From assembly GCF_037042905.1 (NCBI RefSeq), contig NC_087260.1, forward strand, positions 10,788,001 to 10,852,000: DNA of 64,000 nt, read 5' to 3'. How positions within the stretch are numbered: position 1 is the stretch's first letter; the number at the start of each line of letters is the position of its first letter. The position numbers and the translations under genes were made by a program. Below, piece after piece: positions 1 through 64,000 of the stretch. The notes below the pieces were generated by a model, which had not been told where the DNA came from, made no database searches, and saw only the letters and a list, made by a program, of their open reading frames with translations. Origin of the DNA: Lytechinus pictus (taxonomy: Eukaryota).

Positions 1-1559
1 GGAGCAAACTTTGAAGAAAAAAAACCAGAAAATCACATATGTGCAAAGAATAATTTCACTGGTATCGCATCGCCATTTGCTCCGCATTTTTCATGACTAC
101 TGCACAAAATTTATTTTATGCAGTATTTTTTTAGACATAAGACTGTAGAGAATATAGTTAAAAGTTATTCTCAAATGACCAGAAATGATAAATGCAAGTT
201 CGAGAAGTACAAGTATTCCCTTTATGTGTATTATAGATATTTATGATTGTTCTATGCAAACTAAGATATTGAATTGAAATGAATTCATTTATGTTATGCA
301 ACAGAAATTGGATTAAATTTATAACTACATAATACCTGTACATGATTACTGTCAAAATTTTGAAAGAAGCAGAAATGCTAGAATAGGTACGGTGACTTTT
401 ATTTGCTAGATGTGTCATTGTTTATATCCTTGTAAATGAATATTCATGAGTATTCTGAATAAATTATTGGTCAGTTGATGCTCGTTTTTAACACAATTTT
501 GTTCACTATATTTAGGGGGCAAAACTATTCGGAGCTCAAAGAATTTTTTAGCAGACAGTGGTGCTCAAAAATTAGTGAACCCCACCAGTAAATGAACTTA
601 TTTTAAGTGTTCAAGTTCTGCCATGTTTTAGATTGATAATTGTGAAGTCAGGTGATAAAATATTACTTTCAATATTGAAAGTTTGTTTCTCTGGGCTCGC
701 CGGACATTGTGTTGTTGTAGTCTACATTCAACACTCGGCATGAATGAGTGCATTTTGCGATGGGGTTCACTAACTTCACTAACGGCCAAAATATTGAAAA
801 ATATACAGAGCTAACAATTTGTCGTGAACATAAGAGAGTGCTCTCTCTAGTGCGAAACCTTCACGATGAAGCATGATAGACGCTGATAAGATACCTTTGA
901 GCTGAATAATATTTGGTCAAAAACGTGGATTTGGACCAACTGAAGGACAAGATTACTGAGATTTATTGTTCAAACTTAGAAGGGACATAAAACATATATA
1001 TCAGGCTTTAAACAAAAATTATTATTAGGATTAATCATCCTCGATTGGACTGGCAATAAAACTATTTTTGTACCTTGGGGCTTTGCCCATTGCAAAAATA
1101 GTACTTGTCAGTTCAACCTTTGATGAATAATTTCCAACTATACTGTCTGAAGGCCTGGTACATTTTGTATGATATAAAGATATATAAAGCCTATACCATT
1201 ATATACGTATTTGTACTACAATGTAGTTTAGTATAGTACTGTATTGCTAAAAGGTTGGTAGCATATTATAGGACGTTACAAGTATATACTAAAATAATAC
1301 TATTAGCCTTAGTGCAGTATGGTACATTATGTAACTTTGTTTATGTTGGCATTAATTGTTTCTGATTCTTTTGTACTTACAAGTTATAGGAGTCTTTCAC
1401 AGTTTGCACAGATGTCTAAGAACATACTGCAACAGTTACATTCCTTATTTTTGTGTAATTTATATGATATGATTGTTGTAGTATATATATGAAGAAGGTC
1501 ATATATGTCTTTCAACAGTTAATTTTTTGTTAGGGCTATTTTTCGCAAGCTACTACCTA

Positions 1560-2169
1560 CAGTTGAGGCCAGAAGTTTACATACACCCAGGAAATTCAAA
1601 GAAAAGTTGACACTTACCAAACATGAAATTTACGGTATGTTATAAAATATTTGTGCTTTCATGATGAATTTGATATCGAACAAATGAGTATGTCATGCCC
1701 CTTCATCACATTGCTTTGTCATCAGGAGCTGAAAAATATTTAGGTGTCATTTTTACATCTTCATATTTTGGACAAATTAAAAAAAAAAAAACATTTCATA
1801 TTTGTGCTAGTTACTTCTTAACACAAGCATTTCAGATTACACTTTATTGTTCAGTGGTGACATATCATGATAGAAAAGTAATATAAATAATAAATTTGGC
1901 ATTCATATATTTCTATGAAATGATGATTGAAAATATAATAACAAGCACGAATAATATTTTTTTTCTTCAAAGAAAATTCCACCTGAAATATACTTTAACC
2001 CTAACGGCATCCCAATCATGTGAAAGAGCTTAATACGCTCTTTCATTTGATACCAAATTCGTCATGTTAGTATTTAAATTTCTGAAGATATAGTAAATTT
2101 TACAATGTTTGGCAAGCGAACAAATTTCACTGAATTACCTGGGTGTATGTAAACTTTTGGCCTCAACTG
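1560..2169. mobile_element. Non-autonomous Tc1-like element
   Basis: TA|CAGTTGAGGCCAGAAGTTTACATACACCCAGG ... CCTGGGTGTATGTAAACTTTTGGCCTCAACTG|TA; 32-bp TIR with 1 mismatch; the terminus resembles Sleeping Beauty-type ends. Confidence 0.88.
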
Positions 2170-5058
2170 TAAATCCGCAACATTGGATAAGTTTTTATAT
2201 TGCAATGAATGGGAATTTTAGGGCTCCCTGTTTTTACTTTCCAGTGTTCTTTTGGTTTTAGGGGCAAAATCGCTCCCCCCCCCCCCGCCCCATGTAATTT
2301 TCCCCCTGTCTTTCAACTCAAATCATTTGGAGTGTGATTGGGATGTATGTAGTGAAGAGTAAGAAAGTTTTTACTGTATATTGTATTTTCTTATCTCTCA
2401 GAAGCAACATATCCACATGAAATTGATTATTCCAGCAATTTCTTTAGCAACTCATTTTCATATCGTTGCAGGCCTGTATGCTCTGTACGTGTCCGATTCC
2501 TAATCTTACAGCATAATTTTGTAGGAGGAATAGACAGGCTAATTGTTTTGATGCAAAGAGATATTATTTCTCGCACTAATTTGCATACCTATTTTAGGGT
2601 TTTCAGTGAAGCCATGCATACATGCATGCAAATTTTGTATGGCTTGACTTTCTACAGGCAACTCCATGCAGTTTCTCAGGTACAGCAATCGTAAAAAAGC
2701 TATATCGTAAAACATGAAATCATTCAGATAATTTTCACTGAAAGCATTTGCAAGGTTGTATGTATAATGATTTTATCAGTAATGTTTGTCCAGTTTAATA
2801 TATGCAATTATGAAATTGTGAAATGATGCCTTTATTAAGCCAGTAAAACTGAATTCTTCCGAATGAAATCGGACTGATTCAGATGGATTCGGAACCTATT
2901 TGTCTCTGATTCGGGAGCTCCCCAAATCAAATCGGGAGTATTTTGATCTCCCTCTTTGAATGCGAGGAAATTTGGGAGGATTTCGGCTCATTTTGAAATG
3001 TTGAAAACCAGCGGAATACCCTCCAAAATACTCCCAAATGTGGCCACGACATTCGAGATACACTTTGATGAAATTCAGTTGGATTCTGGGAGGCATTTGG
3101 GCAATTCTGGGAAGGTAATTCTTGGCAGCAGTGCTCTGATTCGGGACCGATTCGCCTCTGATTTGGTCCAAAATCTTTCAGCTGCTTCAAATTATGCTTT
3201 ATTATTCATTTTAGTATTCTAATGTTATGCATTCAGGATTTGGAATGCGGGTTTATGCTTTGAAAGTTGTTATCGGCAGTACTAGCAACCTATAAGTACT
3301 TATTGTAAAGGGCATGCATAGTTCAACACTTTCCTTGTACATGTATATTGCATTTTAAGTGTAAAAACTATTCATGAAACAGATTTTAAAGTTCTATGCG
3401 CACAATGGATATCTTAATCTACTGCAGACAGGGACTAGATCATCCCTGTACACAGCTTTTGGGAAATACTAGTCAGTCTTCATGTGTTTTGGCAATGTGA
3501 TCTGTATATGTTGTATGTACTTCATAAAGGGTAGATTTGTTGATAAATTATTTGTTAGGTATTTGTTCTTTCTAATATTAGACAGGGTGTCCAAGAACAA
3601 AAAATGTAACAGTGCATTTTAATTTCTTTCCCTTCAAAGTGATTTATTTTTGTTTGCATTGTATTTTATTTCTTTCTATATTTTTTTTAATTATTTTTTT
3701 TTATTGTTTATTCATTAATATTTTATTCCTTTTTTCATTTATTCATATTTGGGCACTCTGCAGAGTGGATTTGGCACATTATAAATCCCATCTATCATTA
3801 TTTAATGATAGGATGATTAATTTTATTCTCTTTTTTATTTATAGATTTTTTTTGGGGGGGGGGGTGGAGGAGCCATTAAAGCATGTTCTAATTAAGAGAG
3901 TGATACCTTTATTTTTTAAATCAAAGAAGTAACCCCCCAAAAAAAAAATATATATATATAAATGAATAAATAAATAAATAATTTTAAAAAGGTGATGTAA
4001 GGGTGGTATTTAAATCCACCTTTTCAGGGAGATCTGTAATGTATAATTTCTGAAAATCAAGCTTCGAAAAGTTTATTTTTATTGAGATACAAATATAGAA
4101 TGAACATGAATATATGTGTTTTCTATTTCTAATTATATGTGTAACTTTACTGAGCTATCTGACTCACTGTTATTATTAAGAATGTATAAGATATATTTTT
4201 GAAAGGAGAGTTTCTTTATTCTTGCAGATATGTTGCACTTTTATATTTATATTTCATATGTATCACAAAATGCATGTAAACACTGTCTTTCGTTCTCACT
4301 CTCACTGTCTTTTTTAGAACGATTTTAATTCAATATTTTGTCTACAAATGAGATTATATATTATAATGGATTGTAAATATTGTCTTATGAACGTTTGTTC
4401 AGCATATTCACATCATTTGCTATTGATATTAATAAAAAGGACATACCTTTTTGATTGACGACCTCCATTGCATTTTGTTGTATTGATTGTGATAATAAAC
4501 CTACCCTACCATAAAGGTAATAAAAGTAAAATGAACTATGTTTTTAGGTCATTGCTGTACTTAGTTGGGGGAAGGGGGCAATTGCCCCCCCCAAAAAAAA
4601 AAAATAATAATAATAATAATAATAATGAGAATAATAATTAATTAATACAAAAAATATAAAAAATAAAAACTAGATTTTTTTTTACAAAAGTGAAAAAGCG
4701 CCCCCATGAGAAGCCTTACTCCCTCTTTATCAAGTTTCTTCTTAAAATTTTACAAGTCTTCCCCCCCCCAAAAAAAAAAAAATCAAAAAAATCTGCGTAC
4801 GGCCATGGTGGAGGTGATGATAGTGATGATGATATGTAGATAGTGATGGTAAAGGCAATAGTGATGACGAGGAGGAGAAGAATGATGATGATGATGATGG
4901 AGGCGATGATGACAATGATGATATTTATGAGAGGCAAGAATAAGCAAAGTAATCACTTTGGGTAAATAACAATAATTGAGTGTTGATCACCACGCTTTAC
5001 GAATATACTGATTTATTATCCAATAAAACAATCGTACGAGTTTACAATCGGCAGGTAA

Positions 5059-6244
5059 AGCCCCTTTCACAATTGACGTACGACCTGTTTACGACCACCT
5101 GCAACAATTTTTACTTGTTGTTGCACGATCGATCCCTTGGTGTCTTGCGAGCACTCGCAGTAGTTGTAGACGATCGCACAAACTCGAGGTGGTCGGAGGT
5201 GATCGTGACTGGTCGCATCTGAACTTTGAACATGTTCAAAATCCAAACGCGATCAAATACGATTGATTCACTCGCAACAGGTCGTACCATCGGTCGGGCG
5301 ACCATCGTATTAGTGTTGTTCAACGTTGTACGACTTGGTGCGAGAGGTGGCACAACTAAGTATAGTCGCATTTAGTCGACTGGAGGTCGTACAACACTTG
5401 CACATGTGCTGGAGACCTACAGAGACCAGTCTTGCGACTGGGTGCGATAATATAAGACTGTTGCAAGATCGATCGAAATTACGGCTTACAACATTCCACT
5501 ACCGTTGCATTCGCTTGTATGCGACCGTTCAGCCCCTTTCACAATGGACGTCCGACCAGTTTACGACCGCCTGCAACAGTTTTTTCTTGTTGTTGCACGA
5601 TCGATCTCTTGGTGTCTTGCGAGCACTCGCAGTCGTTGTAGACGGTCGCATGAACTCGAGGTGGTCGTGACTGGTCACATCTGAACTTTGAACATGTTCA
5701 AAATCCGAACGCGATCAAATACGATCGATTCACTCGCATTAGGCCGTACCCGGGGTCGTACCATCGCTCGGGCGATCATCGTGCGAGCGTTGTTCAACGT
5801 TATACGACTTGGTGCGAGAGGTGGCACAACTAAGTAGTCGCATTTACTTGACTGGAGGTCGTACAACACTTGCACATGTGCAAGCGACCTACATGTACAG
5901 AGACCTGTCTTGCGACTGGTTGCGATAATAATATGGGCCATAAGACTGTTGCAAGACCGATCGCAACGGCTTACAACATTGCACTACCGTTTCATTCGCA
6001 TGTATGCGACCGTTCCACTCGCAATCCCTCGTGCAACACTCGCATGTGATCGCACGAGCACAATAAGAGCATATGCGACTTACTCGTGCAACGGGGTTTA
6101 CTGGTTGTTTTTGTTGTACGACAGCTGTTGCAACTGTGAAAGCCTCTGTGCGATCTTATGAGATGACTAGCGATTGATGCCTGTTGCAGCCTGTCGCACG
6201 ACCAAAAGGTCGCAAATGGTCGTACGTCAATTGTGAAAGGGGCT
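5059..6244. mobile_element. PIF/Harbinger-like MITE with duplicated left part
   Basis: TAA|AGCCCCTTTCACAATTGACGTACGACC ... GGTCGTACGTCAATTGTGAAAGGGGCT|TTA. A second left end starts at 5531 and repeats 5059-5530. Confidence 0.82.
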
Positions 6245-7764
6245 TTAGCATAAATACAAAAATTCAAGGATAATATATAGAAACCATAAAGAGCACAAAT
6301 ACTGATCAAAATTAATGTATATGCCCCCTCCCCCTTGAAGTCAGGGATGACGCTAAATGGGGCAAGGGGCGCCTTACCCCTTGTTTTATCAAGTCGTGAA
6401 CAAAAGAAAAAAATCCCAAAGGGTCTGGATTGTGTGAATAGAAATTACCTTGAGAAAAAAAAATTATTGCGCCTTTATCGGATCGTCTTGACCCCCCAAA
6501 CTAAAATGCCCCGAATGCGTCCCTGCTTGAAGTTCAGGTACGCCTAATTATAAAGTGGACCTATTAATCTTGATATTCTCGTTGTCATGGTTACTGTATT
6601 GTTTGGCGTCAGATATATGTTAGAAAGGAAGATAATCATAAAAAATTTATTAAAAAAAAATAGCAATTCGTTGTTTGCTGTGTGGTAATGAATTATTCAT
6701 TTAAATCAGATTCTGTTTTTGGTCCTTTAAAACGTTAATTTACATGTATTCTCTTCTTATTCTTCTTTCTTTTCTTTTTTCATCATCATCGGCAGTAGCT
6801 TCTTCTTCTTTCTCTTCTTAATTCTTTAGTTTCATCTTCTTTTTTTACCATCATCATTATCATCAGCTTCTTCTTATTAATATTCTTCTTCTTTTTCCTC
6901 TTCTTCTTCAGCTTCTTCTACTTCTTTCATTTTATTTTTCTTCAAGTTTTTCTTCTTCAAAAAATCAACGAGTTGTTGATTTTTTTACTTTAAGATTGTG
7001 CACAACATGCATGTACTTGTAAACATTTTAAATCAAAAATATATAATTGAAGAACAAATAAAAACACATCTTTGCTATTTAATCAATGCTTATACAGATA
7101 ATTATTTAATTATACATTATATACGTATATACCTTTTAATCTCTAATCAAATTACAAATATTTTCTTCCCTAACAACAGAAATCCCCTATAAAACGGGTA
7201 GAGTCATCCTCATTGTAAGTTGATTATGTTGATACAAAAGAAAAATATTTCCAGAATTCATATGATATAGTAACAAAAGAAAAAACTGGCGATATAGACC
7301 AATATATTCCCCAATCACTTCGGACATTTAAACAAAATTCACAGTAAACATTTCATAAATAAATAAATTACACAAATATCAGATAGACAGGAAAAACACA
7401 GTTTAACAACAAAATATTGAGAATTTGACAGGAAAATACAATTATGCGGTAGGCCAATCAAAGTAATGGCTTGCATATAAACGCATACACCAGATATAAA
7501 TAATAAAAAAATTGTCAATATCGTCAGATCGTCAAACCACAATTGCGAATGCATGTCACTTTCATATGACATGAATAATAATGCCAAGTTTAACAAATTA
7601 CTTTAAAAAAAAGTTTATACATATGATTATATCCAAACAAGTGCAGACAGCAATGTTTCTTTACAGGTGAAATGTAGATTCGGGGATATCCTTCCCCGAA
7701 CTCCATTCTACACAAACAGCAAATATTAAGTATATATGATCAACCCCAGAGAGTGAATGGGTAA

Positions 7765-7956
7765 AGCCAGGGTTACACCAAAACCGAATTCTCCCGAATA
7801 AATCCGAACCGATTCTAGCCGAATTCGGAATAATTCGGATGGTTTCGTTGGATTCGAATGTTCCCGAGGAAGAACAGAATACTTCCGAAAACACACGAAT
7901 ACGTGTATTCGGATGGATTCGCAGCTGATTCGGTTCCAGTGGGTGTAACCCAAGCT
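7765..7956. mobile_element. PIF/Harbinger-like MITE
   Basis: TAA|AGCCAGGGTTACACC ... GGTGTAACCCAAGCT|TAA; interior rich in ATTCGG/CCGAAT. A related fragment lies at ~2835-3180. Confidence 0.7.
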
Positions 7957-8089
7957 TAATCGTTTGGGGATTCTGGGAATCCTTGCGTACACTTTCACAT
8001 TCGGGACTCTTCGTTCGGTAAAACTCCCGGGAACGTGAACCTCTACATTTTAATTAAGTCGAGCATGCACATACGCGCCCACGATGTTA

Positions 8090-8236
8090 AGCCCGTCCCC
8101 TAACAACTTCTTTAAAGTTTTAAACAAGCTATTAAAAACTTTAGACAAGTTATGTAAAAAGTTTAAACAATGTCAGAGAGTATGTTTAAACAATTGTTTA
8201 AACTTTAAACAGCATGTTGTTATAAAGTGACGGGCT
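8090..8236. mobile_element. Short Harbinger-like MITE downstream of NIT-GC
   Basis: TTA|AGCCCGTC...TAACAAC ... GTTGTTATAAAGTGACGGGCT|TAA. Confidence 0.6.
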
Positions 8237-8452
8237 TAAAACAACGTGCGAGACCTTTTTTACATTTTTACATTTTCATTATTTTTGTTTGAATAACGTA
8301 CTCGTAAAAAAACAGAAAACGGAGAAAAGTATCATATCGCGCTTGCGTGGAAGGGAATTTATTTGGTTGATCTATATTTAGCATTCTCAGAAACGTTCCC
8401 GCGCGTCCTATAATTAAGTCCCTATCAACTAAACTCAAGCAGAAGGTAATTC

Positions 8453-9966
8453 TCACAAATTTGTCGGAGATTCGGAAATGTTCTTTCCCGCAAACTGGAC
8501 ACGACCTTTGTACATTTGATCGTACATGTGCGCGTAGCGATGCTCCTGGATCCCCATGTGGTCACGTGCCGAGACATCAAGACCTATCATATCAAAGTCA
8601 TCTCGACCAGTCAACCAGTACGTGTACATCGTCCCTTTACCCTAGATTTAAAAGGGAATCAATGTGAAAAATAATTAATTGAATAAAATAAATCTATATA
8701 GTGATTTATTTTTGTATTGATTTATTTGTTTCATTTATTTATTTATTTATTCATTAGTCATTTACATTTATCCATGCATTCATTCAGAGATTAATATAGG
8801 CCTATTTATATATATTTATTCATTCATTTCGTAATGAATGTAATTGTGTATTTATTTACTTATTCATTCACTTAATTATCTATTCATTTATCTATTTGTC
8901 TCTTTATTTGTTTATTCATTTGTATATTAATCAATCAATTAATTAACTTATTAATTTATCTTTTTTTTTATTCCACATCATGATGTTTAAGAATTAGGAC
9001 TGGAAAATCGAGGGACTTACTCTGATGTCGATCATGCCACGTTTGACGAAGCTGTATCCACCCCACTCCAACAGTCCCATGTATGTGTCGTAACTTACGT
9101 GGATCTGGCCAGCTATTGCATAAAGATAATTATATTAATATATCAAGTGAAAATTAAGTTTTCTTTTTTATGCAATTCAGGTAACTGCTCCAGACGGGGA
9201 GGGGATTATTTCACACTGCGTAATTGTTTTTTTTTCATCAATTCAATTAACGGGGTATTTTAAAGGATCGTTATCATCTTTATAATCATCCTCTAATAGC
9301 ATCATCACCGTCATCGTCATCATCACCATGGTAATGAATATAGGCACCATCACTAGCGTACCTACGGGGGGGCAGTCTGCCCCCCCTGACGAGCCACAAC
9401 CCATGCAAAGGACGTATCCCTGCCCCCCCCCCCTGACGAGCTTGAAGACCTTTATTGCCACCCCTGACGAGCTTGAAGACCCCTTTTTTTTTTTTTTTTG
9501 CTTGTCAAATTTTTTGGCGGACGGTTTTGCCCCCCCTGTGAAAAATCCCAGGTACGCCACTGGCCCGGGGCCACTGGGCACCATCACCATTCTCATTATC
9601 ATCATCGCCATCATTTCATAGCATCATCACTGTCGTCATCATCACGACACCATCATCACCTTCATCATCTTATGGCATCATTACCATCATACCACCATCG
9701 ATCACAACCACCACCATCCTCATCACCACCACTGTCTCAGAGCATCATCATTGTCGTCATCGTCACCACCACCACCATCATCATCATCGTCATAATCACC
9801 ATCACCAGCCTCCTCCTCCTCGTGATTATCACCACCACCACCATCCTCATCACCACCACTGTCTCATAGCATCATCGTCGTCGTCGTCAACACCACCATC
9901 ATCATCATCATCATCGTCATAATCACCATCACCAGCCTCTTCCTCATCGTGACTATTACCACCACA

Positions 9967-10000
<34 letters not shown>

Positions 10001-13000
10001 CCACTACCATCATCATCAACATCAACATGATCACCGCCACCTCTATCATCATCAATTTCAGAATCATCATCATCACCACCACCACCACCACCACCATCAT
10101 CGTCACCACCCTTTTCTTACGTAGTCCCGTAGTCTGCATCCTAGACGCCGTGTTGACTGTGTCTCCAAACAGGCAGTATCGGGGCATCTTCAGACCAACC
10201 ACACCAGCAACCAACGGGCCTGATGATGGAGAATAAGATTTAACAAGTAGTTTAAACAAGAAATCTTTATTTTGTAAGAATGATAGTTGGATTTAAATGG
10301 TTGTTGATCGTATGATCGCCATTGACGCCCTGACATTGCCCTGACGTCATTACAATTGGATAGTTATCAATTTCGACATTATACTTAAGAGATGGTTTCA
10401 ATAGCCATGCATATGAATGTGTCTATATTCATATGATTCGAAATTTGAGATTGAATGATGGTTTCATGTTCAAATTTTCAAATTAAAAGAAAAGTTATAA
10501 AGGAAATCAAAACAGACAGATTTCAGCTGATTAATTAAATAACAAGTCTTGTTCAAAATGAACGGAGACTAATCGTAAAGTAAGTGGTCTATATTATCCC
10601 CATCAAGCAAGAAACACATGTGTGTTGATTTTTCTGATTCTTTCAAACACTCAAAAGAATATTGATATAACAAAAAATAATGATAATTTACCCATGTGGA
10701 TTCCGAAACGAACTTTTATCTTCATGTGCGGTTTATGAGGCACCTCTAGGATGTTCACGTGATGCCTCAGGTCAAGGGTCACCGTGGCAATTTCACAAAC
10801 GTGTCGATCATGATGATCTGGAACGCCTATTAGTTCAATAAAAAATTAACAAAAAAGACAAAAGATAAACATCGGCAATATCCATTCAAAAGGAATTAAC
10901 ACTTTACAGAAAAAGACATTGCCTGTAACGATGAAGCAAAAAGCCGTTGTGTGAAAATCGACTCCTAAGAGAAGATCAATATAGTATTTTGAAAGAGGAT
11001 GCTAGTATTCCTTAAAAAATAAAACTTTTATTTAAAGTACAATATGATTTTCCTTTGAGGTGACACGACATATGCTCCTGCGATATTTGCTCGGGTACAT
11101 CTCAGAAGGCATAGGGTTAGAGTTAGAATTGTAATAGACTGTTTGGTTCAGATTGATGTAGAGTTTCGGACTCGGGTTTATTCATTTTTGTAGGTTAGGT
11201 TTAATGTTTGGCTTAACGTGCTGATTTTACATCGGAGCAATTGTCGCCGGAAAAAATGCCATGGACCCTCCTTTGTTGTGAATATATATTTTTTTTTATT
11301 CTAAATGACAAATAGAATGTAAATTCTGTTCCAAGGTATGTCGAGGAACGAGCTCTTATTCTAAGTACACTAAAGCCCTTGTATATATAGTCTCCCGGAA
11401 ATATATGTGATAGACACAAACTTGGTAAACAAATGTATTAAAATCTTAACTGCATCCTCATTAAAGAAGACATATATTCTCCATGCCCGACTGCCCCGCT
11501 CACTGCCTGATACATTTTAAGTTTAAATACATTTAGCATGTCCTCATGCTGATCAATGACGCGCCATAAGCAACCTGCAGTCATTCATTCTGACCTTTAT
11601 ATAATGCCTAATCCCTAATTACGCACAATCTCTAGGTATTGTCATACACACACCCATACACGCAAAAACGCGCACAATTACATATGCGTGTAATGATCAT
11701 CGTTATCATGAAAAGGTTTTTTTCAATATCAGAATGTCAGTCATCCGTCATCATCATCATCATCATCATCTTCATCTTCATCATCATCATCATCATCATC
11801 GTAATGANNNNNNNNNNNNNNNNNNNNNNNNNNNNNNNNNNNNNNNNNNNNNNNNNNNNNNNNNNNNNNNNNNNNNNNNNNNNNNNNNNNNNNNNNNNNN
11901 NNNNNNNNNNNNNNNNNNNNNNNNNNNNNNNNNNNNNNNNNNNNNNNNNNNNNNNNNNNNNNNNNNNNNNNNNNNNNNNNNNNNNNNNCCATCACTACAA
12001 CCACAAAGCCGCCATCATCGTCATCACATCATCACCACCACAATCGATCTCCGTCGTCGACATCATCATACCTGATGCAAGCATGTATGTTTCGTTGACC
12101 GTTTCGACCTTGTACACATCGTATAGCTCGATTCGAGAATCGAATAGCAGATATAATCCATTCAGCATTTCAACCACCTGGACAATGGACAGAAGTTAAA
12201 TGCAATGAAAGAGGTCGGGTTTATAATAATGGAATGCATTTATATGTGGTTTAGTTATTTATTATTATGTGGTTTCCAGTCATTAAAGGACAAGTCCACC
12301 CCAGAATCAAAATTTCATAATATTTTCTTTAAAAATCATTGATTCAAACAAAACAAAAATCTTGCTTTAACTCTCAACGGTTGCTGCATGGTTATTTTTT
12401 GAAATTTTGTTTTTTTTGAGCGAAACAATTATATTTCCATCACGATTCTGATTTGATCACGTGGTAGTATGACGTATACCACTCACATTATTTTTTGTGT
12501 TACTGCGCATGACCGTCTCTGTGTGCGAACCGCGGGCCCGGGAAGCGGTGCTCCCTCGCCGTCGATGCCTTCATCTTCCTCTTGCAGCCGAAAAACCCAT
12601 CATGCCGATGTGCCAAGCTTTTGGCTGCTCGAAAAAGCAGGGAGAACATCCGAATCACAGTTTCTTTTCGATTCCAAATCCCGTTACTGATCGAGAAAGG
12701 TGTGCAAAATGGTTACACAATATTGGGACAGACAAATTCAACGTGAAAACTTATAAATATGTGCAAAGTAGAGTTGTATGCGAGGATCATTTTGAGCCGC
12801 ATTGCTTTCAAGAAGATATACGAGCGAAAGTTATGGGATATACCTCCAAAAGGAAGTTGTTGAAGCCTGACGCCGTACCGACTTTGTTTGTCCATCGGCC
12901 AATTCCTACTCCTGAAAGGGCTTCTACCAAACGCCGTTACCAAGAATTGTCAAGAAAAGAGGTAAGCATTTTTTTTTTAATTTTCCGATCGCTCTACATT

Positions 13001-16000
13001 CACTGATTCAGCTTGCCTTGGCGTTGTACCGTACAGTCGCAGTGCCGTGACTACCGTAACTTTTCCCCCGAGCCAGCCGGCGCTGGCCAGTTACGTACCC
13101 GGCCGGGGGTACGGTCAGGCCAGGGGAGCGCGACCCAGCGGCAGCGGTGGAGCGATGATTGCCACCAACGCATCGCAGCATGCAGCAGTGCAAGCACAGC
13201 TCAGTGATAAATGAGAGCGAAGGCCGGCCAATCGAAGTGAAACTGCTGTACAAAGAAACAATTTAAACGCTAACAGCTACATATGCTGTAAGAACAGCAA
13301 CTTTGTAATTCAATATAAAGAAATAAAGAAAAGAACATTGATACTGTACCAAACTTACAAGCAACTTAGCAAGCTACATAGCTACATGTATTAAAACTAT
13401 TACTATCAACTTCAAAATTTAAGTCGAAGTCCATGTCCATGACCATGTCCTATGCCATATGGCTATGATTTGATGCACCTATCTGGCTGTTCATTTCACA
13501 CAAATTGAATGAAAATAGAGTAGACTCTACTATCTACTGTATATATGTGTACCTAGGCCTAGTTGAAATTTCACTTGACCATTTATTTGCATTTTGGCAT
13601 CATGAACGTGAAATCAAAATCAAATTTAGTGGCCTACACTTGAACAAGTACTCTTGGACATAGATTTCTTCTGTTTGCTGCGCAGCAGCGGTTACTTATT
13701 GCTGTAGTCTTGTTAACAGCGCTCGTTCTAAAAATATTATTGATGCGAAAATTTATCATATTAAATTCAATTTTAAGAGATTTTAAGAAATATAAGGCAG
13801 CATGGCATTCCATTGGCTTTGTACACCACAAGCAATGTACACATGAAAAGAGAGGCTGTGCCCCCCCCCCCTCTCTTTAATGTATGTTCTACAAGAATGT
13901 GCAATTGACCAATACATGTATATGTATTTCAATGTTTTTTCTACATGTACATTGTAATTACATTACATTTCCCATATACCTTTATAAACATGTACATGTA
14001 TAGTACATTTTATGCAGACACCAAGATCACTGAACTGAAGTATATACTAAAGTGTGAGGATGAATAAATGTATAATATAATAGGCCTACATGTACATGTA
14101 TTGGCATGTCCAAAAAAGAATGCTGCATTCCACTATGACAGATGTGGGAGGTCATTTGTTGTTTCCATTTTTATACTTGATAAGAAATAAAACCAATCTG
14201 ATGAGAATAATTGTTACCGCTACCATGATGCCGACCATAAACATTCTTTGTGCCTGATTTTTTTAAAACTTAATTTAGTCCAAAATTTGTTGTTGGTTTT
14301 TTTTTTCCATCAACATTTGAAATAGATTCTAAGAAAAAAACATTGGTACCAATTTCAAAAAGGTTATGTATTTTTTTTTTATTATTTATTACACTGTATA
14401 CTGTATGTTTTGCAAAATATTGAGGGGGGCACCAAAGTGCCTCTTTATAGAAAATATGTGCCAAAGAATTCTGCAAGATATTGTGTAATTTTTTTGCTGA
14501 GAAATGAGCATGCCATGTGTTGGCAGTCTTCAGTGTGTTGGGTTATTCATAAAATTAATTTTCAGCTAAGATTTCATAATTTCACAAAGTTCAGTTCGTA
14601 TACATGTAACTCTGATTTTTTCAGCTTTTTGATTTCACAGATTCAGACTTTCTCAAATGATTATTGCTTAGATCAATAAACATGTGCATGTGTTCTGTAA
14701 AACTGTTATTTCATTTTTTCAAAATTCTAGATCCTACAGAGCATTCCATCAACTTCCCAGAATGTTGAAATCGACCAAGACTTGACAAGTGATCGTGGTC
14801 ATGATGCTGATATATCTGATCAGACGGATCAGCAAGACAGTGACCTGTCAGATATGGTTCTATCTGAAGGCCCAGAGCCTTATGCGGTAAGTACAGGATA
14901 TTTTTTAATGAACTTTAGCTATATTAATCTACAAAATCATTTTTGTTAGTTCTGTAGCAATTCAAATAAATGAATTAAAGATTTTAAGGTCAGGTCCACC
15001 AAGGATATTTTTATTTGAATCAATAACTTATCTTACATCCACTTTTGATGAAATTTTCAATGTAACATGTACATGTACATGTAGGTTGATTTATTTCTAT
15101 TCAAATCACCTCTATGTTGCGGTGGACTTGTCCTTTTAGTCTACAAGTTATATATGTATGTCAAATATAAAATATAATTGAAATTGAATCATGTTCTGCA
15201 CATTCAAGGGTGGATTCAGGATTTTCCAAAGGGGGGAGGCTAGGCACATTTTCCCCCGAGCAAAACAAGGTTTTCACAAAAAATTGAAGGTTTCTCTACA
15301 TAAGATTTAAGGACATTCCAGTTATGGTTATGTGCACACTCCGCGTGCTGAAGTCACAATGGATTAACAGGTGATTAATTAGCTGTAGTAATAAGCTGAT
15401 TTTTCTCATCTGCATTCTAACTGCACATCCGATGTGTTATTTTATGAAGCTAATAAACTGGAATTGTTCTATGTTCTCTCCAATTTAAAAAAAATAACTC
15501 TGCAGTGCTGCAAAGTACATGTATGACAAATATGACCCCAATTTTGAATAAATGGTAGAGTGGTTTGGAATTTTTCCTTCCATAGATACAAAGCATTTGG
15601 CACGTTTTTATGTTTTCAAAAGCCTATTTACTCTAGTAAAAGTGCTGATAGTTTGAAAACAAGCACATGAACACCTATTTTTTATTGTTTGAACCTCGTA
15701 GGTATACCTTCCTCTACAACTTTACAAAGTTTGGTGAAAATGACTTAGGTTTTGAATGAAGTGCAGCATTTGTTGTACTTCTCAAATTTGTCATAAATTA
15801 CACATATTTTGAGATTGGGTTTTTGTTTTGTTTCTTTCACGCCATTTTTGAGAAATGACAGTGCTGTCAGACTTAAAAGAGCAAACAAATACTTGTAGCA
15901 ATATAAATAGATTATCCATCTATATAGCTCATATTGCAAAATTTGATGAAATTACATGGGCTTTAACACTTTGACTGAGGAATAGAGGTTCAAAACCAAT

Positions 16001-18109
16001 TGTAGTGATCTTGTGAGGTCTGAAAGTGCCAAATTGTGCAATTCTTATGAATATCCATTTGGATGAACTTTGAAGCAAAATTTAGCATATTTGGAATATT
16101 CAGGTGCTATAGTACCTGTGTGTAATGTTTGGTGAAAATAACATGAATTTTTCTTTAATTGTGGACCATCAAGCAAAAAAAAAAACTGTATGAATGTGTA
16201 TGATTGACATATTCCCATTACAAATTTCTGCTGTGATTTTCAGGGGGGGGGGCACACTTGTGTATTAAAGAGCGGCATATTTACTTAAAAAATAGATGCT
16301 GTGACTTTTAAGGAAGGGGGCACAGGCAGGATGTGCCCTCCCTCCCATTGGATTCGCCACTGTGCACGCTGCATTTAAAGGCCAAGTCCACCCCAGAAAA
16401 TTGTTGATTTGAATCGATAGAGAAAAATAAAGCAAACATAACGCTGCAAATTTCATCAAAATCGGATGTAAAATAAGAAAGTTATGACATTTTAAAGTTT
16501 CGCTTATTTTTCACAAAACAGTTAAACTCACAACTCAGCGATATGCAAATGAGAGAGTCGATGATGTCCATCACTCACTATTTCTTTTGTTTTTTATTGC
16601 TTGAATCATACAATATTTCAATTATTAAAGATTTGACAAGAAGGACCAACTAGACTTAACCTCAAACTGTTAAAATAATTGTAATTCCACATGTTCAGGG
16701 AGTTATAATTTTTTTTTTCACATGACAATGGGGAGAAAATTAGAATTGTTCATATTTCATATAATAAAATACAAAAGAAATAGTGAGTGGGTGACGTCAT
16801 CAGTCTGCCAATTTGCATACCGTCCAGGATGTGTATATAACTGTTTTGTGAAATTAACCGAAACTTTAAAATGTCATAATTTTCATATTTTACATCCGAT
16901 CTTGATGAAATTTTCATTGTTTTTCTTGATGGATTTTTCTCCTTTTATTCAAATTAACTTTTTGGTAGGGTGGACTTGGCCTTTAATGTGAAATAGCTGG
17001 GGAGCATTTAATATGAATATTTTTTTAGTTACTGAAATCCTTGAGTGGCCGTGGGCATATCATTTTAAAATTCACTGATAAAACTGTACATGTTCATGAA
17101 ATGCTCCCTTGGGCAGCTTCGTGATGCTTGTAATTTGCAAGCACTGACAAGTTGTCATTCTTTGACAGACAATAGGACAGCCAATGAAAACCAAGGATTT
17201 CATTTAAATTGTGTAAGCTGACAATTTTTAGATCACGTCAATTAATGTTTTATGTTTTTATTACCCAAAACTTTCAGTTTATGACAGTAACAACAGAACC
17301 TGAGGTACTTGTAAAGAGAAAAAGCACTGTTTTGGATGACACCCCAAGAAAAAAAAAGAGGAAGAGACGGGTATGTGTAGTATTATTTGATTTCTTTATT
17401 ATCTGTTATGATATGAGTACATATTTTGTATCTCTATGTTTGCCACTCCTGCAATACAAAGCTGATATTTTAATCAGGATTGCACTGTTAACTTATAAAG
17501 CCATCAGATACATGTACATGTTAGTATGTGAGTTCTTTATTACCTAAAAGAAAAGGAATTCACATGACCTTGATAATCGTAAGAGTGTAGATTTAATTGA
17601 CATAACTGGTATCAAATGTATTCTTTTTTTTTTATTTGAAGTCCTCTGCCATCCCTAGAATATTTAGTGTTGAATTATTTCCTTATATGGATTTTAGTTT
17701 CAGAGACTGAACTTCTTGATACACTGTACCTTTATTATATTTTTTCAGCGAAGTGGCCAAGGAAACCAGGAGGAAAGTACATGTAAGTGGGTGGTGGACC
17801 ACGCAACGCAAACTTTCGATATAAATCGATACCGTAAATTTACAAGTACCAAGGTCCAGACTGATCCAGATTGCTATGACTGTGGTATTCAAGTACCAGA
17901 ACTGGAATCAAAGATGGAACCAGAATTTGAAGTGGAAGTGGAAGAAGTGGAAGTGATGACATCTCCACTTTTAGACCATGAACATTATACATACACAGCC
18001 GGTACACCTAATAGAGTGGAAATGCTCAAGGTAGATATTAGTCTGGTTTACATCTAAAATCATCTCTCCCTCTTTCTTTCTTTCTACATAATTATACATG
18101 TGTGTGTAT

Positions 18110-18143
<34 letters not shown>

Positions 18144-21100
18144 ATCTCAAAGAATCTATATCTATATATTACATACATTACATTTATTTATATTACATTT
18201 ATGTTTGTGACATTATACTTATGTGAAAAATATATACCTAGTAGTCTCTTTTTGGAGTCATAATTAGTCTCAAAACTCTACCTGGACATTTTTTTTCTAC
18301 TTAACATGTCTTGTGCACGTTACGTTGCAGGTAGGAAACATCCAAGAAAGACCACCAAGCCCTCATAATCCTGCAATTGTGCTGACTCCTACATGTATGA
18401 CATCATCATCTGAGAGTGTGCCTGTACCTGTGATGGTGAGTTATGCTTATTATATTGTACATTAATGTAGATTTCATCCTGACAAAAACTTGCTATAGAT
18501 TAAAAGATGAAATTCAATGAAGTACACAATGAAAATTTCAGATGAATGTTGAATAAAAAGGTTTGTGCTTCACCTTATATTTGTATAAAAGAGTACATGT
18601 GCATTGGCAATGTGCAGAAGAAGGGAATACTTGTATTTATAAAAAAAAAATCTTTAATTTTTTGTTCTAAATAAGCATCCTGGCATATTACAATTGCTTC
18701 TAATCATTTCCTATCGAAATTGGATTTCTTGACCAGAACTTGAACTTACATAAAACATAAAATTTTATTGTTTTTCTTTTTTATTATTGGGGTATATACT
18801 TGTTATACAGTGACTTGTGTGCAGTGAACCACTTATAGTACAAACAAACATCTGTATTTTGATGCAAAATTTTATCACTATATTACTTGAAGAGAATGAA
18901 AGATGGCAATACATTAATGAAGGAGATAAATTACATATACATGTATAGATGAATTTTTGTAACAATGTTCTCTATATTCAATCTTGCCTGTTATCTTTAT
19001 CATTCTGCAGTCCTCAAGCAATGAAGAGTTATCCATTTGTGTACCTGCTGTCTCACGTTTAGTGCCAACCTCAGTGGCTAAGAGATCTGCTGCTGCACCA
19101 ATAAGCAGTGATTCTGATGTACTGCATACCGGACATACTTTGAGAGTAAGTCCCTGAAATGCTGGAATGATATCATACTTGACAATATCAATGTACCATT
19201 TTCATGTAAGGACAATAAATATGCACATCATAGTTTATGATGTTTGATTTTAAATTTAGGCATACAGTTCTACACTTCATTTCCGAAAATGCTTGATCAA
19301 AGAATCATAGAATCATTCTAATAATGACAAATTTTAACAAGTTAACTGGGTTCTGATTGTCCTAGAGAAAGAAAATTTGTTTGTTTATTCTCTTTTTCTG
19401 GCATTTACTCAGTTTTTTACTTTGTATACATAGTCTGGGGCTGTTTAAAAGTGAATTATTTTGATAATAATTACCCTCCATCAATTCAGTCTCAAATTCT
19501 TTGAATTTTTAATTTTTTTTTCAATAAACTTACAGGCTCTATCAATATTACAGAGCTGCCAAATACTATGGATTTCTGTATTTAGTACTGAAAAATTAGA
19601 ATACTGATGGTGTCATGCAAAATACTGATTTTTAGAATCTCACTTGTGTATGTGTTGTCCTGTGGTATTTCTTTGAAAACACTTAATTCCTTACCAAACT
19701 ACCTGATCTTCAGCTTTTAAAATACTGAAATGTTTTTGTGATTCAACAGACCCTGTTAAAATATGAACTATTACCATCATTGTCATTTTTTGTTTATTTT
19801 TATTTTTTAATGTTTTTCTTTTATATGCAGCAAGCTGCATGGAAGGGCAAGAACGCAACTGACTCAGATTTCTCCCCACCTCGAGCTTCACATCGGAGTA
19901 GTTCGAGTCCAACACCACCATCATCTGATTCGACTTCAGGATCAAACAGAGACCAATCATGCGTTTCATTGCCCAAGGTACATGTAAGTTCCAGCCTTGG
20001 CTAAGATCATGTGATCAGATTAAACTTTAAATGCATGATTTTGTATATGTACTTTAGTGTGATTTTTCATACGCCAAGCCTAATATTCTACAGTTTGTGA
20101 TTGATTATTTTTTGTAGGCATACAGCACAGGAAAAAAATATATGAGTTCTAACAAGGTTTGTGCATAACTTTGAAATAGAACTGTCACAATCATGGTCAT
20201 TTTAATATATTCTGTTATTTTTTTAATTTTCCACCTCTTCAAAATAAGTGGGGTGCAAAAATCAGTTACTTGTGATTCAACAGACCCTGTTAAAGTATGA
20301 TCTATTACCATCATTGTCATTTACGTATATTTTTATTATTTTTTAATGTTTTTCTTTTATGCAGCAAGCTGCATGGAAGGGCAAGAACACAACTGACTCA
20401 GATTTCTCCCCACCTCGAGCTCCACATCGGAGGAGTAGTTCGAGTCCAACACCACCATCATCTGATTCAGCTTCAGGATCAAACAAAGACCCTTCATACA
20501 TTCCATCACCTCAAGCAAGTTCCAGCTCAGACCCAGATGAGGAAACGTGGATGAAATACTGTACAGACCCTAAATATATTGTATTTGGGTCTCAGTTGGA
20601 TCGTCTTCTGCATTCACTACAGTGTACCAAGTGTAGCGGTGGGCACATCTCGGAAATCCAGAAGAAAGTACAGGGATCAATGCTCACGGCAACCGTTTTG
20701 TGTGTGTGTGGCAATATTGTCACACGGTGGGAGTCCCATCCTGTAATTGGATCGGCGTCTGTAGGGAATTTATTGTGTTCGTCGAGTGCACTTTTTAGTG
20801 GCTTATCTTTTGAGAGTTTAGATTTCTTCTCTTCAGTGCTTAACATGGAGTTTGTAGGTCGCACCCAGTTTTTTGACTACCAGGATAAGTACTTTAATGC
20901 TGCAATCAACTCTGCATTCAAGAGCAACTTGTCTGAAGCAAGAATTGAAGTAAGCAATAGTGGTGCTCCACTCACCGTTTGTGGTGACGGACGATGTGAT
21001 AGTCCTGGTTATAACGCCAAATACTGTAGCTACACGATGATGGAGGCCAAAACCTCAAAGATAGTAGCGATGAATCTGGTCCAAGTGAGCGAAGCCACAA

Positions 21101-24100
21101 GTTCCAACGCCATGGAAAAGATTGGGTTTCAGAGAGCATTGGATGGGCTGCTGGAGGCAGGACTAAATATTGGAACTGTAGCCACAGATCGCCATCTTGG
21201 AATTAGGAAACTTATGAAAGAGAGATACCCAAACATCGACCACCAATATGACGTTTGGCATGTTAAGAAGTCTGTTACGAAGAAACTAGTCGCAAAGACT
21301 AAGCATAAAGAATGTGGAGACTTGCTCCCATGGACCAAGTGCATCACTACCCACCTGTGGTGGTGTGCAGCTAACTGCCGGGAGGATCGAGAGATGATTG
21401 TCGAAATGTGGCAATCGCTGACGCACCACATTTGCGATGTGCATTCGTGGAATTCCGCTGATAAGTATCACCGATGTGCCCATGATGAGCTTGACCCCCA
21501 ACGAAAATTCAAGTGGCTGACTCCAGGTTCTGCTGCGCATAAAGCCCTACAAGAAATCTTGTTTGACAAGAATTTGACAGATGCAATTGGTCACATAACC
21601 AAAGCATGCCACACAGGCGAACTCGAATCTTTCCACAATATGCTGTTGAAGTACTGTCCTAAGCGTAAGCATTACCATTACGCTGGTATGCAGGCAAGGT
21701 TACAGCTTGCAGTGCTGGACCACAACCATAACACTGCAAGGAAGCCAGCAGTCATCAAAAAGGGACCAAGGAAGGGAGAACAGAAGGTTGCTTTAAAGTA
21801 CTCAAAACGCACCAAGGAATGGGTAGCGAAATTGATGAAAGAGAAGAAAGACTATTCCTACCTCGTGGAAATCCTGGAGAATATCTTGAAGATGAGAAGT
21901 GGAGAAATTGAAGTGGAAACAGTGGTACTGCCTGAACTTCCAAAGAATGTGGCACCAACGCCACGTCCATCAAAGGAAGAAGTGATGGCTCGCAAATATA
22001 CTAGATTTTGAATAAATGGTTTAAGGACTTTCAATTATCTCCAGGAAGTCTACATGTAGCGTGATTGTCCCTCTGGAGTTGATTGTTATCTGTATGGTCA
22101 ATATTCATTGAGTAATGGAAGGATTTTGTTTTTTTGTAAGCATGAGAATTTAAGAATTATTTTGAATGAAAGATGTACCTCTGCTGGTTGTACCTGGTTT
22201 TTTATCTGCTTTAATATACATGTACATGTATATGCAGCTCTATCAATACTTTTTGAAGTCAATGTATTGAAACAAACAAATGTAAATGTTTTCATTATCT
22301 ACCATATCATTGTGCTATCCATGAATAATTGCCCTTAAACAGCATTATGTTATCATTTGGGAAAGCATTGTAGCTTGGTTGAAATGTATGTTGCAAGACA
22401 AATCTACATGTACAAGACAAAACACTACTGTTACATAACAATAATACAGTACATGTAACTTAAATCTGATCTGTGTTTTATTGTACATGTAGTTCAGCAG
22501 TGTCATGAAAATAAGTTGTGGAGGCACCTTTTTTCTTTCATTACATGTTAGAGTTAAAGCTACATGTATCTAGAACAAGAGGAATGGTTGATGTGATATA
22601 CCAAAATTTAAGAGACTCACTTTCACAATTGTTTTCACGTCGGAGGCATTATCTCTCTTTACCTTTCCTTCTTGTTCTCGTAATAACTCAAGAATCATTT
22701 GACAGATTGACATCATATTTGTATCATTTATGCACATTGGACAATGATTATATTTGCATATATATAGGTGTTATATTATGGTTATCTGAAAAGCTTTGCA
22801 GGTCACAAGATGAAATGTCACAGAGATCATTATATCTCTTGAAATGTTTTGTGCTTGTGACACTTGTTACACCTCATTAACCATTCTCGGATTTAACAAG
22901 TACATTGTAAGTACATGTATGTTTACTTAGTTGACAGTGGTCTCCTTAGTTTGGAGTTACAGAGATCAAAGTGCACAGAGTTCTTACATCTTCAAATACA
23001 TCAGTCATGATAATTCAAGAACTTCTTGCAGAACTTCAAACTCATAATGCATGTAGTAATTACAATAATCTGTTTGGTTTTTTTAATGGCTTGTTTGTGT
23101 AAATATGATTTAATCTTCAGTTAATTATTTTTAATACACCGCAATATGTGAATGTATACAAAAAGAAAATTTGTTTATAAATGATTATGCAATGCCAGTT
23201 CAAGTCCTACTGTACATGATGATGAAACAAGTTTTCTTTTTTAGAGGCCAAGGTGCTTTGTGGCTATGAATCCATTGTAAAATTAAATGCCTTAACTTAC
23301 GTAGCCTTAACTTACGTAGGCTTAACCAATCCTGACACTTACGCAGTAACCTCTTTGGCTTTGGAAATTATTAGATGGGCTATTTCTCCAATGTATGAAC
23401 ATATTTGATGTTTAAAGATAGTTGTACATATTCATTATTGGATTTAGCATGTGACATCAGCATTTGATGTGTAAAGATAGTTGTACATATTCATTATTGG
23501 ATTTAGCATGTGACATCAGCATTTGATCTGTAAAGATAGTTGTACATATTCATTATTGGATTTAGCACGTGACATCAGCATTTGATCTGTTTTTCTCAGC
23601 ATGTAGTGCATCTATGAAATGATAGAAATTGTGAAGAATTGTAATTGTCTCACACATGTACTTTTAACCCTAATTCTCGGGGGGGGGGGTGGGGGGGGGG
23701 TGCCGTAATGCCCCCCCCTTGACAGTTTTCGCGATATATCTGCTGCGCAAAATTTTTCGACCTCACCGCTTACTGACTTTTTCCTGTCAAGTCTCGCACC
23801 AATTTTGAGACCAAATTTGTGACGCTCGGGTAAGCAGTTATGACATTACGCAACATTATGTAACTGCATGTCAGACCCAAAATTGCTCATAAACGTGATT
23901 TCATGTACAAATTCAATGCAAATTGTGTATTTAGCTAAAATTCATAAATGCATCATTATTTCTACTTTTACTGATTAAACTTCATTAATTTTGCCTTGTT
24001 TATTAAACTAAAAAAAACAAAAAGTAAAAAACATCCGTCCAGACATTCAGCATCTCATTAACTGAATTAAAGGACAGACATAAAGTTGGTCGCTTACATG

Positions 24101-27100
24101 TATGAACATGTACATGTAGAATGCAAAAGATGTAAATAGTTATTAATGTGTTTATGAGTAGAGATTATTTTTTAAATGTTTTCTGCATTCCAGATATTGT
24201 AAATATTGTACAATATGTACATGTAACACTGGAGGTGATCAACTGAATTATCACTCAGTGAATGAGATGATGTGTATCTATATTCTTTTTTAAATCAAAC
24301 ATCTCCAGTATATTGCAGACTGGCATTTCTCAAAGTGACATTTTCAGATACTACTACAATGGCAAAAATATCTAATATGGGTGCATGTAACATTGATACC
24401 ACATGCAGTATGCAAATAGATGTATGAAATTTAAATAATCATCCAAGTATACATGTACTGAATAGGTTTCTCTGTGTGTATTGATTTTGGTAACATTTAA
24501 AACTTTGCTCTTATTGGCTCAATATCTGGACTATTTTTTTTTTAACCAACAGGTTTATCAATTTTTCACCATACAAACATACAAAACAGGCTATGTTTTC
24601 TTGCTATATTGTTTTATTTATTTTTATGGGGTGGGTGTATTGTTAGCTCTTTGGAACTGATATTTTGTTGATATTAGATTTATTGATTCAAAGTTAAATC
24701 TTCATACATTACATAATGGGTTTTATCTGTCCTGTTTCCAGCATGAAGCAAGAATATACAGTAGCAGAACAACAAAATATAAACATTTTGCAAATGAAAA
24801 CACTTTCTTTAAATTATTTGCATTCATTTTGAAAAGTTGATAAAGAGTTTAATAAGAAGAGTTTGATAAAAGTTTGATTAGAGGAGTTTGGTAAGAGTTT
24901 AATAAGAAGAGTTTGATAATAAGAGTTTGATTAGAAGAGTTTGATTAGAAGCATTCGATAAGAGTTTGTTTTGAAAATGGTGATGTTTGGATGACGATGG
25001 TGGTGAAGAAGATTGAAGTGGTGGTGATATGTGATAGTGGTGAAGACAAAAAATTGTAAAAAATGATATAACTTTGTCTTATTAGTTTTCATAGCTCCAA
25101 CAAAATTATGCTCATACAGCACCTAATCCTTTATTAAAATTTATTCATACTATTTAACAAAATTGCAGTACCAACCTTCTGTTCATATCAAAAGGCCTAA
25201 AATAATGGAAAGTTTAAACTTTTAAGAGACCATTGTGAATTGTCCTCGTAGTATTTTACAAGGGCTGTGGAATCGGGAACGGGGGGGGGGGGGGGGTGAA
25301 ATTTTACCAAAACCATGTATAAATCGTGAAAATTGCAATCTGAATAGATTTTTGGCTCAGCCCCAACCCCTTCCAAGACCATTTCAAAGCCAGTGCCATG
25401 TTTTTTTTTATTATGCTCTGTTTTATACCCACTTTACCGATCATTTACTCTTGCTTTCTTCCATCCCTTATTTCTGCCTACCCCTTCCCAATCCCTCTCT
25501 TTCATTCTTCCATCCCAAATTTTTATCTTGCATTTCCCCGACCTTGTTTTGGATTCTTCCAATGATCCCAATTCTCTTGCCTTGTTTTATTCCATCCCCC
25601 TTCCGTCTCGTGCTTTCCTCCACTCCCCACCCCATTTCTCTTTTTTCTCTTCCACACCAACCCTTCCCTCTTCCTTTTTCTTTCCTGTACCCCTCCTCCC
25701 TCTTGCTTCCAACCATTATCCCACCCCATCTTTCACTTTCTTCCATCCCCCTACCCTGGCTCTCTTGCTTACCTCCATTCCCCTATCCGCATCCTTGCTT
25801 GGTTTTCCATTCCCTGCCCATTTCTCTCTTGCTTTCTTCCACACCTACCCTTCCCTCTTACTTTTTCCATTCCTGCACCCCTCCTCCCTCTTGCTTTTGA
25901 CCATTACCCCCACCCCATCTCTCGCTTACTTTCTTTCATTCCCCTGCCACGTCCATCTTGCTTTCCAAATTTCCAAACCCGATTTCTCCCTTACTTTCTC
26001 CCATCACACCAAATCTTTCTCTCTTGCGTTCTTATACATGTACCTCATCCCTTCTCTGTCCTGCTTCTTCCACCTCACCTTACTATTTTCCTTATTTCTG
26101 TGTCTCTTCTTCATCCATCTTTAATTTTGACCTTGCAAGAATACATTACCAGTACATATATATAAATATAAGTCAAAATGTCCTGTAATTCATGCTTTAT
26201 TTCTCTGAACATTCATGTACATGTAAACTTTGCATGTACATGTATATATTACTAAAAACAATGTGACTTGTAAATAAAGGGGTATTCATGAATTGACAAT
26301 TGGCAACGAACCTGGTAATACACGTATCTCGGGTACAAAGTACATTGTATAACACAAGTTGATATGAATGTACATGTAAGAGGCATTTTCTTATATCATT
26401 TCATTAAAAAAGTGTAGTTGAGACCCTACAAATATATTCTCTAATATTTCATGGACAAACTTAATGGATATATACATGAACAACACTAATACACACCAAT
26501 ACTAATTTATTATGATCTAAACCATAATCATAAATATGACGAATATTCGCAATTTATCTCGCTACAGACATGTCTAAAGACTCTGGACACCTACATGTAA
26601 CAATACCAACATCTAGGTAGACATACAAATTCAAAGTATTTACTAGTGTTATATATAAAATATGCGTCCTCTGTGTCTGTTATTTATTAATAAATGTGTT
26701 CAACTCTTACCATAGGAAGGAAAAATTATGGCCATTGCTAGATTTCCACAGCTGACACTACCTTTGCACTTACATGTTTGTGATTTCAAAACCAATAAAA
26801 CTCATAAATAATTTTTTTTTTATCTTTGTACATACATCATGTATGTACAAAGATTTAAAAAAAATATTTATGAGTTTTATTGGTTTTGAAATCACAAACA
26901 TGTAAGTGCAAAGGTAGTGTCAGCTGTGGAAATCTAGCAATGTACATGTACAAGATAAGGCTCTAATATACTGTATATTTTTGTTTTTATCCTACATGTA
27001 ATAGAACAGAACAGAATCCTGTTACAAATACCATACACAATAACTTGCATGCCATGACCTCATGAATATAAACTGTATCCAAACTCTTGCATCAAAATAA

Positions 27101-30100
27101 ACATTATCAACAGGCAATCAGGCACCATAACACCTTCATGTCGGCATCGGTCTAAAATCTTCTACAAACCAACAATTTTAGTGATGAATGAAAATACAAA
27201 GGAAGTGATATCGTGTACATAATTTTAGTAACATAGCTAAAGCTATCACAAAAAAAAATAAATTGGTCACATTGCGTATTCCTACAGCACATCGGATCAT
27301 ACACCACCACAGTGATGCATCAGACACACGAGTAAACATACTTATGTAACTTTCTGGGAAAATCTGTAGACTACATGTATGGTACTGGAAAAAATTGGGA
27401 CATGTGGGCAGAAAAAGGGGAACAAAATAAAGGGATGTATGACTACATCATAACCTACATTATTCCACTGTATATCATTCAAGTCATCTTTCCCTTCCCC
27501 TCTCAAAAATTCACTTGCCAATGTATGGGATACTAATAAATGGGTAAAACAAGGCAGAAAAAGGGGAAAATAAAAGGAAGAGATGTATGACTATGACTAC
27601 ATCATAACCTACATTATTCCACTGTATATCATTCAAGTCATCTTCTCCTTCCCCTATCAAAAATTCACTTGCCAATATACTACTTAATGGGTAATATACT
27701 AATAATTAATGGGATACTAATGGGTAAAACAAAATAAAAAGAAATTTCACTGTCTCTTGTACCATTCTGAAGTAAAAAAAAAAAAAAAGTAGCTAAATTG
27801 CATGGTGTTCAGGAACTTCAATGTCTTCGTTGTCCTCCCCGCGCCGAAATCCTATATAGACCCCTGATGGCTGTGGGAATTCCTGGCGGATCCTTGAAAC
27901 AACACAGGAGGGTATGACTTTCCGGACGCCCCTTCCAAGGTACCCATGCACCAGGTACGTAAAAAGCCTATAGCTGGCATAACGATACGACCTATGAATA
28001 AAAAAAATAAATGGAAACAAAATTAATGGAAATTATAATAATTTACATCAAAGTAAATTTAATCATATGATTCTGTGCAGTTGTGGCTCCAAATTTTTAA
28101 AGCAAAAAAAAAAATAAAAACAATACCATTACCAGCTCATGTACTCAGTCTCTTGCACCATGGGTATTGTTACATGAAGATATTGATGATGAGTACGAAA
28201 TCATGGGATAACAGTGTTTTTCTATTATTGATCTCCAAGTACAATGAAAGGCCAGATTAATAAAAAAAAATTAATAGAAATCCATTCACGGCCTATTTTG
28301 CTCCAGTTTTGATGAGATTTTTACTTTGTTTAGCCATCTTTATTAAGGTAACGTCATGTCAATGGCTAGCATGGCCATGGATTTATACATGTACCGGTAA
28401 TTATACATCTACATTTCAGATTTTCGCATTTTCCCCCCTTGGATTTCCACCCATCGACTGCCCGTCTTATTATACTTTGTAGTACAGATACATACGGGTA
28501 GATTTTATTTTTAGTAAAACATCTACATGGTCTATGTGCACACTACACAGAATAAGACATTCATTTATATACGGTATGCCCTTTCACTTTATGAATATGA
28601 ATCTAACTTACTTGTTGTCAAGTTCTTGGTTTGGGGCTCTTCCTCTAACACGTGCACGGGCTCTGTGTCCGCGAATGTCCCTCCGAGCAACGTTGAAAAC
28701 ACGCAATACTACTCTCGTTAGACATACTCTAACAAAATCTTCGTGGTCTCTGACACAACCATGAGCCTGAAGGTCCAAGCACCTTGCTATTTCTCTGCAA
28801 CAAATACATTCAATAGCTGTGGGCATCACAACACAGTTGCCACAGCCACACCACTCGTTGTTGGCAAGCCTTGCCTCTGCCTGGGCCTGGGCGATAGCCT
28901 CTGGATCAGGGTCTTCGTCCGCGGCAGCAGGGTATCCATTTCCTACGACTGGTGCTTCATTTATGTCCCATTCTGGCTGGAACGCGAATCCAGGAGGTCC
29001 AGCCATTGTCTACTGCACCATAGATATAAAATAAGAAAATTTCCAAAACTCCGATTCGAGGGAATATACTGTAAATGATAAACAAACGGTCTAAAATCGA
29101 TGTCGCAAGTTGATTGATGTAAAAACAGCAAACGCAGAAAGCTTGTATGAGGTGTGTACATGTACTGTATACTGTACCGGTACTGGTATCGGCTAGATCA
29201 AATTCAGTCACAGTGCGTACGTGGGTCGAGTTCGCCCGATCAAACTCAGCAACAAAATTGACTGATAAATTCAGGAATATGGTCTAAAAAGTTATGTAGA
29301 TACCTTGTAATACAATTTGATGTATACCCGTCGCTGTAAACGTCATTCATCACTATTAAAATACATATAATAAAATATATCTTCGTAAAGTACCGAGAAT
29401 TGGTCTACGAATAAATTTTGCTCGGCGGGCGAGATTATACCGGTCGAGATCGAGGGCAGTGTCGCACAACACGGCTCGCTGCTAGATCTCGCGCTAGCGC
29501 GCGCTACGAGTGCAAAGCTAGTAGAATCGCATCGTTTCTTAGCGAGAGAGCGGAAGTCTGTTGACCCAAATCATAGTGAGTGCCCTACGTCACAGAAAAT
29601 CGCGTCGCAATGCATTGTGGGGTAGAACAGCCTCTTTCGAAATTTTCTAACCCGATTTTAACACAATCTTTAAAAAATCATTAAAAATCTCCCGATGACC
29701 AATTTTCGAAAAGAAAACTATTTTTGGGTATCTCATATTTTTGTCTTTCGGTAAAACACCTTTTTAAGCCGGCCTGGACTTGTCCTTTAAAACTTACACT
29801 ATTTACGAATATATCTTTATCAGTCTGCTCAGTGGTTGAATTGATTAAAGTTGATATATAGGATGGGCATCACGCAAGGCTTATACCTTGGTAGGTATTC
29901 TGAACAGTTCTCTCTCATCCTAATATCTTCATTATTGTAATCATCGTAACAAAATTTGAACACCATCACATACGGTATGTGGTGGTGTTGATACCACGGT
30001 GATTTTGTTTTCCTTTACCGAAGTATGATATGAAGACGATGGAGAATGTTTTCCATTGAAGCAAAGAAGGTATATTTTCCAATTCATCAGAGAGTTTTGA

Positions 30101-33100
30101 TATCACGAAGATAGATGATTCGGATAGAAAAAAATATCCGACTTTTGTTCTTGTCTTGTTTCAGACAGTTCCCTATTTGGTTTTCCCTTTTGAAAGTCGT
30201 AAAACAATTCGCCAAGTATCATATTTCATTTCCGCCGATTCAAACACCCGGTATACACAGTCCATGGCCATGTCAAATTTACGCCACGGATAGTTACCTC
30301 CATCGGGGAGCTGATTCGTCCTCAAAACCGACTGGAGCCGGCGATGTTGACAAACGACTAAGATCGATTCATAGAGTTTGCCATCCCCTGTCTTGTTTTT
30401 AGTTCGCTATTTAGCCCCCCCCCCCCCTCCCCTTCGAAAATCTTAAAAATATTCACCATCTATTACGTTTTATTCCCGTTAATTCAAATACCCGGTTCAA
30501 ACCGGCATCCATGGTCGGATTACCCCCGGTTATTTACCTCCATCGGGGCGCTTCGTCCACAGAGCCGACTGAAACCGGCGATGTCGGCAAACATGACCGA
30601 GGCTGACTCGTACAGTTCACCATTCACGCCTTCCGTATTCATCAACCGTAGAGCAACCGAAGGCGGCAACATCGAATTAAGAAGGTAAGTGGATCGCTTT
30701 TTCTCCTTGTTGAGTTCCTAGGCAATGACGGACATGGAATAGATGATTTTAAAACAAATATCACATTGATTTATGGGTGCCCCCCCCCCTCCCCCTCGTG
30801 GATTCGTTTCATAAAAGTATGGTACTGTGCTATTATGGCAAATTGGCAACTACCATGGTAGTAAGTAGCCAATCAAAAGGTTTCCACGATGGTCACACTA
30901 ATGTCTCAAAGTTACAATAAATTCTTTATGAAACGGGTCCAATTCCCGATAGAACATCACTGAGTACGGACTATCGTGTTTTTTTTTTCAAATATAATAA
31001 TTCAAACAAGGATTACATTTAACATGGTGATGGATAATTACTAGTGTTAATCACTAACTGGAAAGCTGAAAATCCCAAATAAGTATGAATCACATCTTCA
31101 CATTATTTATTAGTGAACAGACTTTGAACACTCACACAGTGGACACACTGTTTGACACTCTGAAGCTTTGAACACACTTTGAACACTCACACCGTGGACA
31201 CACTGTGTGACACTCTCAAGCTTTGAACACACTTTGAACACTCACACCGTGGACACACCGTGTGACATTCTCAAGCTTTGAACCCACTTTGAACACTCAC
31301 ACCGTGGACACACTGTGTGACACTCTGAAGCTTTGAGCACACTTTGAACACTCTCACCGTGGACACACTGTATGATCCTCTGAAGCTTTGAACACACTGA
31401 ACACTCACACCGTGGACACATTGTATGATCCTCTGAAGCTTTGAACACACTTTGAACACTCACACCGTGGACACACTGTGTGACACTCTCAAGCTTTGAA
31501 CACACTTTGAACACTCACACCGTGGACACACCGTGTGACATTCTCAAGCTTTGAACACACTTTGAACACTCACACCGTGGACACACTGTGTGACACTCTG
31601 AAGCTTTGAGCACACTTTGAACACTCTCACCGTGGGCACACTGTATGATCCTCTGAAGCTTTGAACACACTGAACACTCACACCGTGGACACATTGTATG
31701 ATCCTCTGAAGCTTTGAACACACTTTGAACATTCACACCGTGGACACACCGTGTGACACTCTCAAGCTTTGAACACATTTTGAACACTCTCACCGTGGAC
31801 ACACTGTGTGACACTCAAGCTTTGAACACACTTTCAACACTCACACCGTGTACACAATGTATGATCCTCTGAAGCTTTGAACACACTTTGAACACTCACA
31901 CCGTGTGACACTCTGAAGCTTTGAAAACACTTTGAACACTCACACCGTGGACAGACTGTGTGACACTCTGGAGCTTTGAACACACTGAACACTCACACTG
32001 TGGACACACTGTATGATCCTCTGAAGCTTTGAACACACTTTGAACACTCACACCGTGGACACACTGTGTGACACTCTCAAGCTTTGAACACACTTTGAAC
32101 ACTCACACCGTGGACACACTGTGTGACACTCAAGCTTCGAACACACTGTGAACACTTACACCATGGACACACTATGTGACACTCTGAAGATGTGAACACA
32201 CTGTGAACACTCACACCGTGGACACACTGTGTGACACTCAAGCTTCGCACACCCCTTTGAACATTCGCACTGTGAACACACTGTGAGAACTCACACTGTG
32301 GACACACTGTGTAATACTCTAACTTTGAACATACTATGAACACACGGTGAAAATTCACACTGAGAATACACTGTTAACACACTGTGGACACTGATACTCT
32401 TAATACTGTGAACACCCTCTAAAAACACTGTGAACACACTCTGTGACACTGTGATCTTTCCAGCAGGGCGTGTGTATGATACCTTGGTCTGTGTTGCCAG
32501 CGTAAGGGCGTAGTTTTGTAAGACTGTGGTCAATGACCAGATCGCCCGGAGGGTGAGCGGACACATTATGATGACGACTACCACGAGGAAGATGCTGACG
32601 GCGATGTTTTCAGTGTCGTCCTCAAGCTCCTTCTCGAGTCGGGTCAAGATCTCATCGGCCATATTCTTCTGAACCTTCTCTAGTATGTCGATATAGACCT
32701 GGACAAGAGAGAGAGAGAGAGAGAGAGGGAGGGGATAGAGTAGAGAGGGAGAGAGATTGGGAGGGAGAGGGAGAGAGAGCGGGTCGGTCATTTCGAAGTT
32801 CCAATAACTTTTTCAAGTGAAAAAGAAAAAGTCAATATGTTGAAATACTATTTGAGCGCATACTGTTTTTATAAACTCTTGTGCTTCGACAAAATGACAA
32901 ACAAAATGAATCAAACAACAGGTATGTAGGTCTTTAAAAAAAACTGCAATTTAAAACGATCTGAGAAACGAACAAACGAACGAACGACAAACAAAAAATG
33001 AATAAACAAAATAATTAACAAATGTACGAACGGAAAAACGAACGAATAAACGAGTACACGAACAAACTCACGAACGAATAAACGACATAAACGAAAAATC

Positions 33101-36100
33101 CATTGCAAAAAACCTACCGTCATACTATCAAACCAAAGTGTAGCACTTTCGAAGTTCGGTTGGGTACTTTCCACTGAATTCTCTAGAATCTCTTTCCTCA
33201 TATCAAGAATAGTGAGCGTAAAATTGGCAAAATCTGCTATATTCCGCATCTATATTTGGAGAAGAAAATAAGAATAAAGTTATTAGAATATTTGTGAGAT
33301 TTGATTCGTAGTTGCAAACAGAACCTTTGAAGAAAACAAAAACTAACGCACGAGTACACCTAAAACAGATTACCTCTTTCAGTTCTGGGATACGAAGATC
33401 ATATGTGGTGATTATGGATGATGATGGTAATGATTACGACGACGATGATGATGATCGTGGTGATGATGACGATTATAATGTCGATGATGATGATGATGAT
33501 GATGATGATGATAATGATGATAATGATGGTGATGATAGTGATGATGGTAAAAATTATCATGATGACGATAATGATGGTGGTGGTGGTGACGGTGGTGTGC
33601 GGATGATAATGATGACAATGATGATGATGACGAACGATGACGACGACGATGACGACGATGATCAAGATCGTGATAGTGATGACCGCCGTGATGATGATGA
33701 TGATGATGATAATGATGTAGGAGGTGATGGTGACGACGATGATGCTCAATTAAACCTACTACAGATTTTGGAATTAATCCTGTACTTTTCTATTCATGAT
33801 TTAACACTTAATTGCCTCCTTTTATTTCATTCAGGAAACAAACACATGGATGATAACCTCTTAAAAAGAATTCGAGTATTTTGAGTGATTAAAAAAAAAT
33901 TATTATAGTATAGTTTGGTATAGTATTTGTTTTCCGTATAAAAACAAAAAAAGTGCAAAACGGATGGATAGCCCATATTCAGTTTAGTCGACATGACAAT
34001 ACTGTTCTTCCATGGGTCCATATACAATAAAAAGTAACATATATGAAATAAGCATAACATATACGGTAAATCAAACAAAATAACAATTTAGTGATATAAT
34101 ATATCTTGTTTATATATCAAGATTATAAAATTCAATAGTTTTGCCAGAATTTACACGAAATATTTGACAAAATGAATGAATTGAATGAATTAGGCTGCTA
34201 GCATATTATTGAAAAAAGGTTTTCACAAGGAGCAAGAAATAATAAAATGAATATACAATGAACTGAATGGCATATATGCAATGCTATTTTAAGGGGAAAT
34301 TGGTATCTTTCACGAAACCTACAGTATTTTCATGAAGAGCAATATAAGAATTTACACAAACGATCAGTTACCAAATCTGCACATAGAATTCCACGAAAAA
34401 GCTCGAATCTACGTGGTTGTCCATCCAATATTGTATTTGGTGCGATTTCACATGTGTATCTCGCAAATTGTTCTTTGTTTAATTTCTACGGATATGTAGA
34501 TATAAACTTTCACATTTGAACTTTGAAATTATTTGAAAATGCATACCTCTCTTTCGTAGAATTGTTGGATGAGCGGGGAGTACCTTTTGGATGCCGCAAA
34601 GTTCCAAGAGCCCACGTTGTATTTTTCCATATACCAGACATAATCTTCGTGCCTCTCAAAACCACCGAGGGTGTAGAAAACTGCACCTATTTCAGATAGA
34701 TGTGATAGTAATTTAAAAAAATATTTAAACCTGTCTTCTTGTTCCGTGCTAATCATAACCAAAAGTCGTTATAGTAAATGTCTATCACCCCCCCCCCCCC
34801 CCCATAAAAAATCAAACATTCCAGACAAGAAGTGCAGGTCTACTTTTTAGTTCAACTTCTTTCGTTAACAAGTGACAATCGAGAGAAACTTTTGCTAAAA
34901 TAAACTCAAAAAGATATACTTTCATTGCGGAATATATCTGCCCCCCCCCCTCCCTGGAAGAAAGCAATAGCTACATATTAGTGCATTATAATTCGGCCCA
35001 CTGCTTTCTTCGTTTGGGGTCGGGGGTCGACATCATCACTTACCGAGTGTTCTTTCGATACCCGTATCGACGTTGCTGACGATGAGGAGCTGGTAGGCGA
35101 CCAGGATCTGCCATGAGCCGTGCCCCTGTGAGTTCCCGACGCTCTCGTAGAGCCAATCGATGAAGATCTGCAGCATGTCGGTGTAAAATTCGATCTCTCT
35201 ATACACCGTGGTATTCTCGTGGTGTAGACGCTGGCGGTGTCGCTCAAGATTTTCCTTGAAGTCGTTCTTCTCTCGAAAGAAGGGCAGCTCCTATCAGAAC
35301 GTTTAAAAAGTAACTTTTTCAATTACCATTTCCTTTATTTCAAAAAAGCAAAAGTCAATATTTTCAAGGCCGAGTCCACCTTATCAAGAAGTTGGTAACA
35401 AATAAAAGGTATAGCAGTGAACGTTTCATCAAAATGGGATGTAAAATGGGAGAGAAACGACGTTTTGAATTGTGCTTATTTTTACAAAGTGTGTAAGGAG
35501 CTGATGGTGACTCACACTTACTATCTATCTATCTATCTATCAAATTTATTAAATGAAGGATAGGATGTAGATCTAAACCGTTTTAGGTGCATTCTTGCAC
35601 CATAAGTAAACAAGGTGCAAAAATGCACCCTTTCATTCCTGTTTGCACATGGTAGGGTGCACTCATTCTTGCGTTCAAAAGGTGCATAACCCTTCCCAAA
35701 GCCTACCGTTATAAAGTGCACAATATAGCTAACTTCATGTTTAAAGTTACAAAAAGTTAATAAGGTGCAAAGTTTCAGCACGAAAAGGTGCTCCGAACAA
35801 TGCATTTGAGGGATCCACAATTGCATTCCCCCCTTATGTGTAGAGATGGTTGAATGTTAACACATTACTACGGATTTCGACCCCTTTCGATATTACCCCT
35901 CCTTACGTTGAGAATACTGGTTTCCACCGGCCACTCCTGAAGTTCATCGAGTGCTATGTCGGTCAAGGGGTATGTCTCTGTCAGGAATGCCTTGCTGTTT
36001 GGTGCAATCACGCTGACGTAGAGGGCGGTCATGTCACGCTCTCGTTGCAACCGGCTGAGGAGGAGACCGATGTTTCGACTGAACCGGATGACGTTACGGA

Positions 36101-37530
36101 TCTCGATATCGACACTGTAGAAGAGGGAGGGGACAAAAATAGGAGAGAGGGGTGGGGATGGAGAGAGAGAGAGAGGGGGGAGACAAAAATGATGAAGAGG
36201 GGAGGGGAAGAAAGTGACACGGAATGAGAGAGTTATAATACTTCAACATCTACTATAGATCATGCGTGAACCACACCATCATGACAGGGCAATTCATACT
36301 GTCAAACGAAAGGTTGACAGTATGAATTAACACAATCGACAACCATATNNNNNNNNNNNNNNNNNNNNNNNNNNNNNNNNNNNNNNNNNNNNNNNNNNNN
36401 NNNNNNNNNNNNNNNNNNNNNNNNNNNNNNNNNNNNNNNNNNNNNNNNNNNNNNNNNNNNNNNNNNNNNNNNNNNNNNNTTATCTGTTTATTTAATTAAA
36501 GGTCAAATCCACCCCAGTAAATTGTTGATTTGAATCGATAGAGAAAAATCAAACAAACATAACGCTGCAAATTTCATCGAAATCGGATGTAAAATAAGAA
36601 AGTTATGACATTTTAAGTCTCGCTTATTTTTCGCAAAACAGTTAAATGCACAACTCAGCGATATGCAAATGAGAGGGTCGATGATGTCCATCACTCACTA
36701 TTTCTTTTGTTTTTTTATTGTTTGAATAATATAATATTTCAATTTTTACAGATTTGACAATAAGGACCAACTTAACTTAACCATAAACTGTTAAAATAAT
36801 GGTAATTCCCCATGTTCAGGGAGAAATTAAACTTTTTTTCACTTGACAAGGAGGATAAAATTAGAATATTTCATATAATAAAATACAAAAGAAATAATGA
36901 GTGGGTAACGTCATCAGTCTGCCAATTTGCATACCGATCAGGATGTGCATATAACTGTTTTGTGAAATTAAGCGAAACTTTGAAATGTCACAACTTTCTT
37001 ATTTTACATCCGATTTTGATGAAATTTTCAGTGTTTTGCTTGTTGTATTTTTTTCCTTTTTTCAAATCAACTTTTTGTTGGGGTGGACTTGTCCTTAAAT
37101 ACTTCAGCACCTACTACACAGTGGCCATGTGAATAAACACAATCGACAGCCATATATATAAATACATGTGAAAATAAATAGATAAATAAATATATAAATG
37201 CTATGAATGGTTATATATTCTCTGTATATTTAATTAATACTTGAGTACCTACTATACAGTACAGTGGCGTAATAAGGCAAAATAAAATCGAGGGGGCTCA
37301 TTCTGGTGTATTGCGTAATTTTTTTTTTTAAGTTGTGAGCGAGTGAAGCAAGCGAGCAAAAATTTAGACACTTTTATTACCAAAAAAGTTTGTGATAGCT
37401 TTTGACATAATATTAATAAAATTATATTCCTGCCTTATCCCTGTCCTTTTCACTTGTTTTTCTTGGTCGTGATTTTTTTTTTTTTGGGGGGGGGGGACAC
37501 ATCTACACACACACACATAACACAACTGCC

Positions 37531-37572
<42 letters not shown>

Positions 37573-40500
37573 GCTAAATACTTCAGTATCTACTTTAGAT
37601 CGTGCATGAACAACATTTCTTTACCACGATTTACCTGTAATCAGTGTGACAAGACAGATCGCTGAAAAGCTTTTTAAGAAATAGGACCGCTAAAAAACAG
37701 TGACGCATGAAATAGTGATGCACCCATAGAGTTAACTCTATGGATGCACCCCACACGTGCACACACCCATCAAAAAAGAAACCCACACATATACACCCAC
37801 GCACACGGGCGGCACACACACACAGCACAGTTGCCAACCTGCATGGCTCACCTGTTATTGTAAGCAATACTCTTTAGATCCAGGACCGCAAGGATGGCCA
37901 GGGCTGTAATCGGGACCAGGACCAGCAACAGCATCTTGCCCAGCTGGATCTGCTTGCCGCGGTGCGTCAACGGGTTCACCTGACACTTCCTGATGTCGTT
38001 TGGTCGTAGCAACAGGTTTCGTACGACATCGTCGACCTTGGGGGGAAAGAACGGTTAATGACTAGTCTAGTAAACAGGATACAAGAGCACGACGTCATCA
38101 TTCACAACAACTTGTATCTATGGAAACTGATTCTTATTAGTGTCAATAAAGGGCGGATCCAGGATTTTCCAGGGAGGGGAGGGGGTGTTTATTCGCGAAT
38201 GATGTCATTTATGTAACGAAGTATTTGACAAGAAAGAAGAAAAAACTTCACTTGCGGATGCATAACAACATTTTACACTATTTTTGATGCCTCTCAATGG
38301 GGGATGGGAGGCGGCACGGGAGGATGTACCCCACCTGGATCCACCATTGGTGTCAATATACTGAGAACATGAATGTAAAACCACAATCATATTTTCAATC
38401 GATCTACAAAGGTCTAGCTATCTTTTTTTCCCTGAAATCCAAATTCAATACTTAAACAAAAATTCTTCTCTCTCCAATATTCCTTCATCAGAAGGGCCTA
38501 TTCAGCTTATGTGAATATCTGACTTTTACATTTTTCTGGTTTCATCATTAATTTTCTGAATATAATTTCGCATTTATTTATCTGCTACCATGTATCCAAA
38601 CAAAGTTATTATTCGATACGAAATATGATACAGGTATCAGTGGGGCAGCAGAGGATATAGGGGCGGACCACTCCCGGTGAGAAAAAAATGAAAATACAAA
38701 AAACGCACCCTGGCGTCAAATTTTTGGCTTGATCTCTCAAAATGACTTTGTTTTTATCACAAAATGTTGGAGAAAAGTGGGCCCCGTGTGCCCCCGTCTG
38801 GTTGATCCTTGACCGCGACTGACAGGAACGTTGTGCATTTTGTTACTGTTAATGTGCAGTTGTCAAGCGGGGCGCAATTAAGGGGCGTACGCCCCCTCTA
38901 TATTTTGAGAATTGCCCGATGAAAATACATGTCAATGTAGCTAAGATAAGAAAGTTTAAAAAATATGCGATAATAATATGCAAGGACTGAAAATATATCT
39001 AGCGCTTAATGCAATGTTTTTAAGCGCTGCATGCTATTGCCACGGCTTTAGCACGGTTCCTCATATCGGGCACTCGGGCATTCAAGGAAATGCTTCCTAC
39101 TGGTAGGCCCCTACCCAGTGGCGTACAGTGGGTCACGGCGGGGGGGGGGGGGGCACTAGCAAAAACCTTTGAGTCACGAAGTGGATGCGCGAAGCGCGGC
39201 CGATTGCCAGGTATACTGACCTAATAGAGACATTTTGAGGACTGTGCCATTAAACGGATATGCATCTTACTTATCAAATTATGCGAGCTGTAAATTTTTG
39301 TGTTCAGACCTAAATTATAAGCAAATTTTTGTAATCATGATACGTACCTCTCTCACAAAACAAATAAATCTAGCGCGTAGCGCGAGCTAAATTTTTGTGT
39401 ATATATTGACCCTAAACATGGACATTTTAAGGACTATTTTTAGGAATTCGTGAAGAGCATACATATCTCACCATAGTCATCTAATGCGAGCGCCTTGCAA
39501 GCGCTTGCTGATTTTCGTTAGAATTACACCTAACCCATGAAACACTTGTATTCATGAACATGATGCATATCTCACTAATCAATTATTACGAGCGCGAAGC
39601 GCGAGCTGAACATTATCGAAATTCAGCCCTGAAGAGGGGCTTCTAAGGCTTGTTTATAGGAACTCACTAAGACCATACGTATTTCACTAACCAAATGATG
39701 CGAGCTCGAAGTGCGAGCTGAATTTTTTTTGATATTCTGACTAGAAAAGGGATATTTTAAGGACTGTTTTTATGAATTCGTGAAGAGCAGCCATATCTCG
39801 CCAGTCAACTAATGCGAACGTAAGCACGGACTGGAAATGTTTTATATTCAGACCTTCAAAGGGGACAATCACTTTAAATATATAGTAATGGAAAAAACAC
39901 ATGTCACTACCTAAAACAATAGTAACTCGAAGTGCAAGGAAATATATTTGTTGTATATTTACTTGAAAACGGGAAGTTTTAGTATACAAAATTAGAACTT
40001 ACCAAAATGATGAACACATAGGCCCTATATACATCCTAAGCAAATTATCTTTCATAAAGTGATGAAAGAAATATTTCTTATATAATATGGTATGTATAAT
40101 ATAATATAACATAATATGATATATATACAATAAATTCTTCTTCCCCCACTACGTTTCTCTTTTTTTCTCCTTTTCCTCCGGCTATTTATTTAATTTTTTG
40201 GCCAGCCGATGGAAGGGGGGGGGGGGCACGTGCCCCCGTAGTTACGCCATTGCCCCTACCCATTTACTACACTTGGGTGGAGAGTGAAAGATGTAGATAA
40301 ACGCCCTGCAAATGATGTGAGTGCTACGTTGGGATTCTATAGCCCCGGACGTTGTAGTTTAAAATCTGAGACTTATCCACTGAGCCACAACACCCCTATA
40401 CAACCTGCGCCCCTCTCTTTTTCAAATTGGTTATTTGAGCCCCCTCTGATTCAACTCCTAGATACTCCACTAATTGTCCACAACGTCACATATTGGTATC

Positions 40501-41248
40501 TGAACGTTATCTACGAATTTCAAGCAAATTTTGAACTATCTTATAAAAACAACAACATACTATTGCAACATTTAATCAGTGAATTAAATGATAAAATGGC
40601 GACATAATTACGGGGGTAGTTTGATTGATTGATTGATTCATTCATTCATTTATTTCCACACTTCTTAAAAAGAACAATGCAAACAATGTAAAGATGGTAT
40701 TACAGAATACAGTACAATATATACATATGAATATTCCAATGCATAAAGAAAACATACACTACACGAAACAATAAACCAAAATCTGAACAATACTTAAAAC
40801 AGACAAGAAGAGAAACAGTATACGTAAATGTAGGGGATCATTTAAAAAGTTAAAGACTTATAACATAATTGACTGCGTTGAATATAGTTGAATATAAACA
40901 GGGTAAAATAACATTGCAAATGCGTAAATCAAATTCGTCGTCTCATCTGTTTCAGCTCTTTGTGGTATTTTCTGAGTATACACAATCTCAATCACGCAAT
41001 CATTTCAAGCTATTATTATAATTATCAGCTAATTGCAACATCTCATAATTATTTGAGAAGAGAAATCGAAAAAAAAAACACAAATGAAAAAGGTGTGAAA
41101 TAGCAAAAAAAAAGATAAAACAAGAATTAGAACTTACCGCCGAGAGCGACCCAAAGGAGGTCCGTCGATATCGTTCCTCTTCAACATGGTCCACGTTGTT
41201 GCTATTGGCAACAGTGACCGGCATTTTGTTTTTGTCTTTTGTTAGCAT
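8453..41248 (-). CDS. Transmembrane NIT-domain guanylyl cyclase (NIT-GC), 13 exons, ~679 aa
   Basis: Exons 5'->3' on minus: 41248-41138, 38036-37852, 36114-35907, 35290-35044, 34686-34547, 33249-33118, 32698-32483, 30717-30538, 12177-12072, 10826-10692, 10219-10121, 9112-9021, 8641-8453. All introns are GT-AG, phases join, total 2040 nt ending in TGA. Protein order: TM1 ([19 protein letters not shown]), NIT-like motifs [11 protein letters not shown] and [11 protein letters not shown]2 ([17 protein letters not shown]), signalling helix ([22 protein letters not shown]), class III cyclase motifs [54 protein letters not shown]. Confidence 0.9.
9351..9576. mobile_element. hAT-type MITE with 8-bp TSD
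   Basis: GGCACCAT|CACTAGCGTACC ... GGTACGCCACTG-GCCCGGG-GCCACTG|GGCACCAT; the right terminus is partly duplicated. Confidence 0.65.
9585..10110. repeat. CAT/CAC trinucleotide low-complexity tract
   Basis: (CAT/CAC)n. Similar tracts lie at 11745-12070, 33405-33745, 44865-45335 and 61915-62355. Confidence 0.9.
11808..11988. other. Assembly gap (N)
   Basis: N run; other gaps are at 36349-36479 and 62155-62284. Confidence 1.
12602..12961 (+). CDS. THAP zinc-finger exon of the Kolobok transposase
   Basis: C2CH THAP signature (CQAFGC, FFSIP, W, VCEDHF, AVPTLF) followed by donor GAG|gtaagc. Confidence 0.9.
12602..22011 (+). CDS. Kolobok transposase with N-terminal THAP domain, 8 exons, ~976 aa
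   Basis: Exons 12602-12961 (THAP: MPMCQAFGC...W...VCEDHF...[10 protein letters not shown]), 14731-14886, 17278-17370 ([12 protein letters not shown]), 17749-18030, 18331-18435, 19011-19145, 19831-19983, 20365-22011. All are phase-0 GT-AG joins with no stops. The last exon has a CxxC zinc motif and the catalytic motifs [27 protein letters not shown] and [10 protein letters not shown]. The internal linker exons are less certain than the first and last. Confidence 0.85.
14987..15134. mobile_element. Internally deleted Kolobok MITE (148 bp)
   Basis: TTTA|AGGTCAGGTCCACC ... GGTGGACTTGTCCT|TTTA; internal pieces match the ends of the 16379 MITE. Confidence 0.7.
16379..16982. mobile_element. Non-autonomous Kolobok MITE nested in transposase intron 2
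   Basis: TTAA|AGGCCAAGTCCACCC ... GGGTGGACTTGGCCT|TTAA, with long (~200 bp) imperfect internal inverted arms. The left end nearly matches the autonomous left end. Confidence 0.88.
20365..22011 (+). CDS. Catalytic DDE exon of the Kolobok transposase
   Basis: Within the uninterrupted 550-aa ORF 20359-22011. Acceptor ttttatgcag ends at 20364. Motifs DGRCDSPG / TDRH / DVWH / ELESFH. Confidence 0.92.
   Translation, partial: QAAWKGKNTTDSDFSPPRAPHRRSSSSPTPPSSDSASGSNKDPSYIPSPQASSSSDPDEETWMKYCTDPKYIVFGSQLDRLLHSLQCTKCSGGHISEIQKKVQGSMLTATVLCVCGNIVTRWESHPVIGSASVGNLLCSSSALFSGLSFESLDFFSSVLNMEFVGRTQFFDYQDKYFNAAINSAFKSNLSEARIEVSNSGAPLTVCGDGRCDSPGYNAKYCSYTMMEAKTSKIVAMNLVQVSEATSSNAMEKIGFQRALDGLLEAGLNIGTVATDRHLGIRKLMKERYPNIDHQYDVWHVKKSVTKKLVAKTKHKECGDLLPWTKCITTHLWWCAANCREDREMIVEMWQSLTHHICDVHSWNSADKYHRCAHDELDPQRKFKWLTPGSAAHKALQEILFDKNLTDAIGHITKACHTGELESFHNMLLKYCPKRKHYHYAGMQARLQLAVLDHNHNTARKPAVIKKGPRKGEQKVALKYSKRTKEWVAKLMKEKKDYSYLVEILENILKMRSGEIEVETVVLPELPKNVAPTPRPSKEEVMARKYTRF
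23403..23590. repeat. 59-bp tandem repeat, ~3.2 copies
   Basis: Units start at 23403, 23462, 23521 and 23580 (ATTTGATGTGTAAAGATAGTTGTACATATTCATTATTGGATTTAGCATGTGACATCAGC). Confidence 0.92.
23668..24005 (+). mobile_element. Left fragment of a piggyBac-like non-autonomous element nested in the Kolobok
   Basis: TTAA|CCCTAATT start; the body is colinear with ~62700-62980. Confidence 0.6.
25440..26120. repeat. Polypyrimidine low-complexity degenerate repeat
   Basis: Recurrent CTCTTGCTTTCTTCCATCCC-like units. Confidence 0.7.
26733..26942. repeat. Near-perfect 210-bp palindrome
   Basis: CATTGCTAGATTTCCACAGCTG...TACATACAT-C-ATGTATGTA...CAGCTGTGGAAATCTAGCAATG; ~105-bp arms, 1-nt centre at 26838, differences only in a T/A tract. 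Confidence 0.95.
27407..27735. repeat. ~150-bp tandem duplication in the KolX 3' region
   Basis: GGCAGAAAAAGGGG...GACTACATCATAACCTACATTATTCCACTGTATATCATTCAAGTC...TGGGTAAAACAA occurs twice. Confidence 0.8.
27793..29006 (-). CDS. KolX accessory protein (P2X7 cytoplasmic-ballast/ZCD-like Cys-rich domain), 2 exons, 197 aa
   Basis: Exons 29006-28612 and 27991-27793, phase-2 GT-AG intron, TAG stop. Motifs [21 protein letters not shown] and YRYASYRLF...[30 protein letters not shown] resemble the P2X7 C-terminal ballast/nanor-like domain. Confidence 0.87.
29606..29624 (-). promoter_or_regulatory. Putative Staf/ZNF143 site in the CpG-rich KolX promoter
   Basis: Minus strand TACCCCACAATGCATTGCG matches the Staf consensus core CCCANAATGCAYYGCG. 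An ETS-like CGGAAGT (~29551) and a CRE-like half site (~29586) are nearby. Confidence 0.4.
30298..30400 (-). pseudogene. Degenerate tandem copy of the 3' half of NIT-GC exon 8 (pseudo-exon)
   Basis: Minus-strand ...TTTGTCAACATCGCCGGCTCCAGTCGGTTTTGAGGACGAATCAGCTCCCCGATGGAG|gtaac aligns with exon 8 ...TTTGCCGACATCGCCGGTTTCAGTCGGCTCTGTGGACGAAGCGCCCCGATGGAG|gtaaa. The copy has an in-frame TGA and a frameshift. Confidence 0.75.
31116..32450. repeat. 55-bp minisatellite with 273-bp higher-order period (NIT-GC intron 7)
   Basis: Unit TTTGAACACTCACACCGTGGACACACTGTGTGACACTCTGAAGCTTTGAACACAC, about 20+ copies, decaying towards 32450. Confidence 0.93.
33405..33745. repeat. GAT trinucleotide tract
   Basis: (GAT/GAC/GGT)n; it accounts for the poly-D/H/M/I ORFs. 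Confidence 0.9.
36500..37095. mobile_element. Non-autonomous Kolobok MITE, second copy of the 16379 family (NIT-GC intron 2)
   Basis: TTAA|AGGTCAAATCCACCCC ... GGGGTGGACTTGTCCT|TAAA; colinear and highly similar to 16379-16982. Confidence 0.87.
38995..40397 (-). mobile_element. Degraded tRNA-derived SINE split by the hAT element
   Basis: The halves ~38995-39115 and 40253-40397 join into a sequence similar to 44468-44822 (CCCATTTACTACACTTGGGTGGAGAGTG...GGGATTC...CCACTGAGCCAC). Confidence 0.6.
39116..40252. mobile_element. Non-autonomous hAT element inserted into a SINE
   Basis: CCCCTACC|CAGTGGCGTA ... TACGCCATTG|CCCCTACC (8-bp TSD); internal GCGCGAAGCGCG repeats. A related partial copy lies at ~56860-57745. 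Confidence 0.8.
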
Positions 41249-41298
41249 CCAAAAATCATCCCAATGAATCGTAAATGCAGGTGTTAGTGATGTCCCTC

Positions 41299-41306
41299 TA
41301 TTTATA
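41299..41306 (-). promoter_or_regulatory. Putative TATA box of NIT-GC
   Basis: TATAAATA on the minus strand about 50 bp upstream of the predicted ATG at 41248. Confidence 0.45.
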
Positions 41307-43594
41307 ACCTCGTCCCAGAAGAAAGGAGATTCTATGCAATAGCCATCGGTACTAAATTAATGAGGAATAATTTGTTCTCAAAACCAATAAAATCCTAATA
41401 AAATGCAGGTTTTTTTCATCAAGTGGTTTCCGTTTAAAATCTCATATCACGAAGTAGAGCAAAGGGAGTTTCTGGAATGTTCTCACCATTACAAATTTAA
41501 TGATGAATATTCTGTTGTTGTCAACATCAATTGTAAAGCCAAATTAAAAGCAGATTTTTCTTCATGTAGTAATGTCCGTTTATGACTTCATTCACGAATC
41601 GGAGAAACAAGAGTTTCAATAATTACCCAACCGCTACTGGTTATTGTTCTCAACATCATACGTCAACATACGTGTATGTAAAATAGATAGGTTTTTCTCC
41701 GTGAGGGATTTCCATTTATGGCCTCATTCACGAAGCGGAGAAAAAAGAGATTCTAGAATGTTCCCATCTTGTAATGTTCTCACCGCTACTATTCGACCCA
41801 AGATGGTTGATAAAGTCACAATAATAAACAAAGATTATTCTAACATGAGTCGCTACGATTTAAAGATATAGGCCTCAATGATGATTTGTGTGTATGCTTT
41901 CTTTGGAATTCAAGGAAATAAACTCGGGTAAATTAAAAAAAAAGATATGCATGTAGATGTATTGTCACATTTCATTTGACTGATGAATGAATAATTGTTG
42001 AAGTTCAAACGCAATTTCCGCCATAAATTTGATGTTTCACCTAGGTTATTACATGAAAGTGTGTTCCGCAGTTCCGGGATTATAACACGATTTTATCAGT
42101 AAGTTTTTCAAAAAAATTGACATCTTTAACGAACAAGATAAATCACTTTTGTTTCACGAATAGAGCCTCAAAAGAATAATCTTAAGTCTCAAAATTTCAT
42201 GGCTTAAAAAACCGTGAAAGTTGTCATTCGTTACAAAAGCAATGGGTGATCCTCTTGTAGGCATATTACCTTAATCCATTTAAAATAGACCGGTAATAAG
42301 TAAAAGTTATTTATTGACTGGCAGAAGAAACTACTCTCCAGACTCCAGAGTCGCGAAAATATTTTGTAAAGAAGTGTTATGTCTGTGGATCCGCCATCTT
42401 GGATTGAGACGCAGTGATGACGAAGTGACTTCCTCAAAGCTACAGGATGTAAACTGCAATTTGTACTCGAAATCACGAATTGTTTAACAAAAATATCACT
42501 CATGAAATGAACGTTAAATGCAGCATATCGAAATCCCTCGATGGCATATAGGGCAAAAAGAAGCTAATTTGTTGATGAAAATTCCACGACTCGTGCAGTA
42601 TTGAGCGATCTTAGAAAAGAATCACGTTTTCTCGTCTTCAGCAGATGAAAATGGTCAGACACAAGGGATAAATATCGAACAAAACTCCAGAAGATGTTCA
42701 TGCGTAGTTTAAAAAAAATACTACGATAGAAAGGCGATTTATGGACCAAATAAAAACGAAACTCAAGCGGATGAAGTGGTTTAAAACATCAACCTATGAG
42801 TTTTCCTTTTTTGCAAAGATGACGACGTCTGAAAGGAATAACATGGGAAAGGAACGTGATACGCTAACGCTGTCAAGAGAATCTTTCTTTACCTTTGCGT
42901 GACGACTTTAAGGTTTCGCAATACTCAAGAAAATAATAAGAAACGACTCGCTGCGAAAGAAACAATCTTGCTCCTGCTCATCAATTAGATGGAGATTAAA
43001 GAAATGTTTACGCGATAATTTTATAGGCCTACACATACCAATAGCATAAAGCAAGCAATCTCTGGAGTATTCCTCCGTAATATTGTCCTTTTAAAACAGA
43101 AGTACTTGGATTTACCACTTTTCCCCTCGTATTTAATTTCAAGGATTAAAAAAAATCTAGATCCGCTGCGAATAGTGAAAGCCGAACATGCGATTTTATT
43201 TTAAACCGTGCGGATTCGAATTCAAAGCTAATTCAAAACTTTTGAGATTTTAGAATTAATCTTTAGGATTAAGAATAAATTCAATGTTCGGTTAATCACT
43301 TTTGATAGCCAATCTGGAGTTATACTTATTCCTTGAGATTTAGAGTGAAGATTTAATATGCTTCTACGGGCTATGCTTTCACCAATCGCACGCATCTATG
43401 AATTTGCCGTATAGTAATTTGAATTCAATATATTATTTCCTATTTTCTTGTTCTAATTTTATTTTCGTTTTCCTTCTTCTTGATTTTTTTTGTTAGGAGT
43501 CTAGGTTTGCTCATATAAATACATACAGAGTCGGATAATTTGAAAGGGGAAAGGTAAAGGCAACGTCATTCGATGGGTCGCAGAACGGTTTGTA

Positions 43595-43812
43595 CACTGT
43601 AAAAACTGTGGTGTTAAAACTGACACCAGTTGGTGTTAATAGAGGACCACATCCCGAGGTGTTAAAAGTACACCCTAGAGATTGAACATAACACCAAATA
43701 TAAATGTAATAACACCTATAGGTGTTAAACTAACACCATCAATTTAACACCGGTTTAAAATAACTGGTGTGGTCCTCTATGTACACCGGTTAACACCACA
43801 GTTTTTGTTGTG
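43595..43812. mobile_element. CACTA/EnSpm-like MITE
   Basis: TA|CACTGTAAAAACTGTGGTGTTAA ... TTAACACCACAGTTTTTGTTGTG|TA, with subterminal GGTGTTAA/AACACC repeats. Confidence 0.65.
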
Positions 43813-44467
43813 TAGGTGCGGGAGAGGGGGGGGGGTACTGAAAGAGATAGCAATTTTCAATTTTTAGTACATGTTTACTGAGAGAAGTGGGGGCTGAAGC
43901 CCAGACCCCCCTCCCCGTTTCCGCGGCCCTTGCGTGCAACGGAACCCATGAAATGCTCACATTATTAATCTGCCAGTGGGCGGATTCGTTGTTCAGAAAC
44001 CTTGTATTTTCGGTGCATGTGAACACTTCCTTGCGATCATTTTGTATGGTTTCGTTCTTAATCATAGTTTCCATGGCGATTGAAGAGGTTATTTATTTTT
44101 GAACAATGAACACGTACATATAGGGAATAATATTTACATGGTAACTTTTTTTTCCATTAGAACAGCGGATCTAAGATTTTGGAGAGTCGATTCCAAAAAA
44201 ATATAAGTTGCTACAAATGTAGGGTGATGTAAAGTTTATGTAAAACGAAAGATGCATTGAAATTTATAATCATTTATACCCTCCTTTCTACTAAAGGCAA
44301 GAGGAACTATTTCCTAGGTATATTTTGTGTAGTGATTATATATAAAGATGAATGATCGAGTTTAACCAAGGCTTCTGTATGCCCGTAATTCTTTGATTTT
44401 CTTTGAAGTCATTGTTGCTGTTCTTAACGATTTCTTTAAAATGTTTTACATATGGATATCAAGAATT

Positions 44468-44822
44468 AATAATAATAATAATAATAGCCAATTTTTATAT
44501 AGCGCATTTCCCAGAATGGCTCAAAGCGCGTTACAGCTTATTATTACCCCGGTCATTGGGTTCATTTCAATCCCGCACGAAAAGTGCACAATTTCCACTC
44601 CCTGGGGAGCATTCCTTGCATTCATCGCAGCCTCATTTGGCGCTGGCAAATTCAAACATACAATATCTTTCGCATCCTACCGGGTACCCATTTAGTACCT
44701 GGGTCGAGAGTGGCAAAGTGTGGATTAACGCCTTGCCAAAGGACGCTAGACCGCGGTGGGATTCGAACACACGACCCTCTGTTTATAAGGCGAGAGTCAG
44801 AACCACTACACCACGGCTCTTC
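44468..44822 (-). mobile_element. tRNA-derived SINE
   Basis: The minus strand begins GAGCCGTGGTGTAGTGG (A box) ... GTTCGAATCCC (B box) and ends GCGCTATATAAAAATTGGC followed by a (TAT)n tail. Confidence 0.8.
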
Positions 44823-44864
44823 CACAATTGAAATACATGTATATCAACAAATGATATATCAATT

Positions 44865-45335
44865 TCATTATCGTCATCGTTTCTATCACCGTCATTCCCC
44901 GTCAAATTCATTGTCACTGCCATCATCATCGTAGTCACCATCATCAATACCATCACCGTCGTCATCACCATCATCGTCACCCCATCACCACGCCCACCAC
45001 CACCATCACCATCATCATCACCATCATCATCGTCATCTTTATCATCATCCATCATTATCATTAACGTCATTGTCACCATTATCACCATCATTATAAGCAT
45101 CATCGACACTACCACCATCAATTATCAATATCATCATCCACATCACCAATATCACCATCATTGTCATCATCATCATTACTATCAATATCATCATCAACAT
45201 CACTTTCAATATCATCATCATCATCATCTTCATCATCATCCATCATTATCATTAACGTCATTATCACCATCATCATCCATCATTATGACCGTTACTGTCG
45301 TCATCAACGCCATCATCAATAACATGGTCATCATT
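44865..45335. repeat. CAT trinucleotide tract
   Basis: Degenerate (CAT)n. Confidence 0.9.
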
Positions 45336-46415
45336 ACTAATTATCACTATGTTATCAGGAATCTAAGGAAAACTTAAAATTAAAAAGAAAACAAAGTATC
45401 AATTAAATTAAAATTCAGTTTTTTCATGGTCATTCAGAATACAATTTATTCACGACAGGCAATAGATAAAAGTCAATCAATATATCATTTATTTTCACAC
45501 AAAGACACCTCATAAATACACCAAAATTAATGAAGTAATTTAATTCCACAAATCTAAAGTAAAATGATGATTTTTTTTCAAGCTTATCAAACGTATAGGA
45601 TCTATATTACCTTCCTCCTTCTCAATCACACCAGGTATAAGGATGAAATATGAAAAACTATTGAATGTTAGATACATTTATATCATATCAACAAGTGCTT
45701 GGAATTTTAAATTACAGAATTATTGTTTTTATTTCAAGCCGGACATCATGTGAGAGTCATAGAGAATCGCAAGAAGTTTTACAAGGTGCCATTTTCAAGA
45801 GTTAAACATTACTCTATCAATATAACACCAGTACAGCATTTGAGTTGATTAAGATCGCTATCTTTGTATATTGAATAGTTAAAAAATGTATATTTAATAG
45901 TTACAAATGGAGATTAATTCATAAGGGATGATTAATGTGATCAATCCTAGCTCTTAATGGGAGGGGGATTGAGGCATTACAATCGCAAAAAGGATTATGA
46001 ATTTTTATTTAATCACAACTATACAATAGTTATATTGGTTGAGTTCAATAGTTTAAGTGATGATTACCCTGTTATTCCAATGAAAAATTGAACCAAGACT
46101 CTAAGCCTAATATATATAGTCCATGACTAGGGTCTGGAATTGATATAGAATCGTGCAGCTTATACCAACAAAGATTTTTTTGTATTGCATTCATTTCAGG
46201 GGGTGCAATGTTTTTCATTGGTATGCTTTTAAAACTGAGTAACGGGCACCAAGATATTTTATTCAAATGAAAACAATTCATGTTGCCATAATTTGGAATC
46301 ATTAGAAAATGTAACTGTCTTCTCTCTTCAGGCACGATGCAAAGTTGCAGATAAAATAAGAGTAATGCTTTAAATTTTAATCAAGGAAGCTCATTTGACA
46401 TTTGCTCAATACCAG

Positions 46416-46680
46416 GGCCCCCGCCTTACAAAGAGTTACGATTGATCCAATCAACCATAACTATGGAAAGCCAGCAACATCAACATCTAAAATACACGTT
46501 TGTTCAAAATATTTTCTATATATAATGTATATTAACTATTTTCTTAACAATTCAGTATTCTTCTCTTTGTTTTCAAAGGACATTGTGCAAATTTCCAAAA
46601 GAAAAAAAATTATGTCATTGATGGATTTCCGCATACTTGAGGTTGATCGGTTCAATCATAACTCTTTGTAAGACGGGCCC
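46416..46680. mobile_element. Harbinger-like MITE
   Basis: CAG|GGCCCCCGCCTTACAAAGAGTTACGATTGA ... TCAATCATAACTCTTTGTAAGACGGGCCC|CAG. Confidence 0.65.
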
Positions 46681-48489
46681 CAGGTGAGTGGTAGCAGACG
46701 ATACATAGCAGCATGGGGGGGGGGGGAATCATTACCCCCCCCCCTCCCCCATGATATACTGCTCCTCTAAGTCTACATCCCTGCTCAATTGTTTGCACTA
46801 AACTAACCAGATTTAAAATTGTAATTAAAAACGTCAACATGTTACAAAGATCAAGTGAGAACAAATTGATACATAAAGTAAAAGAAATAGAAAATTCCAC
46901 TCATCAATGAAAATATGATTTGTAGCTTTTGACATGTAAAAGAAAGTAACACAGCATCATTACAATGAATCAATACACCAAAGAACAAATCATAAAGCAT
47001 TTGTCACAAGCATGATACGGACCCAAAATTAATATAATCAACAGTGTTTATAACAAGAACAGAAAATAAAAGCATTTTTACAACAAATCAAACAACCCCA
47101 AGAAATATCAAAACGAAGAGATGACAAATTTGCACAAGACAGAAAGCTCAATTCAACATTAAAGAGGAGCTTTGACGATTGAAAAAAAAAAATACACAGC
47201 AATATTAATGGTACATTAATAATTCATTAAACAATATGCAATATAGTATAAGAAAGGAACGATTATGTAAGACAAAAATATTCCTAAATGCAATCTCATC
47301 ATCTTAATGCATACTAATGCAACCATCATAGATCTGTTGATCAAAATTTGGAATGCAATATGCAAAAGTCTATATAAAGTTTATAAAACTTTTTGGTAAC
47401 AGTCACCTTTTTTAAAATGTTGCATATCCACTAAATGCAATCCAACTCCAATTTTTAAAACTTTTATTTAAATTAGGGTTTGAAAAAAGGTCAAATAGTT
47501 AACATAAAGGCTTGCTGTAAAAAGGTTTTAATTTTTTTCAAATTAAAAACAATTTGTTATCATTTCCCATGATTTACGGGATGCACGTCGTAAATCTTTT
47601 AAATAAAGGTTTGGCAATCGCCGAGCAAGACAGTGGGGTGATAAGTATATTCAAATTTAGTTCACTATAAATCTGCCACAAATCATTAATGGATTCATTC
47701 TTTGGCAACTCAAGTTGAAAGTGATTTCATATATTATAGTTTCTAAAAAAAACAAATACTTATAATCATTTTATTGAGAATATGCAATCTTCAGTATAAA
47801 AAATACTACCAAATTCTCCATGGCATCTTAAAAAAGAATAGCAGAACATACACATTGCTATTTACTGCATTAAAGTCTGATCTACTATGGGTGATTTCAA
47901 GTTTGGTGTTAACCAATGGCGTTTGTGTTGGGCTTATTTCTGCACCATCCAGAGCCCCAAAACCAAAATGTAGCTGGTGCTAGGACCGACATCATTAGGT
48001 GTTGAGCCAATAACAATGTCTTCAATATCATTTCTGTAAACCCACTTTGGTGTTGACCAAGATAGGGCAACCTAATTCACATACTCAATACTAGCACAGC
48101 ACTAACACAACACTAACACAAAATTTGAAATTACCCACTCTATAAATATTAAGCATATTGGGAAATAATCCTATTGGTCAAGCACCATTCTCTTAAGTAG
48201 CCTTCCTGTCGCACGATTACCCTGGAGAAAGTTTTTAGGTAAAAAAATGGAAGTGGCCAATCTTTAGTTTTTGACAGGGTTACTTATGTGATTGACAATG
48301 CTTCAACTTTGAAGCAACAAATATTTATTGTGACCCCCCCCCCCTCCTCCCTGCCAGAAGAGATACCACTTGTTGGGAAAAACCTCTAGTTTAACATCTC
48401 TCTCTTGTCTAATCTCTGACACATAGCCTGTATCATGGAATGTGAAATTATAACTATGCATGTTAAATTCAATAACTATGTGCAACAAA

Positions 48490-48712
48490 TACAAAATTTC
48501 TAAGTGCTGCATACTATTATCCCTGCTTAAGCAAGGCTACCCTGATAAGCCCAAGCATTCAAGGAATCTCCTCCTACCATGTACCCATTTACTACACCTG
48601 GGTGGAGAGTGGCAAATGTCGATTAAATGCCTTATTGAAGGACAGGAGTTCTGCAGTGGGATTTGAACCATGAACCTTGTGGTTCAAAGTCCAGAGACCT
48701 ATCCATTGAGTT
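48490..48712 (-). mobile_element. Degraded SINE copy
   Basis: TACCCATTTACTACACCTGGGTGGAGAGTGGCAAATG...GTGGGATTTGAACC matches the 44468 SINE. Confidence 0.6.
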
Positions 48713-49569
48713 TTGGTTAGACAATACTGCTACAGCATACCTATTGTCCATTGTATTGAAAAAAGGTGATGATTTTACCCCCAAGAAAATGGCAGTATTT
48801 CCCATATAAATGTGTCATAACCGTGAAGAAAAATATTAAATTGGTATTGAACCAATAGCTAGAACATGGCTTTGTAACATAAATTTTAGTGATTAATCAC
48901 AATGATGACTGTATTCAAACATGAAAAAAAAAACGATCAGAGTTTATGGAACCTTGTCAAAGTTAAAGCTCCTTTCTAAATTCCTTTGTGCTAAAAATTT
49001 CACAAAAACACCCTTTCTTAAGATTTGCTCTTTAAAAGTAATTTCCAAAGATTGGCAAGAACATACCTCTCATTTGCATAATTTGCAAATAGAAACGTTT
49101 CAAGTGTGCTTTGATATTATCATGTGAATTCACATGTTTATCAAGCAGAAGGATGTAACTCACCTGTTGGCCATTTTGGGATGTTGACACCAAAATTACA
49201 TATTTTTGACAGTTTTGGGTGTATTCATTTGCCCCCCCCCCCCTCCCCCTCTTACCCCCCAACAAGCAGAAGGATGTAACTCACCCTTTTGCCATTTCGG
49301 GATTTTGACACCAAAATTACATATTTTGGACATTTTTGGGGTGTATTCATTTGTATCATTCTGCTTTTTTCAATTATTCTCTACTGAGGTATTCCTTGGT
49401 TGGCATCCCAAAACCAACTCAGCTCAAAGGCAATCAACAAACCTGCTATCCTTTCTATTGGAAAGTAGCGATGATCACGGCACCAAATAACAACTATTTT
49501 GCACATTTCAATGAGTATTTCCCTTTGCCCCTGTGGATTTTTTTTCTGCCTGTTGAGCTATCTAAGTAA

Positions 49570-52500
49570 CTACTCTGCTTTCTTCGACTGTTGTCTGCTG
49601 AGGTATTCCTTGGTAGCGCCCCAATACCAGACCAGCTGGGAGGCTATCATGGCATTGCAGGACGACGCGACGATGTAGGTCCAGACCAGCATGGGGTCGT
49701 TGGTCTCCTGTATGCTGGTGAAGATTCGGGCCAGGCTACCGGCGGTCAGCATGAAGACGGTCACTGCCGAGAGCTGACCGGTGTGGCCGTTGCTGAAGTT
49801 TGTATAAGCCTGTATTAACTGTAGAAGAAAGGCAAAGGCACGAGAGGGAAAGGGTGATTGGTTAGCAGCATAATATACTGCTGCTGGGACCACTAAAAAA
49901 AGTAATCAAGGAGCCCAGTGCATTGTTATGTAGTCCTGGGACGAATACATTGACAGAAGATTGTTCAAACTAGACTAGCTCAAACAATCACGATTCCTGG
50001 ATTATCAGAAATCCCCCCAAATTTACCAATTTTCCAGTGGTCACACATTGTGGGGGAGCTGACTCAGTCGAGTGTCCCAGTACAACGCATATGACATGCA
50101 CATCAAAACAGCTGAATGATGCACGCTCGCCATCGCAGCCATCATTGGCTGAACACAAGAGTTTCATTGACACAATTTTTTGTGAACTGCTTGGAAGTTT
50201 CGCCGATATTGCATAGTGTGAACATCCCATGCTTGAGTGAACCCAAATTGCATGGTTTTGTTGTTACTTTTTGAAGCTCTTGCTGAGTTTTTTTCTCTGC
50301 AGTCAATCAAATACTTGTGTTGGTTATGGTTGATCATTTTTGACAAGATACACGTACATGTATATATCATTTGAAAGCTTAGGGTGTGCTTTTCCAAACT
50401 CAATAAAATTCTAAAAAGTAATTTCGAGCAAATATTGATGATTTTTCTGGGGGCTGGTCCATATAAATCATTTAGAAAAAGCTCACTTACCTTACTAACA
50501 ATGACGACAGGCATGTTGGTGGCTTGTAGCATGGCGATGGTGCTCATGGGAGCCAGTCCCGACAGAAGGACGTACATGATACCAAGATATGAGAGCAAGA
50601 AGGACATAGCTCCGGCCTGGTTTCCATTATAAAACATGCACAAAAATCCTATAGTGACGGTCTGTACAGCTAGAAACAGGGCTTCACCCCATGCTCTGTG
50701 AAAGAGAGGAAAGTTCAATCAATACTTTGATATGTTTATTGATCAATAAATATAAAAATTATAATATTTCAATTTTAAATATGATAATTTTATGTATTTA
50801 TATAAACAGGTCTTCTTGCAATAGTTCTTGGATTGCAAGATGATAATCATGAAAACGATAACCATTAGCAAAGTATGTACAGTATGTAGCCAGACAATAA
50901 AACAGGTCATTTGACAATAAGTAAATTGGATCATAATAATTTACAAAAAGGATAACAATTGAGTAGAAGAATAGTAATTGGTTGTTGTCTCACGATGGAT
51001 CAAACAAAGGATAACAACATTCAATACAGACCTCTTGCTGCTATGCAGGTGAGACAATTTATAAAACAAGCCTTTCGGCAATCGGTAAATTGGATCTCAA
51101 GATAATACTTACGAAAAAGGATAACCATTTGCAAAGGAATATGCCCATGATGACGATATCGCTCCAAGCTCTAGTATAACAGAAATTACATTCAAGCCTT
51201 CTCCACTTTTAGAAGCCAAAATCTTACCAATCTGTGGTAGTTTCACTGTTGTAAGATAAAAAAAAATAATAATCCATAAATATCTACTACACTCAAAATC
51301 ATACAATATTTACCAAATATTAAAGGGATGGTCCGGGCTAAAAATATTTATATCTAAATAAACAGTAAAATTCACAAAGAAAAATGGTGAAAAAATCATC
51401 AAAATCAGATAACAAATAACAAAGTAATTGAATTTTAAAGTTTAGCAATATTTTGTAAAAACAGTTAAGCACATCATCATGAATATTCATAAGGTGGGTT
51501 GATGATGTCATATCCTCACTTTCCTTTTTCTTATGTTATTACACGAAATCAGAATTGTTTAATTTTTCATACATGTGTACATGTAAATGATGTGTCTCCA
51601 TTATGATGAAATAAGGTGCGGCAATAAATAACTTACGTGCTTAATCAGTTGTAAATTGTTTTAGTTCTTGGTAGAAAAATTTTGAATAAACCTAATTTCA
51701 TCTAATAAAATACAAAAGAACAAGTTGGGATATGACAATCATCAGCCCACCTAATGAATATTCATACAGACATGCCTAGAACTGTTCCAGCGGAATAATG
51801 CAAATCTTTGAAATTCAATAACTTTGTCATTTGTTATCCGATTTGATCAAATTTTCAGCATTTTGCTCTGTGAATGTCTTTTTATTTATTGAGATATAAA
51901 TATTTCCAGCCTGGACCATCCCTTTACAGACAAATTTGTTAAACAATCTTGTTATGATGAACTTTGAAGGTTTAGATGGTGGGACAGACAATGTGGGAGA
52001 AGTTCACCATGTCATTAGTCCTGAAACAGACTGTTTGGGATGGCTGAGTGATAGAGTTGAAAAAGGAAGGTGAGAAAGAGAAGTATCTTTTGTGATATAA
52101 GGTGTAGTCCATAGAAGGACTGTAAACCAGTTGAGATGTGATGACTTGGAACAGAAGAGTTGATGGGTTGAGAAGTCTTGGCAGTGGCGAGTAGATAACC
52201 TACATGTACATGTACTCATTGCCACTCATCTATTCATGTATAACTTATCGTCAACAAATACAGCGTCAAGTAAGAACTTCAAGCATCACTTCAAAGAAAC
52301 ACAATTTACAAATACAAAATTTTAATTTTGATCAATCCCAAACTGTACTAATACATTCAATATATTAGACATATGATGAGTTCCAAGAGATCTCTGTACA
52401 TTTTCATGCATGATAAAGATGATTTCTTCCAAACACATATTTTCATCTCTGTACACTTTCATGCGTGAGATTATTTCTGCCAAATACATATATATATATT

Positions 52501-54716
52501 AAAGTAATGCTCCTGATCTACATGTACATACATAATTGCATATGCACCACAAAATGCCCCTTATAAAAAAAAACAAGAACAAACCCCAAGCAAGTAAAAT
52601 ACCATCATTTTTTACCAAACTTCCTGACATTAAATTTACCTACCCTGCCAGGCTTCATGCTGGTAGGTTAGATGAATGAAAAACATAATACTTTTACATA
52701 GTATGATTATTGAGGTTAGCATCTAAGGTATATAAACCCTAAGGGTAGGATATAATGTTAATTTTTTAGGGTCTATCTTTCTTTTCACATTGGGGCAATT
52801 TCTGAATTTGGGGAGTATTTGTTTTCATTTGATGGCTACTTGTTAGGGGGTGACAAACAAACAATCATGCAGCAAATCTTTATTCTGCCATAGTTGGAAT
52901 ATTGATTTTCTATAATCATGAATTTTGTTCATGATTGTTTGTGAGAGATCTTGGGGCAACTCTAGAAAGAATGGTGGCCCCAAAGCATAAATTTGGGGGG
53001 AATATTAGGGGCAATTTGGGCTGACACAAGGGCAAAGTCACCCGTTGCACTCGTGTATTTCCTCACTGCGAAGGTTATCAAATCTAACTAAAGTGGTCTG
53101 GATCGATTATTTAGCATGTTGAACTTCTTCTTCTTCATCTTGAGTTCTTAAATGGTAATCAGTCGCACTATACATAATATTATGAAATATTCTCAATTTC
53201 TGTTTATTTCAATCATACTTTTTTATATACAAGAGGGGAGGGGAAGGAGGGTGGGGGAATGGGCAAATAAACAAACAAGTTGTATTTGTGCTAAAATTGT
53301 CTGAGGACCCAATTGTTCATGAAAGATTCAATCAGGGTCCTAAGAAGATGACAGGGAAAAAAAGAGAACAGAAGAGATGGCATGAAAAGGGCATGAAATT
53401 GACCAACCTCTGATTTCCCACAAAATTCTGTAATCACTCAAAACAAATTATCCATTTACTATCCAGAGAAATCAAATCAAATCAAATATCTTTCAATTTT
53501 GTGTCAATTTTTGTTTTCATTTTAAATAAAAAAAAAAATAAAAAAAAAAAATGAAGACCCGATTTACTTACCCATAAGAGATCCAGCAATGATGCCTAAT
53601 CCTAATACTTTGCTCAAGGCGATTTTTAGGCAGGGAACTGTAAAACATAAATAAACCACTAATTACACATCAAAATGACAATTTGGGGAATTCCAACTTC
53701 AACAGACCTTAAACTGCTCCAGTGTACAAATATTGGTGTCTTGATATTCCATTAATAGCAAAGTAGCCTACATTATTTTAAATCAATGTACTGTATAGTC
53801 TGAAATTTGAAAAATAATCTTTGAGTAACTACTGCTACATATACACTACACTGTCAGATATTGATAACTTTTGTAAAATAGGACCGAAGTAAAATAAAAT
53901 GTTTCTTTCAAGGTTCTTATGGTGTCTTATTGTTCACAATTGGGCCTACAGAACAAGGAAAAAAATTGAAAATATCAAAGTAAGAAGGATATACAGCACA
54001 CTTGCAAAAGATAATTTGAATCTGACAAGACCAAGGTTAAGAAATGTCTTCAGCTGTGATTGATATACTGTAGTGTAGATATGTACTTCGAATATGAAAA
54101 ATTTAAAGTTTGCAAAGAGTAGACTTATTTATTCATTTTTTATAAATTTTCCATATTATTAAGTAGAAATGCTGTTTATTTTTTGTGCGAGTGCTTATCT
54201 AAATTCCAAACTAAAGTCTAAAGTACAACTTCTTCCCCCGTTTTCTTTGCTTACATAACTCAAGACTAAAGTACCAAAATCCAAATCTAAAACTTTGCTT
54301 TGTTAGAAAATTGGGCACTAATGCAGTTTCGCACCGGCCGACTCTTTGAGATAATTTCCGCACCAGTAATGCCGTTCCTGATGACGATATTCAGAGAAGT
54401 GGTGGGGCGGTGGGCATAATTGACCTTGAACATGTGCTTGAGATTGAGAGACTTGCTGTGACTCAGCCTGTGCGAAACTGCATTAGCGCCCCCCCAAAAA
54501 AAGAACTAACAGTAACAAACGTACAGATGGCGCAAATGCACCAGCAAAAATTAAAGTACGTGGGACCATGCTGGAGATAATGGAATGAATAATTGGGTAA
54601 TTAACTTGAAACTCACCATCTAGGAAGTCGAAGTTTTCAAAGAATGTGATGTAACAATCTTCCGGGAGAAGAAGCATCACGAGCCACGGAAAGAGTCCGG
54701 TCCTTTCACCTTCCAT
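49570..54716 (-). CDS. MPDU1: Mannose-P-dolichol utilization defect 1 protein (PQ-loop), 5 exons, 250 aa
   Basis: Exons 54716-54617, 53637-53572, 51245-51113, 50695-50491, 49818-49570; phases are consistent, 753 nt. Hallmarks: [71 protein letters not shown]. Confidence 0.95.
51324..51923. mobile_element. Non-autonomous Kolobok-type MITE of a different subfamily (MPDU1 intron 2)
   Basis: TTAA|AGGGATGGTCCGGGCT ... AGCCTGGACCATCCCT|TTAC; 15/16 TIR match; long internal inverted arms. Confidence 0.78.
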
Positions 54717-54952
54717 CTTTAAATTTGTGTTTTCTAAGTTTTACTACACGACACGTACGAGTCAGTTTAGCTGTCAATCATGCAAGGTGCCTGGTGGTGG
54801 TGGGCGTGGCTCTGAAAATAACGGGGGGGGGGGGGGGGATGACTGGTAGTTTCTTAATTTTTCTCGTTTTACACATAGAGATATATACTATACATCTCTA
54901 TGGTTTTACATAACTATACCAGGGACGTGAGAGGGAGACGTCCCTGATTATA

Positions 54953-55288
54953 CAGGGGCCGCGGAACGGTTTTCAAAGGGGGGGGGGGGGGGGCTAACCA
55001 TGCAAAAAATCATAATCATACATGGTCATTTTTACGTTTTTGTAGACAGTTTTGTGGTCAAGTCAATCTTGACATGCCATAATGATTGTGGGCATTAACG
55101 GGAAAGACAAGACAAGGTTTTTGAAAAAAGTGGGGAGGGGGGGGGGGGCTGAAGCTGAAGCACCCCCAATATTTTCCTTTGGGGTGCTGCGTGTATTATT
55201 CTCCATAGGTAGCACTCCCTGGAATTCTGGAAGGTGTGGAAAATTAGGAAGAAATGAAAAAAAAATGACCTACGTTTTATACAGAACC

Positions 55289-55319
<31 letters not shown>

Positions 55320-55757
55320 GGGGGGGGGGGGGGGGGGCCTTGTCAAATTTCTTGGGACCAAAATGACCTTCATTTTGTAGTCACCCCCCACTTTTTTTTG
55401 CTAGTCAATTTCCATTTTGTAGTGAAAACCTTTTTTTTGTTGCCTGTCAAATTTACATCAGCACTCCCAGTCAAAAAAAATCGTCCACAGGGCCCTGGTA
55501 ATGAACTAATCAATTACTCCCCCCCCCCCCCGGTGCATCTCAGGCGGATAAGAGTTTTTTTATTATTTTTTTTAAGCGATTTGAAAGCGATACACCTAAA
55601 TTGTTCGGACTCGAGTTAGTGCAGGGGCCGCGGAAGCGGGGGGGGGGGGGCTTCAGCCCCCACTTTTTCCCAAAACCGTGTAAATGACAATATGATTGTG
55701 ATTTTTTGCATGCTCAGCCCCCCCCCCCCCACTTTGAAAACCGTTCCGCGGCCCCTG
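54953..55757. mobile_element. Inverted pair of short CAGGGGCCGCGGAA-ended (hAT-like) MITEs between MPDU1 and BAP18
   Basis: CAGGGGCCGCGGAACGGTTTTCAAA at 54953 and its reverse complement ending at 55757. The inner complete copy is 55622-55757. No clean TSD. Confidence 0.55.
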
Positions 55758-57786
55758 TTAAGTGGCCTATATGTACAGTATCCCTAGTTACCTCTCTAAG
55801 AATTATAACATAATTATGAATATATTACTTGAGTTTTCGTGCATTTCATTCCCGCGAACTGAACCCATTCCTAAAAATAAACCCTATTCTCCGAAAAACT
55901 CGGAACCGGCGCACGCCATTTAATTTACAGGGGAGGGAGGGTTGGATCCTATTATGAAGATTACATTTAAATGTCTTGTTTTCACGGATGATGTATGAAA
56001 ATATTTTTTTGTGCTTCGCACTTTCATGAATCTATTTTGTATACATAATATCAGTGTTCTTAAGGCGGGAAAAGGCATATTGACATTGTCCCCTTTTCAG
56101 TGTGAAAATAAAAACAATATCAAAATCAGCTGAATCTCTACAAAATGATAGCCATGTTAATATATAGGACTATAATTTCATAGAGATTCAATAAGGGGGA
56201 GGGGCGTAGAAATATTTTCAGGCACAGTTTTCCAGATCGGCCGTTACAAAGCTCATTTGTGTTGTTTTGAGGCAGTAGTCCTTCCAAATACTAATTAACG
56301 GGCTTATTTTTACAAACAAGCTAAGGAAGATCTATATTAATTCATAAGACGAAAAAATGCGACCGCGAAGCCGTGATCTATTATGGGGTCAGGATGGATA
56401 TCCAATAGACCAGTTCGTAGAACTTACTCATGGACAATTTGGTCAAATGACCTATCATTTCTTTCATTATGATAGGAAGATTTCAAAGCAAGATATTACG
56501 TAAGCTTGCCTTACATAGCAGGATGAAGAAATTGAATAGACCAGGTGACTAGAATAGCACACCAATGGACACTTTATGAAGGTATTTGTTGCATTCCTAC
56601 TTTGAATGCATATCATATAGCACATGTTGCACAATGTACTTGGCAAACTGTGAAATACCATGCAGTCGTTCGTGGACGCATCGTTGTTTTTTGTGGATGT
56701 AAATGAAAACCACAATTCAAAAGAATATATGAATAATCAAGACATCAAAGTTGGTGCTTATCTCATTAGATTTTAAACCACCATGTCACATTAGTACAAA
56801 TGACCTTCCTCTGATCATGCGTAGAATCTTTTGATCATGCACAGAAAGGAACTACGAACTGGCTCATTAAACAACATTACTGATGCGAGAGCAAATCGTG
56901 AGCTGAAATTTTGTGATATTCCGACCCCGCCAAAACTGGACATAAACACTTTTTTTGTAACCATGCGTGAATAGGAGGTATAGTCATGTCTATCTGCGAG
57001 CGCGCAAAGCGAATTCTGACCTAAAACTTGCACATTTCTAAGCACTTCTGGTAAACATGAACAGGATATGGGCATCTAACTATGCGTGAGCCGAAAAATT
57101 GATATTTTGACCTAAAATTTGGTTATTCTTATAAAAGCACTGTTTGTAATCATGAACAAGATGCGATCTAACCAAACAATTTATTCGATATTGCAAATAC
57201 CAGAATTGAAAATATTTGATATACTGACATAAAAAGGAAATTTCCAAGGACTGTTCTGGAATTCATTAAGAGAATATGCCTATACCTATCATACAATGCG
57301 AGCGTGTAGCGCAAGCGGATTTTTTTTAAACATACATCCTGTTCATGGCCCGACGGGATGTAGTCTCTCGCTGAAACACAATTAATGAAAACTCGAATTC
57401 TGAGCAGAAGAATTTGTTCATATTGACTTCAAAACGGGATATTTTAATCTCCATATTCTTGAGAAGATTATTATTATCTCCCTCAACCGACAATGCTCCC
57501 GCGAAGCGCGAGCAAAATTTTTATCTTATTATCTATATGACCTGGAAGTTTGTCTAATTTTTTCACCATCCCTTATTTCATTCACTTTTATCGATAATCC
57601 TCTTTTACTCTCTCTCTCTCTTTAATCACTCATTCACACTCCTCTTTTCTCTTTTTTATTCCGCCGCCGATGGGAGGGGAGGGGGACCCCGACCCTTTGA
57701 ATCCCCACCCTCAGAAATCCGTGCCCCCATCTGGATTCGCGCCTCTGCAGAAGTTGTCAGGATATTGGCCGCCAACTTCATCATAA

Positions 57787-57813
57787 ATGAATATTCATGA
57801 GTCAATGACGTCA
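57787..57813 (+). promoter_or_regulatory. Motif cluster upstream of BAP18
   Basis: ATGAATATTCAT palindrome, TGAGTCA (AP-1) and TGACGTCA (CRE) abut each other about 110 bp before the ATG. Confidence 0.4.
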
Positions 57814-57918
57814 CTAGCTGAGGACGGTGCGTCAACTCGATTCGAGTCGAACTAGAAAAGCAAAATAGTGAACTTACGAAACTATTTCACTCATATTTGA
57901 GGCTTTTCAGTAGGAAAG

Positions 57919-60900
57919 ATGAGTTCAGCAGGGAAGGTAAGATATAATTTTCCCTACTTATTTGGTTATCAATTGAAAAGGTTACGATAGAGAGAGAAGA
58001 AAGGGCGATAATTACAGACCGAACTGTGTGGCGGAGACGCATTTTGCATTGTCTGTGTGTTTCTTATTGATAAAAAAGGGACGGCATATACGGTCACTCC
58101 AACGTAAATTGGTACGTGTGGGGCTGGATAGACAGTCTAGAAAAAGTATCACCAGAATTAGGATGTGTAAAGTTACAGTGCTGGACCAGGGCACTGGACT
58201 GGACAGCAGCAGAGGGCAGAGTGTGTTACTGTTACTGTTAGTCGAGATGTGGGCAAGAATATAATGATTAATGAGTAGGCCTAAAGAGTTACTTTAGACA
58301 GCTGGCACTGCCACTGCCACTGGCAGCAGCCGTCCGGCGTCTGTTTTGAGGGACAAGGAGTTTTTATAATTAAAGTTAAACAAACATTTTTTTTTTTTTT
58401 TTTCTCCTCGTACACTGTACACAGACGGCCCGCGATCGTGCAGCTGTCATTAACAATGCAAAATACCCCCTAATTTTTGTCTTTATTTCATAAAATTAGA
58501 AATATAGGAGTTAGGACCTATAATTAAAAAGAACTGACCAAAATAAAGATTATTAATCATTCCGTTTTGGCCTGAAATGCACCAAGACGGGAAAAAAACA
58601 AATTTAAAAGGAAAAAAAAAACAGTGACTTACTTCGGCTGTCGCGCAACTCCCATTTCCCTGGTTTATCCGAACTTAAAATACATAAACATATGGCCATT
58701 GATTGAGTCCCTGTACAGATCGAGTTAGAACTTCGGTCTCTGTAAAAGTGTAATTGGTGAGTGGACCCAGCGGAACAACCAATAACAGAGACCAAAGCTT
58801 TTTGTCTAGGCTTCCATTTGGAATAGCTCTATTTCCACTACTGTCTGGATGTTGTCAGAATCGTCTTCACTGTAGTCTAGAAAGATAGGTCCAACTGAAT
58901 TAAACTATCAAAATTTGTGCATAGATGTGCCCGCTTAGCCCCAAATTTGTATGAATTTTGATCAAGAGCCGTAAAGCAAGGCTCCACATTAACTTTTTTT
59001 GGTGGTGGCCCATTCGGGCCACCAAAACCATCAAATAATTTTTTTTGGTGGCCCGATATTAAAGTTTGGTGGCCCGAAAAATATAAAGAAACACATTAAA
59101 AATTAATAAAACAAACTTCTGAAATATTAATTCTGCAGCCACTACCACTAAGTAACTTTCACTTTATCATCTTGTATGTAAACCTTGTTTGCTGTTTTTG
59201 CTAATTGGCTTGTGGTAAAATATAAATTGTTTCTATCGTTGTAAAAATTAGAACAATGCATAAAAGGGGGAAACAAATTAAAATAATTTTCATAAAGTAT
59301 ATTACAAAAAGAAAACAAAAATAATAAAAGAAATAAGTGAAATAAAACGAAAGAAAGAAAATGAAGAAAGGAAAAACAAAGAACAGGGAAAAAAAAGAAA
59401 AGAAAATTTAGAGAAAAAAAAGTGAAAGAAAAATGAATAAAACAATATTAATATAAACATGGGGAAAAGGGGAAAATTAAGAAGCCATTACGAATATTTT
59501 TTAACAGCTGTGGCAACAGTCTATTCTGACTGGAATATAATTAAAAGCCAAGCAAATAATTTCACTTACCTTCTGGAAATGGCACATTTCTATTTTTATA
59601 TCCTTTAGTTTGTATTATTTTATTTTCAGTAGAAACATATTTTTTAATCAGGTATATTCAATAGGAAGGGGTATAAATGGTTTAACCAAGTGCTGTAAAA
59701 AAATGAAAGAAAAAAAATAAGAAGAAAACGGCAATAGTTATATCTGGAAAAAAAGTGTGAGAAAAGTCCTTCCCTATATTTGCCAAAATGTTGAAAAAAT
59801 TCACATTTCATATCAATGAAATGCCTTCCCAAAGTATCTCAAGAGTGGTTTAAGAAGTCATTTATAAACAAGAAAGAAAGAAACTGTCTGTTTATTTTTG
59901 GCTAGAAAAGACACACCTTCGAAAGAAACCAAGTATCAACATACATACAAATGCACATGTGGGACTGTGATGTACATGCCTATGTGTTTTTATGTGTATT
60001 AATTCATTTGGAAATCGGTCTTTTGTAGTCAAAAGAGAGGTCATAATTCCTCTTCTTAATGCTTGCAAATAATCAGGGTACACCAAATTTTCGTAATATA
60101 GACTGTAGAATGTCATTTCATTGGTGTAAAATGTGACTTTGACTCAGATTTTCAAAGTTCTGTGGAAGATTTCTAAGGCAAGCAGCAACATTTTTTATCG
60201 CAGCTCCCAGAGTGTGAATAGGCTGAGCTAGATCTAGAGCACAGAGCTCTGTATGCAGTGGCTTCATGCAAAGCTCACGCCAGCCGGCCGTTGCGGCTGG
60301 CTGGATAATAGCTACTGTATGCTATAACTGTAGGCCTAATATGCAAACTGTGTGTGTGTATTTGTGTGTAGATCAACAAAAAGGGCGCATGACGAACTGG
60401 GTTGCAATTTGAACTGTAAAAAGTTGATAAATGCGTGCAAAATCGGGAGAAAAATTGCGCTACTTTTGAAAATTATTGGTTGCCCGATTCGGGCCACCAA
60501 AACTTAACATTTTATCAATAATGGTTGCCCGATGTGAATTTCTGGTGGCCCCGGGCCACCGGGCCACCGCTAATGTCGAGCCTTGCGTAAAGCCATGTAG
60601 TTAGAGATACCTTTGACGACTAAATAAAAAAAAACTGTTCTACTAAACAATTTGATGATGTTTTTCATGATATAAAAATCATTTTGTTTGAATGTTTTTT
60701 TTGCAGGTAGGGGAGATTTTCTCGGCGGCTGGTTCAGCGTTCACTCAGCTTGGTGAACTGACGATGCAGTTGTATCCTACTAGCGATCAAACCCCTGTCA
60801 GGTATGTGAGAAGGGGGGGGGCAGGGTGTATTTTTTTGTGTGTGTGGGATCTGCGAGTGTGTGTGTTTTCTCTATTTTCTGTATTATATTATTTTCTTTC

Positions 60901-62558
60901 AGTTCTCTCTTTGGAAAAATTAATGGATCAATCAAATCGATTTATGAATTAATGTTTATTAATTACAAGGTACTTATGAAGTCAGTTTATGTTTGTATTC
61001 ACTGGAAGAAGCAATAAAAGAATAGGCCTACTTAAAGAAACCCATAACCCTACAAAACAAATTCAGCAGACTTTTATTTTTTTTTATCCATATATTTTAA
61101 GACCTGTATGTATCTGTATCTGTCAGGGCATATCATAGTTATCAATATTTATTATTTGTGTATCCTTTGAATTGAATTTGATAGTGGCAAGTGGACAGAT
61201 GAGGAGGTTGAGATGCTGAAGAATGCTATCAAACAGTTTGGGGATGACCTTCACAAGATCAGTGAAACCATCAAGACAAGAACTGTGTAAGTATTACTTC
61301 ATTTCATTTCAATTTCCATTTCATTTCCATTTCTATTTCATTTCGATTTACGTTTCTATTTCATTTCGATTTATGTTTTCATTTCATTTTCAATTCATTT
61401 TCATTTTTACATGTATTTCCATTTCTATTTTTATTTTATTTCCATTTCATTTTTAATTCATTTTCATTTTTACATGTATTTCCATTTTATTTCCATTTCT
61501 ATTTCCATTTCAATTTCCATGTTTTCATTTTATTTCCATTTCATTTTCAATTCATTTTCCATTTTACATGTATTTCCATTTCATTTCCTTTCCCAATTTC
61601 ATTTCCAATTCTATTTCCATTTCTATCTCCATTTCATTTCCAGTTCTATCATTCTATAAATCAATCAATGCAATGAGATTACCCTTTGGGTACAGTTAAT
61701 GCAGAATCACTGAAAACATGATCAATAATCCCACAGCAGCACCCATATCCCTTTTGCAAGACATTTAGCTATATTTTCCACTTAGAATTCATGTGTATTT
61801 TATGGGTACCTGGTAAGGAAGGAATTCCTTGAATGCTCAAGCACCTGATCATAGCAGGGGTAAAAGTATACAGCAATTAGAAATTTCAAATTGCAGGTTA
61901 TTAAATTTTGCATATTATCATCATCATCATTGTGACCATTATCATTATCATCATTATCACATCATTTTCACCAACATTCTAATGTCTTTACCATTATGAC
62001 AGTTTTCATCACTATCACCATATCATCATCGGCATTATCACCATCATCATAAATATCTTCAACATCATCATCATCACCACTACCATCACCATTATCTCCA
62101 TTTTCACCACCATCATCATAACCATTATCACAGTCATCGTCGTTACCATATCACNNNNNNNNNNNNNNNNNNNNNNNNNNNNNNNNNNNNNNNNNNNNNN
62201 NNNNNNNNNNNNNNNNNNNNNNNNNNNNNNNNNNNNNNNNNNNNNNNNNNNNNNNNNNNNNNNNNNNNNNNNNNNNNNNNNNNNACCGTCATCATCATGA
62301 TCGCCACCATCATCATCAGCCTTCACTGTCTTCACTCTGATCATCATCACCATTACCGGTATATTCTTTTCTTTTTCTTCCTCTGTTGTAGATCTCAGAT
62401 CAGGGCAGCCATTAAGAGGAAATCCCTTGATGCCAACACGAGGAAGGAGAGAGTGGACAGGGGTCACGTAGAGCCGTCTACCGGCCTCACATTGATGGCC
62501 AGCCATGCTCCAGCACGCTCCTCGCCGACTACACCACCTGCTAAGAGGATAAAACATG
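57919..62558 (+). CDS. C17orf49: Chromatin complexes subunit BAP18 (SANT/Myb-like), first 4 coding exons; no later exon found in the window
   Basis: Exons 57919-57936, 60707-60801, 61185-61286, 62392-62558 give MSSAGKVGEIFSAAGSAFTQLGELTMQL...KWTDEEVEMLKNAIKQFGDDL...RTVSQIRAAIKRK, matching the BAP18 N-terminus. Confidence 0.92.
58977..60585. mobile_element. Non-autonomous DNA transposon with 7-bp TSD (P- or hAT-type) in BAP18 intron 1
   Basis: CGTAAAG|CAAGGCTCCACATTA ... TAATGTCGAGCCTTG|CGTAAAG; GGTGGCCC/GGGCCACC repeats are clustered at both ends. Confidence 0.8.
61295..61655. repeat. (TTTCA/TTTCCA)n simple repeat in BAP18 intron 3
   Basis: Degenerate penta/hexanucleotide run. Confidence 0.85.
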
Positions 62559-62699
62559 GTAAATTAAAAAAAAAACTTGTTCGTTGGTAATCCCACCTGG
62601 TCTGCTGGAGACTTTGTTGGACTTTGATCAAACATTGATCTCTCGATCGCATAATGATATTTTTTGCTTAAGGTTAAATGTTTTAAGGTGGTTAGAGGT

Positions 62700-63435
62700 T
62701 AGCCTCAACAATTCGTGCAATATTTTCGCCGTGCAAAATTTTTTGACTGCGCCGCTCGCTGACTTTTTACTTTTAAGTCTTGCGCACCTTTTGAGACTAA
62801 ATTTGCGAGGACTGGGTACGCGGTTCCGAAATTACGCAACATTTTGTAAGTGCATGTCAGACCAAAAATTGCTATAAAACATGATTTCGTGTACAAAGTC
62901 AATGCAAATTGGGTTTTCAACTCATAATCATAATTGTATGATTATTTTTAGTTTTGCTGGTCTAAATGGATTTATTTTATGCTGTTTATGATCTCAAAAG
63001 AGTCCCCGACAAAGTTCATTGAAAAAGCAATAAAAAACAAAAGGTCCAAGAAACAAAGAAATACATAAGAAATTGCAAAAAACAATATAATACATAAGAC
63101 ATTATTCTGATATCGCAATTTTTTTCATGTTCATTTGCTGAGAACACCACAAAGAGTTTCTACAATAAAAATTGGAACATTTGGAGCTTTATTTAGGAAA
63201 TAAGAGGAAAAAGTATGATTTTGCATACTAATTACGCATAAATTAGCATAATTAATAGATAATGATTTGCATGAAATAAATTGATACAGGATTTTGTAGA
63301 TTATGTTCCAGGCAAGCTGCGTGTCAATTTTCGGCGCGATCGTGCGATCGACGGCCGAGATCTCCTGGAAGGCCCCCCCCCCCCCCCCCCCCCCCCGGCC
63401 ATATGATCTCCCAAAATACCCCGGCCTAGATAGGG
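62700..63435 (+). mobile_element. piggyBac-like non-autonomous element, left end missing
   Basis: Ends ...CCGGCCTAGATAGGG|TTAA; the 5' portion matches 23720-24000. Confidence 0.62.
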
Positions 63436-64000
63436 TTAATTGAGGGAAATTGTCATAAACATTGTTTAGGGGGGAAAATTATCAAAACAGCATGCGAAAA
63501 TACTTGAATAGGGTATAAATTTGATTAATGGATAAAACTTGTTTAGTGTGGATTTGTAAATTCTATAACGGAGTGCCCCCCCCCCCCCCCCTGAAAGTAG
63601 GCAGGGGGGTTGTAGACTGCTCATCTTTAAGTCACCCACAATTTATTAGTTCAACCGTTTATTAGTAGTATGGGGACTTCATTTTGTTAATTAAAGCAAA
63701 CCGTTGATTTTTCAAATGAATTGCAATTTAGCATTATTAATTAGTTGGGGGATTTTCAGCCAATTTTTGTAGATTATGCCATCGGAAACAGGCATGCTGA
63801 TTTTTGTCACATTTGCTTGGTCAACTGCTGAGATCTTAACCTTTAATCATCCCCCCCCCCCTCATTTTCATGGTCTAAATAATCCAGTCTTTTTAGGGTT
63901 GAATTTCCCTGCTACATATTGATATTACAAAATTGTTACTTTTTAGGTTTTGAATGACATGCATTGTTAAAGTCTTCACTTTTGCAACATATAGAGAAAT

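Follow-up and report, generated by a model that had tools for sequence, protein, structure and literature searches.

Positions 12287-29786 of the window, the 64,000-nucleotide stretch analysed here (positions 10,788,001 to 10,852,000 of Lytechinus pictus NC_087260.1), are occupied by a 17,500-bp element with TTAA on either side (Table 1). The element lies within an intron of a guanylate-cyclase-like gene, the flanking minus-strand exons of which match adjoining stretches of the Guanylate_cyc profile. The host intron spans ~18.36 kb, and would be ~0.85 kb without the element, in line with the initial annotation's account of a split cyclase domain and an expanded intron. A receptor cyclase gene here has its catalytic domain interrupted by a 17.5-kb insertion that carries a gene on the same strand, and its splicing may be affected.

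Table 1. Features of the element and of the flanking host gene, with positions given in the window.
Feature	Position	Strand	Evidence
Exon of the host cyclase gene, on the downstream side of the split intron	11995-12177	-	Pfam Guanylate_cyc profile 31-75, E 1e-7
Left TTAA target-site duplication	12283-12286		Read directly; identical four bases at 29787-29790
Left terminus	12287-12306	+	Perfect inverted-repeat core 12287-12298; 20-nt MITE-type terminal sequence to 12306
CRE-like subterminal box, TGACGTA-3 nt-CACTCAC	12470-12489	+	183 bp inside left end, 132 bp upstream of transposase ATG
Transposase exon 1: THAP zinc finger (C2CH, AVPTLF box), 120 codons, donor GTAAGC	12602-12961	+	Pfam THAP E 9e-18, profile 1-87/87
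Transposase exon 2 (predicted), phase 0, encoding an acidic linker	14731-14886	+	Splice sites; weak similarity to P0002 residues 27-62
Nested 612-bp MITE, TTAA-flanked	16375-16986		Ends match left terminus of surrounding element; 89.6% identical to copy at 36496-37100
Predicted transposase exon 3: basic nuclear-localisation-like run PRKKKRKRR	17278-17370	+	Matches P0002 residues 56-85 (56% identity, E 2e-5); splice sites
Predicted transposase exon 4	17749-18030	+	Similar to P0002 residues 85-173, E 6e-6; splice sites
Optional transposase exon 5: older, 90%-identical tandem duplicate of last-exon start	19831-19977	+	In frame included or skipped
Last transposase exon: DDE core, 548 codons + stop	20365-22011	+	Open stretch; conserved residues kept
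KolX exon 2, including stop codon	27793-27991	-	Pfam P2RX7_C profile 143-192; splice; identical to P0121
KolX exon 1: ATG at 29006, donor GTAAGT	28612-29006	-	100% identical to P0121, 197 aa
CRE-like subterminal box	29573-29592	-	194 bp inside right end
Right terminus	29775-29786	-	12-bp core same as left; next bases GGCCGG off MITE-type consensus
Right TTAA target-site duplication	29787-29790		Read directly
Exon of the host cyclase gene, on the upstream side of the split intron	30520-30672	-	Pfam Guanylate_cyc profile 4-32

The element contains two convergent genes. The first is predicted to encode a transposase of 845 or 894 aa in six GT-AG exons, all in phase 0 and free of stops, a model that homology backs at exons 1, 3, 4 and 6. 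The first exon is close in length to that of P0004 (121 aa), while the optional fifth exon stems from duplicated segments at 19736-19969 and 20270-20506. Among 120 homologues of 38-69% identity, several of which also have a THAP domain, certain D, E, C and H residues reach a conservation of 95% or more, and the last exon retains all of them, catalytic and zinc-binding alike; these residues are D208/D212, D275, CDVH 357-360, C371xH373 and E421 in last-exon numbering. Between 94 and 98% of the words of this exon are present in four sequencing runs, guessed to be of RNA. The protein collection searched contained the KolX protein of this locus and no transposase from it. The initial annotation had described two convergent spliced frames without stops or frameshifts, and this description stands: the ~3.2 kb of coding sequence in the two genes is uninterrupted, with the transposase frame open throughout the predicted model and the second product identical to an NCBI protein.

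This second gene, KolX, encodes 197 aa and corresponds to NCBI protein P0121, annotated as "P2X purinoceptor 7-like"; the RefSeq gene of that name at this locus is a transposon gene. The whole protein matches Pfam P2RX7_C (E 3.5e-13), its sequence matches in the PDB are to P2X7 residues 456-525 and 546-592, and the cysteines C53, C55, C58, C69, C70, C84 and C161, near-invariant across 95 relatives, are all kept. The AlphaFold model (pLDDT 86.3) matched only P2X7 structures in the PDB, 14 of them at E <= 1e-3, with an rmsd of 2.7 A over 140 columns against 9e3m. The product is therefore predicted to adopt the zinc-binding fold of the P2X7 ballast, which agrees with the original description of a P2X7-ballast-like protein facing the transposase. 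The model superposes on the cytoplasmic ballast domain of P2X7 (PDB 6u9v, 9e3m) at 23-27% identity; unlike that domain, KolX is free-standing, with a disordered N-terminus, and is encoded by a transposon rather than fused to an ion channel.

These features identify the element as a Kolobok transposon, as initially proposed. Members of this superfamily duplicate TTAA and have 5'-RR...YY-3' termini, AG...CT (Kojima & Bao 2022, Mob DNA 13:24, PMC9587614), and the element correspondingly begins with AG and finishes with CT. Its DDE core is collinear, in a motif-by-motif comparison that is neither a tree nor a scored alignment, with Kolobok-1_XT1p and Kolobok-1_BF1p (Kojima & Bao 2022, supplementary Data S5). 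These represent Kolobok-1_XT of Xenopus, the founder of Kol0, and Kolobok-1_BF of amphioxus (Kapitonov & Jurka 2007, as cited in PMC9587614), with which the element has in common the string GDG(R/Q)xDSPG, ATDRH, (Q)xDVWH, C/DxxH, a zinc finger and CHTG(E/D)LExFH. Kol0, as defined by Kojima & Bao, is likewise characterised by KolX as a companion gene, the product of which has the ballast fold and the conserved zinc-binding cysteines. Assignment to the Kol0 lineage is thus supported by KolX and by motif collinearity. Kol0 has been listed from vertebrates, annelids, cnidarians and sponges, the L. pictus entry being of the KolobokP lineage only (PMC9587614). In contrast to the published Kol0 elements, the host of this one is an echinoderm, the element is very long at 17.5 kb, its transposase gene has at least six exons, it contains nested repeats, and its family has one full copy. 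Both the pairing of two genes in Kol0 and the relationship of KolX to the P2X7 ballast were published in 2022 (PMC9587614), so the element adds a specimen rather than a new kind. The new points are a family of one full copy and a dead fragment, a left terminus common to thousands of miniature inverted-repeat elements (MITEs) beside a right terminus peculiar to this copy, and a CRE-like box shared with those MITEs.

The whole is very probably a structurally complete cut-and-paste Kol0 transposon that inserted at a TTAA in the intron of the cyclase-like gene. By analogy with known THAP domains, that of the transposase would bind terminal or subterminal DNA; the DDE core, as in known DDE transposases, would cut at the AG...CT termini and paste the element into TTAA; and KolX may act as an accessory factor, a role that is putative.

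The target-site duplication was found on both sides as described, and the flanks read ...CCAGTCA-TTAA on the left and TTAA-AACTTACAC... on the right, reproducing the empty-site string given previously. The terminal inverted repeats had been called perfect, which is true of a 12-bp core (AGGACAAGTCCA, 12287-12298 and 29775-29786) but not beyond it, the ends being 80% complementary over 30 nt including the TTAA. The terminal sequence exceeds chance, its 17-nt word occurring seven times in the window against 0.01 expected. The terminal pair ranks 13th among the inverted pairs of the region. Moreover, the left 24-nt word (TTAA plus 20 nt, with at most two mismatches) has 16,313 matches in the genome, approximately one per 50 kb, and none for the control; these matches are the ends of MITEs of roughly 600 bp. 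The similarity between element and MITEs is confined to ~24 nt of the left end and one 20-nt box. The short perfect core, the rank of the pair and the limited similarity to an abundant MITE end could be accommodated if the left end came from a stray MITE, with other limits, or none, for the element proper.

Five points make such a coincidence scarcely credible. Firstly, TTAA adjoins both ends. Secondly, removing exactly 12287-29786 restores a 0.85-kb intron. Thirdly, no second MITE end that would complete a MITE lies nearby. Fourthly, the CRE-like boxes lie 183 and 194 bp inside the ends, a depth equivalent to that in the MITEs and in two sister families, A and B. Fifthly, the distances from the ends to the first coding exons agree with those of sister families whose limits were fixed by three-way copy comparison: 315 bp separates the left end from the THAP ATG, compared with 319 bp in family A and about 290 bp in the other sister family, and 780 bp separates the right end from the start of KolX, compared with 789 bp in family A. 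Hence, although it is literally the case that no other copy shares these boundaries, they are validated by the sister families, through equal end-to-exon distances and a terminal pattern common to all three, consisting of TTAA, AGGA, and CCCA ~10 nt further in.

Family A comprises three copies of 15.5 kb, 98.6-99.7% identical and located at different TTAA sites (C15:21004087-21019558, C19 and C29), and includes NCBI LOC129284132 (P0004). The copies of family B are on C6 and C13, and each sister-family copy is flanked by TTAA. Both families have the same gene order and orientation as the element, with a THAP exon ~300 bp inside the left end, a two-exon KolX near the right end that is split at the corresponding position, and a TGACGT(A/C) box 180-211 bp inside the ends. 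They differ in that identity to the element is only 48-53% for the transposase and 40-61% for KolX; in having two to three copies at about 99% identity, where the element's family has one full copy; and in their termini, which are not those of the abundant MITE, with a box without the CACTCAC half. The initial annotation considered the element large and intron-rich for a cut-and-paste transposon, yet this is normal for the Kol0 elements of the L. pictus genome, the sister families measuring 15.5 kb and at least 20 kb.

The activity suggested at the outset is putative. The assembly contains no second full copy: each terminus (418 and 391 bp) occurs once in it, as does each gene. The family once had a further copy, of which C5:46616812-46617456 is the sole remnant; this fragment is 95.7% identical to 21562-22211 of the window and has a 4-bp frameshift. 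Where current activity would be recognised by several near-identical copies at different sites, this family has one full copy and this dead fragment. The left junction is present in four sequencing runs from one study, and neither an empty allele nor a haplotig with an empty site was found.

A single-copy locus with intact frames, one gene of which NCBI lists as an ordinary gene, would also be expected had the host retained the transposase, KolX or both for a cellular function, leaving the ends as vestiges, and there is a proposed precedent in the derivation of P2X7 and zebrafish nanor from KolX (Kojima & Bao, PMC9587614). Such domestication is nevertheless very unlikely. The TTAA duplication and terminal core are both intact, the full two-gene layout and end-to-exon distances are those of mobile sister families, and the position is in an intron of an unrelated gene. 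Nor did protein searches yield a close orthologue from other urchins: the best transposase matches are those of L. variegatus (50%) and Strongylocentrotus purpuratus (57%), the best KolX match is at 60%, and neither product had a match above 69% identity from another source.

The same scarcity of copies would result if the element were a true Kol0 insertion that has become stranded, its family extinct and its last copy immobile, with frames that have not yet decayed. We regard this as possible, though rather improbable. No other copy has this right terminus, the 22-28-nt word of which is unique in the genome, and it departs at positions 13, 14 and 17 from the consensus of thousands of MITE ends, a departure that could impair excision. 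The C5 fragment is 3-4.5% diverged (about 4%) as well as frameshifted; the two parts of an internal 535-bp duplication already differ by 10%; the CpG observed/expected ratio of the whole element is 0.54, indicating a depleted interior; and the transposase protein is not annotated at the locus. However, the two genes remain open with every highly conserved residue kept, whereas half of the ~3.5% divergence from the C5 fragment would, by a rough estimate, be expected to bring several disabling changes. Furthermore, the CpG-rich, promoter-like zones reported inside each end are indeed present, at ratios of 1.0-1.2 over 12287-13286 and 1.5-1.6 over 29187-29786, and look unmethylated. Family A, meanwhile, attests to very recent Kol0 mobility in this genome. 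The complete transposon favoured here is a well-preserved new example, notable mainly for its left end. In L. pictus, an urchin used in the laboratory and quick to reach its next generation, the very young Kol0 families and the lone fully open copy provide natural material for the question of the role of KolX in transposition.

The left terminus is shared with a MITE family whose copies number between several thousand and more than ten thousand. The CRE-like box, which together with the CpG-rich zones occupies the position of a promoter inside each end of the element, is present at both ends of the MITEs, and its 25,435 matches in the genome, against 46 for the control, form convergent pairs ~215 bp apart. 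Since its left end and its subterminal box coincide with those of the MITE family, the element is one candidate source of transposase for these MITEs. Closer THAP relatives are present in the genome, three of them on C21 (68% identity) and ~45 as partial copies (73%), and these could be better partners.

T2-type MITEs of Xenopus are mobilised by Kolobok elements, and mPing and Ping are another pair of a MITE and an autonomous element. The arrangement in L. pictus is similar, in that very abundant short elements, non-autonomous and inserting at TTAA, have terminal sequence in common with an autonomous element that is rare. It differs from these pairs in that element and MITE are linked only by 24 nt at one end and by the 20-nt subterminal box, the MITE is no mere deletion derivative, and cross-mobilisation is putative. 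The element and MITEs could show whether one subterminal box and a short terminus in common are enough for MITE mobilisation. That the element is the living master, or one of very few, supplying transposase to the MITE family, with the box (TGACGT-N4-CACTCAC, ~190 bp inside the ends) serving as a subterminal recognition site for its THAP domain or for a host bZIP factor recruited for transposition, is a speculative and unlikely reading. Were it true, transposition would have spread CRE-like sites, ~25,000 in number, across the L. pictus genome.

The 17.5-kb element is structurally complete and belongs to Kol0, a lineage within the Kolobok transposons; its coding capacity is apparently complete too. 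Kolobok elements are recognised by TTAA duplications, RR...YY termini, a C/DxxH signature and a zinc finger preceding the catalytic Glu, and Kolobok-1_XT1p and Kolobok-1_BF1p are the founders of Kol0 (Kojima & Bao 2022, PMC9587614). The element spans 17,500 bp between its TTAA copies, starting with AG and finishing with CT, and its transposase has the motif string of both founders (supplementary alignment Data S5, PMC9587614). The product of its second gene, KolX, has a predicted P2X7 fold. The Kolobok identity and TTAA target-site duplication proposed in the initial annotation were both upheld. Two other assignments were rejected: piggyBac has the TTAA site in common, but not the AG...CT termini or the Kolobok-type THAP-DDE transposase, whereas P elements share the THAP domain, but make 8-bp target duplications and are without KolX.

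Coordinates of the element's ends and genes, related repeats, flanking host exons and sister families (window positions unless a contig is named)
Feature	Position	Strand	Remarks
TTAA target-site duplication	12283-12286 and 29787-29790		flanks 17,500-bp element
Subterminal box, TGACGTA + 3 bases + CACTCAC	183 bp inside left end, 194 bp inside right end		
Transposase exon 1	12602-12961	+	complete THAP, Pfam E 9e-18, profile 1-87 of 87
Predicted transposase exon 2	14731-14886	+	phase 0; weakly supported
Predicted transposase exon 3	17278-17370	+	phase 0; similar to L. pictus protein P0002, E 2e-5
Predicted transposase exon 4	17749-18030	+	phase 0; similar to P0002, E 6e-6
Predicted optional transposase exon 5	19831-19977	+	phase 0; 90%-identical tandem duplicate of last exon's start
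Last transposase exon	20365-22011	+	open, 548 codons
KolX exon 1	29006-28612	-	GT-AG junction
KolX exon 2	27991-27793	-	joined to exon 1 through split Lys codon
Full MITE copy	16375-16986		nested in transposase intron
Full MITE copy	36496-37100		89.6% identical to 16375-16986 copy
Host cyclase exon	30520-30672	-	Guanylate_cyc profile positions 4-32
Host cyclase exon	11995-12177	-	Guanylate_cyc profile positions 31-75
Family A	contigs C15, C19, C29		15.5 kb; three copies 98.6-99.7% identical, each at a different TTAA site
Family B	contigs C6, C13		at least 20 kb

The transposase gene opens with an exon carrying the C2CH residues and AVPTLF box of its THAP domain. The last exon has 308 relatives, mainly from echinoderms, hemichordates, amphioxus, lungfish and unnamed assemblies, of which the best 120 are 38-69% identical, several of them with a THAP domain; the nearest relative is the protein P0001. 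Every D, E, C or H residue at least 95% conserved among these best 120 homologues is present in the element's transposase, which keeps both Asp of GDGRCDSPG, the Asp of ATDRH, DVWH, CDVH (the C/DxxH signature), CxH and the Glu of LESFH. Pfam returned only a sub-threshold MULE match for this exon, and its relatives carry PF20700, 'Mutator-like transposase', so Pfam is without a Kolobok-specific model. The three or four predicted internal exons have AG acceptors with pyrimidine tracts, GT donors and phase 0 throughout; hence the frame is open and stop-free under any exon choice, giving 845 or 894 aa. With a 197-aa KolX on the opposite strand, the claim of convergent, spliced open reading frames without stops was therefore sustained, the internal transposase exons being predicted. 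An old tandem duplication (19736-19969 and 20270-20506, 90% identical) spans the intron/exon boundary of the last exon, thereby creating the additional in-frame exon candidate. The last exon is present in four sequencing runs whose RNA type is a guess, and no transposase is annotated at the element locus.

The KolX product is exactly P0121, an NCBI protein named 'P2X purinoceptor 7-like [Lytechinus pictus]', and the whole protein matches the P2RX7_C profile (E 3.5e-13). An exhaustive search found relatives in 2,399 cluster representatives (E <= 1e-3), and an alignment of 95 of the 2,399 has W52, C53, C55, C58, C69, C70, C84 and C161 as near-invariant, the seven cysteines agreeing with the seven conserved cysteines of KolX given by Kojima & Bao 2022 (PMC9587614). 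Sequence searches of the PDB with single KolX exons gave marginal E-values (0.007-0.08), so that a fold search was needed: the AlphaFold model (pLDDT 86.3) matched, within the PDB, P2X7 receptor structures only, 14 of them at E <= 1e-3, and fitted human P2X7 (9e3m) at 2.7 A over 140 columns. The RefSeq name on this transposon gene (27793-29006) could distort counts of P2X receptors in urchins. Judging from the families involved, the THAP domain would bind the element's DNA, the DDE core would cut and paste at TTAA, and KolX would be an accessory factor in transposition.

Two features lie between the transposase and KolX genes. One is a C/T-rich block (25200-26100, GC skew -0.45) that yields long proline/serine/leucine-rich pseudo-ORFs on the plus strand; the other is a near-perfect hairpin (26728-26947) with 91-nt arms, 97% complementary, around a 38-nt loop, with no TTAA flanks evident.

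The ends had been described as perfect terminal inverted repeats, which holds for a 12-bp core (AGGACAAGTCCA) but not beyond it, complementarity across 30 nt, TTAA included, being 80% (inverted pair I13). With 471 inverted pairs in this region, a short inverted repeat alone is unremarkable. The 17-nt terminal word occurs seven times within the window, against 0.01 expected. The reported CpG-rich zones were recovered inside both ends, with observed/expected ratios of 1.0-1.2 in the first kilobase and 1.5-1.6 in the final 600 bp; the ratio of the whole element is 0.54. From the left subterminal box it is 132 bp downstream to the ATG of the transposase. The flanks joined by a single TTAA form the empty-site string CCAGTCA-TTAA-AACTTACAC; when both flanks were searched in the assembly for an empty-site haplotig, the only match was the locus itself. 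The left junction is present in four sequencing runs of one study, of uncertain run type.

A copy-number check on the ends returned no second full copy: the terminal 418 bp, the terminal 391 bp and both genes each occur once in the 812-Mb L. pictus assembly, in which the window is C16:10788001-10852000, and the next-best transposase loci are only 48-53% identical. Rather, it is agreement in layout with two sister Kol0 families of this genome, A (terminus AGGAAACCGAACCCCA) and B, that fixes the element's limits. Firstly, the THAP exon lies 319 bp from the left end in family A, ~290 bp in family B and 315 bp in the element. Secondly, both families have a two-exon KolX on the opposite strand, split at the same place as the element's. 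Thirdly, KolX starts 789 bp from the right end in family A and 780 bp in the element. Fourthly, a TGACGT(A/C) box lies 180-211 bp inside the ends of both families. Hence, although the element is large and intron-rich as claimed, with 17.5 kb and many exons, it is not exceptional in this, such dimensions being the rule for Kol0 elements of this genome.

The element's own family has left a single further trace, C5:46616812-46617456, which matches window 21562-22211 at 95.7% identity. It differs at 3.2% of coding and 4.5% of non-coding positions and carries a 4-bp frameshift; hence at least one additional family copy existed in the past. Tandem arrays derived from Kolobok transposase coding fragments were also seen at C5:46620655-46623636, C1:38667524-38684214 and C9:12068363-12073145, the first of which (period ~1.04 kb, 64-67% protein identity) adjoins this fragment.

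The observation in the initial annotation was confirmed, with short inverted ends, and its interpretation is supported, the suggested activity being unproven. In favour of present mobility are two long open genes with the full set of conserved residues, the CpG-rich zones at the ends and sister families that are very young; against it are the single copy, a private right end, a sole relative that is old and dead, and the lack of an annotated transposase. That the host has instead domesticated the element's genes is unlikely, as the ends and TTAA duplication are intact, and the homologue matches include no close orthologue of the transposase or KolX from other urchins.

Together with its TTAA, the left terminus forms a 24-nt word that has, at up to two mismatches, 16,313 matches in the genome and none in the control, and these matches are the ends of ~600-bp TTAA-flanked MITEs. 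Element and MITEs resemble each other only in the terminal ~24 nt and in the subterminal box, which lies equally deep in both. The box pattern has 25,435 genome matches against 46 in the control. Typically these form convergent pairs spaced by ~215 bp, the same arrangement as in the MITEs, and TGATGT stands in many copies, the change that CpG decay should produce. In the right terminus the 12-bp core is followed by GGCCGG, where MITE ends have CCCCAG, and this variant has no other occurrence in the genome. The element is a candidate transposase source for these abundant MITEs, though closer THAP relatives in the genome may suit them better, namely a trio on contig C21 (the closest full THAP relatives, 68% identical to the element) and ~45 further loci. 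The latter, near-identical to one another (e.g. C3:3799707-3799895 and C12:9608993-9609181), hold THAP residues 1-63 only, 73% identical to the element, within 167-aa open frames; they represent a THAP gene family or else a non-autonomous derivative that has been amplified.

The claim that the element splits the host cyclase domain was substantiated by the consecutive Guanylate_cyc profile segments on the flanking exons, with more cyclase exons downstream; the intron measures ~18.36 kb, or ~0.85 kb minus the element and one TTAA. Relative to this gene the transposase is antisense and KolX in the same sense. The first Asp of the cyclase is present, within FADIAGF of exon 30520-30672; in exon 11995-12177, the second metal-binding Asp is seemingly Glu when compared with IGDxYM, the usual motif of class III cyclases. 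The next host intron contains a minisatellite (31114-32292; 55-bp unit, ~22 copies, 87% match) that gives rise to spurious long minus-strand ORFs. The window's strongest CpG island (5001-6100), with a GC content of 0.46-0.52 and an observed/expected ratio of 1.2-1.6, is situated downstream of the final cyclase exon that was recognised.

What the first reader, a model, noticed from the sequence alone, without database searches (positions are those of the whole stretch)
27793..29006. Transposon-borne stand-alone P2X7 ballast-like Zn/guanine-nucleotide module
Seen: the Cys cluster WCGCGNC-x8-ECICCRE and the R-x-A-x-YR...PSC-x3-RIRQEFP...Y-x-GF block, with no channel domain. Known: in vertebrate P2X7 this fold binds two Zn ions and GDP/GTP. 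Inference: KolX may be a nucleotide-sensing regulator or cofactor of transposition, and such elements are a candidate source of the domain captured by P2X7. Its location inside a GTP-using cyclase gene is probably coincidental.
Basis: partly seen in the sequence, partly recalled or inferred. Interest (0 to 1): 0.7.

Follow-up and report, generated by a model that had tools for sequence, protein, structure and literature searches.

The report
KolX gene of a Kolobok transposon
This small sea-urchin gene is the known "KolX" accessory gene of a Kolobok cut-and-paste transposon. It folds like the zinc-binding tail of the P2X7 receptor, a link published in 2022, so the reading is correct but not new, and what the protein does is still untested.

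Summary
On the minus strand, 29006-28612 and 27991-27793 are joined across a 620-nt GT-AG intron. They encode a 197-aa protein identical to NCBI's "P2X purinoceptor 7-like" of Lytechinus pictus.

- **Fold:** it matches Pfam P2RX7_C (E 3.5e-13) and rat P2X7 residues 456-599 (E 1.4e-8). An AlphaFold model (pLDDT 81) matches only P2X7 ballast domains (VIA-align Z about 11; next hit Z 2.6).
- **Ligand sites:** all seven family-conserved zinc cysteines are present. Only two of the five rat GDP-contact residues are kept (R546, R578).
- **Expression:** RNA contigs carry the spliced form at high depth.
- **Transposon context:** the gene lies tail-to-tail with a THAP-DDE Kolobok transposase gene. The pair sits inside a 17.5-kb unit with TTAA duplications and 12-bp AGG...CCT inverted ends. 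That unit fills an intron of a NIT-guanylate-cyclase gene.
- **Recurrence:** the same layout occurs at four other echinoid loci and, as a remnant, in amphioxus.

Kojima 2022 (PMC9587614) described KolX as a ballast fold and as the source of the P2X7 tail. Rump 2020 (PMC7016195) reported sea-urchin stand-alone ballast proteins. This scan also reached the same verdict on other DNA of this genome. Guanine-nucleotide sensing remains unsupported. Interest is low.

The parts
12283..12298 (+). Left end of the element: TTAA target duplication (12283-12286) followed by the 12-bp terminal inverted repeat AGGACAAGTCCA
   Evidence: (pair I10). It has the 5'-RR terminus and TTAA flank that Kojima 2022 gives for Kolobok.
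12602..13006 (+). First transposase exon, encoding the THAP zinc finger (Met at 12602, inside ORF 12497-13006)
   Evidence: Pfam THAP, E 1.7e-17. tblastn of the full-length echinoid transposases P0011, P0012 and P0020 starts at 12602.
16379..16982 (.). Nested 604-bp miniature element with about 136-nt inverted ends, TTAA flanks and the related terminus AGGCCAAGTCCACCC, inside a transposase intron
   Evidence: (pair I1).
17209..18057 (+). Probable linker exons of the transposase: a PRKKKRKRR nuclear-localisation-like stretch and a weakly conserved acidic/Cys stretch. Exon borders were not determined.
   Evidence: ORFs. Weak tblastn hit of P0009 at 17833-18048. NCBI models a 1007-aa THAP protein ending at 22011.
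20359..22011 (+). Last transposase exon: a 550-aa open frame with the DDD/E core ([23 protein letters not shown])
   Evidence: 308 homologues. In a 16-protein alignment D210, D214, D277, D298/H301 and E423/H426 are invariant.
27300..27792 (-). KolX 3' untranslated region. At least this much is covered by transcript contigs, and its end was not mapped.
   Evidence: tables 2 and 8.
27793..27991 (-). KolX exon 2 (residues 132-197 plus stop): [18 protein letters not shown] and RIRQEFP...YIGF
27992..28611 (-). KolX intron, 620 nt, GT-AG, splitting a codon after its second base
   Evidence: The joint is seen in contigs of runs X1 and X3. Its position is the same in echinoid, Hydractinia and Branchiostoma copies.
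28612..29006 (-). KolX exon 1 (residues 1-131 plus two bases): acidic N-terminus, WCGCGNC, ECICCRE, HGC and an Arg-rich loop
29007..29250 (-). KolX 5' untranslated region. Transcript contigs end at 29157 in run X1 and 29250 in run X3.
   Evidence: table 8.
29775..29790 (-). Right end of the element: terminal inverted repeat AGGACAAGTCCA (read on the minus strand) followed by the TTAA duplication (29787-29790)
11998..12195 (-). Host exon just outside the left end: guanylate cyclase catalytic domain, Pfam profile positions 29-74
   Evidence: E 2e-8.
30523..30717 (-). Host exon just outside the right end: end of the HNOBA linker and start of the cyclase catalytic domain, Pfam profile positions 4-32
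   Evidence: NCBI's 478-aa NIT gene model ends near 30520.

Best explanation
The gene is KolX, the second gene of a Kol0-lineage Kolobok DNA transposon of the sea urchin Lytechinus pictus.

**The element.** It spans 12287-29786 (17.5 kb). It carries a multi-exon THAP-DDD/E transposase gene on the + strand and the two-exon KolX gene on the - strand, tail to tail. It is bounded by 12-bp AGG...CCT inverted ends and TTAA duplications. It sits in an intron inside the catalytic domain of a NIT-guanylate-cyclase gene.

**The protein.** KolX is a 197-aa soluble protein. Its core (about residues 38-183) has the cytoplasmic-ballast fold of P2X7, with the seven cysteines that hold the two-zinc cluster. 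It is transcribed and correctly spliced.

**Shown:** the identity, the fold, the linkage to the transposase and the expression.

**Inferred (about 35%):** KolX acts in the nucleus as a zinc-stabilised accessory subunit or regulator of the Kolobok transposase. In this reading the conserved Arg pair (R135, R167) and the KolX-specific basic segment HxxLGRGVR(K/R)VIP form a phosphate-binding surface for DNA or a nucleotide. This would not be a copy of the rat P2X7 GDP pocket.
For: **Domain and fold**
- Pfam P2RX7_C, E 3.5e-13.
- phmmer against rat P2X7 6u9v residues 456-599, E 1.4e-8. A family profile gives E 8e-11.
- AlphaFold with 42 homologues gives pLDDT 81.3 and pTM 0.71.
- In Foldseek the top 14 hits are all P2X7: probability 1.00, E 2.4e-4 to 1.4e-3, against 2.1 for the next hit.
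- VIA-align gives Z 9.8-11.1, rmsd about 3 A over 117-125 residues, model 38-183 against P2X7 414-595. The next hit has Z 2.6.
- Across 42 relatives the zinc cysteines C53, C55, C58, C69, C70, C84 and C161 are 95-100% conserved.

**Expression**
- A spliced transcript is present at depth 123 and 55.

**Transposon context**
- THAP domain.
- The transposase core has invariant catalytic D, D, D/CxxH and E positions, and NCBI models an intact 1007-aa protein.
- TTAA plus a 12-bp perfect inverted repeat is the only pair scoring at least 11 of 14 among 442 TTAA pairs tested.
- The termini follow Kolobok's 5'-RR...YY-3' and TTAA rule.
- The ends lie 91 bp and 736 bp from the flanking host exons, so the element accounts for 17.5 kb of an 18.3-kb intron.

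**Recurrence of the layout THAP, core, then KolX on the opposite strand**
- L005 and L004 (L. pictus), L006 (L. variegatus) and L001 (an ENA contig) all show it, at 48-65% transposase identity.
- L004 and L005 have their own TTAA-AGG... end candidates at the same distances from the genes.
- In amphioxus a transposase remnant lies tail-to-tail with KolX.

**Literature**
- Kojima 2022 describes this same two-gene Kol0 structure.
Against: - The inverted repeat is only 12 bp. The same 12-mer is the terminus of abundant miniature elements in this window, so a chance pairing of unrelated ends is not fully excluded.
- No empty site was examined.
- No near-identical second copy of this family was seen. 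The exact protein is on one contig, and the closest paralogue is 60% identical. Recent mobility of this copy is therefore not shown.
- Transposase splicing and expression were not tested.
- The functional part is inference only. No experiment on any KolX protein was found in the paper search.
- I could not read the model's coordinates. The geometry of the zinc site and of the putative basic pocket was therefore not checked.
Confidence: 0.9

Rival explanations
1. KolX binds GDP or GTP as the P2X7 ballast does, and couples transposition to the cell's guanine-nucleotide state.
For: - The fold is the same as the GDP-binding ballast.
- The two arginines that Rump 2020 found conserved across Metazoa are kept. 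R546 corresponds to R135 (34 of 36 relatives). R578 corresponds to R167 (30 of 34 relatives).
- Y550 and the F/Y-P motif are also kept.
Against: - Three of the five rat contact residues are lost, and lost family-wide.
- H547 is Y in 24 of 36 relatives.
- R574 is V, I, L or A in 35 of 35.
- K583 is E, S, A or D in 31 of 34, so often acidic.
- R167 is His in the two other L. pictus paralogues.
- No binding data exist for any stand-alone ballast protein. Rump 2020 states that this remains to be shown.
Confidence: 0.2
2. This copy is no longer a transposon gene in function. It has been co-opted by the host, as zebrafish nanor was, and is kept for a host role such as stage-specific expression.
For: - It appears to be single-copy.
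- The reading frame is intact.
- Expression is strong but sample-dependent. Transcript contigs occur in eight runs of two studies. Depth is 123 and 55 in runs X1 and X3, but only 3-6 reads fall on it in 1.3 billion letters of runs X16 and X17.
- Kojima 2022 regards nanor as a domesticated KolX.
Against: - It still lies inside a unit with an open, catalytically complete transposase gene, end repeats and TTAA duplications.
- No ortholog of high identity was returned from L. variegatus or S. purpuratus. A conserved host gene would be expected to have one.
Confidence: 0.1
3. The ballast gene is an ordinary neighbour gene that happens to lie near a Kolobok transposase, and the 17.5-kb unit is an artefact of pairing two unrelated miniature-element ends.
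For: The AGGACAAGTCCA terminus occurs six times in the window with at most one mismatch, against 0.28 expected. Such ends are therefore common here.
Against: - The gene pair recurs with the same order, orientation and spacing at four other echinoid loci in different genomic contexts, and as a remnant in amphioxus.
- The right end does not continue like the miniature-element family.
- The host exons closely bracket the proposed ends.
- The published Kol0 structure is the same.
Confidence: 0.03

Closest known systems
KolX protein of Kol0-lineage Kolobok transposons (type element Kolobok-1_XT; Kojima 2022, Mob DNA 13:24, PMC9587614)
   Same: - It is the second gene of a two-gene Kolobok element that has a DDD/E transposase.
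- It shows ballast-fold similarity to P2X7 residues 476-595.
- It has seven conserved cysteines.
- The element has TTAA duplications and 5'-RR...YY-3' termini.
   Different: - This is an echinoderm copy. The paper lists Kol0 in vertebrates, annelids, cnidarians and sponges.
- Both genes are intron-bearing and the element is long, at 17.5 kb.
- Nothing differs in kind.
Cytoplasmic ballast domain of vertebrate P2X7 (rat 6U9V/6U9W; Pfam PF20478)
   Same: - The fold is the same: Z about 11 and rmsd about 3 A over about 120 residues.
- The zinc cysteines C477, C479, C482, C498, C499, C506 and C572 are kept.
- R546, Y550, R578 and F581-P582 are kept.
   Different: - There is no channel, no TM helices and no C-cys anchor.
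- C573 is Val.
- The GDP contacts H547, R574 and K583 are not kept.
- KolX has its own conserved N-terminal PYxFEP-like motif (P11), the basic HxxLGRGVR(K/R)VIP segment and, in echinoids, an Arg-rich loop (residues 108-124).
- An intron splits the domain, whereas the P2X7 ballast is one exon (Rump 2020).
Stand-alone ZCD/nanor-like proteins (Rump et al. 2020, PMC7016195; Panther PTHR36981), including S. purpuratus SPU_000568
   Same: - They are small proteins consisting only of the zinc-coordinating cysteine domain.
- They share the three consensus blocks: PxWCxCxxC, CCR...GxC and (L/I/V)PSC.x3IRxx(F/Y)P.
   Different: - Rump et al. treated them as host genes and did not notice the transposon context.
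- They report H547 as kept in their sea-urchin sequence. Here it is Tyr.

Membership tests
P2X7 cytoplasmic ballast / ZCD fold (Pfam PF20478) | Significant sequence match to the family profile above the curated cut-off | tested here: met
   50.4 bits against a cut-off of 23.5, E 3.5e-13. PDB sequence hits are only to P2X7 below E 1e-5.
P2X7 cytoplasmic ballast / ZCD fold (Pfam PF20478) | Three-dimensional fold superposes on the solved ballast domain | tested here: met
   The model has pLDDT 81. Foldseek gives probability 1.00 to rat, human and mouse P2X7. VIA-align gives Z 9.8-11.1 and maps model 38-183 to chain 414-595.
P2X7 cytoplasmic ballast / ZCD fold (Pfam PF20478) | Zinc-coordinating cysteine set (PxWCxCxxC; CC...C; PSC) | tested here: met
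   C53, C55, C58, C69, C70, C84 and C161 are present and 95-100% conserved in 42 relatives. The eighth P2X7 cysteine, C573, is Val or Ala in the family. Metal binding itself was not tested.
P2X7 cytoplasmic ballast / ZCD fold (Pfam PF20478) | High-affinity guanine-nucleotide site (R546, H547, R574, R578, K583 in rat) | tested here: not met
   Only R546 and R578 are kept. The other three are Y, V and Q here and are non-basic across the family. This is a feature of mammalian P2X7, not of the fold family as Rump 2020 defines it.
Kolobok superfamily, Kol0 lineage | DDD/E transposase of Kolobok type with a C/DxxH motif | tested here: met
   The motifs [17 protein letters not shown] and ELESFH are present and invariant in a 16-protein alignment. 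There are 308 homologues. The motif-to-catalytic-residue assignment rests on my knowledge of Kolobok transposases and on Kojima 2022's description. No Repbase comparison was possible.
Kolobok superfamily, Kol0 lineage | TTAA target-site duplication with 5'-RR...YY-3' termini | tested here: met
   The sequence reads TTAA|AGGACAAGTCCA...TGGACTTGTCCT|TTAA at 12283 and 29790. The paralogous elements L004 and L005 have TTAA|AGG... candidates. No empty site was examined.
Kolobok superfamily, Kol0 lineage | A second gene encoding KolX inside the element | tested here: met
   KolX lies 5.8 kb downstream of the transposase stop on the opposite strand, inside the ends. The same layout is found in L001, L004, L005 and L006.
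Kolobok superfamily, Kol0 lineage | Mobility (several copies, insertion polymorphism) | tested here: inconclusive
The exact KolX protein is on one contig only, and the closest paralogue is 60% identical. Miniature elements sharing the terminal 12-20 nt are present. I did not test that.

The most novel reading that the evidence does not exclude
KolX may be a general accessory module of TTAA-targeting cut-and-paste transposons rather than of Kolobok alone.

- In Hydractinia, the closest non-echinoderm homologue keeps all seven zinc cysteines. It sits 4.7 kb downstream of a piggyBac-type transposase gene, and no Kolobok transposase lies within 10 kb.
- That unit is present twice at 99.8% identity.
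- If the module has moved between two unrelated TTAA-specific superfamilies, its conserved Arg pair and basic loop would probably serve a step common to both, such as TTAA target handling or excision-site repair, possibly gated by a bound nucleotide.
Probability: 0.1. Interest if true: 0.5.

Novelty: new member of a known kind. Interest (0 to 1): 0.15.

Why it matters
It adds little that is new. It gives a clean, expressed echinoderm example of a two-gene Kol0 Kolobok element. It also confirms by predicted structure what was published from sequence comparison in 2022.

Two small points may be useful to specialists:
- The GDP-contact set of mammalian P2X7 is not a family feature of KolX. 'Zn module' is therefore safe, and 'guanine-nucleotide module' is not.
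- An intron splits the domain at the same place in sea-urchin, hydrozoan and amphioxus copies, whereas the P2X7 ballast is one exon. This constrains how the capture by a P2X4-like gene could have happened.

The biochemical role of KolX remains an open question that can be tested directly.

Tried and rejected
- **Shallow alignment for folding.** A first AlphaFold run with only 7 sequences gave pLDDT 41 and was discarded. A 42-sequence alignment was needed.
- **Default pairwise alignment at the exon junction.** The phmmer alignment to rat P2X7 placed R546 and H547 opposite D130 and N131. The family-profile alignment and the multiple alignment place them opposite R135 and Y136. I used the latter.
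- **Long inverted repeats.** None was found around the gene pair, only the 12-bp ends.
- **Ends of the L. variegatus copy (L006).** None scored at least 11 of 14. Its right flank is only 1.2 kb.
- **Uninformative contigs.** L002 and L003 carry KolX, but the contigs are too short to reach a transposase.
- **Hydractinia unit.** I looked for TTAA-flanked ends of the 15.7-kb repeated unit and found none.
- **Cyclase motif search.** My simple regular expression for FSDIVGFT-type motifs missed the diverged exon. A frame-by-frame listing plus Pfam found it.
- **Searches not run.** I did not run the large representative protein search, because the family scans had already settled the identity.
- **Limits met.** The model's coordinates are not readable here, so zinc-site and pocket geometry were not measured.
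Full report
**1. What is in the sequence.**

The window is animal DNA of about 30-45% G+C with three N runs, which I left untouched. On the minus strand an open frame runs from the ATG at 29006 to a GTAAGT donor at 28611. A second frame follows a polypyrimidine-CATAG acceptor and begins at 27991.

Joining 29006-28612 to 27991-27793 keeps the frame and gives a 197-aa protein. The only slip is the spacer between WCGCGNC and ECICCRE, which is 7 residues, not 8.

This product is identical, end to end, to an NCBI protein of the sea urchin Lytechinus pictus named 'P2X purinoceptor 7-like' (P0001). That names the genome and independently supports the gene model.

Contigs of two public runs skip exactly these 620 nt. 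Depth is 123 and 55 over the exons and 0-4 in the intron. Transcript contigs reach from at least 27300 to 29157 (run X1) or 29250 (run X3). The kind of these runs is only guessed as RNA, and the exon/intron depth contrast is what shows it.

Two deep RNA runs of 2026 gave only 3-6 reads in about 1.3 billion letters each. Expression therefore depends on the sample.

**2. What the protein is.**

- **Pfam.** It finds only P2RX7_C, at residues 40-181, E 3.5e-13. No channel domain is present.
- **PDB by sequence.** The only hits below E 1e-5 are P2X7 chains, with rat 6u9v residues 456-599 at E 1.4e-8. A profile of seven relatives gives E 8e-11.
- **Structure.** A shallow alignment gave a useless model of pLDDT 41. 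With 42 relatives from sea urchins, cnidarians, molluscs, ticks, amphioxus, lungfish and toad, AlphaFold gave pLDDT 81.3 and pTM 0.71, with blocks of about 90 or more over most of residues 41-170, lower in the loop at 111-130.
- **Foldseek.** The top 14 hits are all rat, human and mouse P2X7: probability 1.00, E 2.4e-4 to 1.4e-3, rmsd about 3 A over about 136-140 columns in the better alignments. The next hit has E 2.1.
- **VIA-align.** Z is 9.8-11.1 with rmsd about 3 A over 117-125 residues. It maps model 38-183 onto chain 414-595, which is the ballast and not the channel. The next hit has Z 2.6.

The fold assignment stands.

**3. Ligand sites.**

The profile alignment to rat P2X7 and the 42-sequence alignment give these correspondences:

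| Rat P2X7 | KolX here | In the KolX family |
|---|---|---|
| C477, C479, C482, C498, C499, C506, C572 | C53, C55, C58, C69, C70, C84, C161 | 95-100% conserved |
| C573 | V162 | V or A |
| R546 | R135 | R in 34 of 36 |
| H547 | Y136 | Y in 24 of 36, H in 3 |
| R574 | V163 | V, I, L or A in all 35 |
| R578 | R167 | R in 30 of 34; H in the two other L. pictus paralogues |
| K583 | Q172 | E, S, A or D in 31 of 34 |

The seven conserved cysteines are the set Kojima 2022 describes around the two zinc ions. The five GDP contacts are those listed by Rump 2020 after McCarthy 2019.

Two of five contacts survive. The two lost basic residues are replaced by hydrophobic or acidic ones across the family. 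This matches Rump's finding for invertebrates. 'Zn module' is well supported by sequence. 'Guanine-nucleotide module' is not.

KolX proteins have conserved features of their own that P2X7 lacks:
- an N-terminal PYxFEP-like motif, with P11 nearly invariant;
- the basic segment HxxLGRGVR(K/R)VIP just before the last cysteine;
- in echinoids, an Arg-rich low-confidence loop ([16 protein letters not shown], residues 108-124).

**4. Is it transposon-borne?**

Upstream on the + strand lies a THAP-finger exon (12602-13006, Pfam E 1.7e-17). A 550-aa open exon follows at 20359-22011, with hundreds of homologues. That exon carries [17 protein letters not shown] and ELESFH, and all of these positions are invariant in a 16-protein alignment. 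NCBI models an intact 1007-aa THAP protein ending at 22011. KolX lies 5.8 kb beyond its stop on the other strand.

I tested this claim as follows.

- **Ends.** Both ends read TTAA|AGGACAAGTCCA. This is the only pair scoring at least 11 of 14 among 442 TTAA pairs tested. It obeys Kolobok's TTAA and 5'-RR...YY-3' rule.
- **Caveat.** The same 12-mer ends abundant miniature elements here: 16379-16982 with TTAA flanks, and further ends at 15134 and 37095. It occurs six times against 0.28 expected. A chance pairing had to be considered.
- **Recurrent layout.** The order THAP, core, then KolX on the opposite strand recurs at L005 and L004 (L. pictus), L006 (L. variegatus, in an ABC-transporter gene) and L001 (an ENA contig). 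Transposase identity is only 48-65%.
- **Matching ends in paralogues.** L004 and L005 have their own TTAA|AGG... end candidates about 200-310 bp before the THAP exon, and about 600 bp (L005) or within about 780 bp (L004) beyond the KolX 5' end. The window shows the same spacing.
- **Host exons.** The ends lie 91 bp and 736 bp from the two host exons that bracket them. These are guanylate-cyclase catalytic-domain exons at 11998-12195 and 30523-30717, with Pfam PF00211 profile positions 29-74 and 4-32. The element therefore makes up 17.5 kb of an 18.3-kb intron.
- **Amphioxus.** A KolX gene lies tail-to-tail with a remnant of the transposase C-terminus.

I conclude that KolX is part of the element. 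Recent mobility of this copy is not shown. The exact protein is on one contig only, and the nearest paralogue is 60% identical.

**5. Position in the cyclase gene.**

The insertion is in an intron within the catalytic domain, with KolX on the host gene's strand. Other copies sit in or beside unrelated genes. NCBI's model of the upstream NIT gene (478 aa) stops at about 30520, exactly at this intron. I could not test whether the host transcript still splices across 18 kb.

**6. What is already known.**

- Kojima 2022 (Mob DNA 13:24, PMC9587614) states that Kol0-lineage Kolobok elements encode a transposase and KolX.
- The same paper states that KolX resembles P2X7 residues 476-595 and adopts the ballast fold with seven conserved cysteines.
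- It also states that P2X7 arose by fusion of a P2X4-like gene with a KolX gene, and that zebrafish nanor is a domesticated KolX.
- Rump 2020 (PMC7016195) had already listed stand-alone ballast (ZCD) proteins in S. purpuratus and across Metazoa, and discussed the partial conservation of the GDP site.
- Sea-urchin genome papers mention Kolobok.
- 'KolX' as a protein name appears in only that one paper among those searched. I found no experimental work on it.
- This scan has reached the same verdict on two other stretches of this genome.

**7. How it most likely works.**

Shown here:
- a zinc-cysteine ballast-fold protein;
- encoded inside a Kolobok element;
- kept together with the transposase in very divergent copies, at least in sea urchins and amphioxus (in Hydractinia the closest homologue lies beside a piggyBac-type transposase instead; section 9);
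- transcribed and spliced.

Inferred: because the pairing is kept at 48-65% transposase identity, KolX is probably needed for the element's propagation. My best guess, at about 35%, is a zinc-stabilised nuclear accessory subunit or regulator of the transposase. In this guess the conserved Arg pair and the KolX-specific basic segment bind phosphate groups of DNA or of a nucleotide.

The alternatives are a true GDP/GTP sensor (about 20%), a host-co-opted gene (about 10%) and an unrelated neighbour gene (about 3%).

**8. Verdict.**

This is a new echinoderm member of a known kind, and interest is low.

**9. Side observation worth a look.**

In Hydractinia, the closest non-echinoderm homologue has all seven cysteines. 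It sits next to a piggyBac-type transposase gene, and no Kolobok transposase was found within 10 kb. The unit is present twice at 99.8% identity. Kojima mentions only piggyBac-borne relatives that lack most of the cysteines.

Noticed in passing
L008:3000-10756 and L009:3138-10756 (Hydractinia symbiolongicarpus CM055248.1): The closest non-echinoderm KolX homologue (P0006) keeps all seven zinc cysteines. It lies 4.7 kb downstream, on the same strand, of a piggyBac-type transposase gene (PF13843). No Kolobok transposase lies within 10 kb. The unit of at least 15.7 kb occurs twice, 23 kb apart, at 99.8% identity. No TTAA-flanked inverted ends were found at its borders.
   Followed up: partly
window 11998-12195 and 30523-30717 (minus strand): The Kolobok element fills the intron between two catalytic-domain exons of the NIT-guanylate-cyclase gene. 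NCBI's NIT gene model (478 aa) ends at about 30520, exactly at this intron, so the insertion may break the annotation or the transcript. The downstream exon reads VETVNETYM where cyclases usually have ETIGDAYM, a motif I recall from memory and did not test.
   Followed up: partly
window 16379-16982; also ends at 15123-15134 and 37084-37095: These are miniature inverted-repeat elements with TTAA or TTAA-like flanks. Their termini (AGGMCAAGTCCACCC...) match the first 12-20 nt of the big element's left end. They are probably non-autonomous relatives, and one is nested in a transposase intron.
   Followed up: partly
window 19736-19969 and 20270-20506: A tandem duplication with 534-537 bp spacing and 86-89% identity copies the 5' part of the last transposase exon, including a second [10 protein letters not shown]... 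start.
   Followed up: no
window 28779-28952: Reads of RNA run X17 carry C>T at 28827 and 28892 and diverge completely to the left of 28802. This suggests a second expressed, related KolX copy or a very divergent allele.
   Followed up: no
KolX intron, window 27992-28611; L002, L004, L005, L006, L008, L010: The intron just before SYRY (the R546 helix) is at the same place in sea-urchin, Hydractinia and Branchiostoma copies. The P2X7 ballast is encoded by one exon (Rump 2020). This is relevant to how the domain was captured.
   Followed up: partly
window 31015-31998: A tandem array with a 53-55 bp period and at least 16 units lies in the host intron upstream of the element. It creates long spurious Cys-rich open frames on the minus strand.
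   Followed up: no
L010:12345-12587 (Branchiostoma lanceolatum): A remnant of a Kolobok transposase C-terminus (44% identity to residues 473-550) lies tail-to-tail 1.1 kb from an annotated 216-aa KolX-like gene. This is a decayed element whose KolX gene is still modelled as intact.
   Followed up: no
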